This document shows positions 1 through 64,000 of a stretch of 64,000 nucleotides of DNA, in pieces. The first letter of the stretch is position 1. Each line of letters begins with the position of its first letter. The stretch comes from an uncultured Solirubrobacterales bacterium. Lineage in GTDB: Bacteria > Actinomycetota > Thermoleophilia > Solirubrobacterales > JBBDJG01. A program made the position numbers and the translations under genes. The stretch covers positions 528,608 through 592,607 of the forward strand of contig CAVZDP010000005.1 in NCBI GenBank assembly GCA_963774075.1, written 5' to 3'. Under the pieces are notes generated by a model that saw only the letters and a list, made by a program, of their open reading frames with translations, did not search any database and had not been told where the DNA came from.

Positions 1-231
1 CTGTGCCGTGCCCCGGGGCGTTCCTGCGCCGCCGGGGCGTTTAATTGTCGCGGTCAGCGTACCGCTTTCGAGCTCGGCGATCCAGGCGTCGATCGAGGCT
101 TCGCGATAGCGGTAGTAGCGTCCGAGATTCACCACCGGGATGCGCCCGGCGCGACTCTCCGCGTACACCCAATCGCGCGTCATGCCGAGCTTGGCCGCGA
201 CCTGGTCGGCGGTGAGCAGCCGCGCGCTCAC
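1..231 (-). CDS. Excisionase/AlpA-type helix-turn-helix DNA-binding protein (3' end runs off the window)
   Basis: Not in the ORF track because no stop lies inside the window. Minus-strand translation from GTG 229-231 gives VSARLLTADQVAAKLGMTRDWVYAESRAGRIPVVNLGRYYRYREASIDAWIAELESG, a typical excisionase-family HTH. The start overlaps the stop of the upstream gene (GTGA). Confidence 0.6.
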   Translation of the reverse strand, partial: MSARLLTADQVAAKLGMTRDWVYAESRAGRIPVVNLGRYYRYREASIDAWIAELESGTLTATIKRPGGAGTPRGTAQ

Positions 232-1835
232 CACGCATCCTCCAGTCGAAGGTCGTCAGATTGGGTACGGAAATCCGCGTCACACGTGTCACCTGCGTCA
301 CGGCGTTCGGGCAGGTGAGGCGCGCGTGACGGGCGTGACGCGTCACCCGCTGCTTTTTCTAGGCGGATCATCCGCCGCCTCCGACCAGGCTTGAACTCGA
401 CGTCGATGCCGGCAGCTCGGAGGTTGGGAGCAAGACGGCGCAGCTCTGTCGAGAGTACCTGTCCGTTCGCGGGCCACCCCTTGCGCCGAGTCACGCTCTC
501 GTCGACGGAGCCGCTCAGCGCTGCCAAGAGCTCGGTTGCGGTGCCCTCGAACCTCGTGTCGGCGAGCTCGAGCAAGGGCGTCGCGATCGGTGACGCTTCC
601 AGCGGCAGCTCGTTGGCGGCCTTCCGGTTGGCCGAGTATGCGGCCATGAACGCGCCCTGGTGACAGTCGAGCGCCGGTTCCGACGCCGACACCCACTCCG
701 CGAAGTCCGCCATCCGAGGCAGCGCCGAGAGCTGCACGTGCGGGAGGTTGCGGAGCGCTACGGAGACCGACTCTAGGAGTGCTCCGAGGATCAACGGGCG
801 GGCAGCCTCGAACTGCCGCCATAGGTCGCGCTCGGTCCGTCGCTCGGTCTCTCCGATCGAAGGCAGGTTGACGACGAGCGTGCGGTCGAGGAGGTCGCTT
901 TGGGTCGCGAGCTCGCCAATGCCGTTCAAGATCACTGGCCGCTGCGCATCGAAGATGACCTCATCGGCGTCCGAGTAGAGCTCGCGCGTCGCGAAGCCAC
1001 CACCCGTCGCGAGGCGGCAGAGCGCGTTCGAGAGCCAGGCCGGCAGGTGGCTCACGTTGTCGAACGCGACGAGCCAGCCGTTGGTCGCGGCGATCATCAG
1101 GTCGCGCCCGTCGCGGGGCTCTGCTCGAAGCGGGGCGGTGCTCGGGTCAACCAACGCCTTCAGCATCCGCGCCGTCGTGCTCTTAGAGGAGCCCTGCTCG
1201 CCATAGAGATCAATCACCGGATACGGGCCCCGCGGCCGGAGGGCGTTCACGAGCGCGCCCTGGAGGAGCACCCAACCCTCGTCGCTCACGTTCAGGAAGC
1301 GTCGGAGGTCGCGCAGCGAGCCGCCGACAGTCGGCATCGGCAGGCTCGACATGCCGCGCGGTCGCCGGAACCGGACCGGCGCCTCGCCGACGATGCGCCA
1401 CCCGTCGCGGTCTACCTCGATCGCGGACCATGACGGGTCGCCCAAGTCGAGGTAGATCGAGCCCTCAGCCTCGGCGATCCTGACATGCACGGGACGCTCG
1501 GTGCCGGCGAACAGCGCCTCGCCCTCCAGGACGCCGAGCGCATCCTGGAGCGCTTGACTGTTAGGTGCTCTGCTCTCGCTCTCGTAGAAGCGGCGGGCGA
1601 GCCAGTAGCGGAAGCCGCGAGACCGGACCGGCCACGTCTCGCCATGGTCGCCGACCGGCAGCGTGGCGAAGGCCACGCCATCCGGCGAGTGGAACAGCTC
1701 GGCTGCGCTGGCGAGCTTGACGAGCTGCGTCGCCTGCGATGGTCGGGCCGGCGAGTGTTCGCACCTCTCTTCGGCGGCGTGCTCCTCCTCCCCTTCCTTG
1801 GCCAGCCATTCCACGGGCGGCAGCTCCCCGTTCAT
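228..1835 (-). CDS. P-loop NTPase, replication (primase/helicase-like) protein of the integrated element
   Basis: 535-aa ORF with Walker A YGEQGSSKSTTARML, followed by LVAFDNVSH and ILNGIGE segments as in phage/plasmid SF3-type replication ATPases. It is translationally coupled to the HTH gene. Confidence 0.55.
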   Translation of the reverse strand: MNGELPPVEWLAKEGEEEHAAEERCEHSPARPSQATQLVKLASAAELFHSPDGVAFATLPVGDHGETWPVRSRGFRYWLARRFYESESRAPNSQALQDALGVLEGEALFAGTERPVHVRIAEAEGSIYLDLGDPSWSAIEVDRDGWRIVGEAPVRFRRPRGMSSLPMPTVGGSLRDLRRFLNVSDEGWVLLQGALVNALRPRGPYPVIDLYGEQGSSKSTTARMLKALVDPSTAPLRAEPRDGRDLMIAATNGWLVAFDNVSHLPAWLSNALCRLATGGGFATRELYSDADEVIFDAQRPVILNGIGELATQSDLLDRTLVVNLPSIGETERRTERDLWRQFEAARPLILGALLESVSVALRNLPHVQLSALPRMADFAEWVSASEPALDCHQGAFMAAYSANRKAANELPLEASPIATPLLELADTRFEGTATELLAALSGSVDESVTRRKGWPANGQVLSTELRRLAPNLRAAGIDVEFKPGRRRRMIRLEKAAGDASRPSRAPHLPERRDAGDTCDADFRTQSDDLRLEDAW

Positions 1836-2173
1836 CGCCGCCCCCCGACTTCGCGATCGAGCTCGCGCACCACCGCGCTCGCGCGGGCACGCACGAGCTC
1901 TTCCTGCGCGCGCTCGACTAAGAGCTGATCGAGCTCCCTGTCACCCGTGGTGTCGCCATCGAACCGCGCCGCATGGGCGACGTGCAACTCGTAGGCGGTG
2001 CCGCCGTGCCCGAGTACGACATGAGCACGGAACGGCGATCCGGAGAGCGTGAGCTTGAAACTCGCACGCAACTCGCGGCTGCCCTCGCGTGCGAACCCTA
2101 AGAAGCTGATCCTTAGCGAAGAGGCGCCCGTATCGCGACGCTCTTCTGCTGCATCCGTCGAGACATCTACCAT
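1832..2173 (-). CDS. hypothetical protein (island)
   Basis: 113-aa ORF whose stop overlaps the start of the P-loop gene by 4 bp. No motif recognised. Confidence 0.4.
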   Translation of the reverse strand: MVDVSTDAAEERRDTGASSLRISFLGFAREGSRELRASFKLTLSGSPFRAHVVLGHGGTAYELHVAHAARFDGDTTGDRELDQLLVERAQEELVRARASAVVRELDREVGGRR

Positions 2174-2326
2174 TGCTGAGACCTCCTAAGGCCTCGTGGC
2201 CGGGATGATCCCCCGGCCCAAAAGCAGGTGTCGAGCGTGCGGCTTGGTAGTCAGCTAGGCCGCCGCTCGCCCGGGTTCCTAGCCGGAACCCTGCGGCTTC
2301 ATGGGCTTCTTCTGGCCGCGCTGCGG

Positions 2327-2632
2327 TCAGTTTTGGCCGGCCTCATCTGCATAACGCTTGAGCAGATGGTCGGGCAGGGGTTGCCCGTACACGCGGGCTT
2401 CAAGCTCCGCGAGATCGTCAGCCACGCCAGGGGCGGTCAGCCCGGGCGGTGCGTCCTGCGGGGCTCGGTGAAGAGCCTGCAGGGTCCCGCGCGTAACGTG
2501 CACATGCACGGCTGCGCGCAGCTCCGCAGCGATGGAACGGCCACGCATCTGGCTGCAATCGCGGAGGAGCCTCATTAGATGGGGTTCGGCGCGAAAGAGC
2601 ACTTCCTCACGCGCTTTCGGTTGTTTGCTCAT
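2327..2632 (-). CDS. small regulator-like protein, possibly ribbon-helix-helix
   Basis: 101-aa ORF. The N-terminal segment VLFRAEPHLMRLLRDCSQMRGRSIAAELRAAVHVHV resembles a strand-helix-helix. Confidence 0.35.
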   Translation of the reverse strand: MSKQPKAREEVLFRAEPHLMRLLRDCSQMRGRSIAAELRAAVHVHVTRGTLQALHRAPQDAPPGLTAPGVADDLAELEARVYGQPLPDHLLKRYADEAGQN

Positions 2633-2764
2633 GCTTTCAGACTATGACGATCACCCTGCAGATCCGTCAAGTTCGCGGATGGGACCCTTACCCTGAAGAG
2701 CGATGGAGGAACCTCTCTACGTGCGCATGCTGGAGAACGCGCTCGCCGCGGCGCGCGCTCGCTT

Positions 2765-3070
2765 GTGGGCGATCTGTGCCCCGGACGCCGAGGAGGACAC
2801 GCATCTGATCGAAGCCTTGCGGCCGATCGAGTGACGCCACGTCCGTGCATCGTCTGCGGCACGCTCGTTAGCTCCGGTTCACGGTGCTTACAGCACGCAC
2901 TACCGCGCCGGTCAAAGGCTTGGAGCAATCGCGTCCGTCATTCGACAGGTGGGCGTTGCAGCGTATGCGGTAGCACGGATCGCGTTCAAGCCCATCACGT
3001 TTTCGGGCGACATAGCGACGTTGGCCAACCCCTCTGCCACCGCTGCCACTGCGAAGCCCACGCGTGGTAG
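2765..3070 (+). CDS. HNH endonuclease (phage packaging-associated type)
   Basis: Two Cys pairs and His residues (CIVCG...CLQH, CSVCGSTDRVQAHHV, CHRCHCEAH) fit an HNH zinc-finger nuclease. The start is uncertain. Confidence 0.55.
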   Translation: MGDLCPGRRGGHASDRSLAADRVTPRPCIVCGTLVSSGSRCLQHALPRRSKAWSNRVRHSTGGRCSVCGSTDRVQAHHVFGRHSDVGQPLCHRCHCEAHAW

Positions 3071-3140
3071 CTCGCCCGTTTCTTTGAGAGCGCGTAATCG
3101 GCGACTCTCCGACCGCGCTGCGCAAAAAAGCTCCTGAGGA

Positions 3141-4820
3141 CTAAAGCCCGATGAACACGCCCTGCTCCAGATAGGGCGCTTCGTCCCCGTCGCCGCAGGT
3201 GGGCGGGCAGGAGGGTCCATAGCCGGTGCCGTTAAAGCCGGGGTCGTCGAGCGTGACCCGTAGCGAGGAGAAAACCGTTCGCTTGGTCTCCTTTACGTAG
3301 CCGGGGATGAGCGCGTCGGCGCTGGTCGTGGTGGTGCAGCTGGCGCCGAGGGTGGCGTCGGGGCTCGCCGTACATGTGAGCGGAGCCTGGAGCTTGGTGT
3401 CGGAGGCGGTGGCCGAGACTCCTCCGAAGCCCGAGGCGCGGTCGGTGATACGAGCCGAGACCGAGAGCAGCAGCTTGCCGGTGAAGTCGCTGCCCGCTCC
3501 AGAGGGGCAGGCGGCGTTCGCTTGCTTGCAGCGAACATCGGAGGCGCTGGCCGTGATGCGGAGGTCGGCCTCGTCGGTGGGGGTGCCGGGATCGCCCTGG
3601 ATCGCGTCGAGCCTCGCCGAGCCCTGGCCCCTGCCCGCGGTGCCGGTCGTCAGCACCTGGGAGGTGAGGGCGGGCGGAGTGCAGGAGGGCTCGTCGAGCG
3701 GCTCCACGTGCTGGGAGTTGGGGGCGGTGCACTTTTGGTAGGAGGGGACGAGCGGGACCCGTTGCGGAGAGCCGCCGCCGGGGCGGGGGTAGGGGTCGAG
3801 GGCGCCGAGGGGTTGCCAGTCGGCCTGGTTACCGCCAACGCCGTTCGGAATCGGCGTCTGCCCGGTGCCGTCCGGGTTCATCACGTAAAGACCCGATCCC
3901 GGTCCCGCTCGTGTGAACGCGATCTTCGTGCCGTCCGGCGACCAGGCGGCCTCGATGTCGTCCTGAGGATGGTTGGTGACGTTCAGTCCGCCGCTGCCAT
4001 CGGCGGATATGACGAAGATCTCCTGTTGCTGGGGCGAGATCATCCTCTCCCCCAAAGCGATCCTGCTGCCGTCTGGTGAGAACACCGGCGCCGGCCAGAA
4101 ACTGTACAGGGACCTCAGGAAGCTTTGGGCTCCGGTGACCGAGTCGGCCTGCTTGTACGAGTCGTCCCCCAGCGACCAGCAGCCGCCATTGTCGCACTCG
4201 AAGAACCACTCGTTGTCCGAGTTCGCAAAGACGATGCGGCTGCCGTCGGGCGCCCATGCCAGGTCGTGCTTGAACGACCTGGGACCGCATGGCGGATCCG
4301 CCCCATCGGCGCAAGGCTGTGGGGAGTGGGTTAACTGCAACGGCGCTCCGCCGCTCGACGGCACGACGTACAGCTCGCTCTCCTGTGCGTATTCGCCGGT
4401 TCCCGGGTCCCATATGTCAGTTCGGGCGAACGCGATCTTCGACCCGTCCGGCGACCAGACTGGAGAGCTTGCCTGTGGGTCCCCGGAGAGGAAGGTCAGC
4501 CGTACCTGTGCAGTACCGTTCCCGTTCATCACATAGATGTCGGTACTGCAAAGGACTTGGCCGCAGGTTGAATCCCGATCGGAGACGAAGGCGATCTTCG
4601 ACCCGTCGGGAGACCATTGAGGCTTGGTCTCGTGCGCCTGATTGTTCGTCAACTTGGTCGGCGCGCTTCCGTCCGCATTCACCGTGTAGATCTCGGCGTC
4701 GCCGTCGCTGTGGCCGACGAACGCGATCTTCCCGTTAGCGCCCGGGAAGGCGGCCTGCGCTGACGGAGCCGCGAACACGAGAGCAGTCAAGACGAATACG
4801 CATGTGGTTCGCAAGAGCAC
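3141..4820 (-). CDS. secreted TolB-like PD40 beta-propeller protein with Cys-rich C-terminal domain
   Basis: GTG start preceded by AGGAGG. Signal peptide MLLRTTCVFVLTALVFAAPSAQA. Repeated PD40 units (WSPDGSKIAF three times, plus FSPDGSRIA and WAPDGSRIVF). The C-terminal ~215 aa are homologous to the 38504-39364 protein. Confidence 0.8.
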   Translation of the reverse strand: MLLRTTCVFVLTALVFAAPSAQAAFPGANGKIAFVGHSDGDAEIYTVNADGSAPTKLTNNQAHETKPQWSPDGSKIAFVSDRDSTCGQVLCSTDIYVMNGNGTAQVRLTFLSGDPQASSPVWSPDGSKIAFARTDIWDPGTGEYAQESELYVVPSSGGAPLQLTHSPQPCADGADPPCGPRSFKHDLAWAPDGSRIVFANSDNEWFFECDNGGCWSLGDDSYKQADSVTGAQSFLRSLYSFWPAPVFSPDGSRIALGERMISPQQQEIFVISADGSGGLNVTNHPQDDIEAAWSPDGTKIAFTRAGPGSGLYVMNPDGTGQTPIPNGVGGNQADWQPLGALDPYPRPGGGSPQRVPLVPSYQKCTAPNSQHVEPLDEPSCTPPALTSQVLTTGTAGRGQGSARLDAIQGDPGTPTDEADLRITASASDVRCKQANAACPSGAGSDFTGKLLLSVSARITDRASGFGGVSATASDTKLQAPLTCTASPDATLGASCTTTTSADALIPGYVKETKRTVFSSLRVTLDDPGFNGTGYGPSCPPTCGDGDEAPYLEQGVFIGL

Positions 4821-4874
4821 GAATCCCCTCCTCTGGACCAGAGTAGACCACTAGGCGTGGGTCGGTTCAAGGGA

Positions 4875-6221
4875 TCAGACCCACCCCAGCAGCGCCACCG
4901 GCTCGGGCCTCGCCTCGGCTCTCTCGACCGCCATCGCGAGCGCGACCACGGCGTCGATGCACGCCGTCCGGTGTGCCCGGTCGATGCGCCAGCCACGCGG
5001 CGTGTCGCGCGCGATCACGTTCGCCACGTGGGCGTTTAGCTCGGGGTCGTTCGGGTGCGTGAGGCGCCGCTCCACGATCGCCCGGTGCAGGCGATGCGAG
5101 GCGGGGATCAGCCGGCTCGGAGACTGTGGGAAGGCGACGACCTGCATCCTGCCCTCGCGTTCCAGTTCGAGCGCAAGCTGCTGCGCCCGCCAGGGGTCAT
5201 GCACCAGCTCGGCCACGTCAAAGCTGGCAGCCAGCTCTCGAATCAGCTCGCCTGCCTCCAGGATGGCCGCGTCCCCGTGCATGATCCGGCAGCCGACGCG
5301 CAGGTCATCGGTGAGCCAGACGACGGCGGTCGCCGAGCGCTCGCCACCTGCGTCGAGGCCAATCCAGACGCGCTCGCCAGGTTCGATGGTCGCCTCGCCA
5401 GCGCACGCCTGCCAGGCGCCCGCTGGCAGCCAATGTCCCTCGAGCGCGACCCACTGGTTCGCGTGCAGCCGTCGGAAAGCTCCATCCGGCACAGCCTCAC
5501 GCTGCTCTTTTAGTCCGGCAGCGGTGAGCCAGCTCGCCGGGTTCGCGCGCTTGACGACACGCGCGCTGTCAACGTCCTCGTCGAAGGGCACGGCCCACTC
5601 GAGCATCGCGATGTTCGGTCCATGTGCGGCTGTCAAAAAGCCGTGCGGCCTTACATTCGGCTGCGCCAGCGCCCGTGTCCTCAGGCGCCCTAGCGGCGTA
5701 TCAGCACCGTTGCCGGCAGTCGTGATCACCACCATGCGGCTGCCCACACGTTTGAGCATCGCGGTGCGCATCGCTTCGTAGACACTCGCGTCGGGGAAGG
5801 CGTGCAGCTCATCGAGGCACACGTAGCTCGGCGTCAGGCCATGCAGTTTCGGGGCATCGGAGGCGAGCACACGCAGGAAACCCCGGTCGATGCGCAGTTC
5901 GAGGTGCCGCACGGCGAATCGCTGCTCGACCGCCGGATGCGTCGCGAAGTCGCGGGCGTACTCGAAAATGACGCGCGCCTGGTCGCGCGATGCGGCCGCA
6001 ACGTAGGCGGCCGGCCGCGGGGTCGTGAGCAAGTGATGGACTGCGAGGGCGCCCGTAAGGCAGCTTTTCCCATTCCCGCGCGGCAGCAGGATCAGCGTCT
6101 CGCGTTGCGGGCCGAAGATCGTCCGGGCGATCTTGCGCTGGAAGGGCTCGAGCTCGAGCCCCACGGCACGGCAGAAGGCGTAAAAGCCGCGGAGGCCTGG
6201 AGGGAATGGTCGAGCGCGCAC
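4875..6221 (-). CDS. phage terminase large subunit
   Basis: Walker A LLPRGNGKSCLTGA and the TerL-like nuclease half (WIGLDAGGERSATAVVW). The track ORF extends to 6449, but that extension overlaps the portal gene. The GTG at 6219-6221 (VRARPFPPGLRGFYAF) is the more plausible start. Confidence 0.8.
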   Translation of the reverse strand: MRARPFPPGLRGFYAFCRAVGLELEPFQRKIARTIFGPQRETLILLPRGNGKSCLTGALAVHHLLTTPRPAAYVAAASRDQARVIFEYARDFATHPAVEQRFAVRHLELRIDRGFLRVLASDAPKLHGLTPSYVCLDELHAFPDASVYEAMRTAMLKRVGSRMVVITTAGNGADTPLGRLRTRALAQPNVRPHGFLTAAHGPNIAMLEWAVPFDEDVDSARVVKRANPASWLTAAGLKEQREAVPDGAFRRLHANQWVALEGHWLPAGAWQACAGEATIEPGERVWIGLDAGGERSATAVVWLTDDLRVGCRIMHGDAAILEAGELIRELAASFDVAELVHDPWRAQQLALELEREGRMQVVAFPQSPSRLIPASHRLHRAIVERRLTHPNDPELNAHVANVIARDTPRGWRIDRAHRTACIDAVVALAMAVERAEARPEPVALLGWV

Positions 6222-6254
6222 TTGAGGAAATCGAGGGGTAGTCCTCACACTTAA

Positions 6255-7457
6255 GTGTGGAGGCCCATGCGTCTGTTCCGCAAGCCGCGATTCGAAGATC
6301 GCACTCTGACGCGCTCGAACGTCCCGAGCGTGATGTTGACGTCGACCGTCGCCGGCCTTCCCAAGACGGCCGACGCAGCTCTCCGCATCGTGGACGTGCT
6401 CGCCTGCGTGCGGCTCCTGGCGGAGTCGGCGTCGATCCTCCCCCTCCACGCCTACCGTCGCACCGCCTCCGGGCGCCAGCGCATAGAGAGTGGGATCGCC
6501 GACCTCCTGGAGCGCCCGGCGCCGGCGACGAGCCAGGGGAACCTCGTCTGTCAGCTCGTCGGCTCCCTGGCCTTGCGAGGCGAGGCTTTCGTGGGCAAGT
6601 TCCGCAAGGGCGGCGAGCTCGTGCAGCTAGGGATGCTGCCCGTCGATCGGATCGCGGTCGAGATCAAGAACGGCGAGCCCGTCTACACGCTCACGCACGA
6701 CACCGGACGCCAGACGCGGCACGGGGCCGACGACGTTCTCCACCTGCGCGGCCTGTCCGTGGACGGCGTTCGCGGCCTATCGCCGATCGGCTACGCACGC
6801 GAGGCGCTCGGGCTCGCGGCCGCGCTTGAGCAGCACGCTTCCGCCCTGTTCGCGAACGGCGCGGCGCCGCTCGGCGTCCTCACGGTGGGACAGGGCCCGG
6901 CGCAGGGCGACGTGATGGAGAACTTGCGCAAGGGGTTCGAGGACCGGCACAAGGGAGCGAAGAACGCAGGCCGGGTTGCGGTACTCGCTGGCGAGATCGA
7001 CTTCAAGCCGGTGTCGATCACGCCCGCCGACGCGGAGTTCATCGCGCAGCGCAAGCTGAGCACGAGCGAGGTCGCGCGCTTGTTCCGCGTACCCGCCCAC
7101 CTGGTCAATGCCGAATCGAACACGTCGCTCACCTACTCGACCACCGAGATGGACGCGCTCAACTTCGTCAAGTTCTCGCTTCAACCGTGGCTCACCGTGA
7201 TCGAGCAGGCCGTGAGCGCCGATCGCGACCTCTGCCAGCCCGGCACCTACGTCCAGTTCAAGCTCGACGCGCTCCTGCGCGCCGACTCGCACACTCGCGC
7301 ACAGGTTTACGCGCTCGCGCTCGACCCCGAGCGCGGCTGGATGCGCCGCGAGGAGATCCGCGAGCTGGAGGACCTGCCGCGCGAGCAGCGCGTGCCGGTG
7401 CCGACGGTGACAGTTAACGGCCACACCCGACAGGAGAGACCTCATGCCAGAGCTTGA
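6255..7457 (+). CDS. HK97-family phage portal protein
   Basis: 400-aa ORF with portal-typical segments (SPIGYAREALGLAAALEQHASALFANGA, FKPVSITPADAEFIAQRKLS, SLQPWLTVIEQAVS). The start may be the ATG at 6267. Confidence 0.85.
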   Translation: MWRPMRLFRKPRFEDRTLTRSNVPSVMLTSTVAGLPKTADAALRIVDVLACVRLLAESASILPLHAYRRTASGRQRIESGIADLLERPAPATSQGNLVCQLVGSLALRGEAFVGKFRKGGELVQLGMLPVDRIAVEIKNGEPVYTLTHDTGRQTRHGADDVLHLRGLSVDGVRGLSPIGYAREALGLAAALEQHASALFANGAAPLGVLTVGQGPAQGDVMENLRKGFEDRHKGAKNAGRVAVLAGEIDFKPVSITPADAEFIAQRKLSTSEVARLFRVPAHLVNAESNTSLTYSTTEMDALNFVKFSLQPWLTVIEQAVSADRDLCQPGTYVQFKLDALLRADSHTRAQVYALALDPERGWMRREEIRELEDLPREQRVPVPTVTVNGHTRQERPHARA

Positions 7458-8956
7458 GCAACGGACGATCGACGTCGACGTCTCAGACCTCGACACCCGC
7501 GGGCGCACGCTGCACGGTTACGCGAGCGTGTACGGCGTCGAGAGCTTAGACCTAGGAGGGTTCCGGGAGCGGATCGCGCCCGGTGCCTTCGCCGACGTGC
7601 TCGACGCGGACGTTCGCTGCCTTCTGAATCACGATCCCTCGCAGGTGCTCGGGCGCACGCGCTCGGGCACGCTGCGCCTCCACGACGAGGAGCGCGGGCT
7701 TCGCTTCGAGTGCGATCTCCCAAGCTCGCCGCTCGGAGAGAACGTGCGCGAGGCAGTCAAGCGCGGCGATGTGGACGGCGCGAGCTTCCGCTTCGTCGTC
7801 TCCGACGAGGACTGGAGTGAGGATGGCGAGCTGCGCACCGTTCGCTTGGTGCGCGAGCTGCAAGACGTAACCGTCGCAACCTACGGCGCGTATCCGGCCG
7901 CCAGCGTCGAACTTCGGACGCGACCCGACAACCCGCAAGAGGAGGAAGAAGACGTGAAGCCAGAAGACCGCGAGAGCGGCGGCCTCGCGGTCGAAGACAG
8001 GACCGCGACGGACGCCCAACCGACCGTCGAGGAGCGAGTGATCGATGCGCTGCGGAGCGTCCGCAAGGGCGAGTCGCGCGCGCTCGCCGGCAGCGCCGCG
8101 GACGCGATCACGCCGCCCGAGCTGTCGACACTGCTATTCGAGAAGCTGCGCGCGGCGAGCGTGATGTTGCAATCGGGCATCCGCGTGATCCCGACCGATC
8201 GCGACTCGATCGAATGGCCGAAGCTCTCGGCCGACGTGAGCCCGGCTTGGTACGCGGAAATGGACCCGATCACACCCGGCGACCCATCGTTCGTCACCCT
8301 CACCGCCACGCCGCGCAAGCTCGCCCACTTGGTGCAGGTGTCAAACGAGGTCGTAGACGACTCGGCGCCATCCGTCGTGGACGTGCTCAACACGCACCTG
8401 GCCACGATGCTCGGGCTGCGGCTCGACTTCTTCCTCCTGGAGGGCAACGGAACCGCGCCTCAGATCCGTGGGCTTAAGAACGTCGCCTCGATCCAGACCG
8501 TGAGCATGGGCGCCAACGGCGCGCAGCTCACGAACCTCGACCCGATCGCCGACGCGGTCGGGCTCCTGGAGGCGGCGAACGCGCCCGGGCCCTACGCGAT
8601 CGTGATGCCCCCCGCGCAACTGGTCAACGGTGCGCAAGTTCAAGGACACGACGACCGCGCCGCTCCTGACCGCTACGCCGAGCACGGACGCGCCGCGAAC
8701 GGTGTTCGGCAACCGCGTCTACGTGTCCGCTCAGCTCACGCTCACCGAGACGCAGGGCACGAGCACGGACTGCAACTCGATCTACGTCTACAGCGCGAGC
8801 GAAGTCGTGCTCGTGCGCCGGCAGGACGCACAGATCGAGCTCGATCGCTCGCGCCTGTTCAATCAGGACGCGAGCGAGCTGCGCGGCAAGCTGCGCGCCG
8901 ATCTCGTCGTGCCAAACCCGCAGGCGGTCGTGCGGATCGTGGGGGTGAGGCCCTGA
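7444..8956 (+). pseudogene. fused HK97 prohead protease and major capsid protein, interrupted by a 1-nt frameshift
   Basis: The N-terminal ~160 aa form a prohead protease (GYASVYGVESLDLGGFRERIAPGAF, LLNHD). The capsid domain follows (TPRKLAHLVQVSNEVVDDS, PYAIVMPP). The capsid C-terminus (RNWSTVRKFKDTTTAPLL...VVRIVGV) continues in the next frame after a C6 run at 8608-8613. Confidence 0.75.
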
Positions 8957-9111
8957 TGGAGCGCACTCGCGAAAAGACCCTCACCGTGACGGTAAAGGAG
9001 GGCTGTGTCGTCTACCACGACGGCACCGGCTACGGGCCCGGTCAGACGTTCGAGCTCCCGGCCGCGGAGGCGCGCGCGCTGCTCGAGCAAGGGGTCGTGG
9101 AGAAAACCTGA
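8956..9111 (+). CDS. small hypothetical protein (head module)
   Basis: MERTREKTLTVTVKEGCVVYHDGTGYGPGQTFELPAAEARALLEQGVVEKT. The ATG overlaps the capsid stop (ATGA). It lies in the frame of the over-extended 7444-9111 track ORF. Confidence 0.35.
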   Translation: MERTREKTLTVTVKEGCVVYHDGTGYGPGQTFELPAAEARALLEQGVVEKT

Positions 9112-9513
9112 GTGGCCACCTACGCGACCACCGCAGAGCTCACGGCATACCTGGACGAGAACGCCGACGCGAGCGTTGGCAACGCCGACGCCGACAAGCT
9201 GCTCGAACGCGCAGAGCGCGACGTGGACCGCGTGATCGGCCCCTACACCGTCAATGCGACGACCGGCCTCAAGCTGACGCCTGCGAGTCTCACGAGCGTT
9301 CAGCGTGCGGCGCTCTCGCGGGCGACGTGCGCGGCGGCCGAGTACCGGCTCGTCCTTGGGGAAGCGGAGCTAGTCGGCGACGATGTGCTCCTGCCGGTGA
9401 TGCTCCAGCCGATTCGCACCGCCGGCCGTGTCGCCCCGAAGATCCTGGAGGAGCTGGCAGGGTCCGGCCTGATCACCTGGAGCGGGACGGTGGCAACCGA
9501 TGCAGCCGTCTGA
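9112..9513 (+). CDS. head-tail connector (gp6-like) protein
   Basis: 133 aa. The N-terminus TTAELTAYLDENADAS...ADKLLERAERDVDRVIG matches the usual gp6-like connector pattern, and the gene sits directly after the capsid. Confidence 0.5.
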   Translation: MATYATTAELTAYLDENADASVGNADADKLLERAERDVDRVIGPYTVNATTGLKLTPASLTSVQRAALSRATCAAAEYRLVLGEAELVGDDVLLPVMLQPIRTAGRVAPKILEELAGSGLITWSGTVATDAAV

Positions 9514-9805
9514 CCCGATCGAGCAGCTCCGCGATGCGCTCGCGGCGTCGAAGCGCGAGGGCGTCGAGTTCGCCCTCGCGTGGGAAGGCGCTCTCGGCGA
9601 GATCGACTGGGCCGGCAGTTCGGGGCGCAACCGCGCGGAAGCTGAGGACGCGCTCAGGTGGTCGCGAGACTTCTGGCGCAACGCTTACGAGGACACGAGC
9701 GACGGCGTGCGGGCGAAGCTCGACGCGCTGTTCCTGCCGAGCGACCACTACGAGGCGAACGGGATCAACCGTGAGCCCATGGGCGCTCGGGGAGTAGGGA
9801 TTTAG
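9500..9805 (+). CDS. hypothetical protein (last gene of the island)
   Basis: 101-aa ORF overlapping the connector gene end. No motif recognised. Confidence 0.4.
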   Translation: MQPSDPIEQLRDALAASKREGVEFALAWEGALGEIDWAGSSGRNRAEAEDALRWSRDFWRNAYEDTSDGVRAKLDALFLPSDHYEANGINREPMGARGVGI

Positions 9806-10031
9806 CCTGGGCGGCACTTGCCGCTCATGGGCGGGCTGATCCTCGACAGCCCGCGACGGGGGAGCTGGCAGCACGGCGTGGCGTGCGGCTTCGCCAGAGC
9901 GCCGTCCCCTACGGCACCGTTGGAGCGCGGGTCGGGTTTTCGTAGCCTCCTACCGGCCCGCGCTGTGCCCCGCGCGATTGGTACCCAATTGGTACCCGCG
10001 TGTCGGAGCATCACTCTCCACGCCCAATAGG

Positions 10032-10056
10032 AAAGCCCGCCGCAGCGGGCTTTCCT
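10032..10056. terminator. GC-rich hairpin (AAAGCCCGC-cgca-GCGGGCTTT), bidirectional terminator-like
   Basis: Perfect 9-bp stem with a 4-nt loop, followed by TTTCCTT. It sits between the island and the tRNA-Met 3' end. Confidence 0.45.
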
Positions 10057-10061
10057 TGAAG

Positions 10062-10135
<74 letters not shown>

Positions 10136-10224
10136 CCGTGGACTGAAGATTATAGACAGCTAGCTTGGCGATTCCGGGCGAAGCGCGCCCTGAATTCGAA
10201 GCTTGCAGCTAGGCTGAGCGGCCC

Positions 10225-10824
10225 ATGAATGAGATCCTTCCTGGCCTGCATCAATACACCGCTTTCCACGAGAGGATCGGGTTCGACGTCAGCTCGTACT
10301 TCGTCGCCGAGCCCCGTACCCTCATCGACCCGATGCTGCCGGCGGAGGGGCTCGAATGGTTTCGCGGCGAGCGCGAGCCTCGGCTCATCGTCCTCACCAA
10401 CCGCCACCACTATCGAAAGACCGCCGCCTTCACCGAGGCCTTCGCTTGCCCGGTGCTCTGCCACGAGTCGGGCCTGCACGAGTTCGAGGGCGGTCCTGAG
10501 GTGAAGGGCTTCGCGTTCGGGGACCAGCTCGCGCCCGGCATCGTCGCGCACGAGATGGATGCGATCTGCCCGGAGGACACGGCGCTCCACATCACGGCTG
10601 GCGGCAGCGCGCTCGCCTTCGCCGACGCCCTGGTCCACTGGGGCGAAGGGCGAATCGGCTTCGTCCCCGACAACTTCATGGACGATCCGCCGAACGTCAA
10701 GGAGGGGGTTCGCGCCTCGGCGCGCCGTCTGACCAAGCTCGACTTCGACACGCTCCTCTTCGCGCACGGCGAGCCGATCGTCGGCGAGGGCAAGCAGGCG
10801 CTGCAGCGCTTCCTCGAGCAGTAG
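10225..10824 (+). CDS. MBL-fold-like protein with degenerate metal motif
   Basis: 199 aa. IVLTNRHHYR sits where the HxHxDH motif would be, and there is a late LLFAHGEPI. The assignment is tentative. Confidence 0.5.
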   Translation: MNEILPGLHQYTAFHERIGFDVSSYFVAEPRTLIDPMLPAEGLEWFRGEREPRLIVLTNRHHYRKTAAFTEAFACPVLCHESGLHEFEGGPEVKGFAFGDQLAPGIVAHEMDAICPEDTALHITAGGSALAFADALVHWGEGRIGFVPDNFMDDPPNVKEGVRASARRLTKLDFDTLLFAHGEPIVGEGKQALQRFLEQ

Positions 10825-10848
10825 CCGGCGCGCGGTTAAGCTTTCGCA

Positions 10849-11415
10849 ATGGGAAAGGTCTACGACGAGATCGACGAGCACCTGCGCGGCTGGATCGCCG
10901 AACAGGCGCTCTTTTTCGTCGGCACCGCTCCTCGGGACGGCGACCACGTGAACGTCTCGCCGAAGGGCCCGATCGACTCGCTGCGCGTCCTGGGCCCGCG
11001 CGAGATCGCCTACCTCGACGTGATCGGAAGCGGAGCCGAGACGATCGCCCATCTGCGCGAGAACGGGCGCATCGTGGTGATGCTCTGTGCCTTCGAGGGG
11101 CCGCCGCGCATCCTGCGCCTGCACGGGCGCGGGGAGATCGTCGCAGCGGAGGACCCCCGCTTCGACGAGCTGCTCGAGCGCTGCGCGTTCGAAGAGCCCA
11201 AGGTGCCGGAGTCGCGGCGTTCCATCATCCTCATCGAGATCACCCGGGTCGCCGACTCCTGCGGCTACGGCGTGCCGCTGATGAGCTTCGAGGGACATCG
11301 CCAGCACGCCGACGCATGGGCCGAGAAGAAGCTGCGCGTCGGTGGACCGGAGGCGTTCGTCGAGTACCAGCGCGACAAGAATTCCGAAAGTCTCGACGGG
11401 CTGCCCGCTCTCTAG
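10849..11415 (+). CDS. pyridoxamine 5'-phosphate oxidase family (FMN-binding split barrel) protein
   Basis: WIAEQALFFVGTAPRDGDHVNVSPKG and RIVVMLCAFEGPPRILRLHGRGEI are typical of PNPOx-like proteins. Confidence 0.7.
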   Translation: MGKVYDEIDEHLRGWIAEQALFFVGTAPRDGDHVNVSPKGPIDSLRVLGPREIAYLDVIGSGAETIAHLRENGRIVVMLCAFEGPPRILRLHGRGEIVAAEDPRFDELLERCAFEEPKVPESRRSIILIEITRVADSCGYGVPLMSFEGHRQHADAWAEKKLRVGGPEAFVEYQRDKNSESLDGLPAL

Positions 11416-11452
11416 CGGTCTGTCTCGGGCCACTGGGGTGTAGGGTCGGACC

Positions 11453-12469
11453 ATGAGGGTCGCGGCGATCCAGATGCAGGCCGGGCTCGGGGAGGTCGAC
11501 CTCAACCTGGAGCGGGCGGAGCAGCTCGCCGAGGATGCCGCGGCAAAGGGCGCCGACTGGGTCGTCTTGCCGGAGTTCTTCACCACCGCGATGGCCTTCG
11601 ACGAGCGCATGCTCGGAACGGCCCGGCCGGTCGACGGTGAGCCCTCGCGCCTGCTGCTCGACCTCGCCGCGCGCCACGGCATCACGATCGGAGGCTCATT
11701 CCTCGCCATCCATCCGGACGGCGCCGTTCGCAACACGTTCGTGCTCGCCGGCCCCGACGGAGTACTCGGCATGCACGACAAGGATCTGCCGACGATGTGG
11801 GAGAACTGCTACTACGAGCAGGGCGCCGACGACGGCGTCATCTCCACTCCCGAAGGACGCGTCGGCGCCGCCCTCTGTTGGGAGCTGATCCGCTCGCAGA
11901 CCGCGCGTCGCCTGCGCGACCGAGTGCGGATGGTCGTCGGCGGGTCGTGCTGGTGGGACGTGGCCGAGAACCTTCCCGGGCGAGCGCTCTGGCGGGCCGT
12001 CCAGCGCCAGAACCTTCGCCTCTGCCGGCGCACGGTGCCCACGCTTGCCCGGCTCCTTGGCGTGCCGGTGGTGCACGCCAATTGGTGCGGGCAGACCGAT
12101 GGGCGCTGGATGCTCGGCAGCCGCTACCTGACCCGCTACGTACAGGAGGCGAGCATCGTGGACGCGTCCGGGCAACTGCTGGCGAGCCGCCGCTTCGGCG
12201 ACGGGCCGGGCGTCATCACGGCCGAGGTCGAGCTCGCCGAACCATCGCCCTCACAGGAGATCCCGAGCTCGTTCTGGATCCACCCGGAGAACCGCCAGCC
12301 ACACTGGCGCCTGCTGTGGTGGGCGCAGAACGCACACGGCCGCCGCTATCGCATACGGACGGGCGCGGCCCGGGTCGAGCAGCCGAGCTTCCGGGCGAGC
12401 ATGTCAGCGTCGACGAACGGCGCCAGCTCACATCCGGTCGCCACCGTCTCTGCGGAGCGAGAGGACTAG
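11453..12469 (+). CDS. carbon-nitrogen hydrolase (nitrilase superfamily)
   Basis: MRVAAIQMQ start, catalytic Glu context VVLPEFF and Cys context GAALCWEL. Confidence 0.8.
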   Translation: MRVAAIQMQAGLGEVDLNLERAEQLAEDAAAKGADWVVLPEFFTTAMAFDERMLGTARPVDGEPSRLLLDLAARHGITIGGSFLAIHPDGAVRNTFVLAGPDGVLGMHDKDLPTMWENCYYEQGADDGVISTPEGRVGAALCWELIRSQTARRLRDRVRMVVGGSCWWDVAENLPGRALWRAVQRQNLRLCRRTVPTLARLLGVPVVHANWCGQTDGRWMLGSRYLTRYVQEASIVDASGQLLASRRFGDGPGVITAEVELAEPSPSQEIPSSFWIHPENRQPHWRLLWWAQNAHGRRYRIRTGAARVEQPSFRASMSASTNGASSHPVATVSAERED

Positions 12470-12930
12470 CGCCCGGGGGCCGGCGGACGCTCGGCCAGGC
12501 CGACCGACTTCTTTTCAGCGGCTTCCTTCAGCGCCTGTACCGACTTGTCGAGCCAGCGGCGGAAATACGGCCGCCCAAACGTCAAGTCGAAGATCCTGTT
12601 GCCGAAGCTCTTCGGATCCATGCCGAACTCGACCTCCAAGAACGTGTTGCCCTGGGCCTCGGTCATGTGCCAGTGGGCATACGTGCCCGTGGCCAGGCAG
12701 CGCATCTTGATCTCGCGGAGGCCCTTGAACTCCTCGACCATGAACTTGGTCGTCTCTCTTCCGATCGGTCCCTCGCTGATCTGCACGTAGGCGTCCCCGA
12801 CTTCGAATCGGGAACCCTGCACCTCGATCACTCGTGGCCACCACAGCGGATGACGCCGGGGGTCGCCGACGAGCTCCCAGATCTCCTCGACCGGGGCCTC
12901 GACCAGCGCTTGTGCCCTGTATTCCGACAT
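12466..12930 (-). CDS. SRPBCC (polyketide cyclase/dehydrase-like) family protein
   Basis: 154 aa. ALVEAPVEEIWELVGDPRRHPLWWPRV is a typical SRPBCC N-terminus. Confidence 0.7.
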   Translation of the reverse strand: MSEYRAQALVEAPVEEIWELVGDPRRHPLWWPRVIEVQGSRFEVGDAYVQISEGPIGRETTKFMVEEFKGLREIKMRCLATGTYAHWHMTEAQGNTFLEVEFGMDPKSFGNRIFDLTFGRPYFRRWLDKSVQALKEAAEKKSVGLAERPPAPGR

Positions 12931-12976
12931 CGCGTGCGGCCCGAAACCTTAGAGCCTCTAGGCGCCGCCGCCCGAT

Positions 12977-15900
12977 TCAGCGGCCACGCCGGCCGAAGCT
13001 GTGGGGAACCGGCAGCACGGCGCGTAGATCCCCGCCGGCCGCGGCCGCGAGCTGTTCCTCCCCGCCGGTGCCCGCGGTCTCCTCGATCGCCTCCCGGCCC
13101 GTCTCCCGGCCGACCGGCGGCTCGATGTGCTTGACCTCGGCGCGCGGCAGGTCCAGGCGTTCCAGCGGCCGAAGCGACTGCACGACGACGTTGATCACTC
13201 CAGCGCGCTTCTCGAGCCGGCCTTCGACGATCACGAACGGCTCCGCTCGCACAGTGAGGCGATGGCGCTCGTAGACCTGCGGCATGACGACCAGGTTGAT
13301 CGTGCCGAGCTCGTCCTCGAGCAGCATGAACGTGATCCCGTTCGCCGTGGCAGGGCGCTGGCGCGCGACGACGAGGCCGGCGATGGTGATGCTCTGCCCA
13401 TCCGGCAGGCGCTCGAGGTCCTCGCTCGTGACCGCTCGCTCCGGGAGGTCGGGGCGCAGGAGCTCCAGCGGGTGCTGATCGATGCTGATCCGAAACGAGC
13501 CGTAGTCGGCCACGAGCCGCTCCCACGGCGTTTGCTCGCGCAACGCCGGCGGCTCCGGCGCCTCGAGCGGCAGCGAGAGCTGAACGCCGCCGGGGACCGC
13601 CCGCCCCGGCGTGACGACCCCGAGCTGCCACAGCACCTCACGCCGCGGCAACCCCTCACAAGCCCCCGACCAAGCAAGCCGCTCGAGCGTGTCACGCCCA
13701 ACCCCCGACCGCGCAGCCAAATCCCCCGCATCGAAATAACCCCCACCCCTCTCCCTTTCCTCGACGAGCCACCGGACCTCCTCCTCCCGAACGCCGAGGA
13801 CGTACCCGAGCCCGACCCGAACCGCAAGAGAAGTGGAATCGTCATCAGCAACGCGTCTGGCACGGGTGGCGCGCAGGGTGGCTTTTCGGCGAGGGCCCGC
13901 AGCCGAAAGGTCACTCAAGCCGACAGGACCCGTGCCGCTGGCGTTCCCATCCTGAGGCCGTTCAACCCGACACTCAACAAAGCTCCGGTTCACGTCGGGC
14001 GCCAGGACAGTCATCCCGCGAAGCTGCGCCTCGTGCACGAGCGAGTCCGGTGGATAGAACCCCATCGGCTGCTCGTTCAACAACGCACACAGAAACTCCG
14101 GCCCGTAGTGAACTCGCAGCCACGTCGACTGGTACGCGAGCAAACCGAACGCGGCGGCATGCGCCTTCGGAAAGCCGAAGCCCGAGAAGCCGCGCACCTG
14201 CTCGAAGACGCTCTCGGCCACGGCGTGGTCGACCCCACGCTCGACGGCGCCTTCGACGAAGCGCTGCTGGTAGACGGCCATCGCCGCGTCCGAGCGCTTG
14301 CGGCTCATCGCGCGGCGAAGTCCCTCCGCCTCGCCGGCGCCGAAGCCGGCGAGCGCCATCGCCACCTCCAGCACCTGGTCCTGGAACACGATCACGCCTA
14401 GCGTCTCTTCCAGGACGGGCTCGAGCGAGGGATGCGCGTAGGGAACCTTGAAGCTCGGGTCCACTCTGCGCTTCTCGCGCCTGTCTATATAAGGATGGAC
14501 GGCGCCGCCCTGGATCGGTCCCGGGCGAACGAGCGCGACCTGCACCGTGAGATCGTCGAGGCTCGCGGGCTTGGTGCGGCGGATGCTCTGCATCTGCGCG
14601 CGGCTCTCGATCTGGAACACGCCCGTCGTCTCGGCGCGCTGGATCACGCGATACACCTCCGCGTCGTCGTACGGGACGCGCGAGAGATCGATCCGCTCGC
14701 CGCGCACGCGCGCCACCTCGTCGATGCAGCGCTCGACCGCGGAGAGCATCCCGAGCCCCAGCAGGTCGATCTTCAAAAAGCCGGCGTCCGCGCAGGAGTC
14801 CTTGTCCCACTGCACGAGGTTGCGGCCCTCCATCGCCGAGGGTTGCACGGGGCAAAGGTCGATCAAGGGCTCGGTTGCGATCACCATCCCGCCCGGGTGC
14901 TGGGAGACGTGGCGCGGCAATCCGTACGCCTCGGGAGCGAGCTCGATCAACGCCCGCCAGCGCGGCGAGCGAGCGCGCCGCGAGCCGATCACCTCCTCCA
15001 CCCCGCGCGCGAACCCGTCGGCGTCGCCGTACACGTCCGTGGCCCGCGCAAGCCGCTCGATCTCGCCCGCCGGCAGCCCGAGCGCCTTGCCGAGGTCGCG
15101 CACCGCGCCCTTCCAGCGATAGGTCGCGAACGCGCCGACGAGCGCCGCGCGCTCGGCCCCATAGCGCTCGTGCACGCGCGGGATCAGCTTCTCGCGAATG
15201 TCGCGCGGGAAGTCGAGGTCGATGTCGGGCAGCGCGCTGATCTCCTCGTTCAGGAACCGGCCGAGAAAGAGGCGGTTGCGGATCGGGTCGATGTGCGAGA
15301 GCCCGGTCAGATAACAGACGATCGAGCTGACGCTCGAGCCGCGCCCGCGCCCAGGCGGGAGCAGCGTGCGCGCGGAGTCGCGCCCGCGCACCTCGGCTGC
15401 AACCTCACGCGCAAGCTCCAGCATGTCGTGGTGAAGGAGGAAGAAGCCCGAGAGCCCGAGCGTGCGGATCACGCGCAGCTCCTCGTCCAGGCGCGCGCCT
15501 GCCTCGGCGCGCTCGGCGGCCCGGTAGCGCCCGTCCAGGCGCCCACGGCAGAGCTTCGCCAGCTTCTCGTCGGCCAGCGGGTCCTCGGAGCCGGGATAGC
15601 GGTAGCCGAGGTCGCGGGTGAGGTCGAACTCGATTCGCTCGGCGAGCCGGGCAGTCTCCGCCACTGCGTCGGGGCGGTCGTGAAAGCGCTCGGCCATCTC
15701 GGCCGGCGCCGCCATCACCGAGCTGCGGTTGCCGCGCCGCTCAGGCTCGGTCTGATCGAGCGTCAAGAGCAGGCGAGCGGCGACGAACGCGTCCTGCAGG
15801 CGGGCGCGGTCGGGGTGGTGGGAGTGGACGTTGCCAGTCGCCACGCACGCAACGCCGACCTGCTCGGCTAGCGAGCAGAGCGCGCGGTTTCGCGCCCGGT

Positions 15901-16444
15901 CGCGCCTCCAGCAGGGGCGCTGGAGCTCGACGCGGAAGCGGTCGCGGCCGAAAGCGGCGAGCAGGCGGCGGGCGATCCGCTCGGCCTCGCGCGCCTTTCC
16001 CCTCTCCACCGCTCCTGCGACCGCGCCGTCGCGCGCGCACCCGGACAGGCAGAGGAGGCCTTCGGCGTGGCGCTCGAGCTGGTCGATCGTCGTGCGCGGC
16101 GGCCGCCGCGCGGTGGCGCCGCTTCGCGAATAGTCGCGGGTGCCCTCGTGCGCGAGCGTGAGTAGGCGGCAGAGGTTCCTGTAGCCGTGGCGATCTTGAA
16201 CGAGCAGGGTGAGGTGAGCGGGCTCCGTCCTTTCCACGACCGTCAACTCGGCGCCCGTGATTGCCTTCACGCCGAGCCCCTTGCAGGCGTGCGCGAACTC
16301 CATCGCGCCCCAGATCCCGTCGTGGTCGGTGAGCGCGATCGCCTCGTAGCCGTGCACGGCCGCCGCTGCAGCCATCTCCTGCGGAGTGGAGGCGCCGTCC
16401 AGGAACGAGTAGGCCGAGTGGGCGTGCAGCTCGACGTACGCCAT
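12977..16444 (-). CDS. dnaE2: error-prone DNA polymerase III alpha subunit (DnaE2/ImuC)
   Basis: PHP-domain start MAYVELHAHSAYSFLDGAS and a Pol III alpha core (GRGSSVSSIVCYLTGLS, PDIDLDF, HPGGMVI, GLLKIDLLGLGMLS). It lies downstream of imuB. The track ORF begins 39 codons earlier, but the ATG at 16442-16444 couples to the upstream stop. Confidence 0.9.
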   Translation of the reverse strand: MAYVELHAHSAYSFLDGASTPQEMAAAAAVHGYEAIALTDHDGIWGAMEFAHACKGLGVKAITGAELTVVERTEPAHLTLLVQDRHGYRNLCRLLTLAHEGTRDYSRSGATARRPPRTTIDQLERHAEGLLCLSGCARDGAVAGAVERGKAREAERIARRLLAAFGRDRFRVELQRPCWRRDRARNRALCSLAEQVGVACVATGNVHSHHPDRARLQDAFVAARLLLTLDQTEPERRGNRSSVMAAPAEMAERFHDRPDAVAETARLAERIEFDLTRDLGYRYPGSEDPLADEKLAKLCRGRLDGRYRAAERAEAGARLDEELRVIRTLGLSGFFLLHHDMLELAREVAAEVRGRDSARTLLPPGRGRGSSVSSIVCYLTGLSHIDPIRNRLFLGRFLNEEISALPDIDLDFPRDIREKLIPRVHERYGAERAALVGAFATYRWKGAVRDLGKALGLPAGEIERLARATDVYGDADGFARGVEEVIGSRRARSPRWRALIELAPEAYGLPRHVSQHPGGMVIATEPLIDLCPVQPSAMEGRNLVQWDKDSCADAGFLKIDLLGLGMLSAVERCIDEVARVRGERIDLSRVPYDDAEVYRVIQRAETTGVFQIESRAQMQSIRRTKPASLDDLTVQVALVRPGPIQGGAVHPYIDRREKRRVDPSFKVPYAHPSLEPVLEETLGVIVFQDQVLEVAMALAGFGAGEAEGLRRAMSRKRSDAAMAVYQQRFVEGAVERGVDHAVAESVFEQVRGFSGFGFPKAHAAAFGLLAYQSTWLRVHYGPEFLCALLNEQPMGFYPPDSLVHEAQLRGMTVLAPDVNRSFVECRVERPQDGNASGTGPVGLSDLSAAGPRRKATLRATRARRVADDDSTSLAVRVGLGYVLGVREEEVRWLVEERERGGGYFDAGDLAARSGVGRDTLERLAWSGACEGLPRREVLWQLGVVTPGRAVPGGVQLSLPLEAPEPPALREQTPWERLVADYGSFRISIDQHPLELLRPDLPERAVTSEDLERLPDGQSITIAGLVVARQRPATANGITFMLLEDELGTINLVVMPQVYERHRLTVRAEPFVIVEGRLEKRAGVINVVVQSLRPLERLDLPRAEVKHIEPPVGRETGREAIEETAGTGGEEQLAAAAGGDLRAVLPVPHSFGRRGR

Positions 16445-16686
16445 CACGCACCCCGCTGCAAGAACCAGCGGCCGCTTGCGAGGTCGCGAAAGACGACGAC
16501 GCTCGCGCCGTCGTCGGTGACGATCTCCATGTAGCGGCGCCGTAGCGGGCGCTCTGTCCACCAGCGGTCCTCGACGAGCCAGTCCTCCCGCACAGCTTCC
16601 ACGCGCTTGTGCGCAACACGGATGGGAGTGTCTTCGCGATCGACCTCGACGGTCGCGGGACGAGGCCGATAGAGAACGCGGCTCAA
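16444..16686 (-). CDS. small conserved-looking protein between imuB and dnaE2
   Basis: 80-aa ORF (VEDRWWTERPLRRRYMEIVTDDGASVVVFRDLASGRWFLQ). Its stop overlaps the dnaE2 ATG (ATGA) and it starts 8 nt after the imuB stop. Confidence 0.55.
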   Translation of the reverse strand: MSRVLYRPRPATVEVDREDTPIRVAHKRVEAVREDWLVEDRWWTERPLRRRYMEIVTDDGASVVVFRDLASGRWFLQRGA

Positions 16687-16693
16687 GCGCGGC

Positions 16694-17947
16694 CTAAGCC
16701 TCGGGGAACGGCGTCAGCAGCGCGCGTCGCTCGGGCACCCGCGAGCCGGGGTCGACCTCGAGCACGCGCAGAAGCGAATCGGCGCCCGCGGCGGCGCGCG
16801 TCTGGCGAAGCGCTTCGACCAGGCGCCTGCGGCGCTCGCTGCCGTCGTGGCCCGAGAAGCGCAGCTGGTCCGCCACCGGAGGCCCGAACGAGATCACGGT
16901 GAGGCTGAGCTGCTCGATCGGAGCGGGCAGCTCACCGAGCTTCGGCGCCAGCGCCAGCCGCAGGAGATCGCGCTCGGCCGTGACCGCGCGCAGCGCGACG
17001 TCGCGGCACCACGTGCCCTGCTCGACGAAGCGCGCGCCCAGCCGCAGCTTGCGAAACGCGCGTCCGCGCCGCTCGGGGCGCGCCAGGAGGCGGTCGATCA
17101 GGAGCAGCAGCATCTGGTCGAGCTGGAAGCCCGACACCGCCTCAGGCAGGTCGATCCGCTCGGCCATCGTCTCGCGCAGCGCCCGGGGGCGAAGCGGGGT
17201 GTCGAGCCCGTGGACGAGCTCGCGCGCGAAGAGGCCGGCGCGGCCGAAGCGATCGGCGACGTCGGCCGCGGGAAGCGCGGCGAGGCCGCCGAGCGTGCGC
17301 ACGCCAAGCCGCTCGAGCGAGGTCGGAATGTCGGTGGCCTTTGAGCTTGCCGGTGGCAAGCGCGAGCGAAGCAGCCCGACTGGGAGCGGCGCAAGGAACG
17401 TGCGCGCCGCGCCGGCGGGGACGATCTTCGCCGCCCGCCCCGCGCGGACCCGGCCGGCCGCGGCGAAGGAGCAGAAGCGACTGGGACCCGCGCCGAGTCG
17501 CGCCGCCGCTTGGTGTCGCGACGTCTGATTTCGCGCCGCCGCCCGTCTCCCCGCCGTCCCGAGCGCCCGCCGCGTGCGCTCGAGCACTCCCTCGAGGTGG
17601 CCGCCGTAGAGGCGCCGCAGCGAACCGGCGTCGAAGTAGGCCTCGCCCGGGCGCCCCGGCTCGACCGCTGCACCGATCTCCTCGAGCGCCGACAGCACCG
17701 ACTCCCACGCGCTCGCCGCGCGATCGGGGTCGGCGGCGAGCAGGCGCAGATCCGGGCAGCGCGAGAGAGCCTCCCCCAGCCGCATGCCGCGGTGAACGCC
17801 CTGCGCTTCCGCGGCCCCCGAGACCTCTCCCACCACCTGCTCGCGATCCGGCTCCGGCGCGAGCCCGAGCGGCGCGAACTCCGCCTGCGCCCCCGCCGCG
17901 GCGACCAGCAGCTCGAAGCGAGGGATCAGCACGCAGACGATGGACAC
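16694..17947 (-). CDS. imuB: ImuB-like Y-family polymerase homolog
   Basis: N-terminus MSIVCVLIPRFELLVAAAG and the Y-family-like fold order, in the imuB position upstream of dnaE2. GTG start. Confidence 0.75.
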   Translation of the reverse strand: MSIVCVLIPRFELLVAAAGAQAEFAPLGLAPEPDREQVVGEVSGAAEAQGVHRGMRLGEALSRCPDLRLLAADPDRAASAWESVLSALEEIGAAVEPGRPGEAYFDAGSLRRLYGGHLEGVLERTRRALGTAGRRAAARNQTSRHQAAARLGAGPSRFCSFAAAGRVRAGRAAKIVPAGAARTFLAPLPVGLLRSRLPPASSKATDIPTSLERLGVRTLGGLAALPAADVADRFGRAGLFARELVHGLDTPLRPRALRETMAERIDLPEAVSGFQLDQMLLLLIDRLLARPERRGRAFRKLRLGARFVEQGTWCRDVALRAVTAERDLLRLALAPKLGELPAPIEQLSLTVISFGPPVADQLRFSGHDGSERRRRLVEALRQTRAAAGADSLLRVLEVDPGSRVPERRALLTPFPEA

Positions 17948-17960
17948 GAACGTATGTTCG
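17947..17960. promoter_or_regulatory. LexA (SOS) box CGAAC-GTAT-GTTCG
   Basis: Perfect inverted repeat matching the Gram-positive/actinobacterial GAAC-N4-GTTC consensus. It abuts the imuB GTG start codon. Confidence 0.65.
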
Positions 17961-18010
17961 CATAGGCTAGAGGTCGGTTCAACCCCGCCCCGTTAAGTTT
18001 CCTGCCAGCC

Positions 18011-18511
18011 GTGATCGTGCGCGTCTCAACCGAGCTCGAGACCTCTCCCGAGCGCGCCTGGGAGGCGGTCAACAAAGCTGAGACGCTCCTCTACATAACG
18101 CGCGGCCTGCTCGGCATCCGCCCGCTCGGCCACGTGCCCGAGCGCTTCGAGCAGGACACCGTCGTGCCGGTGCGCCTCTACTTCTTCCACGTCATCCCGG
18201 CCTGGCGGCACGAGATCCGCTTCGTCCGACACGACGAAGCAGCGCGCGAGATCTACACCCAGGAGCACGGCGGCCCAGTGCGCAACTGGAACCACCTCAT
18301 AAAGATCGAGCCGCTGCTCGCCGGCGGGACCAGCGGCGGACAACCACGCCACCGCTGCCTCTACACCGACGAGATCGAGATCCGCGCCGGACCGCTCACC
18401 GCGCTCGTCTGGCTCTACGCGCACGGCTTCTACCGCTACCGCCAGCGCCGCTGGCGAAAGCTCGCCCGCCGTCTAGAGTCATCTGAGGCGGGGTCTTCGC
18501 CCGGACGCTAG
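18011..18511 (+). CDS. hypothetical protein
   Basis: 166-aa ORF, divergent from imuB. No firm motif. Confidence 0.45.
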   Translation: MIVRVSTELETSPERAWEAVNKAETLLYITRGLLGIRPLGHVPERFEQDTVVPVRLYFFHVIPAWRHEIRFVRHDEAAREIYTQEHGGPVRNWNHLIKIEPLLAGGTSGGQPRHRCLYTDEIEIRAGPLTALVWLYAHGFYRYRQRRWRKLARRLESSEAGSSPGR

Positions 18512-19200
18512 CTCGCCTCGGGCAGCACGTAGAACGCAACCACCGCGTACTGGATCGCGGCGGCGGCGATAACGAGCACGTGGAAGATCTCGTGGTAGCC
18601 GAATACCGCCGGCGCGGGGTCCGGCCGCTGCGCCGCATACACGACCGCGCCCAGCGTGTAGAGGATGCCGCCGGCACCGAGAAGGACCGTACCGGCGACG
18701 CCGATCCTGGAGACCAGCTCGGGGAAGGCGACCACCGCGACCCAACCGAGCGACACGTAGACGACCGCGGTCACCCACTTCGGCGAGTCGACCCACACGA
18801 GGTTGAGGATGACGCCGGCGAGTGCTCCCGCCCAGACCGCGATCAGGATCGCGGTTGCGAGCGCTCCGTCGAGCGCGAGCAGCGCGAAGGGCGTGTAAGT
18901 GCCCGCGATCAGGAAGAAGATCATCGAGTGGTCGAGCCTTCGCATCCAGCGCCGCGCCGCCTGCGACGACCAGTTCACACGGTGGTAGAGCGCGCTGACG
19001 CCGAACATCGCGCCGACGCTCACCGCGTAGACGGCGGTCGCCACAGTGGCCCGTCCCGCTGGCGCGATCGCGATCAGGAGCGCGCCGGCGGCGAGCGAGA
19101 CAAAGAAGGCCCACTGGTGGAAAACGCCCCGAAGCCGCGGCTTCACCTGGGCTGTCAGCGTGGCGTCCATCACTGAAGCCGAAGATACACCCGCGGCCAA
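18508..19200 (-). CDS. hemolysin III / PAQR family membrane protein
   Basis: Seven hydrophobic segments and family motifs (RGVFHQWAF, DHSMIFFLIAGTYTPF, GYHEIFHVLVIAAAAIQY). Confidence 0.85.
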   Translation of the reverse strand: MAAGVSSASVMDATLTAQVKPRLRGVFHQWAFFVSLAAGALLIAIAPAGRATVATAVYAVSVGAMFGVSALYHRVNWSSQAARRWMRRLDHSMIFFLIAGTYTPFALLALDGALATAILIAVWAGALAGVILNLVWVDSPKWVTAVVYVSLGWVAVVAFPELVSRIGVAGTVLLGAGGILYTLGAVVYAAQRPDPAPAVFGYHEIFHVLVIAAAAIQYAVVAFYVLPEAS

Positions 19201-19222
19201 GGATCGTTAGCCGTCCGCCTGC

Positions 19223-20914
19223 CTACGGGCAGGCGGAGCCCGTGCAGGTGCGATACGTCTGGAGGGTGCTGTGCAGCGGTGCCGGGTCGGGCGCGCCCGT
19301 GGGGTCGACACCGGGATCCCATTGGCCGTTGCCGCCGTAGAGATTTTCCTCCTGACCATAGTCGTTGGCGAGGTTGTAGTACTCGCGGAACGTGACGTTG
19401 CCGCTATCGCCGTAGTACTCGATGTACTGGAACTTGGGCGTCGCGTTGGGCGCGGAGCGAATCGAAGCCCAGGTAGGTGCAGGAGAGGCCGATGGGACGT
19501 CCGCCTCGCGCCAGTACTCCAGCAGGAGCTGGCCGCGTGCGGAGCCCGTTCGGAGATCCTTGCCGTCCACGCCCGCCGACACCGGTAAACCAACGGCGTT
19601 CAGCACCGTGGGCGCGATGTCGACGTTCGCCACCATCTTCGGCGAGCTGGCCCCCGCGGCCACACTCCCGGCCGGCCAGCGCATGTACATGGGCACGTTG
19701 ATGGACTCGGTGTAGGGAACGAGCTTGCCCTCGAGTGCGTGCTCGCCCCAGACGAAGCCATTGTCGGACACAAAGATCGCCAGTGTGTTGTTGGCCTCGC
19801 CGAAGTCCTGAAGCTTCTGCATCACGGCTCCAACCATGTCGTCCACCGACTTCAGCGCCGTCAACTGCCGGCGGCGCGTCGTCGCTGTAGCCGTCTCAGT
19901 GTTGGAAGTGGTGCGGGCGCAGCATCGACCGTCGCGTACGTATTGGGGCTTGTCGCTGCGGTCCGGCTCGTAATAGGACGCCGATTGCGTCGATTGGTAG
20001 GCGCAGTCCGGAATTGGGCCAGGGCAGTTCAAGTTGTTCTCGTACCCGGACTGCGGCTCGGCGCGCATGTGCGGCGCATACGGCGCCAAGTACAGAAACC
20101 AGGGCTGATCGTTGCCCATGCCTTCGGCGGTCTCCCTTGTCTGGAGGAATGTGAGCGCCCGCTCGCGGACGTACTGCGTCGAGTACGTGTACCAATTCCA
20201 CTGCGTACCGTGCTCGTTGCCCTGCGCGTCCAGATAGCCCTCGTTGACGTGCAACATGCATTCGTGGCTGTCGAGGACCTGTCTCGGTGGGACATTCGCA
20301 GGCACGTTCGGAACCGCACAGCCGCTATAGGCGCCGTAACCATTGTTGAAGATCCCCCACTCGTCCCAGTGCTTCGGATTCTCGATCGGATCGGGCGGTT
20401 GGGGGCCGGCGGTGATGGACTGCTCGTCCCAGATGTCCCAATCATTCAGAAACTTGCCATAGATTCCAGTGCGGTAGCCGTTATCGCGCAGGGAATGCTG
20501 AATCGTGGCGCCTTGATCGAGCGCGCTCGCTCCCGTTGGAGGCGGCCCGGGGTCGTTGATGATCGTCTTCACCTCGTGGTTGTGCGCGTACTGCCCGGTG
20601 AAAATCGAAGAACGCGAGGGGCAGCACTCCGGCGTGGTGGCGTATGCATTGGGAAACTCCGTGCCGCCGTTCCCGAACCAGGTCTTGACGTTGGGCATCC
20701 ACGTCACCGGCTGCCCCGAGGCTGGGTCGACCAAATCATCGATCGTGCCCGCGCGCTGGTCGTCGGTGAGGATCACCAGGATGTTCGGAGGATTGGGAAC
20801 CAGGGCGCCGGCGCTGTGAACGCCAAATAGCGCCGTTAAGAGCAATGTCGCACCGCACGTAACCGCCAGCGCAACCATTGCTCGTACAAGAGCAATGCGA
20901 CTCCCGATCATCAT
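19223..20914 (-). CDS. secreted Cys-type sulfatase
   Basis: ILVILTDDQR metal site and the formylglycine motif CCPSRSSIFTG. Hydrophobic N-terminus. The start is uncertain (the track ORF extends to 20959). Confidence 0.85.
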   Translation of the reverse strand: MMIGSRIALVRAMVALAVTCGATLLLTALFGVHSAGALVPNPPNILVILTDDQRAGTIDDLVDPASGQPVTWMPNVKTWFGNGGTEFPNAYATTPECCPSRSSIFTGQYAHNHEVKTIINDPGPPPTGASALDQGATIQHSLRDNGYRTGIYGKFLNDWDIWDEQSITAGPQPPDPIENPKHWDEWGIFNNGYGAYSGCAVPNVPANVPPRQVLDSHECMLHVNEGYLDAQGNEHGTQWNWYTYSTQYVRERALTFLQTRETAEGMGNDQPWFLYLAPYAPHMRAEPQSGYENNLNCPGPIPDCAYQSTQSASYYEPDRSDKPQYVRDGRCCARTTSNTETATATTRRRQLTALKSVDDMVGAVMQKLQDFGEANNTLAIFVSDNGFVWGEHALEGKLVPYTESINVPMYMRWPAGSVAAGASSPKMVANVDIAPTVLNAVGLPVSAGVDGKDLRTGSARGQLLLEYWREADVPSASPAPTWASIRSAPNATPKFQYIEYYGDSGNVTFREYYNLANDYGQEENLYGGNGQWDPGVDPTGAPDPAPLHSTLQTYRTCTGSACP

Positions 20915-21039
20915 CCTCCCCGAGGTGCGCTTTTTATAGAACGGCACGACACAAGTCAAGGGTCGCCCTAAAGTTTCTTGTCCGGACTGAAGGAATAGAG
21001 GCCCCAGCGCATTCCTGCCGCGCCCTACAATCGCCCCGC

Positions 21040-21957
21040 ATGCGGGTCGCAGTGGTCGACATCGGCACCAACTCGACGCGCCTGCTCGTGGCGGACGTGG
21101 CCGACGGCCGCGTCGAGGAGATCGTGCGGCGTACGACCGTGACGCGGCTCGGGGAGGGGGTGGACAGCCAGGGGCGGCTGCTCGACAGCGCCGTCGAGCG
21201 GGTACTGGCCACCTGCGCCGAGTACCGCGCCGAGATCGACCGCCACTCGCCCGAGCGCGTCGTCGCGGTGCTCACGAGCGCGGTGCGCGACGCCGACAAC
21301 GGCCCGGAGCTCGAGGCCGCGCTGCGCGAGCGATTCGAGTTCGAGGCAGAAACGATCAGCGGCGAGCGTGAGGCGCGGCTCACTTTCCTCGGGGCCTCGA
21401 GCGCTCGCAGCTATCACTCTCCTCTGCTCGTGCTCGACATCGGGGGCGGCAGCACCGAGTTCGTCGTCGGCGCCGGGTCGAACTTGGTCTTCTACGTCTC
21501 GACCCGGGCCGGCTCGGTCCGTCACACCGAGCGCAACCTCCACTCCGACCCCCCGAGCGACTTCGAGCTGGAGCGCTGCGCCGAGGAGATCCGGGCCCAG
21601 ATCGAGCGCTCGATCCCCGCCGAGGTTCGGCGCAGCGTCGTGGACGGAGTCGCGGTGGCCGGAACGCCCACCTCGTTCGCAGCCATCGACCAGCGCCTCG
21701 AGCCTTACGACTCCGAGCGGGTGGACGGCTACCGGCTCACGCGCACCGCATGCGAACGAATCCTCGCGCGGCTCGGCGCGCTGCGGCTGGAGGAGCGGCG
21801 CGGAGTGCCGGGCCTACACCCCGACCGGGCGCCGACCATCGTCGCCGGGGGCATCATCCTGCTCGAGTCGATGCGCGCGTTCAGCCTCGACTCGATGGAG
21901 GTCTCCGAGCACGACATCCTCGCGGGCGCCGCCCTCCAAGCGGCCGGATCGACCTGA
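21040..21957 (+). CDS. Ppx/GppA family phosphatase
   Basis: MRVAVVDIGTNSTRLLVADV and LDIGGGSTEF, the ASKHA phosphate-binding loops. The internal ATG at 21040 was chosen over the longer track ORF. Confidence 0.85.
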   Translation: MRVAVVDIGTNSTRLLVADVADGRVEEIVRRTTVTRLGEGVDSQGRLLDSAVERVLATCAEYRAEIDRHSPERVVAVLTSAVRDADNGPELEAALRERFEFEAETISGEREARLTFLGASSARSYHSPLLVLDIGGGSTEFVVGAGSNLVFYVSTRAGSVRHTERNLHSDPPSDFELERCAEEIRAQIERSIPAEVRRSVVDGVAVAGTPTSFAAIDQRLEPYDSERVDGYRLTRTACERILARLGALRLEERRGVPGLHPDRAPTIVAGGIILLESMRAFSLDSMEVSEHDILAGAALQAAGST

Positions 21958-21975
21958 CGCTCGCCTCTCACTCCC

Positions 21976-22488
21976 TCACGCAGCGGACGGCCGGTAGCCG
22001 CGCAGACGCCCCACCGGGGCGAGCAGCGCGAAGGCGGCCCGCAGCACGGGCTGAGGTCCGTCGAGCCGGAAGACGTCGCGGTACTCGTTCAGGAGCACGG
22101 CGAACGCGAGCGGCCCGGGCATGCCGTTGCTGCCGACCCGTCCGGAGCGATGCAGCGAGTCGATCGCGCGAAACCACTCGATGGTGCGACCACCGGGCGT
22201 CGTCCGCCAGAGGACCCGCGCCGGCTCGCCGCCCGGATTCCACATCTGGTGAACGGCGCCGCGCGGAACGTCGAGCGTGTCCCCCACGTCGAGCGTTCGT
22301 TTCTGCCCGTTCACCTTCGACTCCAACCTCCCGGCGAGCACCTCGAAGTGTTCGTCCTGCGCCGGGTGCAGGTGCTTGGGCGGCGCCGAGCCACCCGGCC
22401 CGTAGAGGGCCTCGACCTCCAGCGCCTCGGGAGAACTGTCGCGAACGGTCAGCGACTCGTGCGGTGTGACGGTGAGAGTTTCGGGCAC
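21976..22488 (-). CDS. cupin domain protein
   Basis: HLHPAQDEHFEVLAGRL...VPRGAVHQMWNPG (cupin motifs 1 and 2). GTG start with GAAGGAGGAA upstream. Confidence 0.75.
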   Translation of the reverse strand: MPETLTVTPHESLTVRDSSPEALEVEALYGPGGSAPPKHLHPAQDEHFEVLAGRLESKVNGQKRTLDVGDTLDVPRGAVHQMWNPGGEPARVLWRTTPGGRTIEWFRAIDSLHRSGRVGSNGMPGPLAFAVLLNEYRDVFRLDGPQPVLRAAFALLAPVGRLRGYRPSAA

Positions 22489-22513
22489 CGGTTCCTCCTT
22501 CGAATGAGCTCAG

Positions 22514-22531
22514 AAGCTTGACGGCAAGCTT
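22514..22531. promoter_or_regulatory. 18-bp palindrome AAGCTTG-ACGG-CAAGCTT upstream of the cupin gene
   Basis: Perfect 7-bp arms, 26-43 nt upstream of the cupin start, in a locally lower-GC stretch. Confidence 0.3.
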
Positions 22532-22816
22532 GCGTCGATGCGCCGAAGTTCGTTAATAGCCGCAGTTTGGGGCCAAAAAATCGGCCCTCTGGATTTGCCG
22601 TCGTCCGGCCCGTAGATAATCCCCGCCGGAATCGCGGCCCGGGTCTCCTTGGTCGAGGGTTCCAGCACATAGGCTCGGGCGACTAGCCGGACGTCATCGG
22701 CGCCTCCCGCCGCTCGAGTCGCTACAGGCCCCTCTGGCACGTACCCCTGCCCGTCCCGTAGGGGCCAAGTGGAAGCGGCGGTCGGCCCCACCTGCCGGCC
22801 GCCGTTTCGTTTCTCC

Positions 22817-24157
22817 TCAGAGCTGGAGATGTCCGTTCCGCACGGCGTACAGCTGCCACTCGCCCGGAACCCCCTTGAGCGAATGTGTGCCCCGCTCGGA
22901 GAACTCGATCCCCGAACCGGCCACGAGGTCGGTGACCGTGCGCGAGACGAGCACCTCGCCGGCGCCGGCAGCCGCCCCCACCCGCGCTCCGATGTTGACG
23001 GCGATCCCGCCGATGTCCTCGCCGATCACCTCGACCTCCCCGGTGTGTAGCCCGGCCCTGATCTCGACTCCGAGAGCGCGCACGGCATCGCGCGCCGAAG
23101 AGGCGCAGGCGATCCCCCGCGCCGGCCCGTCGAAGGTTGCGAGAAACCCGTCTCCCATCGTCTTCACCTCGCGACCGCGGTAGCGGTCGAGCTGCGTCCT
23201 CATCAATGCATCGTGTCGTTCGAGCAGCTCACGCCAGCTCCGGTCCCCCATGTCCGCAGCGCGCGAGGTGGAGTCGACGATGTCGGTGAACATCACCGTC
23301 GCGAGCATGCGATCTGGCTCGCGCTGCGAGCGCGTGCCCGTCAGGAACTCCTCGATCTCGTCCACGATCTCCTCCGGGCGCTCGAGTGGCAGGTGATCGT
23401 CGCCCGCGAGCTCGACGAACCTCGCCCCTTCGATTGCCTCGGCGATCATCCGGCCCTGGGCGAGCGGCACCATGCGGTCGCCGGTCCGGTGCAGGACCAG
23501 CGTCGGGACCTTGATCGCCCCGAGCACCGGGCGAACGTCGATCTTCGCGTACAGGCGAATCACCGCCTCCACCCCGCCGGGGCTTGTACCGACGCGAAGG
23601 AGCTTCGCCCACCACTGCTGCACAGCCTCGTCGTCTGCCATGCTCGGCGCCCAGAGATTGAGCGCCACCGGACCTCCCCAGTCGCGCCGTGCGAATTCGA
23701 TGAAGCGCTCGAACTGCTCCGGCTCGAACCCGGATGGGTTGTCGGGCGCCTTCAGGATCCTCGCCCAGGTGCCGTAGAGGATCAGGTGGGAGACGAGGTC
23801 GGGGTGAGTCGCTGCGAGCAGCATGCTCATCGGCCCGCCCTCCGAGATGCCGTAGACCGCCGCCCGTTTGGATCCGACCGCGGCGAGCACCGCGCGGGCG
23901 TCCTGCGCCGACTGCTCGAGAGTGGGCGGGCTCCCGGGACGGTCCGACAGCCCCTGGCCGCGCTTGTCGAACATGATCAGCCGGGAGAAGGAGGCGAGAC
24001 GCCCGAAGTAGGCGCGCGCAGCGGGCGCTTCCCAGAGCACCTCGAGGTGCGAGACGAAGCCCGGCAGGGCCAGCAGGTCGAACGGTCCGTCGCCGTGGAC
24101 GGCGTAGGCGATGCTCGCGCCGTCGCTGTCGACGTAGCGGATGTCCGGTGTGCTCAC
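22817..24157 (-). CDS. alpha/beta-hydrolase fused to a class III adenylate/guanylate cyclase domain
   Basis: N-terminal hydrolase fold (YGISEGG nucleophile elbow). C-terminal cyclase (ATVMFTDIVDST, KTMGDGFLATF, IRAGLHTGEVE, GIAVNIGARV). Confidence 0.85.
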   Translation of the reverse strand: MSTPDIRYVDSDGASIAYAVHGDGPFDLLALPGFVSHLEVLWEAPAARAYFGRLASFSRLIMFDKRGQGLSDRPGSPPTLEQSAQDARAVLAAVGSKRAAVYGISEGGPMSMLLAATHPDLVSHLILYGTWARILKAPDNPSGFEPEQFERFIEFARRDWGGPVALNLWAPSMADDEAVQQWWAKLLRVGTSPGGVEAVIRLYAKIDVRPVLGAIKVPTLVLHRTGDRMVPLAQGRMIAEAIEGARFVELAGDDHLPLERPEEIVDEIEEFLTGTRSQREPDRMLATVMFTDIVDSTSRAADMGDRSWRELLERHDALMRTQLDRYRGREVKTMGDGFLATFDGPARGIACASSARDAVRALGVEIRAGLHTGEVEVIGEDIGGIAVNIGARVGAAAGAGEVLVSRTVTDLVAGSGIEFSERGTHSLKGVPGEWQLYAVRNGHLQL

Positions 24158-24239
24158 GCGTACCTCACTCCGAGGACAGGGATCAGTGCCTCCGGCGTTG
24201 CCGTCGCCATGTCCGAGACGATAGCCGCGCGTCGCGCGG

Positions 24240-25928
24240 TCAGGCGAGGTTGGCGCTGCGCGGGTAGATCACCGTCGGGTCGGTGAGCACGTTCACGCAG
24301 GCCGGCTTGCCCGACGCGAACGCGCGGTCGAGCGCGGGGCGCAGCTGATCCGGGCGCTCGACCAGCTCGCCGTGGCCGCCCAGGGCCTCGACGATGAGGT
24401 CGTAGCGCGTCGCGGGGCGCAGCTCCGCAGCGACCGAGTACCCGTAGAGGAACTCCATCGGGTGCTTCTCGAGTGCCCAGATGCCGTTGTTGCCGATGAC
24501 GGCCACCACGGGCAGGCCGTGGCGGGCCATCGTGTCGAACTCCATGCCGGAGAAGCCGAACGCGCCGTCGCCGAGCAGGAGGCAGACCTGCCGATCGGGA
24601 CGGGCGACCTTTGCCGCGATTGCGTACCCCGGGCCGGCGCCGAGACACCCAAACGGCCCCGGGTCGAGCCAGCAGCCGGGCTCGTAGGTCTCGACCACGC
24701 GGCCGGCGTAGGAGACGAAGTCGCCGCCGTCACCGATCACGATCGCGTTTCGATCGAGCACCTCTCTCAACTCTCTGTATATCCGCAGCGGGTGCAGAGG
24801 GGCGCGGTCGTCGCCGAGCTCGGCCTCCTCCTTGGCGCGCTTCTGCTGCTCGGTCTGGCGCAGTGAGTCGCGCCACGCCTTCGTCTGGTCGGGCGAGCAG
24901 CCGGCAGCGAGGGCGGCCTCGCGCAAACCCGTGAGCGTCGCGGGCAGTCCGCCGTAGAGCTCGCCCGCAAGCTCTCGCGGCGCGTCTCGCTCGGGCTCGG
25001 CGGCGTCGATCTGGACCAGCCTCGTCTCTTCCCCGAAAGAGCCGCCGAAGCCAAGCCGGAAGTCCATCGGGACTCCGATGACGAGGGCCAGATCGGCTCC
25101 CTTCAGGGCCGCCCCTCGCGCCCGTGAGAAGTAGTTCGGGTGGTCCGCCGGCATGCACCCGCGAGCGAGCCCGTTGACGAAGACCGGGATGCCCAGCGAC
25201 TCCGAGAGCTCGCGCAGCGCCGTCTCGCCGTGGCCCCAGTAGAGGTCGGTGCCGGCCATGATCACGGGGCGCTCCGAGTCGGCGAGCAGGCCGGCGACGC
25301 GCTCGATCGCATCCGCGGAGGCGCCGGGGAGGTCGGCGGGGCTAGGAATCTCGCGCATCTCCTCGGGCTCGTCGGCTTCCATGAACACCACGTCGAGGGG
25401 CAGGTCGAGGAAGGACGGACCCGTCGGGGGGCGAAGCGACGCGGCGAGCGCCTCGTCGATCAGGCCCGGGATCTCCCCGGTCTCGAAGGCTGTCTGCGCG
25501 CTGCGCGTCAGCGGCCGCACGAACGGGACGTGGTCGATCTCCTGAAGCGAGCCCTGGCCCCAGCGCATCTGCGGCGCGCGCCCGCCGAGCGCGAGCATCG
25601 GCGAGTTGTTTTTGTGCGCGGAGGCGATCGCGCTCATACCGTTCGTCACGCCCGGGCCGGCCGTGAGCGCGCATATGCCCACCTCGCGCGTCACCTTCGA
25701 CCAGCCTTCCGCCGCGAACGCAGCGGCCGACTCGTGGCGTGTGTCGACGAGGTCGATCCCCTCCGTGCGGCAGCCGTCGTAGAGAGAGAAGAGGTGCCCG
25801 CCCGAAAGGGTGAAGAGCTTGGTGACGCCGCGCCGCTTGAGCCGTCGCGCCGCGAGCAGCCCGCCGTGCGGCTGCCTCTGCTCTTCCGCCTCCGCTCCCG
25901 CGGCCTGGGTCTCGTCCCGCGTCGCCAT
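24240..25928 (-). CDS. thiamine-pyrophosphate enzyme (acetolactate synthase-like)
   Basis: [16 protein letters not shown] and the TPP-binding [14 protein letters not shown]...NNG motif. The internal ATG at 25926-25928 (MATRDETQ) was chosen. The track ORF to 26402 runs antisense into mobA. Confidence 0.85.
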
Positions 25929-25946
25929 CCGCGCAACACTACCCCA

Positions 25947-26540
25947 ATGGCGCCGCCTGTTGGGGACGCGATTGGAGCCGTCCTGGCGGGCGGCGCAGGC
26001 AATCGAATGGGCACGTCCAAGGCGACGATCGAGCTCGCCGGAAGGCCGCTGGTCCAGTATCCGCTCGCCGCGCTCGCGCGCGCAGGGCTCCCGGCGGTGG
26101 TCGTCGCCAAGGCGGACAGCGCGCTGCCGCCGATCGAGGCGCCCGTCTGGCTCGAGCCGGAAGAGCCGCGCCACCCTCTCGCCGGCATCCTCGCCGCGCT
26201 CGAGCGCGCGAACGGCCCCGTGGTCGTGGTCGGGTGCGACATGCCCTTCGTGGCTCCGGAGCTCCTGGCTTACCTCGCCACGCTCGCCGTTCCGGTCGCC
26301 CTGCCTGCCGCCGGCGGCCGCCTGCATCCGCTGCTTGCGCGCTACGAGCCGTCGCTCGCCGAAAGCCTCGAAGCGGCGCTCGGCGAGCGCTCCTCCTTGC
26401 ACGCGGCGGTGACGAGCCTCGACCCGGTCCTGATCGACGAGGGCGAGCTCGAGCGCTTCGGGGAGCCCGAGCGGCTGCTCTTCAACGTCAACACCCCGGC
26501 CGACCTGCGCCGGGCCGAGGCGCTGCTCGCCCGGGGTTAG
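25947..26540 (+). CDS. mobA: molybdenum cofactor guanylyltransferase
   Basis: [21 protein letters not shown] (MobA LAGG-x-S-x-RMG type motif) and [10 protein letters not shown]. Confidence 0.75.
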
Positions 26541-27193
26541 TTCGGCCTGCGCCGAAGGCGAGGGAAGGTCTGGAACACCTTGTCCCAGAGCGGCGAGGTG
26601 ACGCCGAAGCCCCGGCTCGACTGCTGGAAGTGGTGACGGTAGTGGTAGCGGCGCAGCGCCAGGCTGAGCCTGTTCGTCGAGCGGTGGTGGTGCAGGTGGT
26701 AGTGCGTCATGTCGTACACGAGGTAGCCGAGCAGAAAACCGGCAAAGAAGGGCAGCGACCAGGCGGGCCCGAGCAGCGCGCGAAAGCCGATGAAGACGAG
26801 GATGGCGAGCGGCACGCTCACCGAGGGCGGCATCACGAGCCGCATCGGGTCGTGCGGGTAGTCGTGGTGCACGCCGTGGATGATGAAGTGCAGCTTGCGC
26901 CCCCAGCCCGTGTCCGGCTGGAAGTGGAAGACGAACCGGTGCAGCAGGTACTCGGCCAGCGTCCAGGCGGCGAGGCCAAGCGCGAACCCGCCGGCCACCG
27001 ATCCCACGGCGAGGCCTTCGTGACCGACCGCGCGCACGAGGCAGAAGACCATCACGGGCACGTAGATCAGGGGTGGCACGACCGGATGCACCCGCGACGC
27101 CAGCTCCAGCAACGGATTCTGGAACATGCGGGGCGAGAGCTCCTGCGGCGCCCTCAGCTCTGTCGCCGTTGGAGTGCTCATCGGAAGCCTCAT
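26537..27193 (-). CDS. fatty acid hydroxylase / sterol desaturase family membrane protein
   Basis: His boxes [16 protein letters not shown] and HYHLHHH, with hydrophobic segments. Confidence 0.75.
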
Positions 27194-27246
27194 TCTAGTC
27201 GAGGCCGCACCGGTTCCAAAGTGGCCGTGGTTAGGATGAACGCCCT

Positions 27247-27639
27247 GTGGCGGAGCGCTCTAGACGGCGGGTCATGCGCCGGGGGTCGATCCCCCTCGTC
27301 GTCCACGGCGTGCTCGAGTACGCGCTCGGGGCGCTCTCGATCCTCGCGCCGATCTTCTTCTCGTTCGACTCGGATGGCGCCACGGTCATCTGCGTTGTCA
27401 TCGGCACCGGAATCCTCGTCGTCGGGATACTGACTCAGGCGCCGACCGGGATCGTCGCCAGCCTGCCGCTCGATTCCCACATAGTGCTCGACTACGTGAT
27501 CTCGCTCGTGCTGATCGTGACGCCGTTCGTGCTCGGCTTCACGGACGACGAGGCCGCTCTGGCCTACTTCCTGATCGCGGGCGTCGCGTACCTGCTGATG
27601 ACCATCATGACCCGCTACCGCCAGCCCGAAGCTGGCTGA
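27247..27639 (+). CDS. small integral membrane protein
   Basis: 130 aa with four hydrophobic helices. No motif. Confidence 0.5.
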   Translation: MAERSRRRVMRRGSIPLVVHGVLEYALGALSILAPIFFSFDSDGATVICVVIGTGILVVGILTQAPTGIVASLPLDSHIVLDYVISLVLIVTPFVLGFTDDEAALAYFLIAGVAYLLMTIMTRYRQPEAG

Positions 27640-27767
27640 GGGACGGTCGCCGGCGTGAGCGAGCGCCGCACCGACGACCAGCGGATCGCCCGCGGCCTTG
27701 CGCTCAGCTCGCGCGCCGGAATGAGCTGCTCTCGCGCGGGGAGCGCCCGCTCGGCTGGAAGATCGCG

Positions 27768-28352
27768 TTGAACGTCGAGGCGGTGCAGGAGCGGCTCGGA
27801 ATCTCGGCGCCGGTGATCGGCTCGCTCACCACTGCGAGCGAGGTCGAGCCCGGCGCGCCTCACGCTCTCACCGGGGCGACGCGGCCGGGGGTCGAGCCCG
27901 AGGTCGCGATCGTGCTCTCTCGCGACGTCTCCGGCGGCGGCCTGGACGAGGCGCGCACCGCGATCGGCGCACTCGCGCCGGCGATCGAGGTCGTTGACGT
28001 GGACCTTCCGTTCGACGACCTCGAGTCGATCCTGGCCGCCAACGTCTTTCATCGCGCGGTGGTTCTCGGCGCTGAGCGTCCACCAGGGGATCTCGCGCCG
28101 GGGCAAGCCATGGTCACTCGCGGAGGGGGCGAGCAGGCCAGCGGAGACCTGCCGTCGGAAAACGAGCTCGCGGTGACGGTTCGACTCGTCGCCGACCTGC
28201 TCGCCGAGGCCGGCGAGGTGCTGCGGGCGGGCGAGGTGATCATCGCCGGCTCGCTGACCCCGATCGTGTGGGTCGAGCCGGGCGACCAGGTCAAAGCCCG
28301 CATCGGAGCCCTCGGAGAAGTCGAGATCCATTTCGGACCCGGCGAAGGCTAG
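27768..28352 (+). CDS. 2-keto-4-pentenoate hydratase family protein (5' part apparently frameshifted)
   Basis: GWKIALN..., VEPEVAIVLSRD and EVIIAGSLTPIVWV...GALGEVEIHF resemble MhpD/HpcG-type hydratases. The N-terminal piece lies in another frame starting at the GTG at 27655. Confidence 0.6.
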   Translation: MNVEAVQERLGISAPVIGSLTTASEVEPGAPHALTGATRPGVEPEVAIVLSRDVSGGGLDEARTAIGALAPAIEVVDVDLPFDDLESILAANVFHRAVVLGAERPPGDLAPGQAMVTRGGGEQASGDLPSENELAVTVRLVADLLAEAGEVLRAGEVIIAGSLTPIVWVEPGDQVKARIGALGEVEIHFGPGEG

Positions 28353-28384
28353 AGTGCGGATACCAGCTACAGGAGGAGGACAAC

Positions 28385-29668
28385 GTGGCGAAGGAAAGCG
28401 ACGAGCCAGCGGTGGAAGAGAAGGAGGAGACGGCCTCGACGAGCACGGAGGCCAAGCCGAAGGGTCGGCGCTTCCGGCGTTCCGATGGCGATCCGGCCGG
28501 CGTGGCCAGCACCTATTTCAGTGCTGTGGGCGACCGCGATCTCGACGCCATGGCCGCCTGCTGGGCGCCGGGCGGCATCGACCACGTCATCCCGATCGGG
28601 GAGCTGGACGTCCCCGACGGCATGCGCGCGTTCTTCGGTGAGCTGTTCGCGGCGATCCCCGACTCGCGGCTCGAAGTGCTCGATCTCGTCGCCGACGACG
28701 ACAAGGTCGCGGTGCGCTGGCGGATGACCGGGACGTTTTGCGGCGGTCCCTTCCAGGGGATAGCCGCGACCGGAGCGCGCCTGGCACTCGAGGGCATCGA
28801 CCTGCTGACGGTCGAGGGCGGCCTCATCCACCGCAACGAGGCCTACTACGACGGCACGCAGTTCGCCCGCCAGGTCGGCCTGCTGCCGGCTCGCGACAGC
28901 GCCGCCGAGCGCGGCATGACGCGCGCCTTCAACCTGCGCACGCGGGTGTCGGGGTCCGGGCGGGCGAAGCTGGAAGCCGTGGCCGACGGCGTGTGGCTGA
29001 TCCGCGGCGGCTTCCCCCTGAAGACGATGAACGTCTATCTCCTCGATGACGACGGTGACATCACCGTGTTCGACGCGGGTATCCGGGCGATGTCGAAATC
29101 CGTTGCGACCGCGGCCGCGACGCTCGGCAACCTGAAGCAGGTCGTCCTGGGCCACAGCCACGCCGACCACCGGGGAACCGCGCCGAGCCTCGGCGTTCCG
29201 GTGCTCTGCCACCCCGACGAGGTGGCCGACGCCGAGAGCGACGGCGGCACCCACTACATGGACTTCTCCCGGTTCGAGCGCTTCTTCGCGCGAGCGACCA
29301 TGCCGCGTCTCCTCAAGCTCTGGGACGGCGGGCCGGTGAAGATTGCCGGCACCGTCAAGGAGGGAGATGAGGTCGCCGGGTTCGAGGTCGTGCACCTGCC
29401 GGGCCACGCTCCGGGGTTGATCGCGCTGTGGCGCAAGTCAGATCGGCTGGCGCTCGCGACCGACGCGTTCTACACGCTCGACCCCCAGACCGGGCGCTTC
29501 GGCCCGCCGAGGGTGCCGCACCGGGCGATCAACAAGGACACGGAGCTCGCGCGCCAGAGCATCCGCAAGCTCGCCGACCTCGAGCCTGCGGCCGCCTGGG
29601 CCGGGCATGCGAACCCTCTGACGGGTGACGTCGCGACCCAGCTCCGTCAGGCGGCCGACACCACCTGA
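28385..29668 (+). CDS. SnoaL/NTF2-like domain fused to an MBL-fold hydrolase
   Basis: GTG start after AGGAGGAGGA. NTF2-like part YFSAVGDRDLDAMAACWAPGG...VAVRWRMTG. MBL part with an intact HSHADH motif and HLPGHAPG. Confidence 0.75.
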   Translation: MAKESDEPAVEEKEETASTSTEAKPKGRRFRRSDGDPAGVASTYFSAVGDRDLDAMAACWAPGGIDHVIPIGELDVPDGMRAFFGELFAAIPDSRLEVLDLVADDDKVAVRWRMTGTFCGGPFQGIAATGARLALEGIDLLTVEGGLIHRNEAYYDGTQFARQVGLLPARDSAAERGMTRAFNLRTRVSGSGRAKLEAVADGVWLIRGGFPLKTMNVYLLDDDGDITVFDAGIRAMSKSVATAAATLGNLKQVVLGHSHADHRGTAPSLGVPVLCHPDEVADAESDGGTHYMDFSRFERFFARATMPRLLKLWDGGPVKIAGTVKEGDEVAGFEVVHLPGHAPGLIALWRKSDRLALATDAFYTLDPQTGRFGPPRVPHRAINKDTELARQSIRKLADLEPAAAWAGHANPLTGDVATQLRQAADTT

Positions 29669-29670
29669 CG

Positions 29671-29880
29671 ATGCCCACCGTCGTCAGCTTCGCCGGAGCG
29701 AAACCGGTCCGCGTCGCAGAGACGCAGGACCAGGTCCTCGAGGCCTTCACGAAGTCAGATGGAGCGCCCTTCCCGCTGGAGCTGCTGAGCGGAGGGCGCG
29801 TCTACGTCAACCCGGCGGCGGTCGTTTCCTGGCACACCGCCGACGAGACGATCAGCCCCGGACGGCTGGACCCGAACTAG
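29671..29880 (+). CDS. small hypothetical protein
   Basis: 69-aa ORF starting 3 nt after the upstream stop. No motif. Confidence 0.3.
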   Translation: MPTVVSFAGAKPVRVAETQDQVLEAFTKSDGAPFPLELLSGGRVYVNPAAVVSWHTADETISPGRLDPN

Positions 29881-30937
29881 CGCCGGCAGATTCGAATCTT
29901 GCCAGGAGGGCCGCGTGGTCGAGGCGCTCGAATGCCCTCACGACCTGCGGGTCGAACTGGCTCCCGGCCAGCGACCGGATCTCCGCCACGCTCTCTTCGA
30001 GAGTCAGCGCCTCCCTGTAGGGGCGGGCGTGGGCCAGCGCGTCGAAGGTGTCGGCGACCGCGACGACCCGCGCTGCGAGCGGGACCTGCTCACCGTGCAG
30101 GCCGCGCGGGTAGCCCTTGCCGTCCCAGCGCTCGTGGTGCGCGAGCACGATCTGCTCGGCCATCCCCAGCAATGGTGACGAGCTGCCGGCGAGGATCGAG
30201 TGGCCGATCTCGACGTGGCTCTCCATGACGGAGGTCTCCTCGCTGGTCAGCCTTCCCCGCTTCAGCAGGATGCTTTCGGGTACTCCGATCTTGCCGACGT
30301 CGTGCAGCGGTGCCGCGTGCCTTATCAGCTCCACCGTTTCGCGACCGAGTCCGAGCTCCCTGGCGATCTCGGCGGAGGTGCGCCCTATCCGCTGCGGATG
30401 CTGGCCGCCGTCGTCGTCGCGGTACTCCGCCGCGCGAGCGAGGCGGCGCAGAACGTCGAGGCGCGCCTCGTGAAGGTCCTGGGTGTGCGCGTCGATCTCC
30501 TGCTCGAGCAGCAGGTTGCGTTTTCGAAGCTCTAGCTGTGCGTAGCGCATCTCCAGCAGGTTCCTGATGCGGAGGAGGACCTCGGTGCGATCGAAGGGCC
30601 TTGTCACGAAGTCCTTGGCGCCCTCCGAGAGCGCCTCTTCGATGCGGGCACCGTCGTCGCCGCTGATGGCGAGGATCGGGAACCACCGTCCCTCGAGCCA
30701 TGGGCGAAGGAGCCTCATCACCTCGAGCCCGTCCGGCTCTGTCACGTCGAGGTTGAGGACGATCAGGTCCGGCGGGACGCGCGAGCACAGGCCGACCACC
30801 TGCGAGGAGTCCCACGTGGAGCGCAGGGCGGCGTAGCCTGCCTCCGACAGCAACCGCTCGAGAGTCCCGCGGCTCTGCGTGTCGTCGTCGACGATCAGGA
30901 TCTGTGCCCTGCTGATGGCGTTTGTATCCGAGACCAT
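29852..30937 (-). CDS. response regulator with HD-GYP domain (c-di-GMP phosphodiesterase type)
   Basis: Receiver ILIVDDD...DLIVLNLDV. HD-GYP part HAAPLHDVGKIGVP and HHERWDGKGYPRGL. Confidence 0.85.
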   Translation of the reverse strand: MVSDTNAISRAQILIVDDDTQSRGTLERLLSEAGYAALRSTWDSSQVVGLCSRVPPDLIVLNLDVTEPDGLEVMRLLRPWLEGRWFPILAISGDDGARIEEALSEGAKDFVTRPFDRTEVLLRIRNLLEMRYAQLELRKRNLLLEQEIDAHTQDLHEARLDVLRRLARAAEYRDDDGGQHPQRIGRTSAEIARELGLGRETVELIRHAAPLHDVGKIGVPESILLKRGRLTSEETSVMESHVEIGHSILAGSSSPLLGMAEQIVLAHHERWDGKGYPRGLHGEQVPLAARVVAVADTFDALAHARPYREALTLEESVAEIRSLAGSQFDPQVVRAFERLDHAALLARFESAGASSGPAVRG

Positions 30938-31013
30938 GCCCGATCAATGATCGGCCGGTGAGGTCCGGGGCTTGAAGCTGGCACCCCTGCTGGGCGATGG
31001 CGGCCGCGAGGAG

Positions 31014-31097
31014 TGCCCGGGGTGGGAGTCGAACCCACAAGCCCCTAGGGGCAGCGGGGTTTAAGCCCGCCCTGTATGCCATTTCCAGCACCCGGGC
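31014..31097 (-). tRNA. tRNA-Leu (anticodon TAA)
   Basis: Reverse complement GCCCGGGTGCTGGAAATGGCATACAGGGCGGGCTTAAACCCCGCTGCCCCTAGGGGCTTGTGGGTTCGACTCCCACCCCGGGCA. It has a long variable arm and a CTTAAAC anticodon loop. Confidence 0.9.
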
Positions 31098-31190
31098 GCA
31101 GGGCGGCCTACTTTAGATGACCAGCGCTCCGGCGCCGCGAAACTTGCCTGCTGCTAGGTTGTTTTCAAGGTCGGGTACCCCCTCACCGGC

Positions 31191-32645
31191 ATGGACAGCA
31201 CCACCGTCAAACAGTCGCGCACGGGCCTGCTCGCAGGCAGGTCGCCCCTGCTTCGGCTTCAGTCCGACGAGCGGCTGATCGCCCTCATCCGCGCCGGCAA
31301 CGACGGCGCATTCGAGCACCTCTTCGAGCGCTACCGCTCGCGCCTGCTCGGCTTCTGCCGCCACATGCTCGGCTCGAAGGAGGACGCCGAGGACGTGCTG
31401 CAGGAGGTGTTCGCCGCCTCCTACAACGCTATCCGGGCGGACCAGCGCGACATCAACGTGCGGCCGTGGCTGTACCGGATCGCGCGCAACCGCTGCCTCA
31501 ACCACCTCCGTCGCCCGACCCAGGACGCGCGCGAGACGATGGACGACCACGTGCACGGCCACGGCGTCACGACCGCAGACCTCGTCCATCGCCGGGCCGA
31601 CTTCCGTCACCTCCTGGAGGACATCCAGAAGCTCCCGGAGACCCAGCGCACCGCTCTCCTGCTGCGAGAGATGGACGCGCTCTCCTACGAGCAGATCGCA
31701 GAGGCGATGGACAACACCGTCCCGAGCGTCAAGTCGCTGCTCGTGCGAGCGCGCATGTCGCTGGCCGAGGCCGCGGAGGCGCGCGAGATGAGCTGCACGG
31801 ACGTGCGACTCGAGCTCGCCGAGATCACCGAGGGCCTAAAGAAGCTCACACCGCCGATCCGCCGCCACCTGCGCGAGTGCAACCAGTGCCGCGACTATCG
31901 CACGCAGCTCAAGCGCACCACGACGGCAATGGCCCTGGCGCTCCCGCTCGGCCCGATACTCATACTCAAAAAGCTTGCGCTCGCCAAGCTCGGCGCGGCG
32001 GCCGCCGCGGGAAGTGGTGCCGTGGGCGGCGCGGCTGCGGGCGGCGCCGGCGGCGCTGCCGCAGGCGGAACCGCTGCTGGCGGCCTGGCCGCGGCTGGTG
32101 GTGGCGTGGCGGGCGGCGCCGGAGCGATCGGGCTCGGCGCAGTCGCCACCAAGGCCATCACCGTCACGGCGGCGACCGCGCTGCTCGCGGGTGGAGCCGT
32201 TCAGGTCAAGAACATCGCTGTACCCGCCCACGAGGTGAAGCGCGCCGCCCCCGCAGCGCAGAAGGTCTCGCCGCCGCCATTCGAGAGCGGCGGCCAGTCG
32301 GCGGAGACGCTGCCCCCGATTCCGCTGGTGAAGAAGGAGCTCGAGGCCGCCAAGAAGGAGGAGGCGGCCGCGGCCGGCGAGGGCGCCACCACGGCCGCAA
32401 CGCCGGTTGACCCAGCAGCTACCACCGACGCGGCGGTCGCGACTCCGGCCGGCACGACCGGCCCCGGAGCGACTGGTCCCCAGGGCCCGGCGCCGGGCGC
32501 GCCGGTGGGCGCCGACGCTGTGGCCCCTCCGGCCGAGAGCGGCGGCGCTGCACTTCCGCCGCCCAGTCAGGCGCCGCCCGCGACGGAGACGAAGCCGCAG
32601 GCCAAGGCCGACGGCGCCGCTCCGGTCGCACCGCCCGCCGAGTAG
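31191..32645 (+). CDS. ECF sigma factor fused in one ORF to a zinc-binding anti-sigma domain, a TM segment and an Ala/Gly/Pro-rich tail
   Basis: Sigma region 2 (FEHLFERYRSRLLGFCRHML...DVLQEVF) and region 4 (LPETQRTALLLREMDALSYEQIAEAM). Then MSCTDVRLELAE...HLRECNQC (H-x3-C-x2-C), a hydrophobic stretch and a low-complexity C-terminus. Confidence 0.8.
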   Translation: MDSTTVKQSRTGLLAGRSPLLRLQSDERLIALIRAGNDGAFEHLFERYRSRLLGFCRHMLGSKEDAEDVLQEVFAASYNAIRADQRDINVRPWLYRIARNRCLNHLRRPTQDARETMDDHVHGHGVTTADLVHRRADFRHLLEDIQKLPETQRTALLLREMDALSYEQIAEAMDNTVPSVKSLLVRARMSLAEAAEAREMSCTDVRLELAEITEGLKKLTPPIRRHLRECNQCRDYRTQLKRTTTAMALALPLGPILILKKLALAKLGAAAAAGSGAVGGAAAGGAGGAAAGGTAAGGLAAAGGGVAGGAGAIGLGAVATKAITVTAATALLAGGAVQVKNIAVPAHEVKRAAPAAQKVSPPPFESGGQSAETLPPIPLVKKELEAAKKEEAAAAGEGATTAATPVDPAATTDAAVATPAGTTGPGATGPQGPAPGAPVGADAVAPPAESGGAALPPPSQAPPATETKPQAKADGAAPVAPPAE

Positions 32646-32658
32646 CGCGCGGCTTCGG

Positions 32659-32696
32659 CATATATATCGAGCCGCCTTCGGCGGACACCTACAGTC
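32659..32696 (+). repeat. REP-like hairpin motif, copy A (CATATATATCGAGCCGCCTTCGGCGGACACCTACAGTC)
   Basis: Near-identical to the reverse complement of 37326-37359 and related to 47633-47676. Lies between convergent genes. Confidence 0.6.
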
Positions 32697-32743
32697 CTGT
32701 GCGCCGGCTGCGGCGCCTTCGGCGCCTACGCCGTCGCTGGTCC

Positions 32744-33481
32744 CTAACCAGCGAAGCGGAAGCTGCGGAACGGCCGCTGAAGAATGCCCTCGTCGCCCAC
32801 GCGAGTGGCCGAGGGCACGTTGTCGAGGGTCGTGGCGAGCATGGTGATCATCACCCCGCGCGTCGGGCTCTCTCCCTCCGGGTAAGGCGCTCCCGGGTCC
32901 GAGGGGTCGTAAGGCTCGGGCAGCATGACGACGCGCCCGAAGAGCTGGCGCGGCGGCTTGCCTTGGCGGTTGAGGCGGGCCGTGAACGCGAACTGATACC
33001 CCTCGGCCTCGTTCACCCTCGCCCTGCCTTCGAAAGCGAGCCGGAAGCGGTCGTATCTGCGCGCGGCCTCGCGTTCGTAGCGGGTGGCCACGATCGGCAT
33101 GAAGCCCGGGATCAGTCCCGGCTGGCGGCCGATCCGAAACGGCGAGACGGTGAAGCGCCCAGACAGGGTGCTGTTGATCAGCCGCTCCGCCCGCACGTAG
33201 GCGCCCGAGGGGTGGGAGATCGACATCTTGCTCGAGTGGTCGAACTCGAACGGGATCGGCGGTAGCCCTCGGGAGGCGGCTGCTTCCGCGGATTGCCGGT
33301 AGGTCTTCACCGATCCGCGCTCGCCGGCGGCCATGAAGGCGAAGCCGGCCAGGAGCAGCGCTAGCGCCAAGCCGAGCGCGACCCGCTGCCAGCGCGGAAG
33401 CGCGCGCAGCCGCGGCCGGAGCAACTCGGGAAGCGAGGGTCCGTAGTTGGGCTCACCCGCGCCTGTTCTCGTTTCCGCCAT
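32744..33481 (-). CDS. membrane-anchored hypothetical protein
   Basis: 245 aa with one N-terminal TM helix (VALGLALALLLAGFAFMAAG). No motif. Confidence 0.55.
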   Translation of the reverse strand: MAETRTGAGEPNYGPSLPELLRPRLRALPRWQRVALGLALALLLAGFAFMAAGERGSVKTYRQSAEAAASRGLPPIPFEFDHSSKMSISHPSGAYVRAERLINSTLSGRFTVSPFRIGRQPGLIPGFMPIVATRYEREAARRYDRFRLAFEGRARVNEAEGYQFAFTARLNRQGKPPRQLFGRVVMLPEPYDPSDPGAPYPEGESPTRGVMITMLATTLDNVPSATRVGDEGILQRPFRSFRFAG

Positions 33482-33492
33482 CGCTCAGCCGT

Positions 33493-33591
33493 CTAGAGCT
33501 TGACGATCACGATCACGGCCGAGATCAGGACGCAGATGATGATCACCACCTGCATGGCGATCCAGAATCCAGGCATCGGTTGACGCTGCAT
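33493..33591 (-). CDS. candidate small hydrophobic peptide
   Basis: Below the ORF-track cutoff. MQRQPMPGFWIAMQVVIIICVLISAVIVIVKL has a single TM-like helix. Its stop lies 11 nt before the ATG of the 245-aa gene. Confidence 0.3.
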   Translation of the reverse strand: MQRQPMPGFWIAMQVVIIICVLISAVIVIVKL

Positions 33592-33695
33592 GGACTCGAT
33601 TATGATGCGCTCGCCGCGCGACCGGCCAGGCCGTCCCGCCGCGCGAGCGCTCCACCCGAGGCGGCCTCGAGGCCGAAGCTGCCCGAGGAGTGTGA

Positions 33696-34139
33696 ATGTT
33701 CAGTCGCATCGTTGTTGGAACGGACGGATCGGAGACCGCCACCGCGGCAGTGCGCCAGGCGGCCGATCTCGCCTCGAAGCTCGGAGCCTCCCTCATCTTG
33801 GTGAGTGCCTACGAGCCGGTGTCCCAGTCTCGGCTGCGCGAGGAGCGGCTGCAGGCGCCGGCCGACCTGGAGCACGCCGTGACCCCTCGCGAGGACGTGG
33901 ACGCCACACTCGCCGAGGCGGTGAAGCTCGCGAGCGAGCGAGGCGTGGAGGTGGAGACGGACGCGCGCCAGGGCGACCCCGCCGACGCGATCCTCGACGT
34001 CGCCGAGGAGAAGAAAGCCGACCTCATCGTCGTCGGCAACAAGGGCATGACGGGCGCGAAGCGGTTCCTGCTCGGCAGTGTGCCGAACAAGGTCTCTCAC
34101 CACGCTCCCTGCTCGGTTTTAATCGTAAGAACAACCTGA
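33696..34139 (+). CDS. universal stress protein (UspA family)
   Basis: RIVVGTDGSETATAAV and VVGNKGMTGAKRFLLGSVPNKVSHHAPCSVLIV. Confidence 0.85.
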   Translation: MFSRIVVGTDGSETATAAVRQAADLASKLGASLILVSAYEPVSQSRLREERLQAPADLEHAVTPREDVDATLAEAVKLASERGVEVETDARQGDPADAILDVAEEKKADLIVVGNKGMTGAKRFLLGSVPNKVSHHAPCSVLIVRTT

Positions 34140-34162
34140 ATTTACTTAGGCGCAAATTCAGG
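34135..34162. terminator. AT-rich inverted repeat CCTGAATTT-N10-AAATTCAGG between convergent genes
   Basis: 9-bp perfect stem overlapping the usp stop. A T-rich tract follows on the minus strand (GTTGTTCTTACGATT). Confidence 0.35.
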
Positions 34163-34205
34163 GAGCGGTGGCGGGACGGCGACCTGGAGCTCTGACGGAC
34201 GGCGC

Positions 34206-35567
34206 TCAGCGGGCCGTGGCCGCGGTCGCGTCGAGCAGCCCCCAGCCGTAGTTGCTGTCGTATCCGGGCGGGCCCATGTCGCGTGCCGTGGTTTCTAGTC
34301 GCTGCTCGATCATCGCCGGAGACGGGTTGGGGCCGAGAACGTTGGAGGCGAGCACGAGCGCGATCACGCCGGACACGTGCGGCACCGCCATCGACGTCCC
34401 CTCGTATCCGAACGGCAGCCCGAAGCGCTGGTAGCCGAAGCCGGAGAACGTGAACTGAAAGATGTCGCGGCCGGCATCCTCGAACGGGCGGCAGTTCGGG
34501 TCGCCGGCCAGGACGGCGTCGGCGCCTCCGCCCGGGGCGACCAGGTCGAGCCCCTGGCCGGTGTTCGAGTACTCGGCCAGGCAGCCGTGCTCGGTCGTGG
34601 CGCCCACGGCGATCACGTTCCGGGCGAGCGCCGGATAGGCCACCCGAGTGTCCTCCGCATTGCCGGCGGCGCCGACAAGCGCGGCCCCGTGGCGATGGGC
34701 GTAGCGGATCGCCGAAATCACGTCCGGGATCTGGGACGCCGTCAGGCCGATGTCGAACTCGAAGCTCATGTTGATGATGTCGGCGCCGCGGCGGGCGGCG
34801 AAGCGGATGCCCCGGGCGATCGTCGCCACGTCGCCCTTGCCCTCGAAGTCGAGCACGCGCACCGGCATGATCTTCGACTTGTAGGCGATGCCGGTCACGC
34901 CCAGCTCGTTGTTGGTCGACTGCGCGATCGTGCCGGCGATGAACGTGCCGTGTCCGTTGCGGTCGTACGGAAGGTCGCTCTGTCGCACGAAGTCGTGGCC
35001 GCGCACGAAGCGCTTGCGGTTGAGGTCGGGCGCCTTCCTGTAGCGGCGGTCGGGGCTGTGCCGGTATGCGACACCGGTATCGAGGACCGCGACCACGACG
35101 TCCTTTCCGCCCGGACGGCCCGAGGTGATCGCGTTGTCCCAGGCGCCTGGGATGCGCGCTCCGTGGTCGTCGAGGAAGTTCCACTGGACGCCGGTCCAGC
35201 CGCCCGGGCCGGTTCGGCCGGGATCGTTCGGGATGAATGAAGTGCGAGCGACGTAGTTGGGCCGCGCGTAGCGGACCCGCTCGTCGGATTCGAGCCGGGC
35301 CGCCGTCTCCATCGTCTCGCCTCCCTCGGGGATGCGCACGCGCTGGCTCGAATCTCCGACCATGCCGGCGAAGTGAACGCCGGCGCGGCGGCGCGCCTCC
35401 CGGCGCTCCGCTCTCGTGCTGCCCGGCGCGTAGCGAACGAGCAACTCTCCGTCCTGGAAGGAAGCGCGGGCCGAGGCTTCGGCAGCCGCGGGCGCCGGCC
35501 CCAAAAGGCCAACAACGACGGCGACCGCTGCAGCGGCTCCGGGAACGAGAGCGTTTCGCCTAGTCAC
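34206..35567 (-). CDS. secreted S8 (subtilisin-like) serine peptidase
   Basis: Catalytic triad contexts VAVLDTGV, NGHGTFIAGT and EGTSMAVPHVSG, with an N-terminal signal-like segment. Confidence 0.85.
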   Translation of the reverse strand: MTRRNALVPGAAAAVAVVVGLLGPAPAAAEASARASFQDGELLVRYAPGSTRAERREARRRAGVHFAGMVGDSSQRVRIPEGGETMETAARLESDERVRYARPNYVARTSFIPNDPGRTGPGGWTGVQWNFLDDHGARIPGAWDNAITSGRPGGKDVVVAVLDTGVAYRHSPDRRYRKAPDLNRKRFVRGHDFVRQSDLPYDRNGHGTFIAGTIAQSTNNELGVTGIAYKSKIMPVRVLDFEGKGDVATIARGIRFAARRGADIINMSFEFDIGLTASQIPDVISAIRYAHRHGAALVGAAGNAEDTRVAYPALARNVIAVGATTEHGCLAEYSNTGQGLDLVAPGGGADAVLAGDPNCRPFEDAGRDIFQFTFSGFGYQRFGLPFGYEGTSMAVPHVSGVIALVLASNVLGPNPSPAMIEQRLETTARDMGPPGYDSNYGWGLLDATAATAR

Positions 35568-35657
35568 ACTGTCCCTGTCTCGTCCTCGATACTACAAGCC
35601 GCCTGCCCGAACCAACGCAGGCTCCAAGCGGAAGTTTCGGAAGGGTCCTAAGGTCGA

Positions 35658-36776
35658 ATGCCCGAGCCCAGCACAGTATGCGTGACCGGCGCGACGGGGT
35701 TCATCGGCGCCCACGTCGCTGCGGCCCTCAGCCGCAGCGGTGACTGGGGGCGTGTTCGCGTGACCGTCCGGGATCCGGCCCGCCTGGACGCGCTGGAAGG
35801 GGTCGACGTGGAGCCGGTCCAGGCCGATGTCCTGGAGCGTGCCTCGATGCGGCAGGCCCTCGAAGGCTGCGACGTCCTGTTCCATACCGCCGGGATGGTG
35901 GCCTCGAGCCCGATCCGCCAGGTCTGGCGCGTAAACGCCGTCGCTCCCCGAATCGCGGTCGAGACGGCCGCCGAGATGGGAGTGCGCCGCGTGGTCCTGA
36001 CCTCCAGCGTCGCTGCGATCGGGCCCGCTCCGCGAAGCCGGCCCGCCGACGAGCGCGCCGAGTACCCGACGGGTGGCGTGGGGCTGATCTATGCCGACGC
36101 CAAGCGCGAAGGCGAGGTCGCCGCGCTCGCCGCAGGCGACCGGCTGGGGGTGGAGGTCGTCGCCGTGGACCCTGCCTATGTGCTGGGCGCGCCGGTCAAT
36201 CGCGCCCGGCCCGGCGAGACCTCGACACGGATCGTCAGCAACTACCTCCGTGGCCGGCTGCCGGCGATCGTGGACGCGTGGACCAACATCGTGGACGTCG
36301 AGGACGTGGCGGCGGGGCATCTGCTCGCCGCACGGTCCGGAGGCACCGGCGAGCGCTACATACTCGGCGGCCAGAATCTGCGCTGGTCCGAGGTGCTGTC
36401 GCGGGTCGCCAAGCTGTCGGGGCGCCACCACGCCGTGCTCGTGCTGCCGCCCGAGGCAGCGACCGCCGCGGCGCTTCTCAAGCGCGCACGGATCCCGGGC
36501 GTTCCGCTCGAGGGAATCCGTCTGATGGCGCCCGACTGGCGCTACTCATCCGCCAAGGCCAAGCGCGAGCTCGGTTACCGGCCACGTGGCGCCGGCGAGA
36601 CGCTCGCGCGCACGGTCGACTGGTGCCTGGAGCTGATCGAGAGCGGGGCCCTGGACGGTCGCCGGCGAAGCTCGTTCGCCTTCATGACCGCCGGCGTGCG
36701 GACCAGCGAGCGGCTCGGGCTGCTCGTGCCGCTCAAGCTCGCGGGGCGGCTCGCCGGGCGCAAGACGGTGCTCTAG
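35658..36776 (+). CDS. NAD-dependent epimerase/dehydratase (SDR) family protein
   Basis: VCVTGATGFIGAHV Rossmann motif and a YADAKREGE (YxxxK) catalytic motif. Confidence 0.8.
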   Translation: MPEPSTVCVTGATGFIGAHVAAALSRSGDWGRVRVTVRDPARLDALEGVDVEPVQADVLERASMRQALEGCDVLFHTAGMVASSPIRQVWRVNAVAPRIAVETAAEMGVRRVVLTSSVAAIGPAPRSRPADERAEYPTGGVGLIYADAKREGEVAALAAGDRLGVEVVAVDPAYVLGAPVNRARPGETSTRIVSNYLRGRLPAIVDAWTNIVDVEDVAAGHLLAARSGGTGERYILGGQNLRWSEVLSRVAKLSGRHHAVLVLPPEAATAAALLKRARIPGVPLEGIRLMAPDWRYSSAKAKRELGYRPRGAGETLARTVDWCLELIESGALDGRRRSSFAFMTAGVRTSERLGLLVPLKLAGRLAGRKTVL

Positions 36777-37249
36777 TGGCCCCACATCGGAGCCACTTCT
36801 TCCCGCGCGACGAGTACTACATGAGGCTCGCTCTCCGGGAGGCCGAGCGAGCGCTCGAGCACGAGGACGTGCCGATCGGGGCCGTTGTCGTGCGCGACGG
36901 CGAGGTGCTGGCGGCCGCGCGGAACGAGCGCGAGCTGCGCTCCGACCCGACGGCGCACGCGGAGATCCTCGCTCTGCGAGAGGCCGGAGCCAAGCTCGGT
37001 GGCTGGCGCATCACCGACGCCGTCCTCTACGTGACGATCGAGCCCTGCGCGATGTGCGCGGGCGCGATCGTGTGGGCGAAGGTACCGCGGGTGGTCTACG
37101 GCGCGCCCGATCCGAAGACCGGCGCGGCAGGCAGCGTCCTCGACGTGCTGGGCGAGCAGCGCCTGAACTGGCAGCCGGAGGTCGCCGGCGGACTCCTTGC
37201 GGAGGAGTGCGGCGCGCTCCTGTCGAGCTTCTTCGCGCCGCGGCGGTGA
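36776..37249 (+). CDS. tadA: tRNA-specific adenosine deaminase
   Basis: Zinc motifs HAEILALREAG and EPCAMCAGAI. The conserved DEYYMRLALREAERA argues for the GTG start at 36776, which overlaps the upstream TAG. Confidence 0.85.
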   Translation: MAPHRSHFFPRDEYYMRLALREAERALEHEDVPIGAVVVRDGEVLAAARNERELRSDPTAHAEILALREAGAKLGGWRITDAVLYVTIEPCAMCAGAIVWAKVPRVVYGAPDPKTGAAGSVLDVLGEQRLNWQPEVAGGLLAEECGALLSSFFAPRR

Positions 37250-37325
37250 GCGCGGCCGCCTGACCGAGATCGCCCCGCGCCGCTCGCTAATCGAGACTGG
37301 ACGCGAGCTCGAGCGAGCGTCACTT

Positions 37326-37359
37326 GACTGTAGGTGCCCGCCGAAGGCGGCTAGATATG
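37326..37359 (-). repeat. REP-like hairpin motif, copy B
   Basis: The reverse complement CATATCTAGCCGCCTTCGGCGGGCACCTACAGTC matches copy A almost base for base. It lies between tadA and tRNA-Ser. Confidence 0.6.
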
Positions 37360-37367
37360 CTGGTGAC

Positions 37368-37456
37368 GGAGGGGTGCCGGAGCGGTTGAACGGGGCGGTC
37401 TCGAAAACCGTTGCGGGCCTTTCGGTCCGCCGAGGGTTCGAATCCCTCCCCCTCCG
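37368..37456 (+). tRNA. tRNA-Ser (anticodon CGA)
   Basis: GGAGGGGTGCCGGAGCGGTTGAACGGGGCGGTCTCGAAAACCGTTGCGGGCCTTTCGGTCCGCCGAGGGTTCGAATCCCTCCCCCTCCG. It has a long variable arm and a CTCGAAA anticodon loop. Confidence 0.9.
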
Positions 37457-37463
37457 CTTTCAG

Positions 37464-37808
37464 TCAGCTCTTCTTCGCGTCGACCGCTCGCTGGAGCTGA
37501 CCCTTGTTCATCCGTGAGCGCCCGGAGATGTTGAGGTGCCTCGCCTCGTTGTAGAGCTGATCGCGGGTCCGACCACGAGGACCCCGGCTACCCGAGCGCA
37601 TGCCGCCACGCCGACCGGAGGAGACGTCCTTGGTCGAGGTCCGCGACCTCGTTCGCGACTCACCTGCCCGCGCCCGCTCCTTGTTGACGGTCCGGGCCGC
37701 GATCTCCTCGGCCTTGTCCTCAGATCGTCCCTGTTCGAGCTGGCTCTCCTTTATGTGCTCGTACTGGCGACTGCGTTTGCTCCCCTTCTTCACTCCGCGT
37801 GGCGGCAT
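37464..37808 (-). CDS. basic protein with a Rho-N-like C-terminal domain
   Basis: MPPRGVKKGSKRSRQYEHIK... ending in TRDQLYNEARHLNISGRSRMNKGQLQRAV (Rho N-terminal/SAP-like helix pair). The internal ATG at 37808 was chosen. Confidence 0.55.
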   Translation of the reverse strand: MPPRGVKKGSKRSRQYEHIKESQLEQGRSEDKAEEIAARTVNKERARAGESRTRSRTSTKDVSSGRRGGMRSGSRGPRGRTRDQLYNEARHLNISGRSRMNKGQLQRAVDAKKS

Positions 37809-37908
37809 CAGGTCGACCTCCTGTTTTTCTAGTGACCTACCACCGATACCCGGGTTCGGCCACCAACACACCGACCTTCCGGGGCCTTCGCCGGGACGCG
37901 GCCCGGCT

Positions 37909-38328
37909 TCAGCCGGTCGAGGACTCGAGCGCCTCGAGCGCCTCGTCCTCGTCGGTGTAGCCACACCCCCACACCAGCTTGTCTTCCTCGACTCGCCAGA
38001 CCCAGTGCGCCGGCGAGTCGATCAGCAGGCCGTCGGCGCCGTGGGCGTAGATGCGGCCCGTCACCAGCACGTGGTCGCCGACGGTCAGGTGCTTCTGCGG
38101 GATCACCCTGAGCTCCGTCCACACTCGCGAGACATCACCGAAGTAGGCTCGGATCCCCTCGTGACCCCTGTACGGCTGGCCCCCTCGCGCGAGCGCGGAC
38201 GTGCCCTGGGGATAGAACTCGATCCGCGGGTGGGCGACCTCGACGAACGCGTCCACGTCACGCCGCGAGAAGGCGTCGAGCGCCTTCTCGATCAGCGAGA
38301 TCGCTTGCTTTGACTCCTGCTCGGGCAC
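37909..38328 (-). CDS. SnoaL/NTF2-like protein
   Basis: LIEKALDAFSRRDVDAFVEVAHPRIEF and the later HVLVTGRIYAHG, WVWRVEEDKLV pattern. Confidence 0.65.
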   Translation of the reverse strand: MPEQESKQAISLIEKALDAFSRRDVDAFVEVAHPRIEFYPQGTSALARGGQPYRGHEGIRAYFGDVSRVWTELRVIPQKHLTVGDHVLVTGRIYAHGADGLLIDSPAHWVWRVEEDKLVWGCGYTDEDEALEALESSTG

Positions 38329-38413
38329 TTCAGTTCCTGGAGCCGGGGGACACCGGCCCGGCGGGGGAACGATAGGGCAGCAGGAAGCCCGGCCCCGCCG
38401 TCACTGCTCCCGG

Positions 38414-38453
38414 AACGTAAGAAGGCCGGGAGCGAGTCTCCTCACTCCCGGCC
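38414..38453 (-). terminator. hairpin GGCCGGGAG-N12-CTCCCGGCC followed by a T-rich tract
   Basis: 9-bp perfect stem about 50 nt downstream of the 38504 stop. The minus strand continues TTCTTACGTT. Confidence 0.45.
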
Positions 38454-38503
38454 TCTGAGGCGCGCTCAGCGCGCTGCTCTCCCCCCTCTGGGGTTCATTC
38501 TTC

Positions 38504-39364
38504 TTACGGAATGAAGATTCCCTGCTCCGCGGTCTTGGTCTCGTCACCCGTTCCACAGAACGGCGGGCAGGGGAGTCCGGTGATGTCGATATTGCCGTCC
38601 GGACCCGAGTCCCTGATCCGGATGTTGTGGATCGCGACGATGCCGCGCTGCATCTCCTTGACCGTACCGGCCAGCAGCGTGTCGATCGTCGTGTTCACGG
38701 TGCAGTTGGAGCCGTTCGCGCCAGCCGTAGCCACGCACGGACCGATCGGTACCGAGAACGTCAGGTCGCTCACTGTCGCGACGCCACATCCAGTACCTGT
38801 GCCGTTACCGCAGACGGTCGCCGGGTTGCCGTTCGAGTGGTCGCTGATGCGAATTATCGACTGCGAGATCAGCTTCCCGGTGTAGTCACCGCCCGCGACC
38901 GGGCAGACCGTGCCGAACGTCACCGCACAACGGACGTCGGTCGCCGAGCCCGCGACCCTGATGTCCTCGGAGTCACCCGCCGTGAGCGAGCACGGCGGCT
39001 GCTCACCTGCGGTTGCACCCGCTGCGAGGTTGCAGATCACGTCCAGACGTGCCGATCCCGAGCCGGCGCCGGTGGTCCCCGTCGTGATCGTGGTGGACTT
39101 CAGAGTCGGCGGCGTACAGGACGGCGCCGTCAGGGGCGCTATGTGTGTCGCGTTCGGTGTGGCCGGGGCCGGGTCATCGGCCGTCGTCGCACCACCACAC
39201 TTGTTGTACGCCGGGACGAGCGGCACACGGAACGGCGAGCCTCCTCCCGGGCGCGGATGAGTCGCAAGCGCGACGCTTCCGAGCAACAGCGCAAAGAGCG
39301 CGGAAATTCCCACCAGAACAGGCATCCTCCGTCTCAAAGCAGAGCGACGGTCAGCATTAGCCAT
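38504..39364 (-). CDS. secreted Cys-rich protein, stand-alone copy of the TolB-like protein's C-terminal domain
   Basis: ATG at 39364 after GGGAGG. Signal peptide MANADRRSALRRRMPVLVGISALFALLLGSVALA. The mature part PRPGGGSPFRVPLVPAYNKC...CPPFCGTGDE aligns along its length with aa 344-559 of the 3141-4820 product. Confidence 0.7.
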   Translation of the reverse strand: MANADRRSALRRRMPVLVGISALFALLLGSVALATHPRPGGGSPFRVPLVPAYNKCGGATTADDPAPATPNATHIAPLTAPSCTPPTLKSTTITTGTTGAGSGSARLDVICNLAAGATAGEQPPCSLTAGDSEDIRVAGSATDVRCAVTFGTVCPVAGGDYTGKLISQSIIRISDHSNGNPATVCGNGTGTGCGVATVSDLTFSVPIGPCVATAGANGSNCTVNTTIDTLLAGTVKEMQRGIVAIHNIRIRDSGPDGNIDITGLPCPPFCGTGDETKTAEQGIFIP

Positions 39365-39591
39365 CAAACCTCCCTCGTTTTCCCTCCAACCTCTGGCAGG
39401 CAGAGCGTCCCACAGCCGGCCACCCATGGTCGTGAAGGCCACGTAAGGATTGGCGCCCCGATCATGAAGATTGCATGAAGGGGCGCGCGGGTTGTGTGGA
39501 GCGAACGGCCGGTTCTGTCATAGCTCGTTGTCTGTCTGGTCCGTCTATATTCAGTGCCGCCGTCCCATTCGTCGGGGCAGCCGACACGGGC

Positions 39592-41142
39592 ATGGACTAC
39601 GCCAGCTTCGCCTCGCAGATCTCGTTTCGGGTCCTCAAGCCGAATGCCGGCCGCGGGCCCGACCGCCGCTTCGCGGTGCCGCGCCCGGAGGGTCCCGACG
39701 CGCGCCTGCTGGAGCTTCCGTACGCCCCCTTCGACGTCTTCAACACGGTCCTGCCCGCCGACCAGCCGGCGCTCGAGCGCCGGCTGGCGCAGGCGCTGGA
39801 GACCCCTCGCATGTCGACCTTCGCGCTCTCCTCGCTGATCAATCGTGCTGTCGGGGCGATGCCCGACGGCGCCGTCTTCGTCAACGTCGGGGTTTGGGTT
39901 GGGTTCAGTCTGTACTCCGGGATGGTCGGCAACGACGAAAAGGTTTGCGTCGGAATCGACAACTTCTCGGAGTTCGGTGGCCCGCGCGACGCTTTCATGA
40001 GTCGCTTCGAGCGCTTCAAGCGACCGGCCCACAGCTTCCACGAGATGGACTATCTCGACTACTTCGCCGAGCTTCACGGCGAGCAGCCGATCGGGGTCTA
40101 CTTCTACGACGGGGACCACGCGTACGAGCATCAGCTGAAGGGGCTCCAGGTAGCGGAGCCGTATTTCACGGAAGGTTGCATCGTGTTCGTCGACGACACC
40201 AACTGGGCGCCGCCGCACGACGCCACCTACGACTTCATGAAATCGAGCGCACGCGAGTATGAGGTGCTGCTCGACCAGCGGACGGGATGCAACGTGCACC
40301 CGACTTTCTGGAACGGCTTGATCGTCTTGCGGGCTGGTCCCAGGAAGGCAGAGGGGTCCTCGAGCGCGCCGACGCGGCCTGAGGTTCGGCGCGTGCCGAG
40401 GCTGCCGGAGTACGGCCCGATCTCCACCGACCCCGAGCCACCGCTCGTCTCCGTCGTGCTGCACAACCGCGTGCCGGACCCCGAGCTGCTGGAGGCGGCG
40501 GTGGAGGCCGCGGTCCAGCAGACATGGCCCGCGCTCGAGGTGATCGTCGCCGACGAGACGGCGACGGATGCCACCGACGCGGTGCTGCAGGCCTACGGGG
40601 ACCGGCTCACCTACCTCGCCGCGGACGAGGATGATGGCGACCTGCTCGAGCGGGCCACCGCCGCAAGCAGCGGCGACTTCATCGCGTTTGCTTCGACCGA
40701 CACCCCGCTTCGACCCACTGCCGTGCACGTGGGCTTGGCGTTCCCCCGCTTCGCGCAGTTCAATGGCGCACAGGCGCTCGTGAGCTACGAGCGCCTGGAG
40801 CAGAGTCTCGAGCTATCGGACGAGATAGCCGCCGCGGTGCCCGCCGGCGAGGCATTCGCCCTCGTCAACGAAGCGCTCCTGATGCCCAACATGGTCAGCT
40901 CGCGAAAGCCGATCCCGTTCTTCGCCAGCGACGGCAAGCCGCCGGTCAGCGCGCCGGTCGATGACGCCGCCGCGGTGGAGGAGGTCGAGCGCCTGCGCCG
41001 CTCGGGCGCCGGCTTCGTGGTGTTCACCTGGCCCGCCTTCGGCTGGCTCGAGCGCTACCCCGGCCTCCACGAGCACCTGCGCTCAACCGCGAGCTGCCCG
41101 GTCGAGAACGATCGCCTCGTGGTATTCGACCTGCGCGGCTGA
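39592..41142 (+). CDS. class I SAM-methyltransferase-like domain fused to a family-2 glycosyltransferase-like domain and an unknown C-terminal domain
   Basis: FVNVGVWVGFSL...YFYDGDHAYEH...VFVDDTNW (Methyltransf_24-like). Then VSVVLHNRVPD...EVIVADE...GDFIAFASTD (GT2-like). ATG at 39592 chosen. Confidence 0.7.
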   Translation: MDYASFASQISFRVLKPNAGRGPDRRFAVPRPEGPDARLLELPYAPFDVFNTVLPADQPALERRLAQALETPRMSTFALSSLINRAVGAMPDGAVFVNVGVWVGFSLYSGMVGNDEKVCVGIDNFSEFGGPRDAFMSRFERFKRPAHSFHEMDYLDYFAELHGEQPIGVYFYDGDHAYEHQLKGLQVAEPYFTEGCIVFVDDTNWAPPHDATYDFMKSSAREYEVLLDQRTGCNVHPTFWNGLIVLRAGPRKAEGSSSAPTRPEVRRVPRLPEYGPISTDPEPPLVSVVLHNRVPDPELLEAAVEAAVQQTWPALEVIVADETATDATDAVLQAYGDRLTYLAADEDDGDLLERATAASSGDFIAFASTDTPLRPTAVHVGLAFPRFAQFNGAQALVSYERLEQSLELSDEIAAAVPAGEAFALVNEALLMPNMVSSRKPIPFFASDGKPPVSAPVDDAAAVEEVERLRRSGAGFVVFTWPAFGWLERYPGLHEHLRSTASCPVENDRLVVFDLRG

Positions 41143-41249
41143 GCCGCCCAAGCGCGGCCGAGCGGGATCAGCACCCGCTGCTAGGCTCTGCCCGCGGGCC
41201 GCACCCCTCGCCTTCAGGGGCCGTCGGGTAGGCGGCGGCCGCGCTTCGC

Positions 41250-41341
41250 GGAGAGGTGTCCGAGCGGCTTAAGGAGCGCGACTGGAAATCGCGTGGGCGG
41301 GGTATTCCCCTGCCTCGAGGGTTCGAATCCCTCCCTCTCCG
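41250..41341 (+). tRNA. tRNA-Ser (anticodon GGA)
   Basis: GGAGAGGTGTCCGAGCGGCTTAAGGAGCGCGACTGGAAATCGCGTGGGCGGGGTATTCCCCTGCCTCGAGGGTTCGAATCCCTCCCTCTCCG. It has a long variable arm and a CTGGAAA anticodon loop. Confidence 0.9.
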
Positions 41342-41404
41342 CCTCCCTCTCGGCCCCCGTCCGGCGGCGCAGGTTCGGGCTTCAGGAACCGCGCGAAGCG
41401 TCCG

Positions 41405-44400
41405 ATGCAGCTATCGGACCCGGGCATGAAGACGCGACCGAACCTGCCGGGAGCGGTCCTGGACAGCCAGGATGCGCTCGACGCTGAGCGCATCGAGGAT
41501 GCACGCTCGCGCTTTGTCGAGATCTCCGGCGACCTGCTCGCGATCGCCGGGTTCGACGGCCGCCTGAAGTGGGTCAATCCCGCCTACGAGCGCGCCACCG
41601 GACTCGACCGAACCGAGCTCGTGGGCATGCCGTACCTCGACCTGGTGCACCCCGAGGACCGCGACACCGCGATTGCCCAAGCGGCGCGGCTGTCGGCGCG
41701 CGGCGGCTCGGCCGCCTATGAGCTTCGTCTTCGCTGTCACGGCGACTCCCACCGCTGGTTCCTCGTGACCGCCACGGTTCAGGAAGAGGAAGAGCTCGTC
41801 TACACCGTCGCCAAGGACATCACCGAGCGCCGGCGCGTCGAGGGCGAGGGCACGAGCTTCATGGAGCTCTCCCTGGACCTGCTTGCGATCGGCGACTTCA
41901 ACGGTCGCTTCACGCGCGTCAACCCGGCCTTCGAGAGGGCTACCGGCTACAGCGCCGAGCACCTCGCGGGCGAGCCATACATCGACTACTTCCATCCCGA
42001 GGACCGCGAGCGGGTGTTCGCGGAGTCGCGCAAGCTGACCGAGCCGGGCGCGGAGATGCGCGACTTCAGCGCGCGTCTCGCCTGCAAGGACGGGTCCTAC
42101 CGGACCATCCTCTGGAGCGCCGCCGCCGACGTGGACGAGGGCCTGATATTCGCGGTCGGCCGGGACGAGACCGGCCTGGCGCAGTCCGAGGATGTGCTGC
42201 GCGAGGCGGACGAGCGCTTCCGAAGCGTCTTCGACCAGGCACCGATCGGGATGGCTCTCGTCAGCCTCGAGCAGGAGGGCGCAGGCGTTTTCCTGCGCGT
42301 CAACCAGGCGCTGTGCGAGATCACCGGCTACCCCGAGGAGAAGCTGATCGGGAAGGGCTTCCACTCGATCGCACACCCGGACGACTACGACCCGAATCTG
42401 CACTACGTGCCCTGGATGCAGGCTGGCGAGGTCTCCGTGTACGAGGTGGAGAAGCGACTGATCCACGCCGGCGGTGAGCCCCTGTGGGCGCAGCTCACCA
42501 CTTCGCTGGTGCAGGACGCGCATGGGCGACCCCTCTACCTGATCTGCCAGGTCCAGGACATCACCAAGCGCAAGCAAGCCGAGCGCGACGTCGTCGAGAG
42601 CCGCGAGCGCCTCCAGGCGATCATCGACAACACCACCGCCGTCATATGCACGAAAGACCGTGAGGGTCGCTACCGACTCGTCAACAGGCGCTTCGAGACC
42701 CTGCACGGAGTCGACCGCGAGGCGGTCGTCGGCAAGACCGACCACGACCTGTTCCCCGAGGAGCTGGCCGAGGCGCGTCGCTCGGACGACCTGCAGGTCC
42801 TGCACAGCGACCTCACCCTGGAGCTCGAAGAGGTGGTGCCGGCCGAGAACGGTCCACGGACGTACCTGACCACGAAGTTCCCCCTGCTCGACCCGGCCCG
42901 CTCGATGAGGACGCCCTACGCGGTCTGCGCGGTCTCCACCGACATCACGGAGCGAAAGAGAGCCGAGGAGGCTCTGAGAGCGAGCGAGGAGCATTTCCGC
43001 CAGATCGTCAGTACCGCTCACGACGCGTTCGTGGCGATCGATGCCTCGGGCGTGATCACGGACTGGAATCCGCAGGCCGAACGCACCTTCGGATGGTCGA
43101 AGCAGGAGGCGGTCGGCCAGAGCCTCGCAGCAACGATCATCCCGCTCCGCTACAGGGAGATGCACTACAGGGGGCTGGAGAGCTTCCTCCACACGGGCCG
43201 CGGGCCCCTCTTCGACCGTCGCGTCGAGATGGAGGCGCTGCATCGCGACGGGCACGAGTTCCCCGTCGAGATGACCGTCACGCCGCTACGCGTGAACGGC
43301 GAGTACTTCTTCAACGCCTTCCTGCACGACATCAGCGAGCGAAAGCGTGCCGAGGCGCAGATACGCCAGCTCGCCGGCATCGTCGAGTCGTCGGCCGACG
43401 CGATCGTGGCGACGACGCCGAAGGGCACGATCACGGCATGGAACCGTGGCGCGGAGCGCCAGTACGGATACTCGCCGGCCGAGGCGGTCGGCAGGCCGAT
43501 CAGCATTCTGGATCCGCCGGACCGGCCGGGCGAGGAGGAGGAGATCCTCGCTCGGGCCGCCGCTGGACACGACATCACCCAGCTCGAGACCCTCGGCCGG
43601 CGCAAGGACGGCCACCTGGTCGACGTGTCCCTCACCGTTTCGCCGATCCGCGGCCAGGACGGAGAGCTCGTCGGCGTCTCCTACATCGCGCGCGACATCA
43701 GCGAGCGAAAGCGCGCGGAGCGCGCGCTGCGCGAGGTTCAGGAGGGCTTCCGGGCGGCCTTCGAGGACGCGCCGATCGGCGTGGCACTCGAGACGGTCGA
43801 CGGCGACGGGGACGCTCGCCTGCTGCAGGTGAACCGCTCGCTCTGCGAGATCACCGGCTTCTCGACCCGCGACCTGCTCGGCATGACGCTCGAGGAGATC
43901 ACGCACCCCGACGATCGGGAGGCCGACCGCGAGGCGGCAACGAGGCTCCGCGCCGGCGAGATCCTCAACTACCGCCTCGAGAAGCGCTACCTGCGAAAAG
44001 GCGGCGGCGTGGTTTGGGTGATGCACAGCGCCTCGACCGTCCATGACACCTCGGGGCGGCTGCTCTACGGCATCGCACAGGTGGAGGACATCTCCGAGCG
44101 CAGGAACGCCCAGGAGAGCCTCGCCCGCGCGCACGGCGAGCTCGAGCGCCGCGCCGGCGAACTCGAACGCTCCAACGCGGACCTCCAGCAGTTTGCCTAC
44201 GCCGCGTCGCACGACCTCTCCGAGCCGCTGCGGATGGTCTCCAGCTACGTGCAGCTTCTGGGGAAGCGCTACGGCGGCAAGCTCGATTCCGATGCCGACG
44301 AGTTCATCGGCTTCGCCGTGGACGGCGTGGCGCGCATGCAGGCGCTGATCGACGGGCTGCTCATGTACTCACGTGCCGGCACGTCGGAATACGCGATCGG

Positions 44401-44881
44401 GCCGGTCGACTGCTCGGAGATCGCCGAGGCGACGCTGATCATGCTGAAGGCGAGCATCGAGGAGAAGGACGCCGACGTGATTCTCGAAACGCTGCCAACC
44501 GTCCAGGGGGACGCAGCCCAACTCGCCCAGCTCTTTCAGAACCTGATCGGGAACGCGATCAAGTTCGTGCCCGACCGCCGGCCGGAGGTTCGCGTCTCGA
44601 GCGAGCGGGACGGCTCGGGATGGCACTTCACGGTCTCCGACAACGGGATCGGGATCGATTCTCAGCACGTGGAGCGCATCTTCAGCGTCTTCCAGCGCCT
44701 CCACGGCAGAGGCGAATACCCCGGCAGCGGCATCGGGCTTGCGATCTGCAAGCGAATCGTCGAGCGCCACGGGGGCCGCATCTGGGTCGAGTCGACCCCC
44801 GGAGAGGGCAGCAGCTTCCATTTCACGATTCTCGACGCCTTGCCGACTGCCGATAACCATGAGGAAGAGGCCCCCGGCTGA
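41405..44881 (+). CDS. multi-PAS sensor histidine kinase
   Basis: Seven or more PAS-like repeats, each ending in DI(T/S)ERK(R/Q)AE. Then HisKA (FAYAASHDLSEPLR) and HATPase (NLIGNAIKF, DNGIGI, GSGIGLAICKRIV). Confidence 0.85.
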   Translation: MQLSDPGMKTRPNLPGAVLDSQDALDAERIEDARSRFVEISGDLLAIAGFDGRLKWVNPAYERATGLDRTELVGMPYLDLVHPEDRDTAIAQAARLSARGGSAAYELRLRCHGDSHRWFLVTATVQEEEELVYTVAKDITERRRVEGEGTSFMELSLDLLAIGDFNGRFTRVNPAFERATGYSAEHLAGEPYIDYFHPEDRERVFAESRKLTEPGAEMRDFSARLACKDGSYRTILWSAAADVDEGLIFAVGRDETGLAQSEDVLREADERFRSVFDQAPIGMALVSLEQEGAGVFLRVNQALCEITGYPEEKLIGKGFHSIAHPDDYDPNLHYVPWMQAGEVSVYEVEKRLIHAGGEPLWAQLTTSLVQDAHGRPLYLICQVQDITKRKQAERDVVESRERLQAIIDNTTAVICTKDREGRYRLVNRRFETLHGVDREAVVGKTDHDLFPEELAEARRSDDLQVLHSDLTLELEEVVPAENGPRTYLTTKFPLLDPARSMRTPYAVCAVSTDITERKRAEEALRASEEHFRQIVSTAHDAFVAIDASGVITDWNPQAERTFGWSKQEAVGQSLAATIIPLRYREMHYRGLESFLHTGRGPLFDRRVEMEALHRDGHEFPVEMTVTPLRVNGEYFFNAFLHDISERKRAEAQIRQLAGIVESSADAIVATTPKGTITAWNRGAERQYGYSPAEAVGRPISILDPPDRPGEEEEILARAAAGHDITQLETLGRRKDGHLVDVSLTVSPIRGQDGELVGVSYIARDISERKRAERALREVQEGFRAAFEDAPIGVALETVDGDGDARLLQVNRSLCEITGFSTRDLLGMTLEEITHPDDREADREAATRLRAGEILNYRLEKRYLRKGGGVVWVMHSASTVHDTSGRLLYGIAQVEDISERRNAQESLARAHGELERRAGELERSNADLQQFAYAASHDLSEPLRMVSSYVQLLGKRYGGKLDSDADEFIGFAVDGVARMQALIDGLLMYSRAGTSEYAIGPVDCSEIAEATLIMLKASIEEKDADVILETLPTVQGDAAQLAQLFQNLIGNAIKFVPDRRPEVRVSSERDGSGWHFTVSDNGIGIDSQHVERIFSVFQRLHGRGEYPGSGIGLAICKRIVERHGGRIWVESTPGEGSSFHFTILDALPTADNHEEEAPG

Positions 44882-44971
44882 ACCCCGGATCGAGCCGAGT
44901 AGCCGAATTTTCGATTAGCGACAAAGCACGCAAGCCCGAGGAAGGACACAGGGCGTATCCGCTCTAGCTAG

Positions 44972-45454
44972 ATGACCGTCACGTCCCCGTTCCCCAAGAT
45001 CTACCCGACGTCGCACAGGCCCACCGACCGCGGCGTGGACATCCTGCTGGTCGAGGACAACCCGGCCGACGTGCGCCTGACGCGAGAGGTACTCGAGGAC
45101 GGCGACGGCGCGACGCGGCTGAACGTGGTCGGCGACGGCGAGGAGGCCATGGCGTTCCTTCGCAAAGAGGGTCCCTATGCCCACTGTCCCCGCCCGAGCC
45201 TCGTGCTGCTGGACCTGAACCTGCCCAAGAAGGACGGGCGCGAGGTGCTCGAGGAACTCAAGTCCGATGACGCGCTCCGCCGCATCCCGGTGGTGGTGCT
45301 CACCACCTCGGGCGCCGAGTCCGACATCTCGCGCTCCTACGAGCTCCACGCCAATTGCTTCATAACCAAGCCCCTGGACCTGGACGATTTCTTCAGCGTC
45401 GTGCGGTCGATCAAGGACTTCTGGCTCGCAAGCGCGCGACTCCCCTCGGTCTGA
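44972..45454 (+). CDS. single-domain response regulator
   Basis: [24 protein letters not shown] and ANCFITKP. Lies directly downstream of the kinase. Confidence 0.85.
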
Positions 45455-45456
45455 GC

Positions 45457-47172
45457 ATGGATCTGACGATGCACAAGCCGAAGACCTTCCCGATCCTTCT
45501 GGTCGAGGACAATCCGGGGGACGCCCGCCTCGTGCGTGAGATGCTGGCCGATGTCACGAACGCGCAATTCGACGTCGAGCACGTCGAGCGCCTCGCCGAG
45601 GCGCGCGAGCGGCTGATGCAAAACGGCAGCGGTTGCGTGTTGCTGGACCTGTCTTTGCCGGACGCCAACCGCCTCGAGGCGCTGATGCAGCTACGCGCCG
45701 CGGCTCCCAACGTGCCGATCGTGATCCTCAGCGGCCTCCAAGACGAGCTGCTCGCCGTCAAGGCGGTCCAGGAAGGCGCGCAGGACTACCTCATCAAGGG
45801 CCGCGTGGACGGAGACTCCCTCGGGCGGTCGATCAGCTACGCGATCGAGCGCAAGCAGTCGGAGATGGATCTCGCGCGGCGCGCGATGCACGACTCGCTC
45901 ACGGGCCTTCCGAACCGGGCGCTCTTCCTCGACCGGCTCATCCATGCGGTCGCGTGGTCGCGACGCCACCACTCGACGTTCTCGGTTCTGTTCGTCGACA
46001 TCGACCGCTTCAAGGTCGTGAACGACTCGCTGGGTACCAAGACCGGGGACCAGGTGCTCATCGAGGTGGCGCGCAGGCTCGGCGCGGCGCTTCGCAACAC
46101 GGACACGGCCGCACGCTTCGGCGGCGACGAGTTCATCGTGCTCTGCGAAGAGATCAGCGACGAGCAGCAGGCGGTCCGCGTCGCCGAGCGCATCATAAAG
46201 AGCGTCGAGGCGCCGTTCGAGCTGGAAGCCGACACCATCCACGTCACCGCCAGCATCGGCATCGTGGTCGCCACGGGCACGGATGTGGACGAGCCCGAGG
46301 CGCTCGTGCGCGAGGCGGATTCGGCCATGTACCGGGCCAAGAAGCGCGGCGTGAGTTGTGAGCTGTTCGACAACGACCTGCGCAGCCGGGTCGCCGAGCG
46401 CAAGCAGATCGAGGCGGACCTCCGGGACGCCATCGAGCGCAAGGAGTTTCGCGTCCTCTACCAACCTCAGATCGACCTTCGAAGCGGCGAGATCTTCGGG
46501 GTGGAGGCCCTCGTTCGGTGGGACCATCCAGAGCGAGGCCTGCTCGAGCCGTCGGAGTTCCTGTGGCTGGCCGAGGAGACCGGGCTGATCGTCTCGATCG
46601 GGACGTGGGTCCTCGAACAGGCCCTGGAGCAGGGACGCCGCTGGCTCGCCGCTGCGCCCGACAAGCCGCTCAAGATCAGCGTCAACCTATCCGCGCGCCA
46701 GCACGCGGATCCGAACCTCCTCCACGTCGTCGAGCGCGCGCTCGAGGGCACCGGTGTCGATGCGCAGCACCTGTGCCTCGAGATCACCGAGACCGTGATG
46801 ATGGAGGACGTCGAGGCATCGTCCGAGACGCTGAAGGCTCTGAAGGCAATCGGCGTCGAAATCAGCGTCGACGACTTCGGCAGTGGCTACTCATCGCTCG
46901 GCTCGCTCAAGCGCTTCCCCGTGGACACGCTCAAGGTTGACCGCTCGTTCGTTGCCGGCCTCGACGGCGGCACGGCCGGCGAGGACGTGGCGATCGTCAC
47001 GGCCGTCATCAGCCTCGCCCATACGCTCGGCTTGAAGGCCGTGGCGGAAGGCGTCGAGACGGCCGAGCAGCTCGAGCAGCTTCGCGCGCTCGACTGTGAC
47101 ATCGCCCAAGGGTTCTACTTCGCCCGGCCCCGCCCGGCGGCGGCCATAGACGAGCTGCTCGGCGCCGAGTAA
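45457..47172 (+). CDS. response regulator with GGDEF and EAL domains
   Basis: Receiver ([19 protein letters not shown]), then GGDEF (RFGGDEFIV) and EAL (GVEALVRW, DDFGSGYSSL). The ATG lies 3 nt after the previous stop. Confidence 0.9.
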   Translation: MDLTMHKPKTFPILLVEDNPGDARLVREMLADVTNAQFDVEHVERLAEARERLMQNGSGCVLLDLSLPDANRLEALMQLRAAAPNVPIVILSGLQDELLAVKAVQEGAQDYLIKGRVDGDSLGRSISYAIERKQSEMDLARRAMHDSLTGLPNRALFLDRLIHAVAWSRRHHSTFSVLFVDIDRFKVVNDSLGTKTGDQVLIEVARRLGAALRNTDTAARFGGDEFIVLCEEISDEQQAVRVAERIIKSVEAPFELEADTIHVTASIGIVVATGTDVDEPEALVREADSAMYRAKKRGVSCELFDNDLRSRVAERKQIEADLRDAIERKEFRVLYQPQIDLRSGEIFGVEALVRWDHPERGLLEPSEFLWLAEETGLIVSIGTWVLEQALEQGRRWLAAAPDKPLKISVNLSARQHADPNLLHVVERALEGTGVDAQHLCLEITETVMMEDVEASSETLKALKAIGVEISVDDFGSGYSSLGSLKRFPVDTLKVDRSFVAGLDGGTAGEDVAIVTAVISLAHTLGLKAVAEGVETAEQLEQLRALDCDIAQGFYFARPRPAAAIDELLGAE

Positions 47173-47228
47173 TCTTTCACCTGGCCGGCGCACGGAGCGC
47201 CGGATCAGTGCTAGCAATCGGGGTAGGC

Positions 47229-47693
47229 ATGTCCGAGCGAAACGTCGAGCTCGTCCGCTCGCTCACGAAGTCGTGGAACAGCGTGGGTGATCCCTCGTTG
47301 CACGTCTACCATGCCGATGCCGAGTTCGACTTCAGCGGCTGGGATTTCGACATCCACGGCACCTTCCAAGGCCTGCCGGCGATCGGTGAGGCGCTCGGCT
47401 CCCTCGCGGACACCTGGGAGGAAATGCGGGTGGACCCACAGGAGTTCATCGACGCGGGCGACAAGGTCCTGTTCGTCGGCCGTTTCCTGGCCCGGCGGCG
47501 CGATACGGGCCTCGAGGTGAGCGACTCGGGCACCTGCGTCTTCACGTTCCGCGACGACAAGATCTCGCGCTTCGACCTCTACCGCGACCACGCCTCCGCG
47601 CTGGCCGACGCAGGCGTGAAACAGGCGGCGGGAGTATCTAGCCGCCTTCCGGCGGACAGCGTAAACTCCGCCTACAGAAAAACCCCGCGTTAG
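47229..47693 (+). CDS. SnoaL/NTF2-like protein (C-terminal tail reads through a repeat element)
   Basis: NVELVRSLTKSWNS...VLFVGRFLARRRDTGLEVSDSGTCVFTFRDDKISRFDLY. The last ~20 codons overlap repeat copy C and a terminator hairpin. Confidence 0.6.
   Translation: MSERNVELVRSLTKSWNSVGDPSLHVYHADAEFDFSGWDFDIHGTFQGLPAIGEALGSLADTWEEMRVDPQEFIDAGDKVLFVGRFLARRRDTGLEVSDSGTCVFTFRDDKISRFDLYRDHASALADAGVKQAAGVSSRLPADSVNSAYRKTPR
47633..47676 (+). repeat. REP-like hairpin motif, copy C (variant with a 12-nt insertion)
   Basis: GTATCTAGCCGCCTTCCGGCGGACA[GCGTAAACTCCG]CCTACAG shares both flanks and the hairpin with copies A and B. Confidence 0.45.
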
Positions 47694-47705
47694 CGGGGCT
47701 TTTCC
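47678..47705 (+). terminator. rho-independent terminator (CCCCGC-gtta-GCGGGG followed by CTTTT)
   Basis: A-tract, 6-bp GC stem, tetraloop and T-tract at the end of the 47229 gene. Confidence 0.55.
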
Positions 47706-47833
47706 GAGTGAGGACGGAAGCGAAGGCCAGGGAGCCTCCACTCCCGGCCCTTGTCCGTGGCGAGTAGCGTGCCAGAGCGCCCATCAAGCCCGCGTGAGGA
47801 TTGACGGCGAACTCCTGAAGATTTTATGAAGGG

Positions 47834-48513
<680 letters not shown>

Positions 48514-48517
<4 letters not shown>

Positions 48518-50199
48518 GCCGTCGTCGGTGCTCCTTCCGTAGTAACAGAGTCCCCGCTCGCAGGCTCCAGTGGCAGCTCGACGCTGAAGGTGGTCCCGGC
48601 CCCCAGGCCATCGCTTTCCGCCCACACACGTCCGCCGTTTGCCTCGATGAACCCCTTTACGATCGCCAGCCCGAGACCCGATCCCTGATGAGTGGCCTCG
48701 AGCTCGGGAGCCCGGTAGAAGGGCTCGAAGATCTCGTCGAGCTTGTCCGGGGCGAGCCCCGGCCCTCTGTCGACGATGCAGACGAGGAGGCGCTCGACCT
48801 CCTGGTCCACTTTCACCCGCACCGGGTGGCCGCCGGAGAAGCGGCTCGCGTTCTCGAGTAGGTTCGCGAACGCGCGCTCGAGCTGCGCCGCGTCGGCGAG
48901 CACGCCCGGAAGGTCCGGATCGATCTCGATTTCGAAGCCCTTGCCGTGGCCGTCGGTCTGGTAGAGGGCTGCCTGCAGGATCTCTTCGATCGAGCACGAC
49001 ATCTTCTTGGGTGCGGCCGCGCCGCCCTGAAGGCGCGAGAGATCCAGTAGCTTGTCGACCAAGCGGCTGAGGCGGGTCGCCTCCTTGACGATCACCGACG
49101 CCAGCTCCCGCCTCGACTCCTCCCCGATACTGGGCGACGCGCTCGACTCGCCGGCGGCCACGATGGCGGTCAGCGGCGAGCGGAGGTCGTGCGACACCGA
49201 GCGCAGGAGGGCGGTCTTCATCATGTCGCTCTGGCGAAGCACCTGCTCGGCCGCCCGCCGGTCCGTGACGTCTCGCAGGAGGGCGGTGAAGTAGACGGCG
49301 TCGCCCGCGCGCCAACTCGACAACGCGAGCTCGAGCGGAAATTCTGTGCCGTCCCCGCGCAGACCGGCGAGCTCGACGCGCTGCCCGATCACATGCGACT
49401 CGCCCGTCGCCAGGAACCGCTCGAACCCGTGGTCATGGGCCGCGTGGAAGCGTTCCGGCATCAGCATCTTGAGCGGCTCGCCGATCACGTCCGGAGAGGC
49501 ATGGCCGAAGATCTGCTCCGCCGCGCGGTTGAAGTAAGTGATGCGGCCCTTGGAGTCCGCCGAGACGATGGCGTCGACTGCGGTGTCCGCGATGGCTCGC
49601 AGCTGCTCCTCGCTTTGCCGGCCAGCCTCCTCGGCCTGCTTTCGCATCACGAGCGAGCCGATCTGCGCGGAGACCGCCGACACGAGGTCGATCAGGTGCT
49701 CGTCCTCCTCGCGCGGCTCCGCGACGAAGAAGACGAGCACGGCGACCACGAGCTCGCCGCTCAGCACGGGAACCGCCATGCCGGCGCCGATGCCGTACCG
49801 CTTCGCAAGCGAAGCGCGCAGGAACCTCGGGTCCGAGGCGACGTTACGCATCCAGACTGGCGTCTTGCTCTCGAGCGCGTGTCCCGGGATGCCGAGACTC
49901 TTCGGCACGCGCGTGCCAACCATGGAGGCGTCGAAACCCTCGAGCCGCGTAGAGGCCTCGTGCCAGACCGAGCTCAAGACCAGGTCCTCGCCGTCGCTGA
50001 GCCAGGCCTCGCCGATCGCCCAGCCCGTCGCCTGACAGAACTCCCTCAAGGTGAGCTCCATCGCAGCGTCCACCGTCTCGGCCGCGCCTACTGCTAGCGC
50101 GAGCTCCCGCGCCAGCGTCAGCTCACGGTGGAGCTGCTCGGTGATCTCTAGCTCGTTGGCCGTCGCCGGCCCTGTCCCCACGGGCCACTCCCATGACAT
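48514..50199 (-). CDS. cytoplasmic GAF-PAS sensor histidine kinase
   Basis: GAF-like N-terminus, a PAS domain (RAIADTAVDAIVSADSKGRITYFNRAAEQIFG), HisKA (SVSHDLRSPLTAI) and HATPase (NLLENASRF, DRGPGL, GSGLGLAIVKGF). Confidence 0.85.
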
Positions 50200-50289
50200 G
50201 CGTCGTTGATCCTCCCCGAATAAGTGTAAGGGGATAGACGATGCCTCGCCACCGGTTTTTCCGGCAGCTGGTACGGCTCGGAGAGGGCG

Positions 50290-50523
50290 TTAGCTGAGGC
50301 CCAGCGGTACCAACTCGCGCGGAGCGCGGCTGAAGCGGCTGCTGGGTGGCAGCGCGAGGGCCGGGTCAAGCTGCTCGCCCGTCTCTCCGCCGTCCGATCC
50401 CTTGCCCACGCCGAGCGGGGAAAGAGACGGCACGGGCCTGCGACCCGCTTCCCGATCCCGCCCTCCAAACGCCTCACGAGCCGAGAGGAATGCTACGTAC
50501 GGAAGAGTGCCAAGGTCTGACAT
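50290..50523 (-). CDS. candidate small protein upstream of the kinase
   Basis: 77-aa reading frame from the ATG at 50523, with GGGGAGGA 7 nt upstream. Its initiation region nearly duplicates that of the kinase. Third-position GC is lower than in neighbouring genes. Confidence 0.3.
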   Translation of the reverse strand: MSDLGTLPYVAFLSAREAFGGRDREAGRRPVPSLSPLGVGKGSDGGETGEQLDPALALPPSSRFSRAPRELVPLGLS

Positions 50524-50801
50524 GTCGGGATCCTCCCCGAAGTGAAACGAGTCTAAACGGCTGGAACTGGTGTCGAGCGGGGCGAGCGCCGCTCGGACAT
50601 CCACGGCGCTGCCCCGACGCGCGCTTCCCTGGCGACACTGGATGGTCCGTCGATGCCATCGTAGAACCGATCCGGCGCATCGTGGGCGGGTGGTCCGCCT
50701 CGGCGGCCGCACCCTGCGACGCTCGGTCTTGCCCCGCAAAAAGCAGCTCCAATCGCTAAACTGCGGCCCGTCCAGTTTCGGGGGGCTCACGTCGATGGGG
50801 C

Positions 50802-52805
50802 GTGGGGCCGTCCCGGCGCGATCTAGCCATCGGCGCCGGGTACATATCAGCGTTTGCCTCGCATGGCGGCGCGTCGACACAAGGGGGTCCCGTGGGGAGG
50901 GAGTCGTCACCTAGAGGTTTTGCCACCGTCGCTCGCCGACTTGGCGCAGTTCTCGTCGTCTTGGCGTTCACCGCCATCGCGGCCGCACCGGCCGCGGCCG
51001 CGCCGACGCACTATGTCGAGATGTCCGACGGCGCGAGCATCGCCATCAACGTGAAGGTGCCCGACCACTGCAACGCCGGAAATCCGTGTCCGACGTTCTA
51101 CGAGATGTCAGGATACGAGAGCGGCTCGGACGAGGGGCAGACTCCGGCGGGCCATCTCGCGGACGCGACAGGCATCCCGTTTCCGCTCCAGACGGGCACG
51201 CGCGCGGCGCACGCCGCTCGCGTCGACGACCGCTACGTGACCGTACTCGCGAGCGTCCGCGGGACGGGCTGCTCGTCGGGCGAGTTCGATGTCTTCAGCT
51301 GGCGCTCTGCGCTCGACGGCAAGGAGGTCATCGATAAGTGGATAGCCAAGCAGCCGTGGTCGAACGGCGACGTCGTGATCTTCGGCCACTCGTACAGCGG
51401 CTTGACCGGGATGTTGATCGCTTCGACGCGACCCGCACACCTGCGCGCCGTCACAGCGTCCGGCCTCTTCGGCGACGTCTACCGTGACATCGTCTATCCC
51501 GGAGGAGTCGCGAATTATGGCTTCCCACTCCTGTGGACGGGCGCCATACGTCCCGTCTACGACTTGGGCGGAGGGACCGCAGGCGGGGTCTATCCCGTCG
51601 AGGAGACGAGCGCACAGTGTGCAGCGAACCAGGCCGAGCGCTCGCGCACCGTCCTTGACGACCCGCTCATACACGGGCTCGACAACACCGACAACGAGTG
51701 GTACCGCTCGCGCTCGTCCGTCAACCACATAGGCAACATCACCGTGCCCGTCCACGTGACCGGCGCCTACCAGGACGAGCAGACCGGCGGCCGCGGCCCG
51801 ACGCACGTGTTCGACCGCCTGCCCACCACGGTCTCCAGACGCATAGTGCTGGTCAACGGCGAGCACGGCACGCAGACCGAGGACCACGTCTGGAAGGACC
51901 GCATCGCGTGGATGGACTACTGGATGCTCCGCAAGCAGACCGCCGACCTGGGCATCAAGACCGGTGTGGCCAACCTTGCGAGCACGTTCGGTCCCCGGGA
52001 GCGCGTAACGAGGACGTCACGGGTGATCCTGGGCTACCAGGGCGGCGGCAAAGCCGTCGGCGAGATCCGCTCCGACGGGTACCCGCTCGGCCAGACGCGC
52101 TTCACCGACGCCTACGTGACCGGAGCCGGGAAGCTGGCGTTCCAGCCCCCGCTTGCCAGCGGCTCGTCGACATGGGTGAACGGCTCCAGGCGCCAGTCGT
52201 ACGCGTACCAGACCGGCGTCAACACGGGCGGCGAGGTCTCGAGCCCGACCGGGCCGGACGAGGTCGAGCTGTCGATGAAGTTCAATCAGGCGACCGCGAT
52301 GGCGGGACCCATCACGGCGTCGCTGTTCGTCTCCACGACCGGGATCGACACCGAGCTGTTCGTGCAGCTCCTCGACCGCTCCCCGGACGGGACTCTGCTG
52401 TACCTCAACCGAGGAATGCTGCGCGCGAGCCACCGAGCGGTCGACCCGGCTGAGTCGCAGAAGACGGCGGACGGCCGCATCTACAGGCCGTGGCGCCCGC
52501 ACGAGGGGCGCGAGGTCATCGTCCCCGGCGCAGTGAACGAGTACCTGATCGACATCTTCCCGTTCGGGCACGTGTTCCTGCCCGGGCACGAGCTGGTCGT
52601 GAAGGTGCACGCCCCGCCGGCGGAGGACAACGACTACGCCTACGTTCAGGAGACGCCGCCAGGAGTGAACACGCTCCACTTCGGCCCAGTGACCCGGTCG
52701 CGGTTCACGCTGCCGACCGTTCCAATGAGCGAGGTGGTCGGGTTCGAGGCTCCGACGGGCCAGTGCCCGTACGCGTCCATGCGCTGCCTATCGGGCGGAG
52801 GCTAG
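50802..52805 (+). CDS. secreted CocE/NonD-family (S15 X-Pro dipeptidyl-peptidase-like) hydrolase
   Basis: Signal-like RRLGAVLVVLAFTAIAAAPAAAA, nucleophile elbow FGHSYSG and a C-terminal beta-sandwich region. The true start is probably the GTG at 50892, after AAGGGGG. Confidence 0.75.
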   Translation: MGPSRRDLAIGAGYISAFASHGGASTQGGPVGRESSPRGFATVARRLGAVLVVLAFTAIAAAPAAAAPTHYVEMSDGASIAINVKVPDHCNAGNPCPTFYEMSGYESGSDEGQTPAGHLADATGIPFPLQTGTRAAHAARVDDRYVTVLASVRGTGCSSGEFDVFSWRSALDGKEVIDKWIAKQPWSNGDVVIFGHSYSGLTGMLIASTRPAHLRAVTASGLFGDVYRDIVYPGGVANYGFPLLWTGAIRPVYDLGGGTAGGVYPVEETSAQCAANQAERSRTVLDDPLIHGLDNTDNEWYRSRSSVNHIGNITVPVHVTGAYQDEQTGGRGPTHVFDRLPTTVSRRIVLVNGEHGTQTEDHVWKDRIAWMDYWMLRKQTADLGIKTGVANLASTFGPRERVTRTSRVILGYQGGGKAVGEIRSDGYPLGQTRFTDAYVTGAGKLAFQPPLASGSSTWVNGSRRQSYAYQTGVNTGGEVSSPTGPDEVELSMKFNQATAMAGPITASLFVSTTGIDTELFVQLLDRSPDGTLLYLNRGMLRASHRAVDPAESQKTADGRIYRPWRPHEGREVIVPGAVNEYLIDIFPFGHVFLPGHELVVKVHAPPAEDNDYAYVQETPPGVNTLHFGPVTRSRFTLPTVPMSEVVGFEAPTGQCPYASMRCLSGGG

Positions 52806-53092
52806 ATCTGGGCTAGCCGTCGATGCCTGGAGCCAGGTGTCCTCGACCACCCTGTCGGGGACACCGCGGGCCTATCAGTACTGCACTTCATGGGGCCGTA
52901 CATAACTTGGCTCATCCCGGCCCGCCGGCCTAAAGAGTAGGCAACGAATGTCCGATGGGTCCTTGGAGACCGCCAAGCACGTCTGCTGGCGCTGGGCAGA
53001 GCATGTTGCCGGGGCGGTAATCGCCAGTTCAGACGTGCATGTCTATGCGTTTACCGGACACTGACGAGCGCCTCACAGGTGGTGGATAGCTC

Positions 53093-55114
53093 GTGGGATC
53101 GATTCGAGTCGCCCGCATTCAAGCGTCTCCCCTCAGCGCTCTCGACACTTATCTGCTGACGGTCACGCTCGTTGGCTTAGCTCTGCTCGCGACCGTTGCC
53201 GTCGAGGGCGCCTCGAGCTTCCTGCCGACAGCTCCGCCCGAGTTCTGGGCGTTCGCCGGTCTCGTCGTCGTTGGCCAGATGCTGACGATCAAGGTTCGCG
53301 GTTACGACGAGATCACGAGCTCGACCGCCTTCGTGTACGCGCTCCTGCTGCTGTTCGGCACGACGGCGGCCGTGCTCGCGCAGATGGTCTCGAGCCTCCT
53401 GACCAGCGTGCGTGATCGCAAGCCGGTGCTGGAGGCGAGCTTCGTGCTCGCCCACCAGACGATCTCCGTCGTGGTCGCCGGCACTCTGCTGTCGTCCTTG
53501 ACCGACCTACCCCGGGCCGACGCGTCTCCCCCGATCGAGCCGTTCGAGGTCCCGGTGCTGTTCGTCGCCGGTGGAGCGTATTTCTTTACCACCAACCTCT
53601 TGGCCTACGTGGGCCCGGGGATCATCAAGGGGGAGTCGCTGCGAGCGATTCTTCACCGCGATCTGACGCTGCAGGTGCTGACCGCGGCGGTCTTCATCAG
53701 CCTGGCTCCGATCATCCTCATCGCGGCGCATCTCGACCTCTCTCTCTGCCTGCTCCTCCTGCTCCCGATGATCGCCATCTACAAGGGCGGGCGGGAGGCG
53801 GTCATAAACGAGCACCGCTCCACGCACGACCTGCTCACGGGCCTGCCGAACCGGGTGCTCTTCGCAGACCGCATCGATCAGGCGGTGAAGCTTGCGGAGC
53901 GCGACGGCAGGTCGGTCGCGGTCCTCTTCATGGACCTCGACCACTTCAAGGAGATCAACGACACGCTCGGTCATCGCCATGGCGACCTCGTCCTGCGCAC
54001 GCTCGGCCCCCGGCTCGGGGAGGTGCTGCGCGACAGCGACACGGTCGCGAGACTCGGAGGCGACGAGTTGGGCGTCCTGCTTCCCGAGGCCACTCCAGAG
54101 CAGGCGTGCCACGTCGCCAGCAAGATCCTGGAGGCTCTCAAGCAGCCGCTCCGAACGGAGGGGCTGACGTTGCAGGTGGGCGCGAGCATCGGCATTGCGT
54201 GCTACCCCACGCATGGTGATGACGTCACCAAGTTGCTTCAACGCTCGGATGCGGCCATGTCAGTGGCCAAGCAGAACCGCAACGGCTACGAGGTCTACAG
54301 CGACGACCGCGAAACCCAGAGCGCGCAGCGGGTGCTGCTCGCAAGCGACCTGCGCCACGCGGTCGACGCGGGAACGTTCGTGCTCGAGTACCAGCCCCTG
54401 ATGGACCTTCGGTCGCGAAAGGTGGTCGGCGTCGAAGCCCTCGCACGCTGGATGCACGAGGAGCGCGGCTTGGTAGCACCGGGGGAGTTCATCCCCATCG
54501 CCGAGCAGATCGGGGTCATCAAGCCTCTTACGATGCGGCTTCTCGGCCAGGCCATCGACCAGTGGCGGACCTGGGAGGCGGAGGGCGCGGACCTCGTGCT
54601 GGGAGTGAACATCTCCGCCCGCCACCTGATGAGCCGCGACTTCGCCCAGGAGATCGAGGAGTTGCTCGAGTCCTCGGGCATCGCGCCGCCTCGCCTCAAG
54701 CTCGAGATCACCGAGACCACGATCATGGCGGACCCTGGCCTTGCCGAGGAGATCGTGCGTGCGCTCAGCGCGCTCGGGGTGAAGCTGGCGATCGACGACT
54801 TCGGGACCGGCTACTCGTCCCTTGCCTATCTGAAGCGGCTTTCGGTCGACGAGCTCAAGATCGATCGCTCCTTCGTCGTGGACATGCACGAGAGCGAGAG
54901 CTCCGCCGTCATCGTCCGCAGCATCATCCAGCTCGCGAACAACCTCGGCCTCGAGGCCGTCGCGGAAGGAGTGGAGAACGCGGCAGCCCTAGAGGCGCTC
55001 GACGATCTCGGGTGCAAGATGGCCCAGGGTTACTTCGTGAGCCGGCCGCTCGGCGGAGACGATGTCGTCCCGTGGCTCGCGCAGTCCTCAGCGACGCTCG
55101 GCTCGCCTCTCTAG
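53093..55114 (+). CDS. membrane sensor with GGDEF-like and EAL domains
   Basis: About 230 aa of hydrophobic helices. The cyclase domain carries the variant motif RLGGDELGV. The EAL domain has GVEALARW and DDFGTGYSSL. Confidence 0.85.
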   Translation: MGSIRVARIQASPLSALDTYLLTVTLVGLALLATVAVEGASSFLPTAPPEFWAFAGLVVVGQMLTIKVRGYDEITSSTAFVYALLLLFGTTAAVLAQMVSSLLTSVRDRKPVLEASFVLAHQTISVVVAGTLLSSLTDLPRADASPPIEPFEVPVLFVAGGAYFFTTNLLAYVGPGIIKGESLRAILHRDLTLQVLTAAVFISLAPIILIAAHLDLSLCLLLLLPMIAIYKGGREAVINEHRSTHDLLTGLPNRVLFADRIDQAVKLAERDGRSVAVLFMDLDHFKEINDTLGHRHGDLVLRTLGPRLGEVLRDSDTVARLGGDELGVLLPEATPEQACHVASKILEALKQPLRTEGLTLQVGASIGIACYPTHGDDVTKLLQRSDAAMSVAKQNRNGYEVYSDDRETQSAQRVLLASDLRHAVDAGTFVLEYQPLMDLRSRKVVGVEALARWMHEERGLVAPGEFIPIAEQIGVIKPLTMRLLGQAIDQWRTWEAEGADLVLGVNISARHLMSRDFAQEIEELLESSGIAPPRLKLEITETTIMADPGLAEEIVRALSALGVKLAIDDFGTGYSSLAYLKRLSVDELKIDRSFVVDMHESESSAVIVRSIIQLANNLGLEAVAEGVENAAALEALDDLGCKMAQGYFVSRPLGGDDVVPWLAQSSATLGSPL

Positions 55115-55128
55115 ACGTTCTACCTGTA

Positions 55129-55908
55129 TCAGCGCAGGATCCGTGCCGCGATGCCCTCGATCGTCTCCTCGCCGTAGGCCATTGAGGGACTGTCCCGTGT
55201 GAGGACAGCCAGCGCGATCCGTTTGCCGCCGCGTTTGGGCTCAAGGAGGGCGACCTGGTGGGTGATGCCCGGGACCCAGCCGCCCTTGAAGAAGGCTTTC
55301 AGGTTCTTGCGGCGCGCAACCGGCGCGATGCCCCAGCGTTGCCCCTTTGTGATCGAGGACAGCAGCTTGCGCGCGTAGCTCCTGTGAGCGCGAGGCACAA
55401 GCTTGTCGATGCGCAGGAAGAAGCGGGCTTGGTCGGCGGCGGTGATCTGCGACACCCCCCAGGGGCTGGCGGGCGTGAACTTCCTCATTCCCGCCGCGCG
55501 CGCGACCCTACGCAGGCCGTGGGCGCCGATCTGCGCATAGATCGTGCTCGCCGCTGCATTGTCGGACGTGGTGATCATCGGCCGCAGGCGCTGTCGCTCC
55601 GTTTCGCTCAGGTGTCGTTTCCCGGCGCGGCGCAGGACTGACACGAGCATCATTGCTTTCACGACGCTTGCCGAGCGAAAGCGCGTCGTACGTCGCAGCC
55701 CGCGCACGCGTTTTCCGTGCTCGTCGAGGACGGCGAATGCGACCGCTCCTTCCCGCGAGCGGGCAAAGCGCTGGGCAGCCTTGATTCCTATGGCGGTCGC
55801 CAGCGGCTTCCCCTCGCGAGCATCGACCGCTCGGGCCAGGACGCCGACGGGAACGATCGCCCCGAGCAGCAGCACGATGACGGCGATCCTCGACATGCCG
55901 CATCCCAT
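55129..55908 (-). CDS. class A beta-lactamase-like serine hydrolase
   Basis: Signal-like N-terminus, then SVVK (S-x-x-K), SDN and a KGG triad-like motif in class A order. Confidence 0.65.
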   Translation of the reverse strand: MGCGMSRIAVIVLLLGAIVPVGVLARAVDAREGKPLATAIGIKAAQRFARSREGAVAFAVLDEHGKRVRGLRRTTRFRSASVVKAMMLVSVLRRAGKRHLSETERQRLRPMITTSDNAAASTIYAQIGAHGLRRVARAAGMRKFTPASPWGVSQITAADQARFFLRIDKLVPRAHRSYARKLLSSITKGQRWGIAPVARRKNLKAFFKGGWVPGITHQVALLEPKRGGKRIALAVLTRDSPSMAYGEETIEGIAARILR

Positions 55909-55988
55909 CTAATACCTGACGGATCGGCTGTAATGAGCAGGAACGGGCTGTCTTTTGGCGGCCGCTAGGACACGACCCGGGAGGCACC

Positions 55989-56387
55989 ATGAGCAATGTC
56001 GAAAGCATTCAAGCGTTGTACGAGGCCTTCGGGCGCGGCGACGTACCCGCCATTCTCGACCCGCTCGCCGACGATGTTCAGTGGGACCAGGACGCGCCTG
56101 GATACGGGATACCGATTTACGAACCGGGTACGGGCAAGGACCACGCGCAGCGCTTCTTCGAAAACGTTCAGAGGGATCTCGAGTTCCTGCGATTCGAGCC
56201 GAGGAACTTCCTCAGCGGAGGAAACCAGGTCGCCGTGCCGATCGACATCGAGGTCAAGGTGAAGCCGACCGGCAAAGTCGTTGAAGCGCTCGAGGTCCAC
56301 TTGTGGACGTTCGGCGACGACGGCAAGGTGAGCCGCTTCTTCCACTGCATCGATCGCCACGCCTTCGTCTTGGCCTACGGCCTTTGA
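55989..56387 (+). CDS. SnoaL/NTF2-like protein
   Basis: SIQALYEAFGRGDVPAILDPLADDVQW and the late VHLWTFGDDGKVSRF. Confidence 0.65.
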   Translation: MSNVESIQALYEAFGRGDVPAILDPLADDVQWDQDAPGYGIPIYEPGTGKDHAQRFFENVQRDLEFLRFEPRNFLSGGNQVAVPIDIEVKVKPTGKVVEALEVHLWTFGDDGKVSRFFHCIDRHAFVLAYGL

Positions 56388-58582
56388 GTTGAACCGGTGA
56401 GCGGGGCCCTCGGGTGCTCGCCGGTCTCCTCGTGCAGCGCGCCGCCGCCCGCGGCGGTCGACGGCCACCAGATCTTGTCCCCGATCAGCTCCACCGCGGC
56501 CGGGACCATGATCGTGCGCACGATGAAGGTGTCGAGCAGGATCCCGAGCGCGACCATGAAGCCGAGATCGAAGGTGTAGGTGACAGGGAGAGTCATCAGC
56601 ACCGAGAAGGTGCCGGCGAGGATGATCCCGGCGCTGGTGATCACAGGGCCCGTGGCGGAGAGCGCGCGCAGCATGCCCTCGCGGGTGCCGTGGCGCCGTG
56701 CCTCCTCGCGCACGCGCGCCATCAGGAAGATCGTGTAGTCGATCCCGAGCGCGACAAGGAAGATGAAGGCAAAGGTTGGGATCGAGGCGTCGAAGCCAGC
56801 GTCGCCGACGACGAACCGTATGAACAGGACAGAGAGCCCGAGGGTGCAGAGGAAGGAAAGCAGCACGCTGGCGATCAGCACCAGCGGGGCGACCAGCGCC
56901 CGCAGCAGGATCGCGAGGATGATCGCGATCACCAGCAGCGCAATCGGCGCGATCAGGCGCAGATCGGATTCGACCGCCTGGTCGAAGTCATATTGGATTG
57001 CGGTGCCGCCCCCCACCAGGGCGGTCACGCCCGGGCCCAGGTCATCGACGCTGTCGCGGATGTCGGGCACGACGTTGAGCGCCGGCTTGGTATAGGGGTC
57101 GTTTTCGAGCACGACGTCGATCGTGGCCATGCTGCCGTCCTTGGAGGTCCTGCCGGTAGGCGTTGCCGACGCCACGCCCGGTACACGCTCCAACGCTCGT
57201 TCAGCGGCCGCGATGTCCTCAGGCCTGACCTTGCCGTCCTCGCGCTCGACGAGAACGGTGGTCGGGGCGAGCAGGCCCGCGGGGAACGACTTCTCGAGCA
57301 ACTCGAACGCCTCGACGCTTTCCACCGACTTCTTGAAGAAGGTCGTCGTCGAGTAGTCGACCTTGTAGGCGAGCAACCCGAGCGAGCCGGCGACGAAGGC
57401 GATCACGGTCACGGCCAGGGCGAGCGCGGGCCGGGCGAGGACGCGATCGCCGATCCGCCTCCACACACCCTGGCGAACCTCCAAGGCATGCTCGGGGTCG
57501 AACTCCACCGTGGAGCGCCGCGGCCAGAAACCGGTGCGTCCGAAGATCGTCAGCAGCGCCGGCAACAGGGTGAGCCCGGCCACCATCCCGCAGGCGACGC
57601 CGATCGCCGCCACCGGCCCAAGCGTGGAGGTGAGGCGGGCATCGGCGAGCGCCAGCGTGAGCATCGCGAGCGTGACGGTGAGACCGCTGGCGAGGATCGT
57701 CGGGCCGGTGCGCGCGAGCGCGCGCGCCATCGCGTCGTGCTTGTCCTCGAGCCGGCGCAGCTCCTCGCGATAGCGGGACACGAGCAGCAGGCAATAGTCA
57801 GTCCCCACGCCGAACATGAGGACGACGAGGATCGTCGTCCCATTGGAGGAGACCGTCGCGCCCGATTCTGCGTACAGGTAGACGAATGCCGTTGCCACCG
57901 TGTACGCAAAGAAGACGACGAGCAGCGGCGTCAGCGCGACCAGGACGGCCCGGTAGATCGCGCCCAGCAGCACCAGCACCAGGAGCACCGTGGCCAGGAG
58001 CAGCTTCGTGTCTAGCTCGCCGAAGACCTCCTCCGCGTCGGCGCTGAAGCCAAGGTCGCCCGTGAGGAGGATTCGCATCCCGTCGCTCTCGTCCCCGGTG
58101 ACCTCGCGCACCTTCTTGCCCCAGTCCGCCGCCTTGTCGAAGTCGGTGGGGACGATCAGAACCGTGTAGGCGACGTCTCCCTCGGGGGAGACGAGCGTCT
58201 TCGGAGCTCCGCGCGCGAACGGAACGGTGGGCGGCTGGGCGAGGGGAAGATCCTCGCCGGGCAGGGCATCGAGCGTCTGAGCGTGCTGGGCGATCGTGCG
58301 CTTGTCGGCCTGGGTCAGGCCCCCCTCGCGCTGGTAGACGATCAGCCCCTGTGTGGTCTCGCCCGCGTCGAACTGCTCGTCGAGCAGCTTGACCACGTCC
58401 GTCGACTCGGCGCTCTCGGGTAGGAAGGAGGTGGTGTCGTCCTCGGTCTTGTCGGAGAGCTTCGAGCCGAGCGGCATCAGCGCGGCGAAGGCGACGATCC
58501 ATATAGCGAGCACCACCCACTTGGTGCGGCGGCCGGCGATGAAGGATGCGAGAGGGCTCATGCGGCGAACACCGTGCGACAA
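56375..58582 (-). CDS. MMPL-family (RND superfamily) membrane transporter
   Basis: 735 aa with two six-helix hydrophobic blocks and MMPL-typical FGVGTDYCLLLVSRYREE and ALGIDYTIFLMARVREE segments. Confidence 0.9.
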   Translation of the reverse strand: MSHGVRRMSPLASFIAGRRTKWVVLAIWIVAFAALMPLGSKLSDKTEDDTTSFLPESAESTDVVKLLDEQFDAGETTQGLIVYQREGGLTQADKRTIAQHAQTLDALPGEDLPLAQPPTVPFARGAPKTLVSPEGDVAYTVLIVPTDFDKAADWGKKVREVTGDESDGMRILLTGDLGFSADAEEVFGELDTKLLLATVLLVLVLLGAIYRAVLVALTPLLVVFFAYTVATAFVYLYAESGATVSSNGTTILVVLMFGVGTDYCLLLVSRYREELRRLEDKHDAMARALARTGPTILASGLTVTLAMLTLALADARLTSTLGPVAAIGVACGMVAGLTLLPALLTIFGRTGFWPRRSTVEFDPEHALEVRQGVWRRIGDRVLARPALALAVTVIAFVAGSLGLLAYKVDYSTTTFFKKSVESVEAFELLEKSFPAGLLAPTTVLVEREDGKVRPEDIAAAERALERVPGVASATPTGRTSKDGSMATIDVVLENDPYTKPALNVVPDIRDSVDDLGPGVTALVGGGTAIQYDFDQAVESDLRLIAPIALLVIAIILAILLRALVAPLVLIASVLLSFLCTLGLSVLFIRFVVGDAGFDASIPTFAFIFLVALGIDYTIFLMARVREEARRHGTREGMLRALSATGPVITSAGIILAGTFSVLMTLPVTYTFDLGFMVALGILLDTFIVRTIMVPAAVELIGDKIWWPSTAAGGGALHEETGEHPRAPLTGSTQRP

Positions 58583-58676
58583 GCTAACGGACCGCGGGCG
58601 AGGGCGACCGTCTCGGCCCCACGGTTCTCAAATAGTTAACAACCGCCCAGCGCAGAGGATTTCTGCCCGATGGAAG

Positions 58677-59084
58677 TCAGTCGGGTAGCTGTTCCGACAG
58701 GCCCACGGCTTCGAGGGCCTCCACTCGATCCCAGAAGAACTCCAGGTAGAAGATCCTTCCCTTGCGCACCGTGTGGATCGTCGTCAAGTCCATGTTCGCT
58801 TCAGGACCACGGCCTGCGCCACGCCAGATGAATCTCACGACAACGTGGTCGGCGGCGTCGATGAAATCGCTAATCGGTTCCAGCGCGTCGGCGTCGAAGG
58901 TCTCGCGCTGTTGCTCCCACTGACGCAGGACGGCCTCGCGACCCACGATGGGCCCCGGCTCCGGCCAACCCTCGGGCATCCGGAGGATGACGTCGGGGTC
59001 GTACACCTCACGAAGCGCATTCATGTCCCCCGCGTTCCATGCCGCGAACGCGGCCTTCACAATCTCCACGTTCTCCTGCGACAT
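58677..59084 (-). CDS. SnoaL/NTF2-like protein
   Basis: NVEIVKAAFAAWNAGDMNALREVYDPDV and VVVRFIWRGAGRG...VRKGRIFYLEFF. Confidence 0.65.
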   Translation of the reverse strand: MSQENVEIVKAAFAAWNAGDMNALREVYDPDVILRMPEGWPEPGPIVGREAVLRQWEQQRETFDADALEPISDFIDAADHVVVRFIWRGAGRGPEANMDLTTIHTVRKGRIFYLEFFWDRVEALEAVGLSEQLPD

Positions 59085-59142
59085 CCGCGCAGTATCCCGG
59101 CTGCGATCAGTCGTGGCTACACGGCTAAAGGGAGGTCCCTCA

Positions 59143-59214
59143 TGGGCGCGGCGGGTTTCGAACCTGCGACCTCTCGCGTGTGAAGCGAGCGCTCTCCCAC
59201 TGAGCTACGCGCCC
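59143..59214 (-). tRNA. tRNA-Val (anticodon CAC)
   Basis: Reverse complement GGGCGCGTAGCTCAGTGGGAGAGCGCTCGCTTCACACGCGAGAGGTCGCAGGTTCGAAACCCGCCGCGCCCA. The anticodon loop is TTCACAC. There is one mismatch in the T stem. Confidence 0.85.
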
Positions 59215-59349
59215 TGGGCGGGCATTGTAGAGCGGGATTCTGCGCTGACCACCTCTGCGGCGGAAGCCTCAGAATCCGCGTTGGTGCCCAAAGCCGCAAC
59301 CCCGCGGCACAAGAGGCATAGATGAACGGACCGGGCGTCGGGGGAACGT

Positions 59350-60156
59350 CTAACGGTCGCGAACCGTCTCTGTCGGCTCCGCGCGGTGAACTTCGCGACT
59401 CGCCTTCGGCGCTCCGCAGCAGATCATGTAGAGCGCTGTCTCGTCCGGCTCGAGGCCGAGCAGGCCGTTCAGCTCGTGGTCGTAGAAGCCGCCGATCGGA
59501 ACCACTCCGAGGCCAAGCGCAGCAGCGCAGAGGCAGAAGTTCTGCCCGAGGTGGCCCGCCTCGAGCAAGATGTGCCGGTAGCCGCGCTGCTCGTATCTCC
59601 ACATCGTCCGATCGAAGACGGCGGTGATGATGACGACGATGTTTGCGGCCTCTACCGTTTCTCGGTGGATCGCTACGTCGGCGAGCTGTGAATGCGTGAG
59701 ATCCCGATGCAATGCCACCAGCTCGTGCTCCCGAACCGAATAGTGATAGAGACCGTCGGGAATATCGGTAACCGAGCGGGTCGCTACGTAGACCTCGAGC
59801 GGATACTGCCCACCCGCTGAGGGAAAGGGCCTCTCCGCAACCGCCTCGCCTCCAGTCTCGTGATACGCGCGAACGCCAAAGCTTGCGTGAAGGAGGCGTC
59901 CCGCTACTTGGCTCTCAATCGCCGTCGGCTCGAAGAGGCGGGTTGACTTCCTATCCCGAAGCAGTTGTCCGAGCGAAGCGTCCAGCTCGAAATCTCGCCC
60001 AGGTAGCGCGTAGCGCTCATCACCCGGATGGATACGAAACGGCGGCGGGGCGTCGGCCAGGTCGGGGTCGTCGTGTCTGCGTCCGGAGCTGCCTCGCACT
60101 AACTTGGAGTGTTCGTGATAGACGCGTGCGATGTCGGGGTCGACGTACCTAGTCAT
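59350..60156 (-). CDS. SagB-type FMN-dependent dehydrogenase (azoline oxidase type)
   Basis: RDRKSTRLF, PFPSAGGQYPLEVYV and the nitroreductase-fold C-terminus RHILLEAGHLGQN...VPIGGFYD. Starts 21 nt after the cyclodehydratase stop. Confidence 0.8.
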   Translation of the reverse strand: MTRYVDPDIARVYHEHSKLVRGSSGRRHDDPDLADAPPPFRIHPGDERYALPGRDFELDASLGQLLRDRKSTRLFEPTAIESQVAGRLLHASFGVRAYHETGGEAVAERPFPSAGGQYPLEVYVATRSVTDIPDGLYHYSVREHELVALHRDLTHSQLADVAIHRETVEAANIVVIITAVFDRTMWRYEQRGYRHILLEAGHLGQNFCLCAAALGLGVVPIGGFYDHELNGLLGLEPDETALYMICCGAPKASREVHRAEPTETVRDR

Positions 60157-60177
60157 CGACGTACTACCGATACCCGG

Positions 60178-62535
60178 TCACCCAACAGGGTGTGGATCGG
60201 GATTGAGCTGCCCAGCCGCCAGGGCCTGCAGTCGTCGGTTGCCGAGTGGCTCCTGGCGAAAGCCGAAAGAGATTTGCTGGATACCCGCGCCGACCGCGCG
60301 CGCGACCCGGAAGGGACTCTCGGCTACGTCGGGGGCGGTTACATCGACGACGGCGAGCCGGAGCTCGGATCGCTCCGAAAGCGCGTTCAGACCAGACAGC
60401 GAGGCTATCGGTGGCTCTGGCAGCGAGCAAAGTTCGACCGGTTGTCTCGCGGTCTTCCTCCAGAAGTCGAGCGATTCAGCTCGTTCGGAGGGGACGTAGT
60501 AGGTCATGTGGTCGATCTCGCTGCGAACCTCCTCCGGGCTTCCGGGGATCTCCACGTTGCCTGCTCGCATGGCACGGCGCAGGCTGAGACCTGCCTGTGC
60601 CTGCTCCAGCATCGCCTTTCTCACCGCCGCTACCGGACTTAGGTGTGAGCCCATGCCAACGACTACTCCTGGCCAATGCTCGCCGTCCCCGGAAGAAACG
60701 CAGGCCACAACCGAGATAGGGGCCGCGACATCTAGGAGATAGAACTCTAGGGGGCCCGCATGGCGTTCGAGCTGACGGAGAGCCTCGGCAGCGACGCCTT
60801 CCAGGCTCTCCCGGACTGCCAGAGGCCGTGGTGGAGACATCGAGAGCCACGTCAGCGTAAAGCTGTCGCGCTCGAGCAGCTCAAGCGCAGCTCGCGAAGC
60901 CGCATCGTCGATGCTCGCTCCCGCGGCAAGACCACTCGTCGTGACGGCGCAGAAGGTTTCGGCGGCCGGTGCAGGGTAGTGCAGGTACGCCACGAGGGCA
61001 GGCACCCAAACCGGCGCGCCGTCGTCGAGCCACCGGCCCCGAACCCAGTCGATCGGTCGACCAGGATCGAAACGGGCGTACGGGAAGTCGGGGTCGGCGT
61101 ACTGCTCATCCGAATACAGGGTTAGGTCGCGCGGGTCGAGCACATCGCCGTCGAGCTCATCAAGCGCGGCTCTACACACCGTTTCCGGCCATTGACAGGC
61201 CGAGTAGCGCTCGATTGCCTCTCCGACGGCGGAGAGCGCCGCATCAACCCTCGTGAGGCCTTTGCCGAATCCGAGCTCCGGTTGCCATTCACGGTGTCGA
61301 GTCTGACTGTAAGTGGACAAGATCGCGTAAGAGAAGAACGGAAGCTGCGGCTCGTTGACCTTCGGCCTGGGGACAGCCAGCCTGTTCACGATGCCGACAC
61401 GCGAGTCGACACATCCGTGCAGGAGATCGCGAAGCTCCCCGGGTTCTGTGACCCTGTCGAGATTCGGGGCCTTCCTTTCTTGTCGCGTCTCGACGGGCCT
61501 CTGGGCCCCCGTTATGGACGGATCGCCCGCAGGCGGCGCTGACGGCGAGCCTGCTCGGGACCAGACCTGCGCTTGCCCGCAGATCTCGCACCACGGAACC
61601 CGCACGACTGTGTGGAGTGCAGATTCAGGGTCAATCAGGTCGTGGATAAGTACGCGACCGACGAGCGGCGATGCGCCGGCGACGAGAAACTTCACTGCTT
61701 CGAGGGCAACGAGCTGCCCCACCAGTGGGGGCATCGACGCCAGGTACGCGCGCGGGCGTAACGGCGCAGGATTCTGAAGCACAGCCTCTTGGAAGTTGCG
61801 TTCATCCTCCGGCTGAGAGACGTTCGCCGCCTGCCGCAGCCGGAAGCAGTTCCAGCAGGCGGTCTGCCCTGGGATCACGAGCGGCCCGACGATCGCCTCC
61901 CTTCCCTGCAGGTAGCCGGACAGGGAGCGGGCTCCAGCCTCATGGCAGATCCGAGCAAGAGTAAGCCAGGCCTTGAGCTCATCTGGCGCGAGCGCTCCGA
62001 TCACGAGACTGCACTCATCTCCGGGCAGATTCAGCTCCTCAAATGGCCCCGTCACTAGCTCAGTCGAAGCTGCTCTGTGGCTGAGGACGTCGGCCAGCGC
62101 CTCGACCCGTGGCCTACCGCAATCGCCCGACGAAAAGACGCGGCTCCCGAGCAGATCGTCCTCGCCTACGAGACCGTCGTCGAAAAGGTGGAGGTGGCCG
62201 ACCGCGGAGGCTGCAAGCTCAGAGGCGAGGACAACGCCCCACGGCTCCAAGCCAACAACCACGACGCGCGCCCGCCGCAGCACTTCCATTTGGTCGTTGC
62301 CTTGACCACTCCAGGCCGCGAGGAACCGCTCTTGCGCGCGCCAAAGCGAGTCCCCCTCGCCTACCCGCTCCACGAAGCCCTGTTGCTCGAGGTTCGCAAG
62401 GAGCTCGATTACGGAATCTGCGTCGTACTCCGGCAGGTGCGTCGCGATCTCCTCGGCACCAAGGCTGCCGTCGAGCAATGGGAGGAGCGACTTGGCAGCA
62501 TCGACGTCTTCGCCCTCGAGGCGAAGCATCGCCAA
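60178..62535 (-). CDS. fused RiPP cyclodehydratase: N-terminal wHTH-like segment, E1/ThiF-like domain and YcaO domain
   Basis: E1-like part ARVVVVGLEPWGVVLASELAASAVGHLHLFDDG with QTACWNCF. YcaO part GFGKGLTRVDAALSAVGEAIERYSA, CAVTTSGLAAGAS and AALELLERDSFTLTW. The start is TTG at 62535 or ATG at 62529. Confidence 0.8.
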   Translation of the reverse strand: MAMLRLEGEDVDAAKSLLPLLDGSLGAEEIATHLPEYDADSVIELLANLEQQGFVERVGEGDSLWRAQERFLAAWSGQGNDQMEVLRRARVVVVGLEPWGVVLASELAASAVGHLHLFDDGLVGEDDLLGSRVFSSGDCGRPRVEALADVLSHRAASTELVTGPFEELNLPGDECSLVIGALAPDELKAWLTLARICHEAGARSLSGYLQGREAIVGPLVIPGQTACWNCFRLRQAANVSQPEDERNFQEAVLQNPAPLRPRAYLASMPPLVGQLVALEAVKFLVAGASPLVGRVLIHDLIDPESALHTVVRVPWCEICGQAQVWSRAGSPSAPPAGDPSITGAQRPVETRQERKAPNLDRVTEPGELRDLLHGCVDSRVGIVNRLAVPRPKVNEPQLPFFSYAILSTYSQTRHREWQPELGFGKGLTRVDAALSAVGEAIERYSACQWPETVCRAALDELDGDVLDPRDLTLYSDEQYADPDFPYARFDPGRPIDWVRGRWLDDGAPVWVPALVAYLHYPAPAAETFCAVTTSGLAAGASIDDAASRAALELLERDSFTLTWLSMSPPRPLAVRESLEGVAAEALRQLERHAGPLEFYLLDVAAPISVVACVSSGDGEHWPGVVVGMGSHLSPVAAVRKAMLEQAQAGLSLRRAMRAGNVEIPGSPEEVRSEIDHMTYYVPSERAESLDFWRKTARQPVELCSLPEPPIASLSGLNALSERSELRLAVVDVTAPDVAESPFRVARAVGAGIQQISFGFRQEPLGNRRLQALAAGQLNPDPHPVG

Positions 62536-62610
62536 GTCTGAACGCAGAAGGATGCCCTCGCTAGTGGGGACGACGATCGCGGCGAGCTTCAGGCGAGAGG
62601 CGGGCGTAGA

Positions 62611-62721
62611 TCATCCTCCCGACGAAAACGAAAGGCTCAAAACCGATCTCGACGGCGACACCAGCGTCACGGGGTGAGCGTGACCGACAACCGCCGCCGC
62701 GACGGTGCGCGTGCTGGACAT
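62611..62721 (-). CDS. speculative 36-aa Ser-rich ORF just upstream of the cyclodehydratase
   Basis: MSSTRTVAAAVVGHAHPVTLVSPSRSVLSLSFSSGG. Its TGA is in frame with the downstream cyclodehydratase ORF. No SD. Confidence 0.15.
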   Translation of the reverse strand: MSSTRTVAAAVVGHAHPVTLVSPSRSVLSLSFSSGG

Positions 62722-62823
62722 CGCGGCCAAGTGTAAGTGCGCGCCCGCCCCGCGCGCTGCCCGCGCTAATTCGCAGGACCAGCGCTGGCTAGTAGCGGTG
62801 GAGAGCCAGGCGGCTAAAGCGAG

Positions 62824-63120
62824 TTAGCCCGGCGTGATACCTGGGGGCGGCTTAAAGCAAGACGGCTCTGGACTCCCGAGGCAGCCTGGCGCTGGCAGCC
62901 CCGGCCAACGCCCCGCGAAAAACTTCGAATCCGAGAACGGAGGCACGTCCAGGTGCCCGATTGGGTGTGGTCCGAAAGTCGGATCGTTGAATGGCGGGGG
63001 TTTGGCGCACTCGGTCGGCGTAACACCGCCCTGAGCGGCGGGCGCCGCTGCCATCCCCAACGCCGCGCTTACCACGGTCGCAGAGATCATGAGTCGCTTC
63101 TTGGAGTTCTTGGGCGGCAC
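62824..63120 (-). CDS. RiPP precursor-like small secreted Pro-rich protein, paralog 3
   Basis: GTG start 6 nt after AGGAGG. MPPKNSKKRLMISATVVSAALGMAAAPAAQG, then ...KPPPFNDPTF...VPPFSDSKFF...PEPSCFKPPPGITPG. Confidence 0.7.
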   Translation of the reverse strand: MPPKNSKKRLMISATVVSAALGMAAAPAAQGGVTPTECAKPPPFNDPTFGPHPIGHLDVPPFSDSKFFAGRWPGLPAPGCLGSPEPSCFKPPPGITPG

Positions 63121-63144
63121 AGCTCACCTCCTGTGAATTGGCAG

Positions 63145-63417
63145 CTAGACGGGCTCGATACCGGGCGGTGGCTTTGCGCAGCTCGGTTCGGGATGCGCGG
63201 GCGCCTTCGGGAAAAACTTCGGATCCGAGAACGGAGGCACGTTTAGATGCCCGACTGGCGTTGGCTGGAAGCTCGGATCTTGGAATGGCGGCGGTTTGAT
63301 GTGCCCGACCGGCACGATGATGGCCTCGGCTGCCGGCGCCGCCGCTGCCATCCCCAAAGCCGCGCTCACCACGGTCGCGGAGATCATGAGTCGCTTCTTG
63401 GAGTTCTTGGGTGGCAT
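63145..63417 (-). CDS. RiPP precursor-like small secreted Pro-rich protein, paralog 2
   Basis: ATG after ACGAGG. The first 26 aa are identical to the other two, and the body ends in HPEPSCAKPPPGIEPV. Confidence 0.7.
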   Translation of the reverse strand: MPPKNSKKRLMISATVVSAALGMAAAAPAAEAIIVPVGHIKPPPFQDPSFQPTPVGHLNVPPFSDPKFFPKAPAHPEPSCAKPPPGIEPV

Positions 63418-63447
63418 GCTTACCTCGTGTGAAGAGCTAGTTAAGGG

Positions 63448-63735
63448 TTAGACGGGCTCGATACCGGGCGGCGGCTTCAAGCAGCTCGGGGCCGGATGCG
63501 CGCAGCTCGTCGGGTGTGGCCAGCGCCCTTCGAAGAACTTCGGATCCGAGAACGGAGGCACGTTCAGATGCCCGACTGGCTCTGGTTGGAAGCTCGGATC
63601 ATTGAACGGCGGCGGTTTGGCGTGCCCGATCGGCGTGACCTGAGCATCGACTGCCGGCGCCGCTGCCATTCCCAACGCCGCGCTCACCACGGTCGCGGAG
63701 ATCATGAGTCGCTTCTTGGAGTTCTTGGGTGGCAC
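63448..63735 (-). CDS. RiPP precursor-like small secreted Pro-rich protein, paralog 1
   Basis: GTG start 6 nt after AGGAGG. The first 26 aa are identical to the other two, and the body ends in PTSCAHPAPSCLKPPPGIEPV. Confidence 0.7.
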   Translation of the reverse strand: MPPKNSKKRLMISATVVSAALGMAAAPAVDAQVTPIGHAKPPPFNDPSFQPEPVGHLNVPPFSDPKFFEGRWPHPTSCAHPAPSCLKPPPGIEPV

Positions 63736-63817
63736 AGCTCACCTCCTGTGAGCACGCTGACCTCACCGGTTCTGCAAACGCGAGTAGATCAGCGGTCGAA
63801 AATCAAGTCAAGTACGG

Positions 63818-63847
63818 TGTCATCCGATCGGATGACAGCCGATCGGC
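63818..63847. promoter_or_regulatory. 20-bp perfect palindrome TGTCATCCGATCGGATGACA plus adjacent GCCGATCGGC, candidate operator
   Basis: Lies 83-112 nt upstream of the first precursor-like gene and next to a TTGACT (minus strand, 63806-63811). Both palindromes share a CCGATCGG core. Confidence 0.4.
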
Positions 63848-63947
63848 TACTTAAAGCATCAGCGATTGGGCAGCAGCAGCGTTCTGGTGCCCAAATCGAG
63901 CCGAAATCACCCCAATCCGGCCCTATTCGCGGGAGCGCCAAACAGCC

Positions 63948-63984
63948 GCAATCCCGCACCACAAGCGACGTAGCGCGGGATTGC
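63948..63984 (-). terminator. hairpin GCAATCCCGC-N17-GCGGGATTGC
   Basis: 10-bp perfect stem. On the minus strand it is followed by GGCTGTTTGG. It would insulate the precursor operon from the gene beyond the window. Confidence 0.35.
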
Positions 63985-64000
63985 GCCAACACTCAGACTC

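Follow-up and report, generated by a model that had tools for sequence, protein, structure and literature searches.

A compact YcaO/SagB gene module with Sec-signal-like, proline-rich small proteins as candidate azole-bearing peptides

The minus strand of the window (the whole stretch of 64,000 nucleotides of DNA that was analysed, from a soil actinobacterium of the Solirubrobacterales) carries three tandem small genes, encoding 95, 90 and 98 aa in the ORF list, followed by a gene for a fused TOMM cyclodehydratase and a gene for a SagB-type dehydrogenase (Table 1). It is somewhat more probable than otherwise, in our judgement, that they form a compact LAP/TOMM system placing one to four thiazoles on peptides exported by the Sec pathway, with the three upstream small proteins as the presumed substrates of the enzymes. 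The five minus-strand ORFs of the initial annotation were all recovered with unchanged coordinates. Its suggestion of an undescribed RiPP class holds for the precursor, which is of a new type, and does not hold for the class, as the enzymology is that of LAP/TOMM pathways.

Table 1. Features of the module, in window coordinates
Feature	Position	Strand	Remarks
Promoter-like element, 5' of small gene 1	63811-63783	-	TTGACT, 17 nt, TCTACT
Small gene 1, 95 aa	63735-63448	-	Strong SD, GTG start
Small gene 2, 90 aa	63417-63145	-	Single Cys, within EPSCAKPPPGIEPV
Small gene 3, 98 aa	63120-62824	-	Same leader as small gene 1
Spacer, 216 nt	62823-62608	-	Between small gene 3 and fusion gene
Fused TOMM cyclodehydratase	62607-60178	-	809 aa from ACG 62607 (most likely start); 785 aa from TTG 62535
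RRE domain of fusion (predicted), ~residues 1-85	62607-62353	-	AlphaFold2 and Foldseek
E1/ThiF-like domain of fusion	62313-61627	-	PF00899
YcaO domain of fusion	61266-60292	-	PF02624
SagB-type FMN-dependent dehydrogenase, 268 aa	60156-59350	-	TIGR03605, PF00881

The enzyme pair and its relatives

In the numbering of the 785-aa form, the fusion protein matches the Pfam families ThiF at residues 75-303 (2.1e-19) and YcaO at residues 424-748 (4.2e-59). The YcaO and E1-like assignment is borne out by curated models, since the protein passes the cut-offs of TIGR03604 (SagD-type maturase; 231.6 bits against 219.25, residues 424-783) and TIGR03882 (TOMM leader-binding protein; 66.9 bits against 36.9). 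Its best solved relatives in a PDB search are TruD, LynD and MusD, and MccB and MoeB match the E1/ThiF-like domain. Reading of the sequence also reveals a CxxC...CxxC arrangement (ACWNC, CEIC) and a C-terminus, NPDPHPVG, that constitutes a PxPxP-type tail. For the N-terminus, AlphaFold2 gives a beta-beta-beta-alpha-alpha-alpha order with pLDDT 85-93 across 80 residues; the top Foldseek match is the leader-fragment-bound RRE of PbtF (8t19, target TM 0.72), followed by LynD, TruD, McbB and lasso B1, and the modelled segment is thus predicted to adopt a leader-binding RRE fold.

The last gene had been annotated as a SagB-type dehydrogenase, and its product indeed scores 152.8 bits with TIGR03605 (cut-off 78.4) and matches PF00881, with 3eo7, CyaGox/ThcOx and McbC as PDB relatives. 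It is 73% identical to its counterpart in locus L003 and 74% to a fragment in L001. With both enzymes above the TOMM thresholds, the claim that this pair is of the kind at the core of azol(in)e-forming RiPP (TOMM/LAP) pathways stands.

The start of the fusion gene probably requires revision: the E1-like and YcaO domains of the 785-aa protein were correctly placed, and its TTG start most likely was not. The frame is open and conserved at the protein level 5' of the TTG, and model residues 2-18, comprising the first three predicted strands, map to this upstream segment, whose 24 codons differ synonymously between loci while the protein sequence is kept. The most likely start, as judged from this conservation, is an ACG at 62607-62605, 24 codons before the TTG: GGGAGG-N7-ACG is found in three loci, and the same position is occupied by ATG in L002 and by GTG in L005. 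A decaying cluster could be envisaged instead, in which a pseudogene is left or an enzyme too short at its N-terminus to bind a leader, given that the conserved N-terminal strands have no ATG, GTG or TTG ahead of them in the window, L001, L003 or L006, and that gene callers shorten all these fusion proteins (P0007, 783 aa; P0008, 753 aa; P0009, 751 aa). We regard decay as very improbable, however, as the 809-codon frame is intact, the synonymous pattern of the 24 codons indicates a conserved protein, the ACG aligns with canonical starts, including that of a 46%-identity homolog (L005), and the extended N-terminus yields a complete RRE fold in the model.

The same combination of RRE, E1-like and YcaO domains with an adjacent FMN dehydrogenase is known from LAP/TOMM systems with a fused C-D protein and SagB (goadsporin GodD/GodE; LynD/TruD with ThcOx/CyaGox), in which the precursor genes also lie directly upstream. 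Those systems use a hydrophilic leader, whereas the candidates of the window bear a Sec-type signal peptide and a core with only 1-4 Cys, and belong to a module that lacks protease, transporter and tailoring genes. Outside the clade, the nearest enzymes are 40-47% identical and come from MAGs of Thermoanaerobaculia, Gemmatirosa, Chloroflexota and others. Three of them, at 46% identity (L005, L087 and L088), all adjoin classical Cys-rich precursors. This family resembles the window clade in gene order (precursor directly upstream, fusion, then SagB) and in the N-terminal RRE pattern M.R[IV]RL...LLRSDL...L.G.DV; it differs in the hydrophilic helical leader (ELIEL.N.VK.LT), the Cys-rich core (GMPPCREGCGMP repeats, CCCRxCRSCC) and a STAND/TPR regulator of ~873 aa after SagB, none of which is present in the window clade. 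From the Cys-rich precursors beside these relatives, the window enzyme clade appears to have switched substrate.

The small proteins and their link to the enzymes

The three small proteins of the window are 75-84% identical in pairs, and none gave a match at meaningful score in Pfam or NCBIfam. In small protein 1, a Sec-like signal/leader, MPPKNSKKRLMISATVVSAALGMAAAPAVDA, precedes 64 Pro-rich residues that include 2 Cys and 4 His; small proteins 2 and 3 have the same leader and Pro-rich parts of 58 aa (1 Cys, 3 His) and 67 aa (3 Cys, 2 His). Their mature parts, described earlier as Pro-rich with 1-3 Cys, contain 27-31% Pro and that same number of Cys. Family-wide, the remainder past the signal segment spans 58-77 aa with ~30% Pro, contains a repeated [C/H]-x-x-PPP-[F/G] unit and is predicted to be disordered (pLDDT 58, pTM 0.14 for a small protein). 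Each member has 1-4 Cys, typically in a P-x-C context. The Ser-Cys pair of the P-S-C motif had been called invariant, which is true of the Cys near the C-terminus throughout the family and of the Ser in the window only, the preceding residue being S, N, P, T or E. The C-terminal halves contain 11-15% Cys/Ser/Thr, compared with the at least 45% used for precursors in a TOMM landscape study (PMC4603692), in agreement with the view that these substrates are unlike known TOMM precursors.

Although "secreted" in the initial annotation only implied a signal, the first ~31 residues look like a Sec-type signal peptide by their tripartite anatomy, a call made from sequence features. All eight family members have an n-region of +3 to +5, a hydrophobic core of 15-17 residues (mean Kyte-Doolittle ~1.9) and an [A/V/S]-x-[A/G] site; the residue after the predicted AxA-type site is 31-33, differing by copy. 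In this leader, synonymous changes outnumber non-synonymous ones in 14 of 15 pairs and equal them in the remaining one, whereas in the core non-synonymous changes predominate in 13 of 15 (8/3 versus 10/22 in an example pair). Judged by these codon changes, purifying selection acts more strongly on the leader segment than on what follows it. The window and L006 both have tandem paralogs, and together with the conserved leader and variable core, the invariant Cys and the predicted disorder they amount to RiPP-like precursor behaviour.

Only eight family members emerged from a word-indexed search of 5.8 billion cluster representatives, which stand for ~15 billion sequences, combined with an exhaustive HMMER run on 1.84 billion representatives; a further 185,579 species genomes, 241 million metagenome records and IMG/VR yielded no homolog. 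A member lies directly 5' of the fusion gene in all five loci with readable DNA (the window, L001, L002, L003/L004 and L006), SagB comes next wherever the contig is long enough, and no homolog occurs apart from the enzymes. The surroundings are not the same: the window has tRNA-Val, SnoaL and MMPL, L001 a fragment of an IS3-type transposase, and L003 an ECF sigma factor together with a serine recombinase; L004 parts ways with L003 after SagB. The module of small gene, fusion and SagB therefore travels as a unit, and no protease or transporter is common to the neighbourhoods compared. As the five loci belong to related uncultured organisms (enzyme identity 61-67%), part of this co-occurrence could reflect inherited synteny.

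Expression signals accord with the reported strong SD at each small gene (CACAGGAGGTGAGCTGTG twice, CACGAGGTAAGCATG once). The element at 63783-63811 may serve as their promoter, since the small genes of L001, L002, L003 and L006 have an aligned upstream TTGAC[TC]/GTGGAC -35 and a TAnnnT-like -10; it was not picked up by a scan for the strict sigma-70 consensus. The 216-nt spacer is conserved in blocks with that of L003, whose length here is unusual in that L001 has only ~25 nt between the two genes, and L002 and L006 ~120 nt each. RNA folding of the 216 nt is not significant (z -0.97 and -0.70), and neither an Rfam match nor a terminator-like site turned up. At its 3' end lie the SD GGGAGG (62620-62615) and an in-frame TGA; an upstream ORF ending in ...SGG and a stop was rejected as a precursor, as this ending is the SD plus TGA and the ORF is missing in L001 and L002. 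The fusion stop and the SagB start are 22 nt apart.

A proposed pathway and its alternatives

In the pathway that we infer, from the role of the small proteins as substrates to the chemistry and position of the modification, Sec export and the use of ACG, a single promoter would drive strongly translated precursor genes and an enzyme gene with a weak ACG start, a difference proposed to keep precursor in excess over enzyme. The RRE of the fusion would grip the precursor, most likely via the nearly invariant N-terminal KKRLMISATVVSAALG; the ATP-using YcaO domain would then convert 1-4 Cys, including the invariant one near the C-terminus, into thiazolines by cyclodehydration, and oxidation by the SagB flavoprotein would yield thiazoles, with a shift of -20 Da for each site. 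The same N-terminal segment would subsequently act as a Sec signal peptide, the unfolded modified peptide leaving by the general Sec machinery and being cut by signal peptidase I after the AxA-type site, which would explain a module devoid of protease and exporter genes. The product would be a disordered Pro-rich peptide with a few thiazoles, for whose extracellular role metal binding and microbial antagonism are the main candidates.

The LAP reading is supported by the curated TOMM models, the TruD/LynD and CyaGox/McbC relatives, the predicted RRE fold and the PxPxP tail. Objections can be raised at several steps. The RRE would have to bind a hydrophobic signal-peptide core, while the nearest relatives use hydrophilic helical leaders, and in bufferins the signal peptide is dispensable for modification (PMC11626156). 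Cytoplasmic modification must compete with Sec targeting, and SagB of the window has Arg at the position of the W-K-Y Lys of cyanobactin oxidases. The LAP reading as a whole is challenged by cores so poor in Cys/Ser/Thr and by the highly variable residue before Cys, including Pro, which is unusual for cyclodehydratases. Both features would suit ordinary secreted Pro-rich proteins that are co-transcribed and left unmodified, for instance with a role in immunity, as carriers or at the cell surface, while the real precursor is unrecognised or elsewhere, as in many heterocycloanthracin clusters, whose precursors are documented away from their enzymes (PMC4603692); moreover, the window ends at 64000, 265 nt 5' of small gene 1. 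Such unmodified proteins are nonetheless unlikely, given that the module has no other conserved small ORF, that the family is nowhere without the enzyme, and that a conserved leader joined to a variable core, in tandem copies, is a pattern typical of precursors; likewise, a secreted protein of an actinobacterium with 1, 3 or 4 Cys accords better with modification than with disulfides. It is also conceivable, although we find it quite unlikely, that the small proteins are substrates whose N-terminus is only a hydrophobic RiPP leader, with leader removal and export encoded in trans or a product that stays cell-associated. The N-terminal segment is conserved far beyond what is usual for signal peptides and is under stronger purifying selection than the core, as would be expected of an RRE-recognised leader, the fusion RRE is intact in the model, and some TOMM clusters, such as mobilisins, consist of B, C and D genes alone (PMC4603692). 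On the other hand, the tripartite anatomy with its small-x-small motif is retained in eight of eight members despite varying neighbour residues, and a transporter or protease recurs in none of the loci.

Among described systems, mobilisins are a bioinformatically defined actinobacterial TOMM group described as having B/C/D functions only and a fused cyclodehydratase; their nearby short precursor, identified by hand, contains few Cys/Ser/Thr in its core (Cox et al. 2015, PMC4603692). Compared by description only, the window shares these traits; the mobilisin account makes no mention of a signal peptide or Pro-rich core (PMC4603692), and no Mobiluncus or Rhodococcus name appears among the best 120 relatives of the fusion, most of which lack a source name. 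For a Sec-exported substrate with azoles, bufferins made by MNIO enzymes would, by analogy, be the only parallel to the LAP/Sec pathway favoured here. Bufferins are RiPPs with a Sec signal whose Cys become heterocycles (PMC11626156), and, with oxazolins, they combine a Sec signal, an exported part of ~60-70 aa and few conserved Cys converted to five-membered heterocycles (PMC11626156, PMC12452194). As in the window, the precursor gene comes first and there is no dedicated exporter or leader protease. The chemistry differs, an MNIO iron enzyme with a DUF2063 partner producing 5-thiooxazoles, whereas an ATP-dependent YcaO enzyme and a flavoprotein are proposed to produce thiazoles here; bufferins are predicted to be folded small proteins and are widespread, in contrast to the predicted disorder and eight members of the window family. 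If experiments confirm the pathway, this azole-forming enzyme family would gain a novel type of substrate, a Sec-exported Pro-rich protein.

Enzymes of the module and their relatives

The enzyme identities that the initial annotation had assigned to this module, namely YcaO, E1-like and SagB, are borne out by matches to TIGR03604, TIGR03882 and TIGR03605, all of them above the curated cut-offs. The YcaO domain of the fusion cyclodehydratase matches PF02624 with 200.9 bits (4e-59), and the fusion scores 231.6 bits against the SagD-type maturase model TIGR03604 (cut-off 219.25). Its N-terminally fused E1/ThiF-like domain matches PF00899 (70.1 bits, 2e-19), and the score against the TOMM leader-binding protein model TIGR03882 is 66.9 bits (cut-off 36.9). 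Among proteins of solved structure, its best relatives are two cyanobactin heterocyclases, TruD and LynD, followed by MusD, and a PDB search also returned MccB and MoeB. Two CxxC pairs, ACWNC and CEIC, can be read from the sequence. A Pro-rich C-terminal PxPxP motif was reportedly described for azoline-forming YcaOs by Dunbar et al. in 2014; this feature is present in the fusion, which ends in ...LNPDPHPVG (consensus end of its homologs, ...LNPHPHPLA). The adjoining SagB-type FMN dehydrogenase scores 152.8 bits against TIGR03605 (cut-off 78.4), and the relatives with known structures are 3eo7, CyaGox/ThcOx and McbC. It carries a W-R-Y motif versus the W-K-Y of the cyanobactin oxidases, a conservative change that is also found in 3eo7. 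Judged by their sequences, both enzymes are typical TOMM/LAP proteins. The DnaE2 encoded in the window shares 78% identity with the one of a Solirubrobacterales MAG, and MAGs of Solirubrobacterales and Thermoleophilaceae rank next, which makes the host an uncultured or little-studied representative of the Thermoleophilia (Actinomycetota).

Features of the module and the adjacent tRNA gene
Feature	Position	Strand	Description
Small gene 1	63735-63448	minus	95-aa ORF
Small gene 2	63417-63145	minus	90-aa ORF
Small gene 3	63120-62824	minus	98-aa ORF
Fusion cyclodehydratase	62535-60178 (from first TTG)	minus	785-aa ORF
SagB-type dehydrogenase	60156-59350	minus	268-aa ORF
tRNA-Val	59214-59143		directly downstream of the 268-aa ORF

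Only two close relatives of the fusion were found (67% and 61% identity), after which identity drops to 46-47%, a tier formed by a large, MAG-derived family of fused cyclodehydratases. At all three loci examined from this tier (L005, L087 and L088), one classical precursor family is encoded just upstream, combining a hydrophilic helical leader with a Cys-rich core that contains GMPPCREGCGMP repeats and CCCRxCRSCC. Because these nearest enzymes adjoin classical precursors, the window clade is best read as an offshoot in which the classical precursor has been traded for a Sec-like, Pro-rich one.

The precursor family of the 46%-identity tier (about 7730-8000 in L005, 828-1139 in L087 and 2558-2926 in L088) itself looks undescribed, with a leader of the form ...ELIEL.N.VK.LT... 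and a core of GMPPCR(S)EGCGMP repeats that ends in the CCCRxCRSCC motif. A gene for a regulator of about 873 aa, STAND/TPR/guanylate-cyclase-like, follows SagB in all three loci.

Start codon and leader-recognition domain of the fusion

The reading frame of the fusion remains open upstream of the TTG and encodes the stretch ...SRLKLAAIVVPTSEGILLRSD..., which is kept at four other loci of the small-protein family (L001, L002, L003 and L006), with codons that differ synonymously from locus to locus. In the window and in L001, L003 and L006, there is no ATG, GTG or TTG ahead of it. One and the same codon is ACG in the window, L003 and L006, always 7 nt past GGGAGG, ATG in L002 and GTG in the 46%-identity homolog of L005; L001 has TTC at the equivalent position. 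On this comparison, the fusion is probably initiated at the upstream ACG. Translation from this codon (62607-62605) gives a fusion of 809 aa, and the N-terminus has been truncated by gene callers in all clade members. Within the stretch from GGGAGG to the ACG (62620-62605, minus strand), an in-frame TGA lies two codons upstream of the ACG; short upstream ORFs, unrelated in sequence, terminate at this TGA, and coupling by termination-reinitiation is conceivable.

The extended N-terminus is modelled by AlphaFold2 with pLDDT 85-93 over 80 residues in the order beta-beta-beta-alpha-alpha-alpha, the first three predicted RRE strands being located upstream of the TTG. The top Foldseek match of this model is the RRE of PbtF with a leader fragment (8t19, target TM 0.72), followed by LynD, TruD, McbB and lasso-peptide B1. 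Given the model and these matches, the fusion is predicted to have a leader-recognition RRE that is intact only when translation begins at the upstream codon.

Other readings of this region were discarded. A programmed frameshift from an ATG overlapping the TGA (MIYARLSPEA...) has no counterpart in L001 or L003. A Ser-rich precursor in the spacer (39-aa ORF 62730-62611, ending ...SLSFSSGG-stop) seemed to be conserved with L003 and was rejected, because the shared GG-stop corresponds to the Shine-Dalgarno sequence GGGAGG plus the TGA, and because the ORF is absent from L001 and L002. An attenuator or structured RNA in the spacer is unsupported, its folds being no better than those of shuffled sequences (z -0.97 and -0.70), and the spacer has no Rfam match and no terminator-like site.

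The small proteins and the distribution of the module

Strong Shine-Dalgarno sequences precede the small genes, whose products have no meaningful Pfam or NCBIfam score and, as a family profile, no match among PDB sequences. All eight family members possess an n-region with 3-5 Lys/Arg (+3 to +5), a hydrophobic core of 15-17 residues (mean Kyte-Doolittle about 1.9) and an [A/V/S]-x-[A/G] (AxA-type) site, and from these sequence features the N-terminal segment is predicted to be a Sec-like signal peptide. The remainder after this site comprises 58-77 aa in all members, with 27-32% Pro, 1-4 Cys and 0-4 His, and includes 2-4 copies per protein of the repeat unit [C/H]-x-x-P-P-P-[F/G]. Seven of the eight end in C-x-K-P-P-P-G-I-[ET]-P-[VG], as GIEPV in six and as GITPG in small gene 3. 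An invariant Ser-Cys had been proposed near the C-terminus; its Cys holds and its Ser does not, since across the eight members only the last Cys is invariant and the residues before Cys are diverse. Cys and His share alignment columns, for example column 40 with HHCHCCCC, and over the eight members the numbers of the two trade off (C,H: 4,0; 4,1; 3,0; 3,2; 3,3; 2,4; 1,4; 1,3). AlphaFold2 predicts no fold for the small protein (pLDDT 57.7, pTM 0.14, no secondary structure).

[quoted passage not shown] The three window proteins fall short of the at least 45% expected of TOMM precursors (Cox 2015, PMC4603692), in agreement with the earlier remark that they look unlike known ones. This does not exclude them as substrates, since the same rules also miss cyanobactin and NHLP precursors (PMC4603692).

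Over the first 31 codons, synonymous differences equal or exceed non-synonymous ones in 15/15 pairs of copies and exceed them in 14/15; over the rest of the gene, non-synonymous differences prevail in 13/15. Between small gene 1 and its counterpart in L001, the leader has 8 synonymous and 3 non-synonymous differences, and the core has 10 and 22. RiPPs usually combine a conserved leader with a variable core, whereas in typical secreted proteins the signal peptide is the fastest-drifting part, the opposite of what is seen in the small genes. Their pattern of substitution suggests that the small genes evolve like RiPP precursors.

Searches with a single sequence, with a profile against 5.8 billion cluster representatives and with exhaustive HMMER against 1.84 billion representatives recovered five members outside the window (P0002, P0005, P0006, P0127 and P0128), all of them metagenomic. 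P0129, the sole further HMMER match, is an FN3-repeat surface protein whose similarity is compositional, and was set aside as spurious. Scans with profile-derived patterns of 185,579 species genomes, 241 million metagenome records and IMG/VR yielded no members. The co-occurrence that the initial annotation proposed to test is found, as a small gene lies directly upstream of the fusion at every readable locus (window, L001, L002, L003/L004 and L006). The fusion is followed by a SagB fragment with 74% identity to the window SagB in L001 and by a SagB with 73% identity in L003 and L004, and in L002 and L006 its N-terminus lies at the contig end. L006 starts with the tail of another small gene, indicating tandem copies there too.

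The flanks consist of tRNA-Val, SnoaL-like genes and an MMPL transporter in the window, of an IS3-type transposase fragment (53-352) in L001, and, in L003 (7204-8706), of a serine recombinase together with an ECF-type sigma factor; L004 departs from L003 right after SagB. No protease, transporter or tailoring enzyme is conserved among the loci. Because the flanks differ, the module appears to move as small gene(s), fusion and SagB. Its GC content (0.645 versus 0.68 for the whole window), together with the transposase fragment of L001 and the recombinase and ECF sigma factor of L003, suggests horizontal mobility. The loci with the module belong to related organisms, and carriage by plasmids or phages is unsupported, the best plasmid match being 34% identical. 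The module sits 5' of the tRNA-Val gene, which is not the usual side for island integration. It is rare, compact and apparently mobile.

The contig of P0006 (JGI 3300067032) encodes the most repeat-rich member, with 107 aa and 4 Cys. Beyond a gap of 426 nt come two overlapping ORFs (95 and 143 aa) without Pfam hits, which may represent a frameshifted fusion N-terminus. In the window, a perfect 20-bp palindrome, TGTCATCCGATCGGATGACA (63837-63818, minus strand), stops 6 nt short of the -35-like TTGACT in the putative promoter of the small genes and may be an operator; it is not kept in L001, L002, L003 or L006. Just downstream of tRNA-Val, an MMPL-family transporter gene (56375-58582, minus) lies between genes for two SnoaL-like small proteins (55989-56387, plus; 58677-59084, minus), an arrangement probably unrelated to the module since the other loci do not have it. 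An S15-family X-Pro dipeptidyl peptidase (50802-52805, plus) is encoded 7 kb from the module with its very Pro-rich peptides, a proximity that is probably coincidental because unrelated genes intervene and the other loci have no counterpart. Farther away, a single 555-aa ORF (7444-9111, plus) near tRNA-Met (10061-10135) joins an HK97-family prohead protease (TIGR01543) to an HK97 major capsid protein (TIGR01554), and may be what is left of a prophage, or a different capsid-derived element, next to a tRNA gene. Signalling genes are densely packed between 41405 and 55114. They encode a multi-PAS histidine kinase of 1158 aa, two GGDEF-EAL proteins, of which one has a receiver domain, and a GAF-PAS kinase; the maximal ORFs of this kinase and of a response regulator overlap.

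Proposed pathway, alternatives and significance

Building on the enzyme identities and the RRE, we infer the remaining steps as follows. Transcription would start from a promoter-like element kept across loci, and the weak ACG start of the fusion gene would leave the precursor in excess. The RRE would capture the precursor, most plausibly via KKRLMISATVVSAALG, YcaO and SagB would turn its 1-4 Cys into thiazoles, and Sec would export the peptide, with cleavage by signal peptidase. A hydrophobic signal core would not be a common kind of ligand for an RRE, and modification of bufferins did not depend on their signal peptide (PMC11626156). No locus encodes a dedicated exporter or protease, as the Sec-export model would predict.

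By enzymology the module is a LAP/TOMM member, and in this respect the suggestion of an undescribed RiPP class goes too far; the precursor type and the predicted export route would be new. The concept nearest to it by description is that of the uncharacterised mobilisins, a group of clusters in Actinobacteria that comprise no more than a fused cyclodehydratase and a B protein, along with a precursor identified by hand and low in Cys/Ser/Thr (PMC4603692). Among the best 120 fusion relatives, most of which lack a source name, none is named as Mobiluncus or Rhodococcus. Among Sec-signal RiPPs, the bufferins are the one precedent with experimental support; in them, an MNIO converts Cys to copper-binding 5-thiooxazoles (PMC11626156). 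The window system would resemble them functionally only and is not a bufferin; its enzymes are the YcaO fusion and SagB alone, without an MNIO (DUF692) or DUF2063 partner. In the literature searched, no YcaO system is described whose precursor has a Sec signal.

A possible, though doubtful, reading is that of a convergent, YcaO-made bufferin counterpart, in which the Sec signal doubles as the RRE leader, export waits for modification, and the disordered secreted peptide, with thiazoles standing in for His imidazoles in a repeated [thiazole/His]-x-x-PPP-[F/G], binds a metal or another ligand. The exchange of thiazole for His is hinted at by the swapping of Cys and His at equivalent repeat positions and by their compensating counts. 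We regard it as unlikely that the small proteins are secreted without being substrates, which would suit their low Cys/Ser/Thr content and fit poorly with their RiPP-like divergence. That the N-terminal segment is a leader and not a Sec signal would accord with the predicted RRE and seems quite unlikely next to the signal-peptide features shared by all members. Decay of the cluster is very improbable beside the synonymous codon differences at the start of the fusion.

The initial observation is confirmed, and its interpretation is supported as far as computation reaches, which makes the module a good candidate for experiment. As a minimal three-part module, it suits the study of how an RRE can recognize a signal peptide and of how modification is timed relative to export. 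The conserved, probable ACG start of the fusion gene is also a minor example of non-canonical initiation that lends itself to testing and may determine the ratio of enzyme to substrate. If the proposed pathway is true, this would be the first YcaO/azole RiPP with a precursor exported via the general Sec pathway, and a long, disordered, Cys-poor and Pro-rich peptide would be given only one to a few azoles. The idea of Sec-signal RiPPs would then reach beyond the MNIO-made bufferins, and real substrates would be escaping the standard TOMM precursor finders, which rely on C-termini rich in Cys/Ser/Thr.

Follow-up and report, generated by a model that had tools for sequence, protein, structure and literature searches.

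Sec-Type Signals in Described RiPP Pathways

A RiPP pathway usually depends on three elements: a leader, a protease that removes it and an exporter. For peptides modified by an iron enzyme, the bufferins, the general Sec machinery can stand in for both the leader protease and the exporter. Bufferins and oxazolins are MNIO-modified RiPP metallophores with Sec signal peptides and were described as rare; their Sec export was shown experimentally, and it follows heterocycle formation in the cytoplasm (PMC11626156, PMC12452194). Bufferins are modified even without their signal peptide (PMC11626156). For cinnamycin, a Sec-type site was suggested earlier, according to the reference list of PMC12452194. 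A cluster-encoded SipW-like signal peptidase that acts RRE-dependently was described in a 2026 paper on linear polyphosphorylated peptides (PMC13381572). Sec-signal RiPP precursors were named only for MNIO/bufferin-type systems in the literature searched, and no YcaO/azole pathway with a Sec-signal precursor was found in that incomplete literature.

The locus analyzed here lies in a DNA stretch of 64,000 nt (in the following, the window). It would represent a minimal three-function RiPP module of a Thermoleophilia-type soil actinobacterium, consisting of three precursors, a fused RRE-E1-YcaO heterocyclase and a SagB dehydrogenase. The locus probably, though by no means certainly, specifies thiazole-modified Pro-rich peptides for export by Sec, and their signal peptide may at the same time be the leader that the enzyme recognizes.

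Azole-Forming Enzymes and Their Neighborhood

The heterocyclase is encoded on the minus strand (60178-62607) as a fusion of a winged-helix RRE (about 62362-62607), an E1-like/ThiF domain with a CxxC...CxxC site (about 61627-62313) and a YcaO domain (about 60292-61266). It matched Pfam YcaO (4.2e-59) and ThiF (2e-19) as well as TIGR03604 (SagD-type; 231.6 bits, cutoff 219.25) and TIGR03882 (leader peptide-binding protein; 66.9 bits, cutoff 36.9). An earlier note on this DNA had given the enzyme a length of 785 aa; this length corresponds to a start at TTG 62535, which truncates the protein. The in-frame stretch STPASRLKLAAIVVPTSEGILLRSDLA upstream of this TTG is conserved in the related loci L001, L003 and L008 and fits the N-terminal consensus of the family, and L002 has ATG at the exact codon of the window's ACG. 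Thus, the enzyme start was placed at ACG 62607-62605, yielding a protein of 809 aa. The order GGAGG, 7 nt, ACG was found in the window, L003 and L008.

The AF2 model of the 809-aa heterocyclase had a pLDDT of 86.9 and a pTM of 0.84. Its first 83 residues were predicted to form a beta-sheet and three helices, i.e., a winged-helix RRE (pLDDT 78-90), and this domain is complete only with the ACG 62607 start. In Foldseek, the model aligned best with LynD, TruD and MusD, with matches spanning the entire chain (E 1e-38 to 1e-30, TM 0.6-0.7). The Zn-site cysteines, the YcaO catalytic residues and the C-terminal Pro-rich motif (...NPDPHPVG, with H807/P808) are invariant across 49 homologues, and the RRE is conserved to 63-69% within the clade, as compared to 62-71% for the catalytic domains. 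Thus, the heterocyclase looks active and still leader-dependent. A shift in RRE charge matching a basic leader was not consistent (-10, -2 and -6 in the clade versus -3.4 +/- 2.3 in the outgroup).

The gene of the SagB-type FMN dehydrogenase (59350-60156, minus strand, 268 aa) starts 21 nt after the heterocyclase stop, and its product scored 152.8 bits against TIGR03605 (cutoff 78.4). SagB-type dehydrogenases oxidize azolines to azoles. Judged by their sequences, heterocyclase and SagB appear to be a bona fide azole-forming enzyme pair. The assignment to the TOMM class is drawn from the YcaO, E1-like/RRE and SagB matches. A putative precursor is adjacent in five of five loci, but its mature part contains only 1-4 Cys, one of them invariant, as compared to 20-49% Cys in the cores of sister clusters.

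As the earlier note had stated, the cluster runs into a tRNA gene: tRNA-Val(CAC) (59143-59214, minus strand) lies 135 nt past the SagB stop and marks the downstream boundary of the module. The claim made there that no protease or exporter accompanies the enzymes was borne out for the module itself and for genes conserved in the five loci, but farther off the window encodes both an MMPL (RND-type) transporter (56375-58582), beyond tRNA-Val and a SnoaL gene, and a secreted S15 X-Pro peptidase (50802-52805). Neither of these two genes is conserved in the related loci. The window also encodes a DnaE2 that was 65-73% identical to proteins of Thermoleophilaceae and Solirubrobacterales MAGs in a fragment search.

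Three Small Genes Upstream of the Heterocyclase

Three paralogous genes for proteins of 90-98 aa, W1, W2 and W3, occupy 62824-63735 on the minus strand. W1 (63448-63735) starts with GTG and encodes 95 aa, W2 (63145-63417) starts with ATG and encodes 90 aa, and W3 (62824-63120) starts with GTG and encodes 98 aa. All three are preceded by AGGAGG-type ribosome-binding sites (CACAGGAGGTGAGCT-type) located 7-8 nt before the GTG or ATG. The strings quoted in the earlier note were all found correct, on the minus strand and at the coordinates given there. The precursors had no Pfam or NCBIfam matches, and tblastn revealed no further copies in the 64-kb window.

The region upstream of W1 (63736-63860, minus strand) contains a promoter-like pair, TTGACT...TCTACT, and similar pairs occur upstream of L001, L002 and L008. 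It also contains the perfect 20-bp palindrome TGTCATCCGATCGGATGACA (63818-63837). A promoter/terminator scan inside the module yielded nothing exceeding shuffled expectation. W3 and the enzyme gene are separated by 216 nt in the window. The DNA of this spacer (62611-62823, minus strand) is partly conserved with L003 and carries the GGAGG (62619-62615) located 7 nt before the ACG. A hidden precursor was considered in the spacer, where an in-frame ORF of 39 aa (62611-62730) is partly similar in L003; since it is absent from L001, L002 and L008, it was rejected as a conserved gene.

With about 30% Pro, the mature parts of the small proteins consist of repeats of the type C/H-x-x-P-P-P-F-x-D-P-x-F-F and a terminal P-x-P-(S/T/N)-C-x-KPPPGIEPV. 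All eight family members share the Cys of this terminal motif, the only invariant Cys, and seven of them have an identical KPPPGIEPV; the member in L003 lacks KPPPGIEPV, but has kept the leader. Overall, the mature parts have 1-4 Cys per about 60-75 residues. W1 has 2 Cys and 4 His in its Pro-rich mature part, W2 a single Cys, within PEPSCAKPPPGIEPV, and W3 3 Cys. Cys and His swap at the same repeat position, which requires two base changes. AF2 of a precursor alone gave a pLDDT of 58 and no secondary structure, which suggests that the precursor is disordered.

Linkage of a Very Rare Family to One Enzyme Clade

The small-protein family is very rare: about 8 members were found in searches of 5.8e9 and 1.84e9 sequences. 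Outside the window, the word-indexed search (5.8e9 proteins) yielded three members and the exhaustive profile search (1.84e9 representatives) one more. No record matched W1 in an exact look-up. Scans of GTDB species genomes and JGI metagenome contigs with the precursor alignment gave no match, and the clade of the window enzyme is absent from 185,579 species genomes.

In all five loci for which DNA was available (the window, L001, L002, L003/L004 and L008), a family member lies directly upstream of the orthologous enzyme. L001 comprises a precursor, the enzyme and the start of SagB, with a transposase in its flank; L002 a precursor followed by the enzyme (MPPSRLKL...); L003/L004 a precursor, the enzyme and SagB, with L003 flanked by a sigma factor, a MarR-like gene and a recombinase; and L008 the tail of one precursor, a second precursor and then the enzyme. 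The flanks are unrelated among the loci, those of the window being tRNA-Val, SnoaL and MMPL, and no protease or exporter is conserved across the five. From the constant core within differing flanks it follows that the conserved unit consists only of the precursor(s), the heterocyclase and the dehydrogenase.

More distant enzymes were found in 80 loci of GTDB species genomes, with 31-46% identity to the window enzyme (40-46% for most of the full-length ones). An obvious upstream precursor was present in about 36 of these 80 loci and in L005-L007. These sister TOMM clusters (Thermoanaerobaculia, Chloroflexota, Gemmatimonadota and Sorangium) share with the window the order precursor, fused heterocyclase, SagB and have no adjacent protease or exporter either. 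Thus, it is the signal peptide that is distinctive, not the lack of these genes. The sister clusters differ by a large downstream STAND/TPR (cyclase-type) regulator, which is absent from the window clade, and by their precursors. In all sister precursors, the leader is acidic and helical (PKDL[DN][IV]x[ILV]TELxxA[IV]xxL) and the core (the C-terminal half) contains 20-49% Cys, and none of those from the about 36 loci and L005-L007 has a signal-like leader, whereas leaders of the window clade are signal-like and the cores Cys-poor. Accordingly, the window clade has replaced both leader type and core type, and the family proteins, with 1-4 Cys, would be atypical substrates. The earlier remark that the arrangement is unusual for an azole RiPP holds within this enzyme family, where the sister leaders are acidic and non-secretory. 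A relationship between the window leader (KKRLMISATVV) and the sister leader (PKDLNISLTEL) was considered and attributed to chance: a profile of 27 sister leaders did not detect the window leader, 759 of 2000 shuffles scoring as high, and the best ungapped BLOSUM score between the two was equaled by 48 of 300 shuffles.

Signal-like N-Termini

The signal-like segments comprise residues 1-31 of W1 (63643-63735), 1-32 of W2 (63322-63417) and 1-31 of W3 (63028-63120), all on the minus strand. In each, the n-region MPPKNSKKR (net charge +4) precedes a stretch of 20-21 residues free of charges, LMISATVVSAALGMAAA(A)PA, and the -3/-1 positions are occupied by small residues. The predicted cleavage sites are ...AAAPAVDA-QV in W1, ...APAAEA-II in W2 and ...APAAQG-GV in W3. 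In the eight family members, the charge of the n-region is kept at +3 to +5 but its sequence is not (MPPKNSKKR, MASKKR, MASKKAKKR, MTPKVTKKR, MTPKKMKKR); the uncharged run has 19-21 residues, the residues at -3/-1 are always small (V/A/S-x-A/G) and a Pro is located at -4 to -6. Variation at -2 (D, E, Q) alongside constantly small -3/-1 residues is what selection by signal peptidase I would be expected to produce. The assignment was rule-based, using n-, h- and c-region features; all type I features were present in eight of eight members, in agreement with the earlier view that these N-termini are signal peptidase I substrates. The c-region of W1-W3 resembles that of another secreted protein of the window (...ARAVDA-R; 55129-55908).

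The h-region is rich in Ala/Ser/Thr/Gly and only moderately hydrophobic, with a KD15 of 1.92; two further secreted proteins of the window have more hydrophobic signal peptides (2.6-3.0). Low h-region hydrophobicity fits post-translational rather than SRP-coupled targeting. Together with the invariant KKR, it would also be compatible with a role outside Sec. A lipoprotein signal (signal peptidase II) was ruled out, since the lipobox L-[AS]-[GA]-C is absent and no Cys lies within or right after the h-region.

Selection on the Signal-like Segment

In an alignment of six family proteins, K7-P27 is invariant; the L003 member and one further protein (P0127) have a few substitutions in this stretch. 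The h-region KKRLMISATVVSAALG with the adjoining residues (KKRLMISATVVSAALG-AAAP) is nearly invariant. Selection was quantified by Nei-Gojobori counts on six genes. For K7-P27, five of these gave a pN of 0-0.02 versus a pS of 0.12-0.36 (dN/dS <=0.08), and dN/dS remained <=0.11 in all pairs once L003 was included. The mature part showed dN/dS values of 0.17-0.80 at similar pS. Since pN is low at substantial pS, the identity of K7-P27 is held by selection at the protein level and not by recent gene conversion.

In ordinary secreted proteins, the signal peptide evolves more rapidly than the cargo, and in RiPPs the leader is the conserved part. Thus, a conserved segment combined with a faster-evolving mature part reverses the behavior of ordinary signal peptides and appears typical of RiPP leaders. 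Nothing but the signal-like segment precedes the first modifiable Cys, i.e., the first Cys/His repeat position, so an N-terminal leader, if bound by the RRE, must overlap the signal. The strong purifying selection on the segment thereby lends indirect support to the idea, put forward in the earlier note, that it may serve in both export and enzyme recognition.

Proposed Pathway and Alternative Explanations

The following sequence of events is proposed. Precursors would be produced in excess over the enzyme, owing to their strong ribosome-binding sites as compared to the ACG start of the enzyme gene. Thiazolines would first arise in the cytoplasm, where the heterocyclase would act on the invariant Cys of P-x-P-(S/T/N)-C and on the 0-3 further Cys in the C-x-x-P-P-P-F repeats; oxidation by SagB would then yield thiazoles. 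The modified, unstructured Pro-rich peptide of about 60 aa would leave by the general Sec pathway via its own N-terminal signal peptide and be released at the A-x-A site by signal peptidase I, presumably the housekeeping enzyme. The general Sec pathway and signal peptidase I would account for a module without dedicated protease or transporter; in this genome, such a gene may also lie beyond position 64000. In addition, the h-region KKRLMISATVVSAALG may double as the strand bound by the RRE of the enzyme, in which case export and enzyme binding would compete for the same segment. Given the pathway as outlined, such dual use is plausible, with roughly even chances. An extended version, which would amount to a new RiPP class, seems rather doubtful: here, the 20-residue segment would be both export signal and RRE leader, the heterocyclase would gate entry into Sec by retaining the signal peptide until all thiazoles have formed, and the secreted C/H-x-x-P-P-P-F array, with repeat Cys (as thiazole) interchanging with His, would bind metal outside the cytoplasm as a YcaO counterpart of the MNIO bufferins.

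Since the bufferin signal is dispensable for modification (PMC11626156), the dual role cannot be assumed. The enzyme might recognize the conserved C-x-KPPPGIEPV at the C-terminus or the repeats instead, and the segment may then be an export signal only, with Sec-exported substrates recognized in their mature part by a KPPPGIEPV-type follower (C-x-KPPPGIEPV) or the C-x-x-PPPF repeats, as in bufferins. The near-invariance of KPPPGIEPV would suit this explanation, as would the lack of detectable similarity between the window leader and the RRE-binding leader of the sister clades. It is nevertheless regarded as rather unlikely, because the h-region is conserved far past the needs of export, the L003 member keeps its leader although it lacks KPPPGIEPV, and the RRE is still present, with a conservation matching that of the catalytic domains. 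The opposite assumption, an ordinary cytoplasmic RiPP leader that mimics a signal peptide, with a product that stays inside or uses an unlinked protease and transporter, agrees with the weakly hydrophobic, Ser/Thr-rich and, like a leader, sequence-invariant h-region. It is distinctly less probable still: in all members it is the charge of the n-region that is kept rather than its sequence, along with the small -3/-1 residues and the preceding Pro, and such features reflect selection by SecA and signal peptidase rather than by an RRE; moreover, the loci share no protease or exporter that could act instead.

The small proteins could also be ordinary secreted Pro-rich proteins that merely neighbor an enzyme pair working on another substrate. 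Their few Cys/Ser/Thr, a length unusual for a LAP core and the gap between W3 and the enzyme gene would be in line with this, but the family was found only beside this enzyme clade, in all five loci and within differing flanks, the spacers contain no other conserved candidate precursor, and the precursors of the sister clusters hold the same position, so that mere neighborhood is very unlikely. Least probable of the explanations considered, at a similarly low level, is export by Tat or another post-translational route, in which the invariant KKR-L-M-I, set in an otherwise variable n-region, would be a degenerate twin-arginine motif suiting a cargo matured in the cytoplasm. The Ala/Ser/Thr/Gly-rich h-region of low hydrophobicity fits this route, and Tat chaperones that bind the signal until maturation follow a known logic. 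However, the twin-arginine motif (S/T-R-R-x-F-L-K) is replaced by KKRLMIS, RR occurs in none of the members, Tat-signal models gave no match at E<=0.01, and a peptide predicted to be unstructured has no need for Tat.

The preferred reading, Sec export of azole-modified peptides with a signal that may also be the leader, suggests that YcaO/azole pathways reached the Sec solution independently of the bufferins. The conservation pattern goes beyond that of bufferins and suggests that the enzyme itself may read the signal peptide. Comparison with the relatives likewise suggests that the signal also guides the enzyme, a role undescribed for this enzyme class in the literature searched. If true, precursor, heterocyclase and dehydrogenase would form a compact, portable three-gene design for secreting azole-modified peptides, and the locus would be a natural case in which SecA and a cytoplasmic modifying enzyme share one targeting segment. 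Genome mining tools that drop ORFs with signal peptides as precursor candidates would miss such families.

Comparison with Known Systems

The window enzyme has the three-domain RRE-E1-YcaO architecture and the fold in common with the cyanobactin heterocyclases PatD/TruD/LynD and with MusD, and sequence matches to these enzymes reached E 2e-26 to 3e-19 at an identity of only about 17-20%. In cyanobactin-type heterocyclases, the N-terminal RRE binds the leader as a strand. The cyanobactin pathway as such is not present, since the window has neither PatA/PatG proteases nor macrocyclization, and the precursors are unrelated. Tat redox-enzyme maturation chaperones of the TorD/DmsD type bind the export signal until the cargo has matured. 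The same logic is proposed for the window RRE; pathway, proteins and cargo differ, and no homology is implied. With the polyphosphorylated-peptide clusters, the window would share leader removal of the signal-peptidase type, but there the peptidase is dedicated, cluster-encoded and RRE-guided (PMC13381572), whereas the window module has no peptidase gene.

Bufferins and oxazolins differ from the window in their enzymes, a DUF692/MNIO iron enzyme with a DUF2063 partner as compared to an ATP-dependent YcaO enzyme with SagB. The locus does not belong to their class, as a DUF2282-type precursor is absent and the cluster enzymes are YcaO and SagB. Moreover, bufferins and oxazolins are small folded proteins, whereas the window peptides are Pro-rich and predicted to be unstructured; the signal segment of the window family is sequence-invariant, and metal binding of its peptides is only a guess. 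The two systems are alike in their long precursors (~60 aa), in an N-terminal Sec-type signal that replaces the classical leader, and in clusters that may contain several precursor copies and no dedicated protease or exporter. In bufferins and oxazolins, the heterocycles form from Cys while the peptide is still in the cytoplasm, and export follows; the same order is proposed for the peptides encoded in the window.

Precursor Repeats and Expression Signals

Within the repeat C/H-x-x-P-P-P-F of the precursor-like proteins, one position was found to alternate between Cys and His in the window (62824-63735) and in the relatives P0005, P0006, P0127 and L003:431-706. The swap requires two base changes, and the position is mostly His in the window paralogues and mostly Cys in the relatives. 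This exchange hints at metal ligation or at an equivalence of thiazole and imidazole. In locus L008, to which P0127 belongs, the 3' end of a further precursor copy (L008:1-52, ending in ...PPPGIEPV-stop) was found upstream of P0127. With two copies in L008, tandem precursor genes thus occur beyond the window.

The heterocyclase gene apparently starts with ACG in three loci, i.e., the window (62605-62619, minus strand, including the GGAGG), L003 (~950-962) and L008 (~590-604), with GGAGG located 7 nt 5' of the putative start. At the aligned codon, the fourth locus, L002 (~904), has ATG, and L001 has TTC, with no obvious start found in the latter. Taken with the strong ribosome-binding sites of the precursors, this apparent start suggests that translation of the heterocyclase is deliberately kept low. 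The spacer between the last precursor gene and the heterocyclase gene (62611-62823) is partially conserved relative to L003 (707-957), with the elements TTAGCGCGGGC...TTACACTT... Both spacers can be read as an in-frame ORF ending in ...VVGH..VT....S.GG-TGA just 5' of the heterocyclase start; this ORF is absent in L001, L002 and L008. Directly upstream of the -35-like hexamer TTGACT preceding W1, the first precursor gene, a perfect 20-bp palindrome, TGTCATCCGATCGGATGACA (63818-63837), could serve as an operator. This candidate was not found 5' of the precursors in L001, L002, L003 and L008.

Genomic Neighborhood and Sister Clusters

A secreted S15-family X-Pro dipeptidyl peptidase with its own signal peptide (50802-52805, plus strand; Peptidase_S15, 1.5e-32; PepX_C, 2e-20) is encoded at a distance of 6.5 kb from the precursors, which are themselves very rich in Pro. 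Since the peptidase is not conserved in the related loci, a link to the precursors is unproven. Just past tRNA-Val and on the same strand, genes for a SnoaL-like protein (58677-59084, minus strand) and an MMPL/RND-type transporter (56375-58582, minus strand; match 2e-123) were located, both absent in the related loci. Elsewhere, a single 555-aa ORF (7444-9111, plus strand) near tRNA-Met (10061-10135) gave matches to two HK97 proteins, the prohead protease (1e-31) and the major capsid protein (1e-22). This ORF could represent the remnant of a prophage or a fusion of the encapsulin-like type. For the error-prone DNA polymerase DnaE2 (12977-16561, minus strand; 975 bits), the nearest relatives come from MAGs of Thermoleophilaceae and Solirubrobacterales, and the window is assigned to Thermoleophilia on this basis.

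The precursors of the sister clusters L005-L007 carry CGMP(P)CR(S)EG repeats in tandem. In these clusters, a large cyclase/AAA/TPR (STAND-type) regulator is encoded directly 3' of SagB (L005:11217-13838, L006:9175-11796, L007:9332-12772); this regulator is missing from the window clade.
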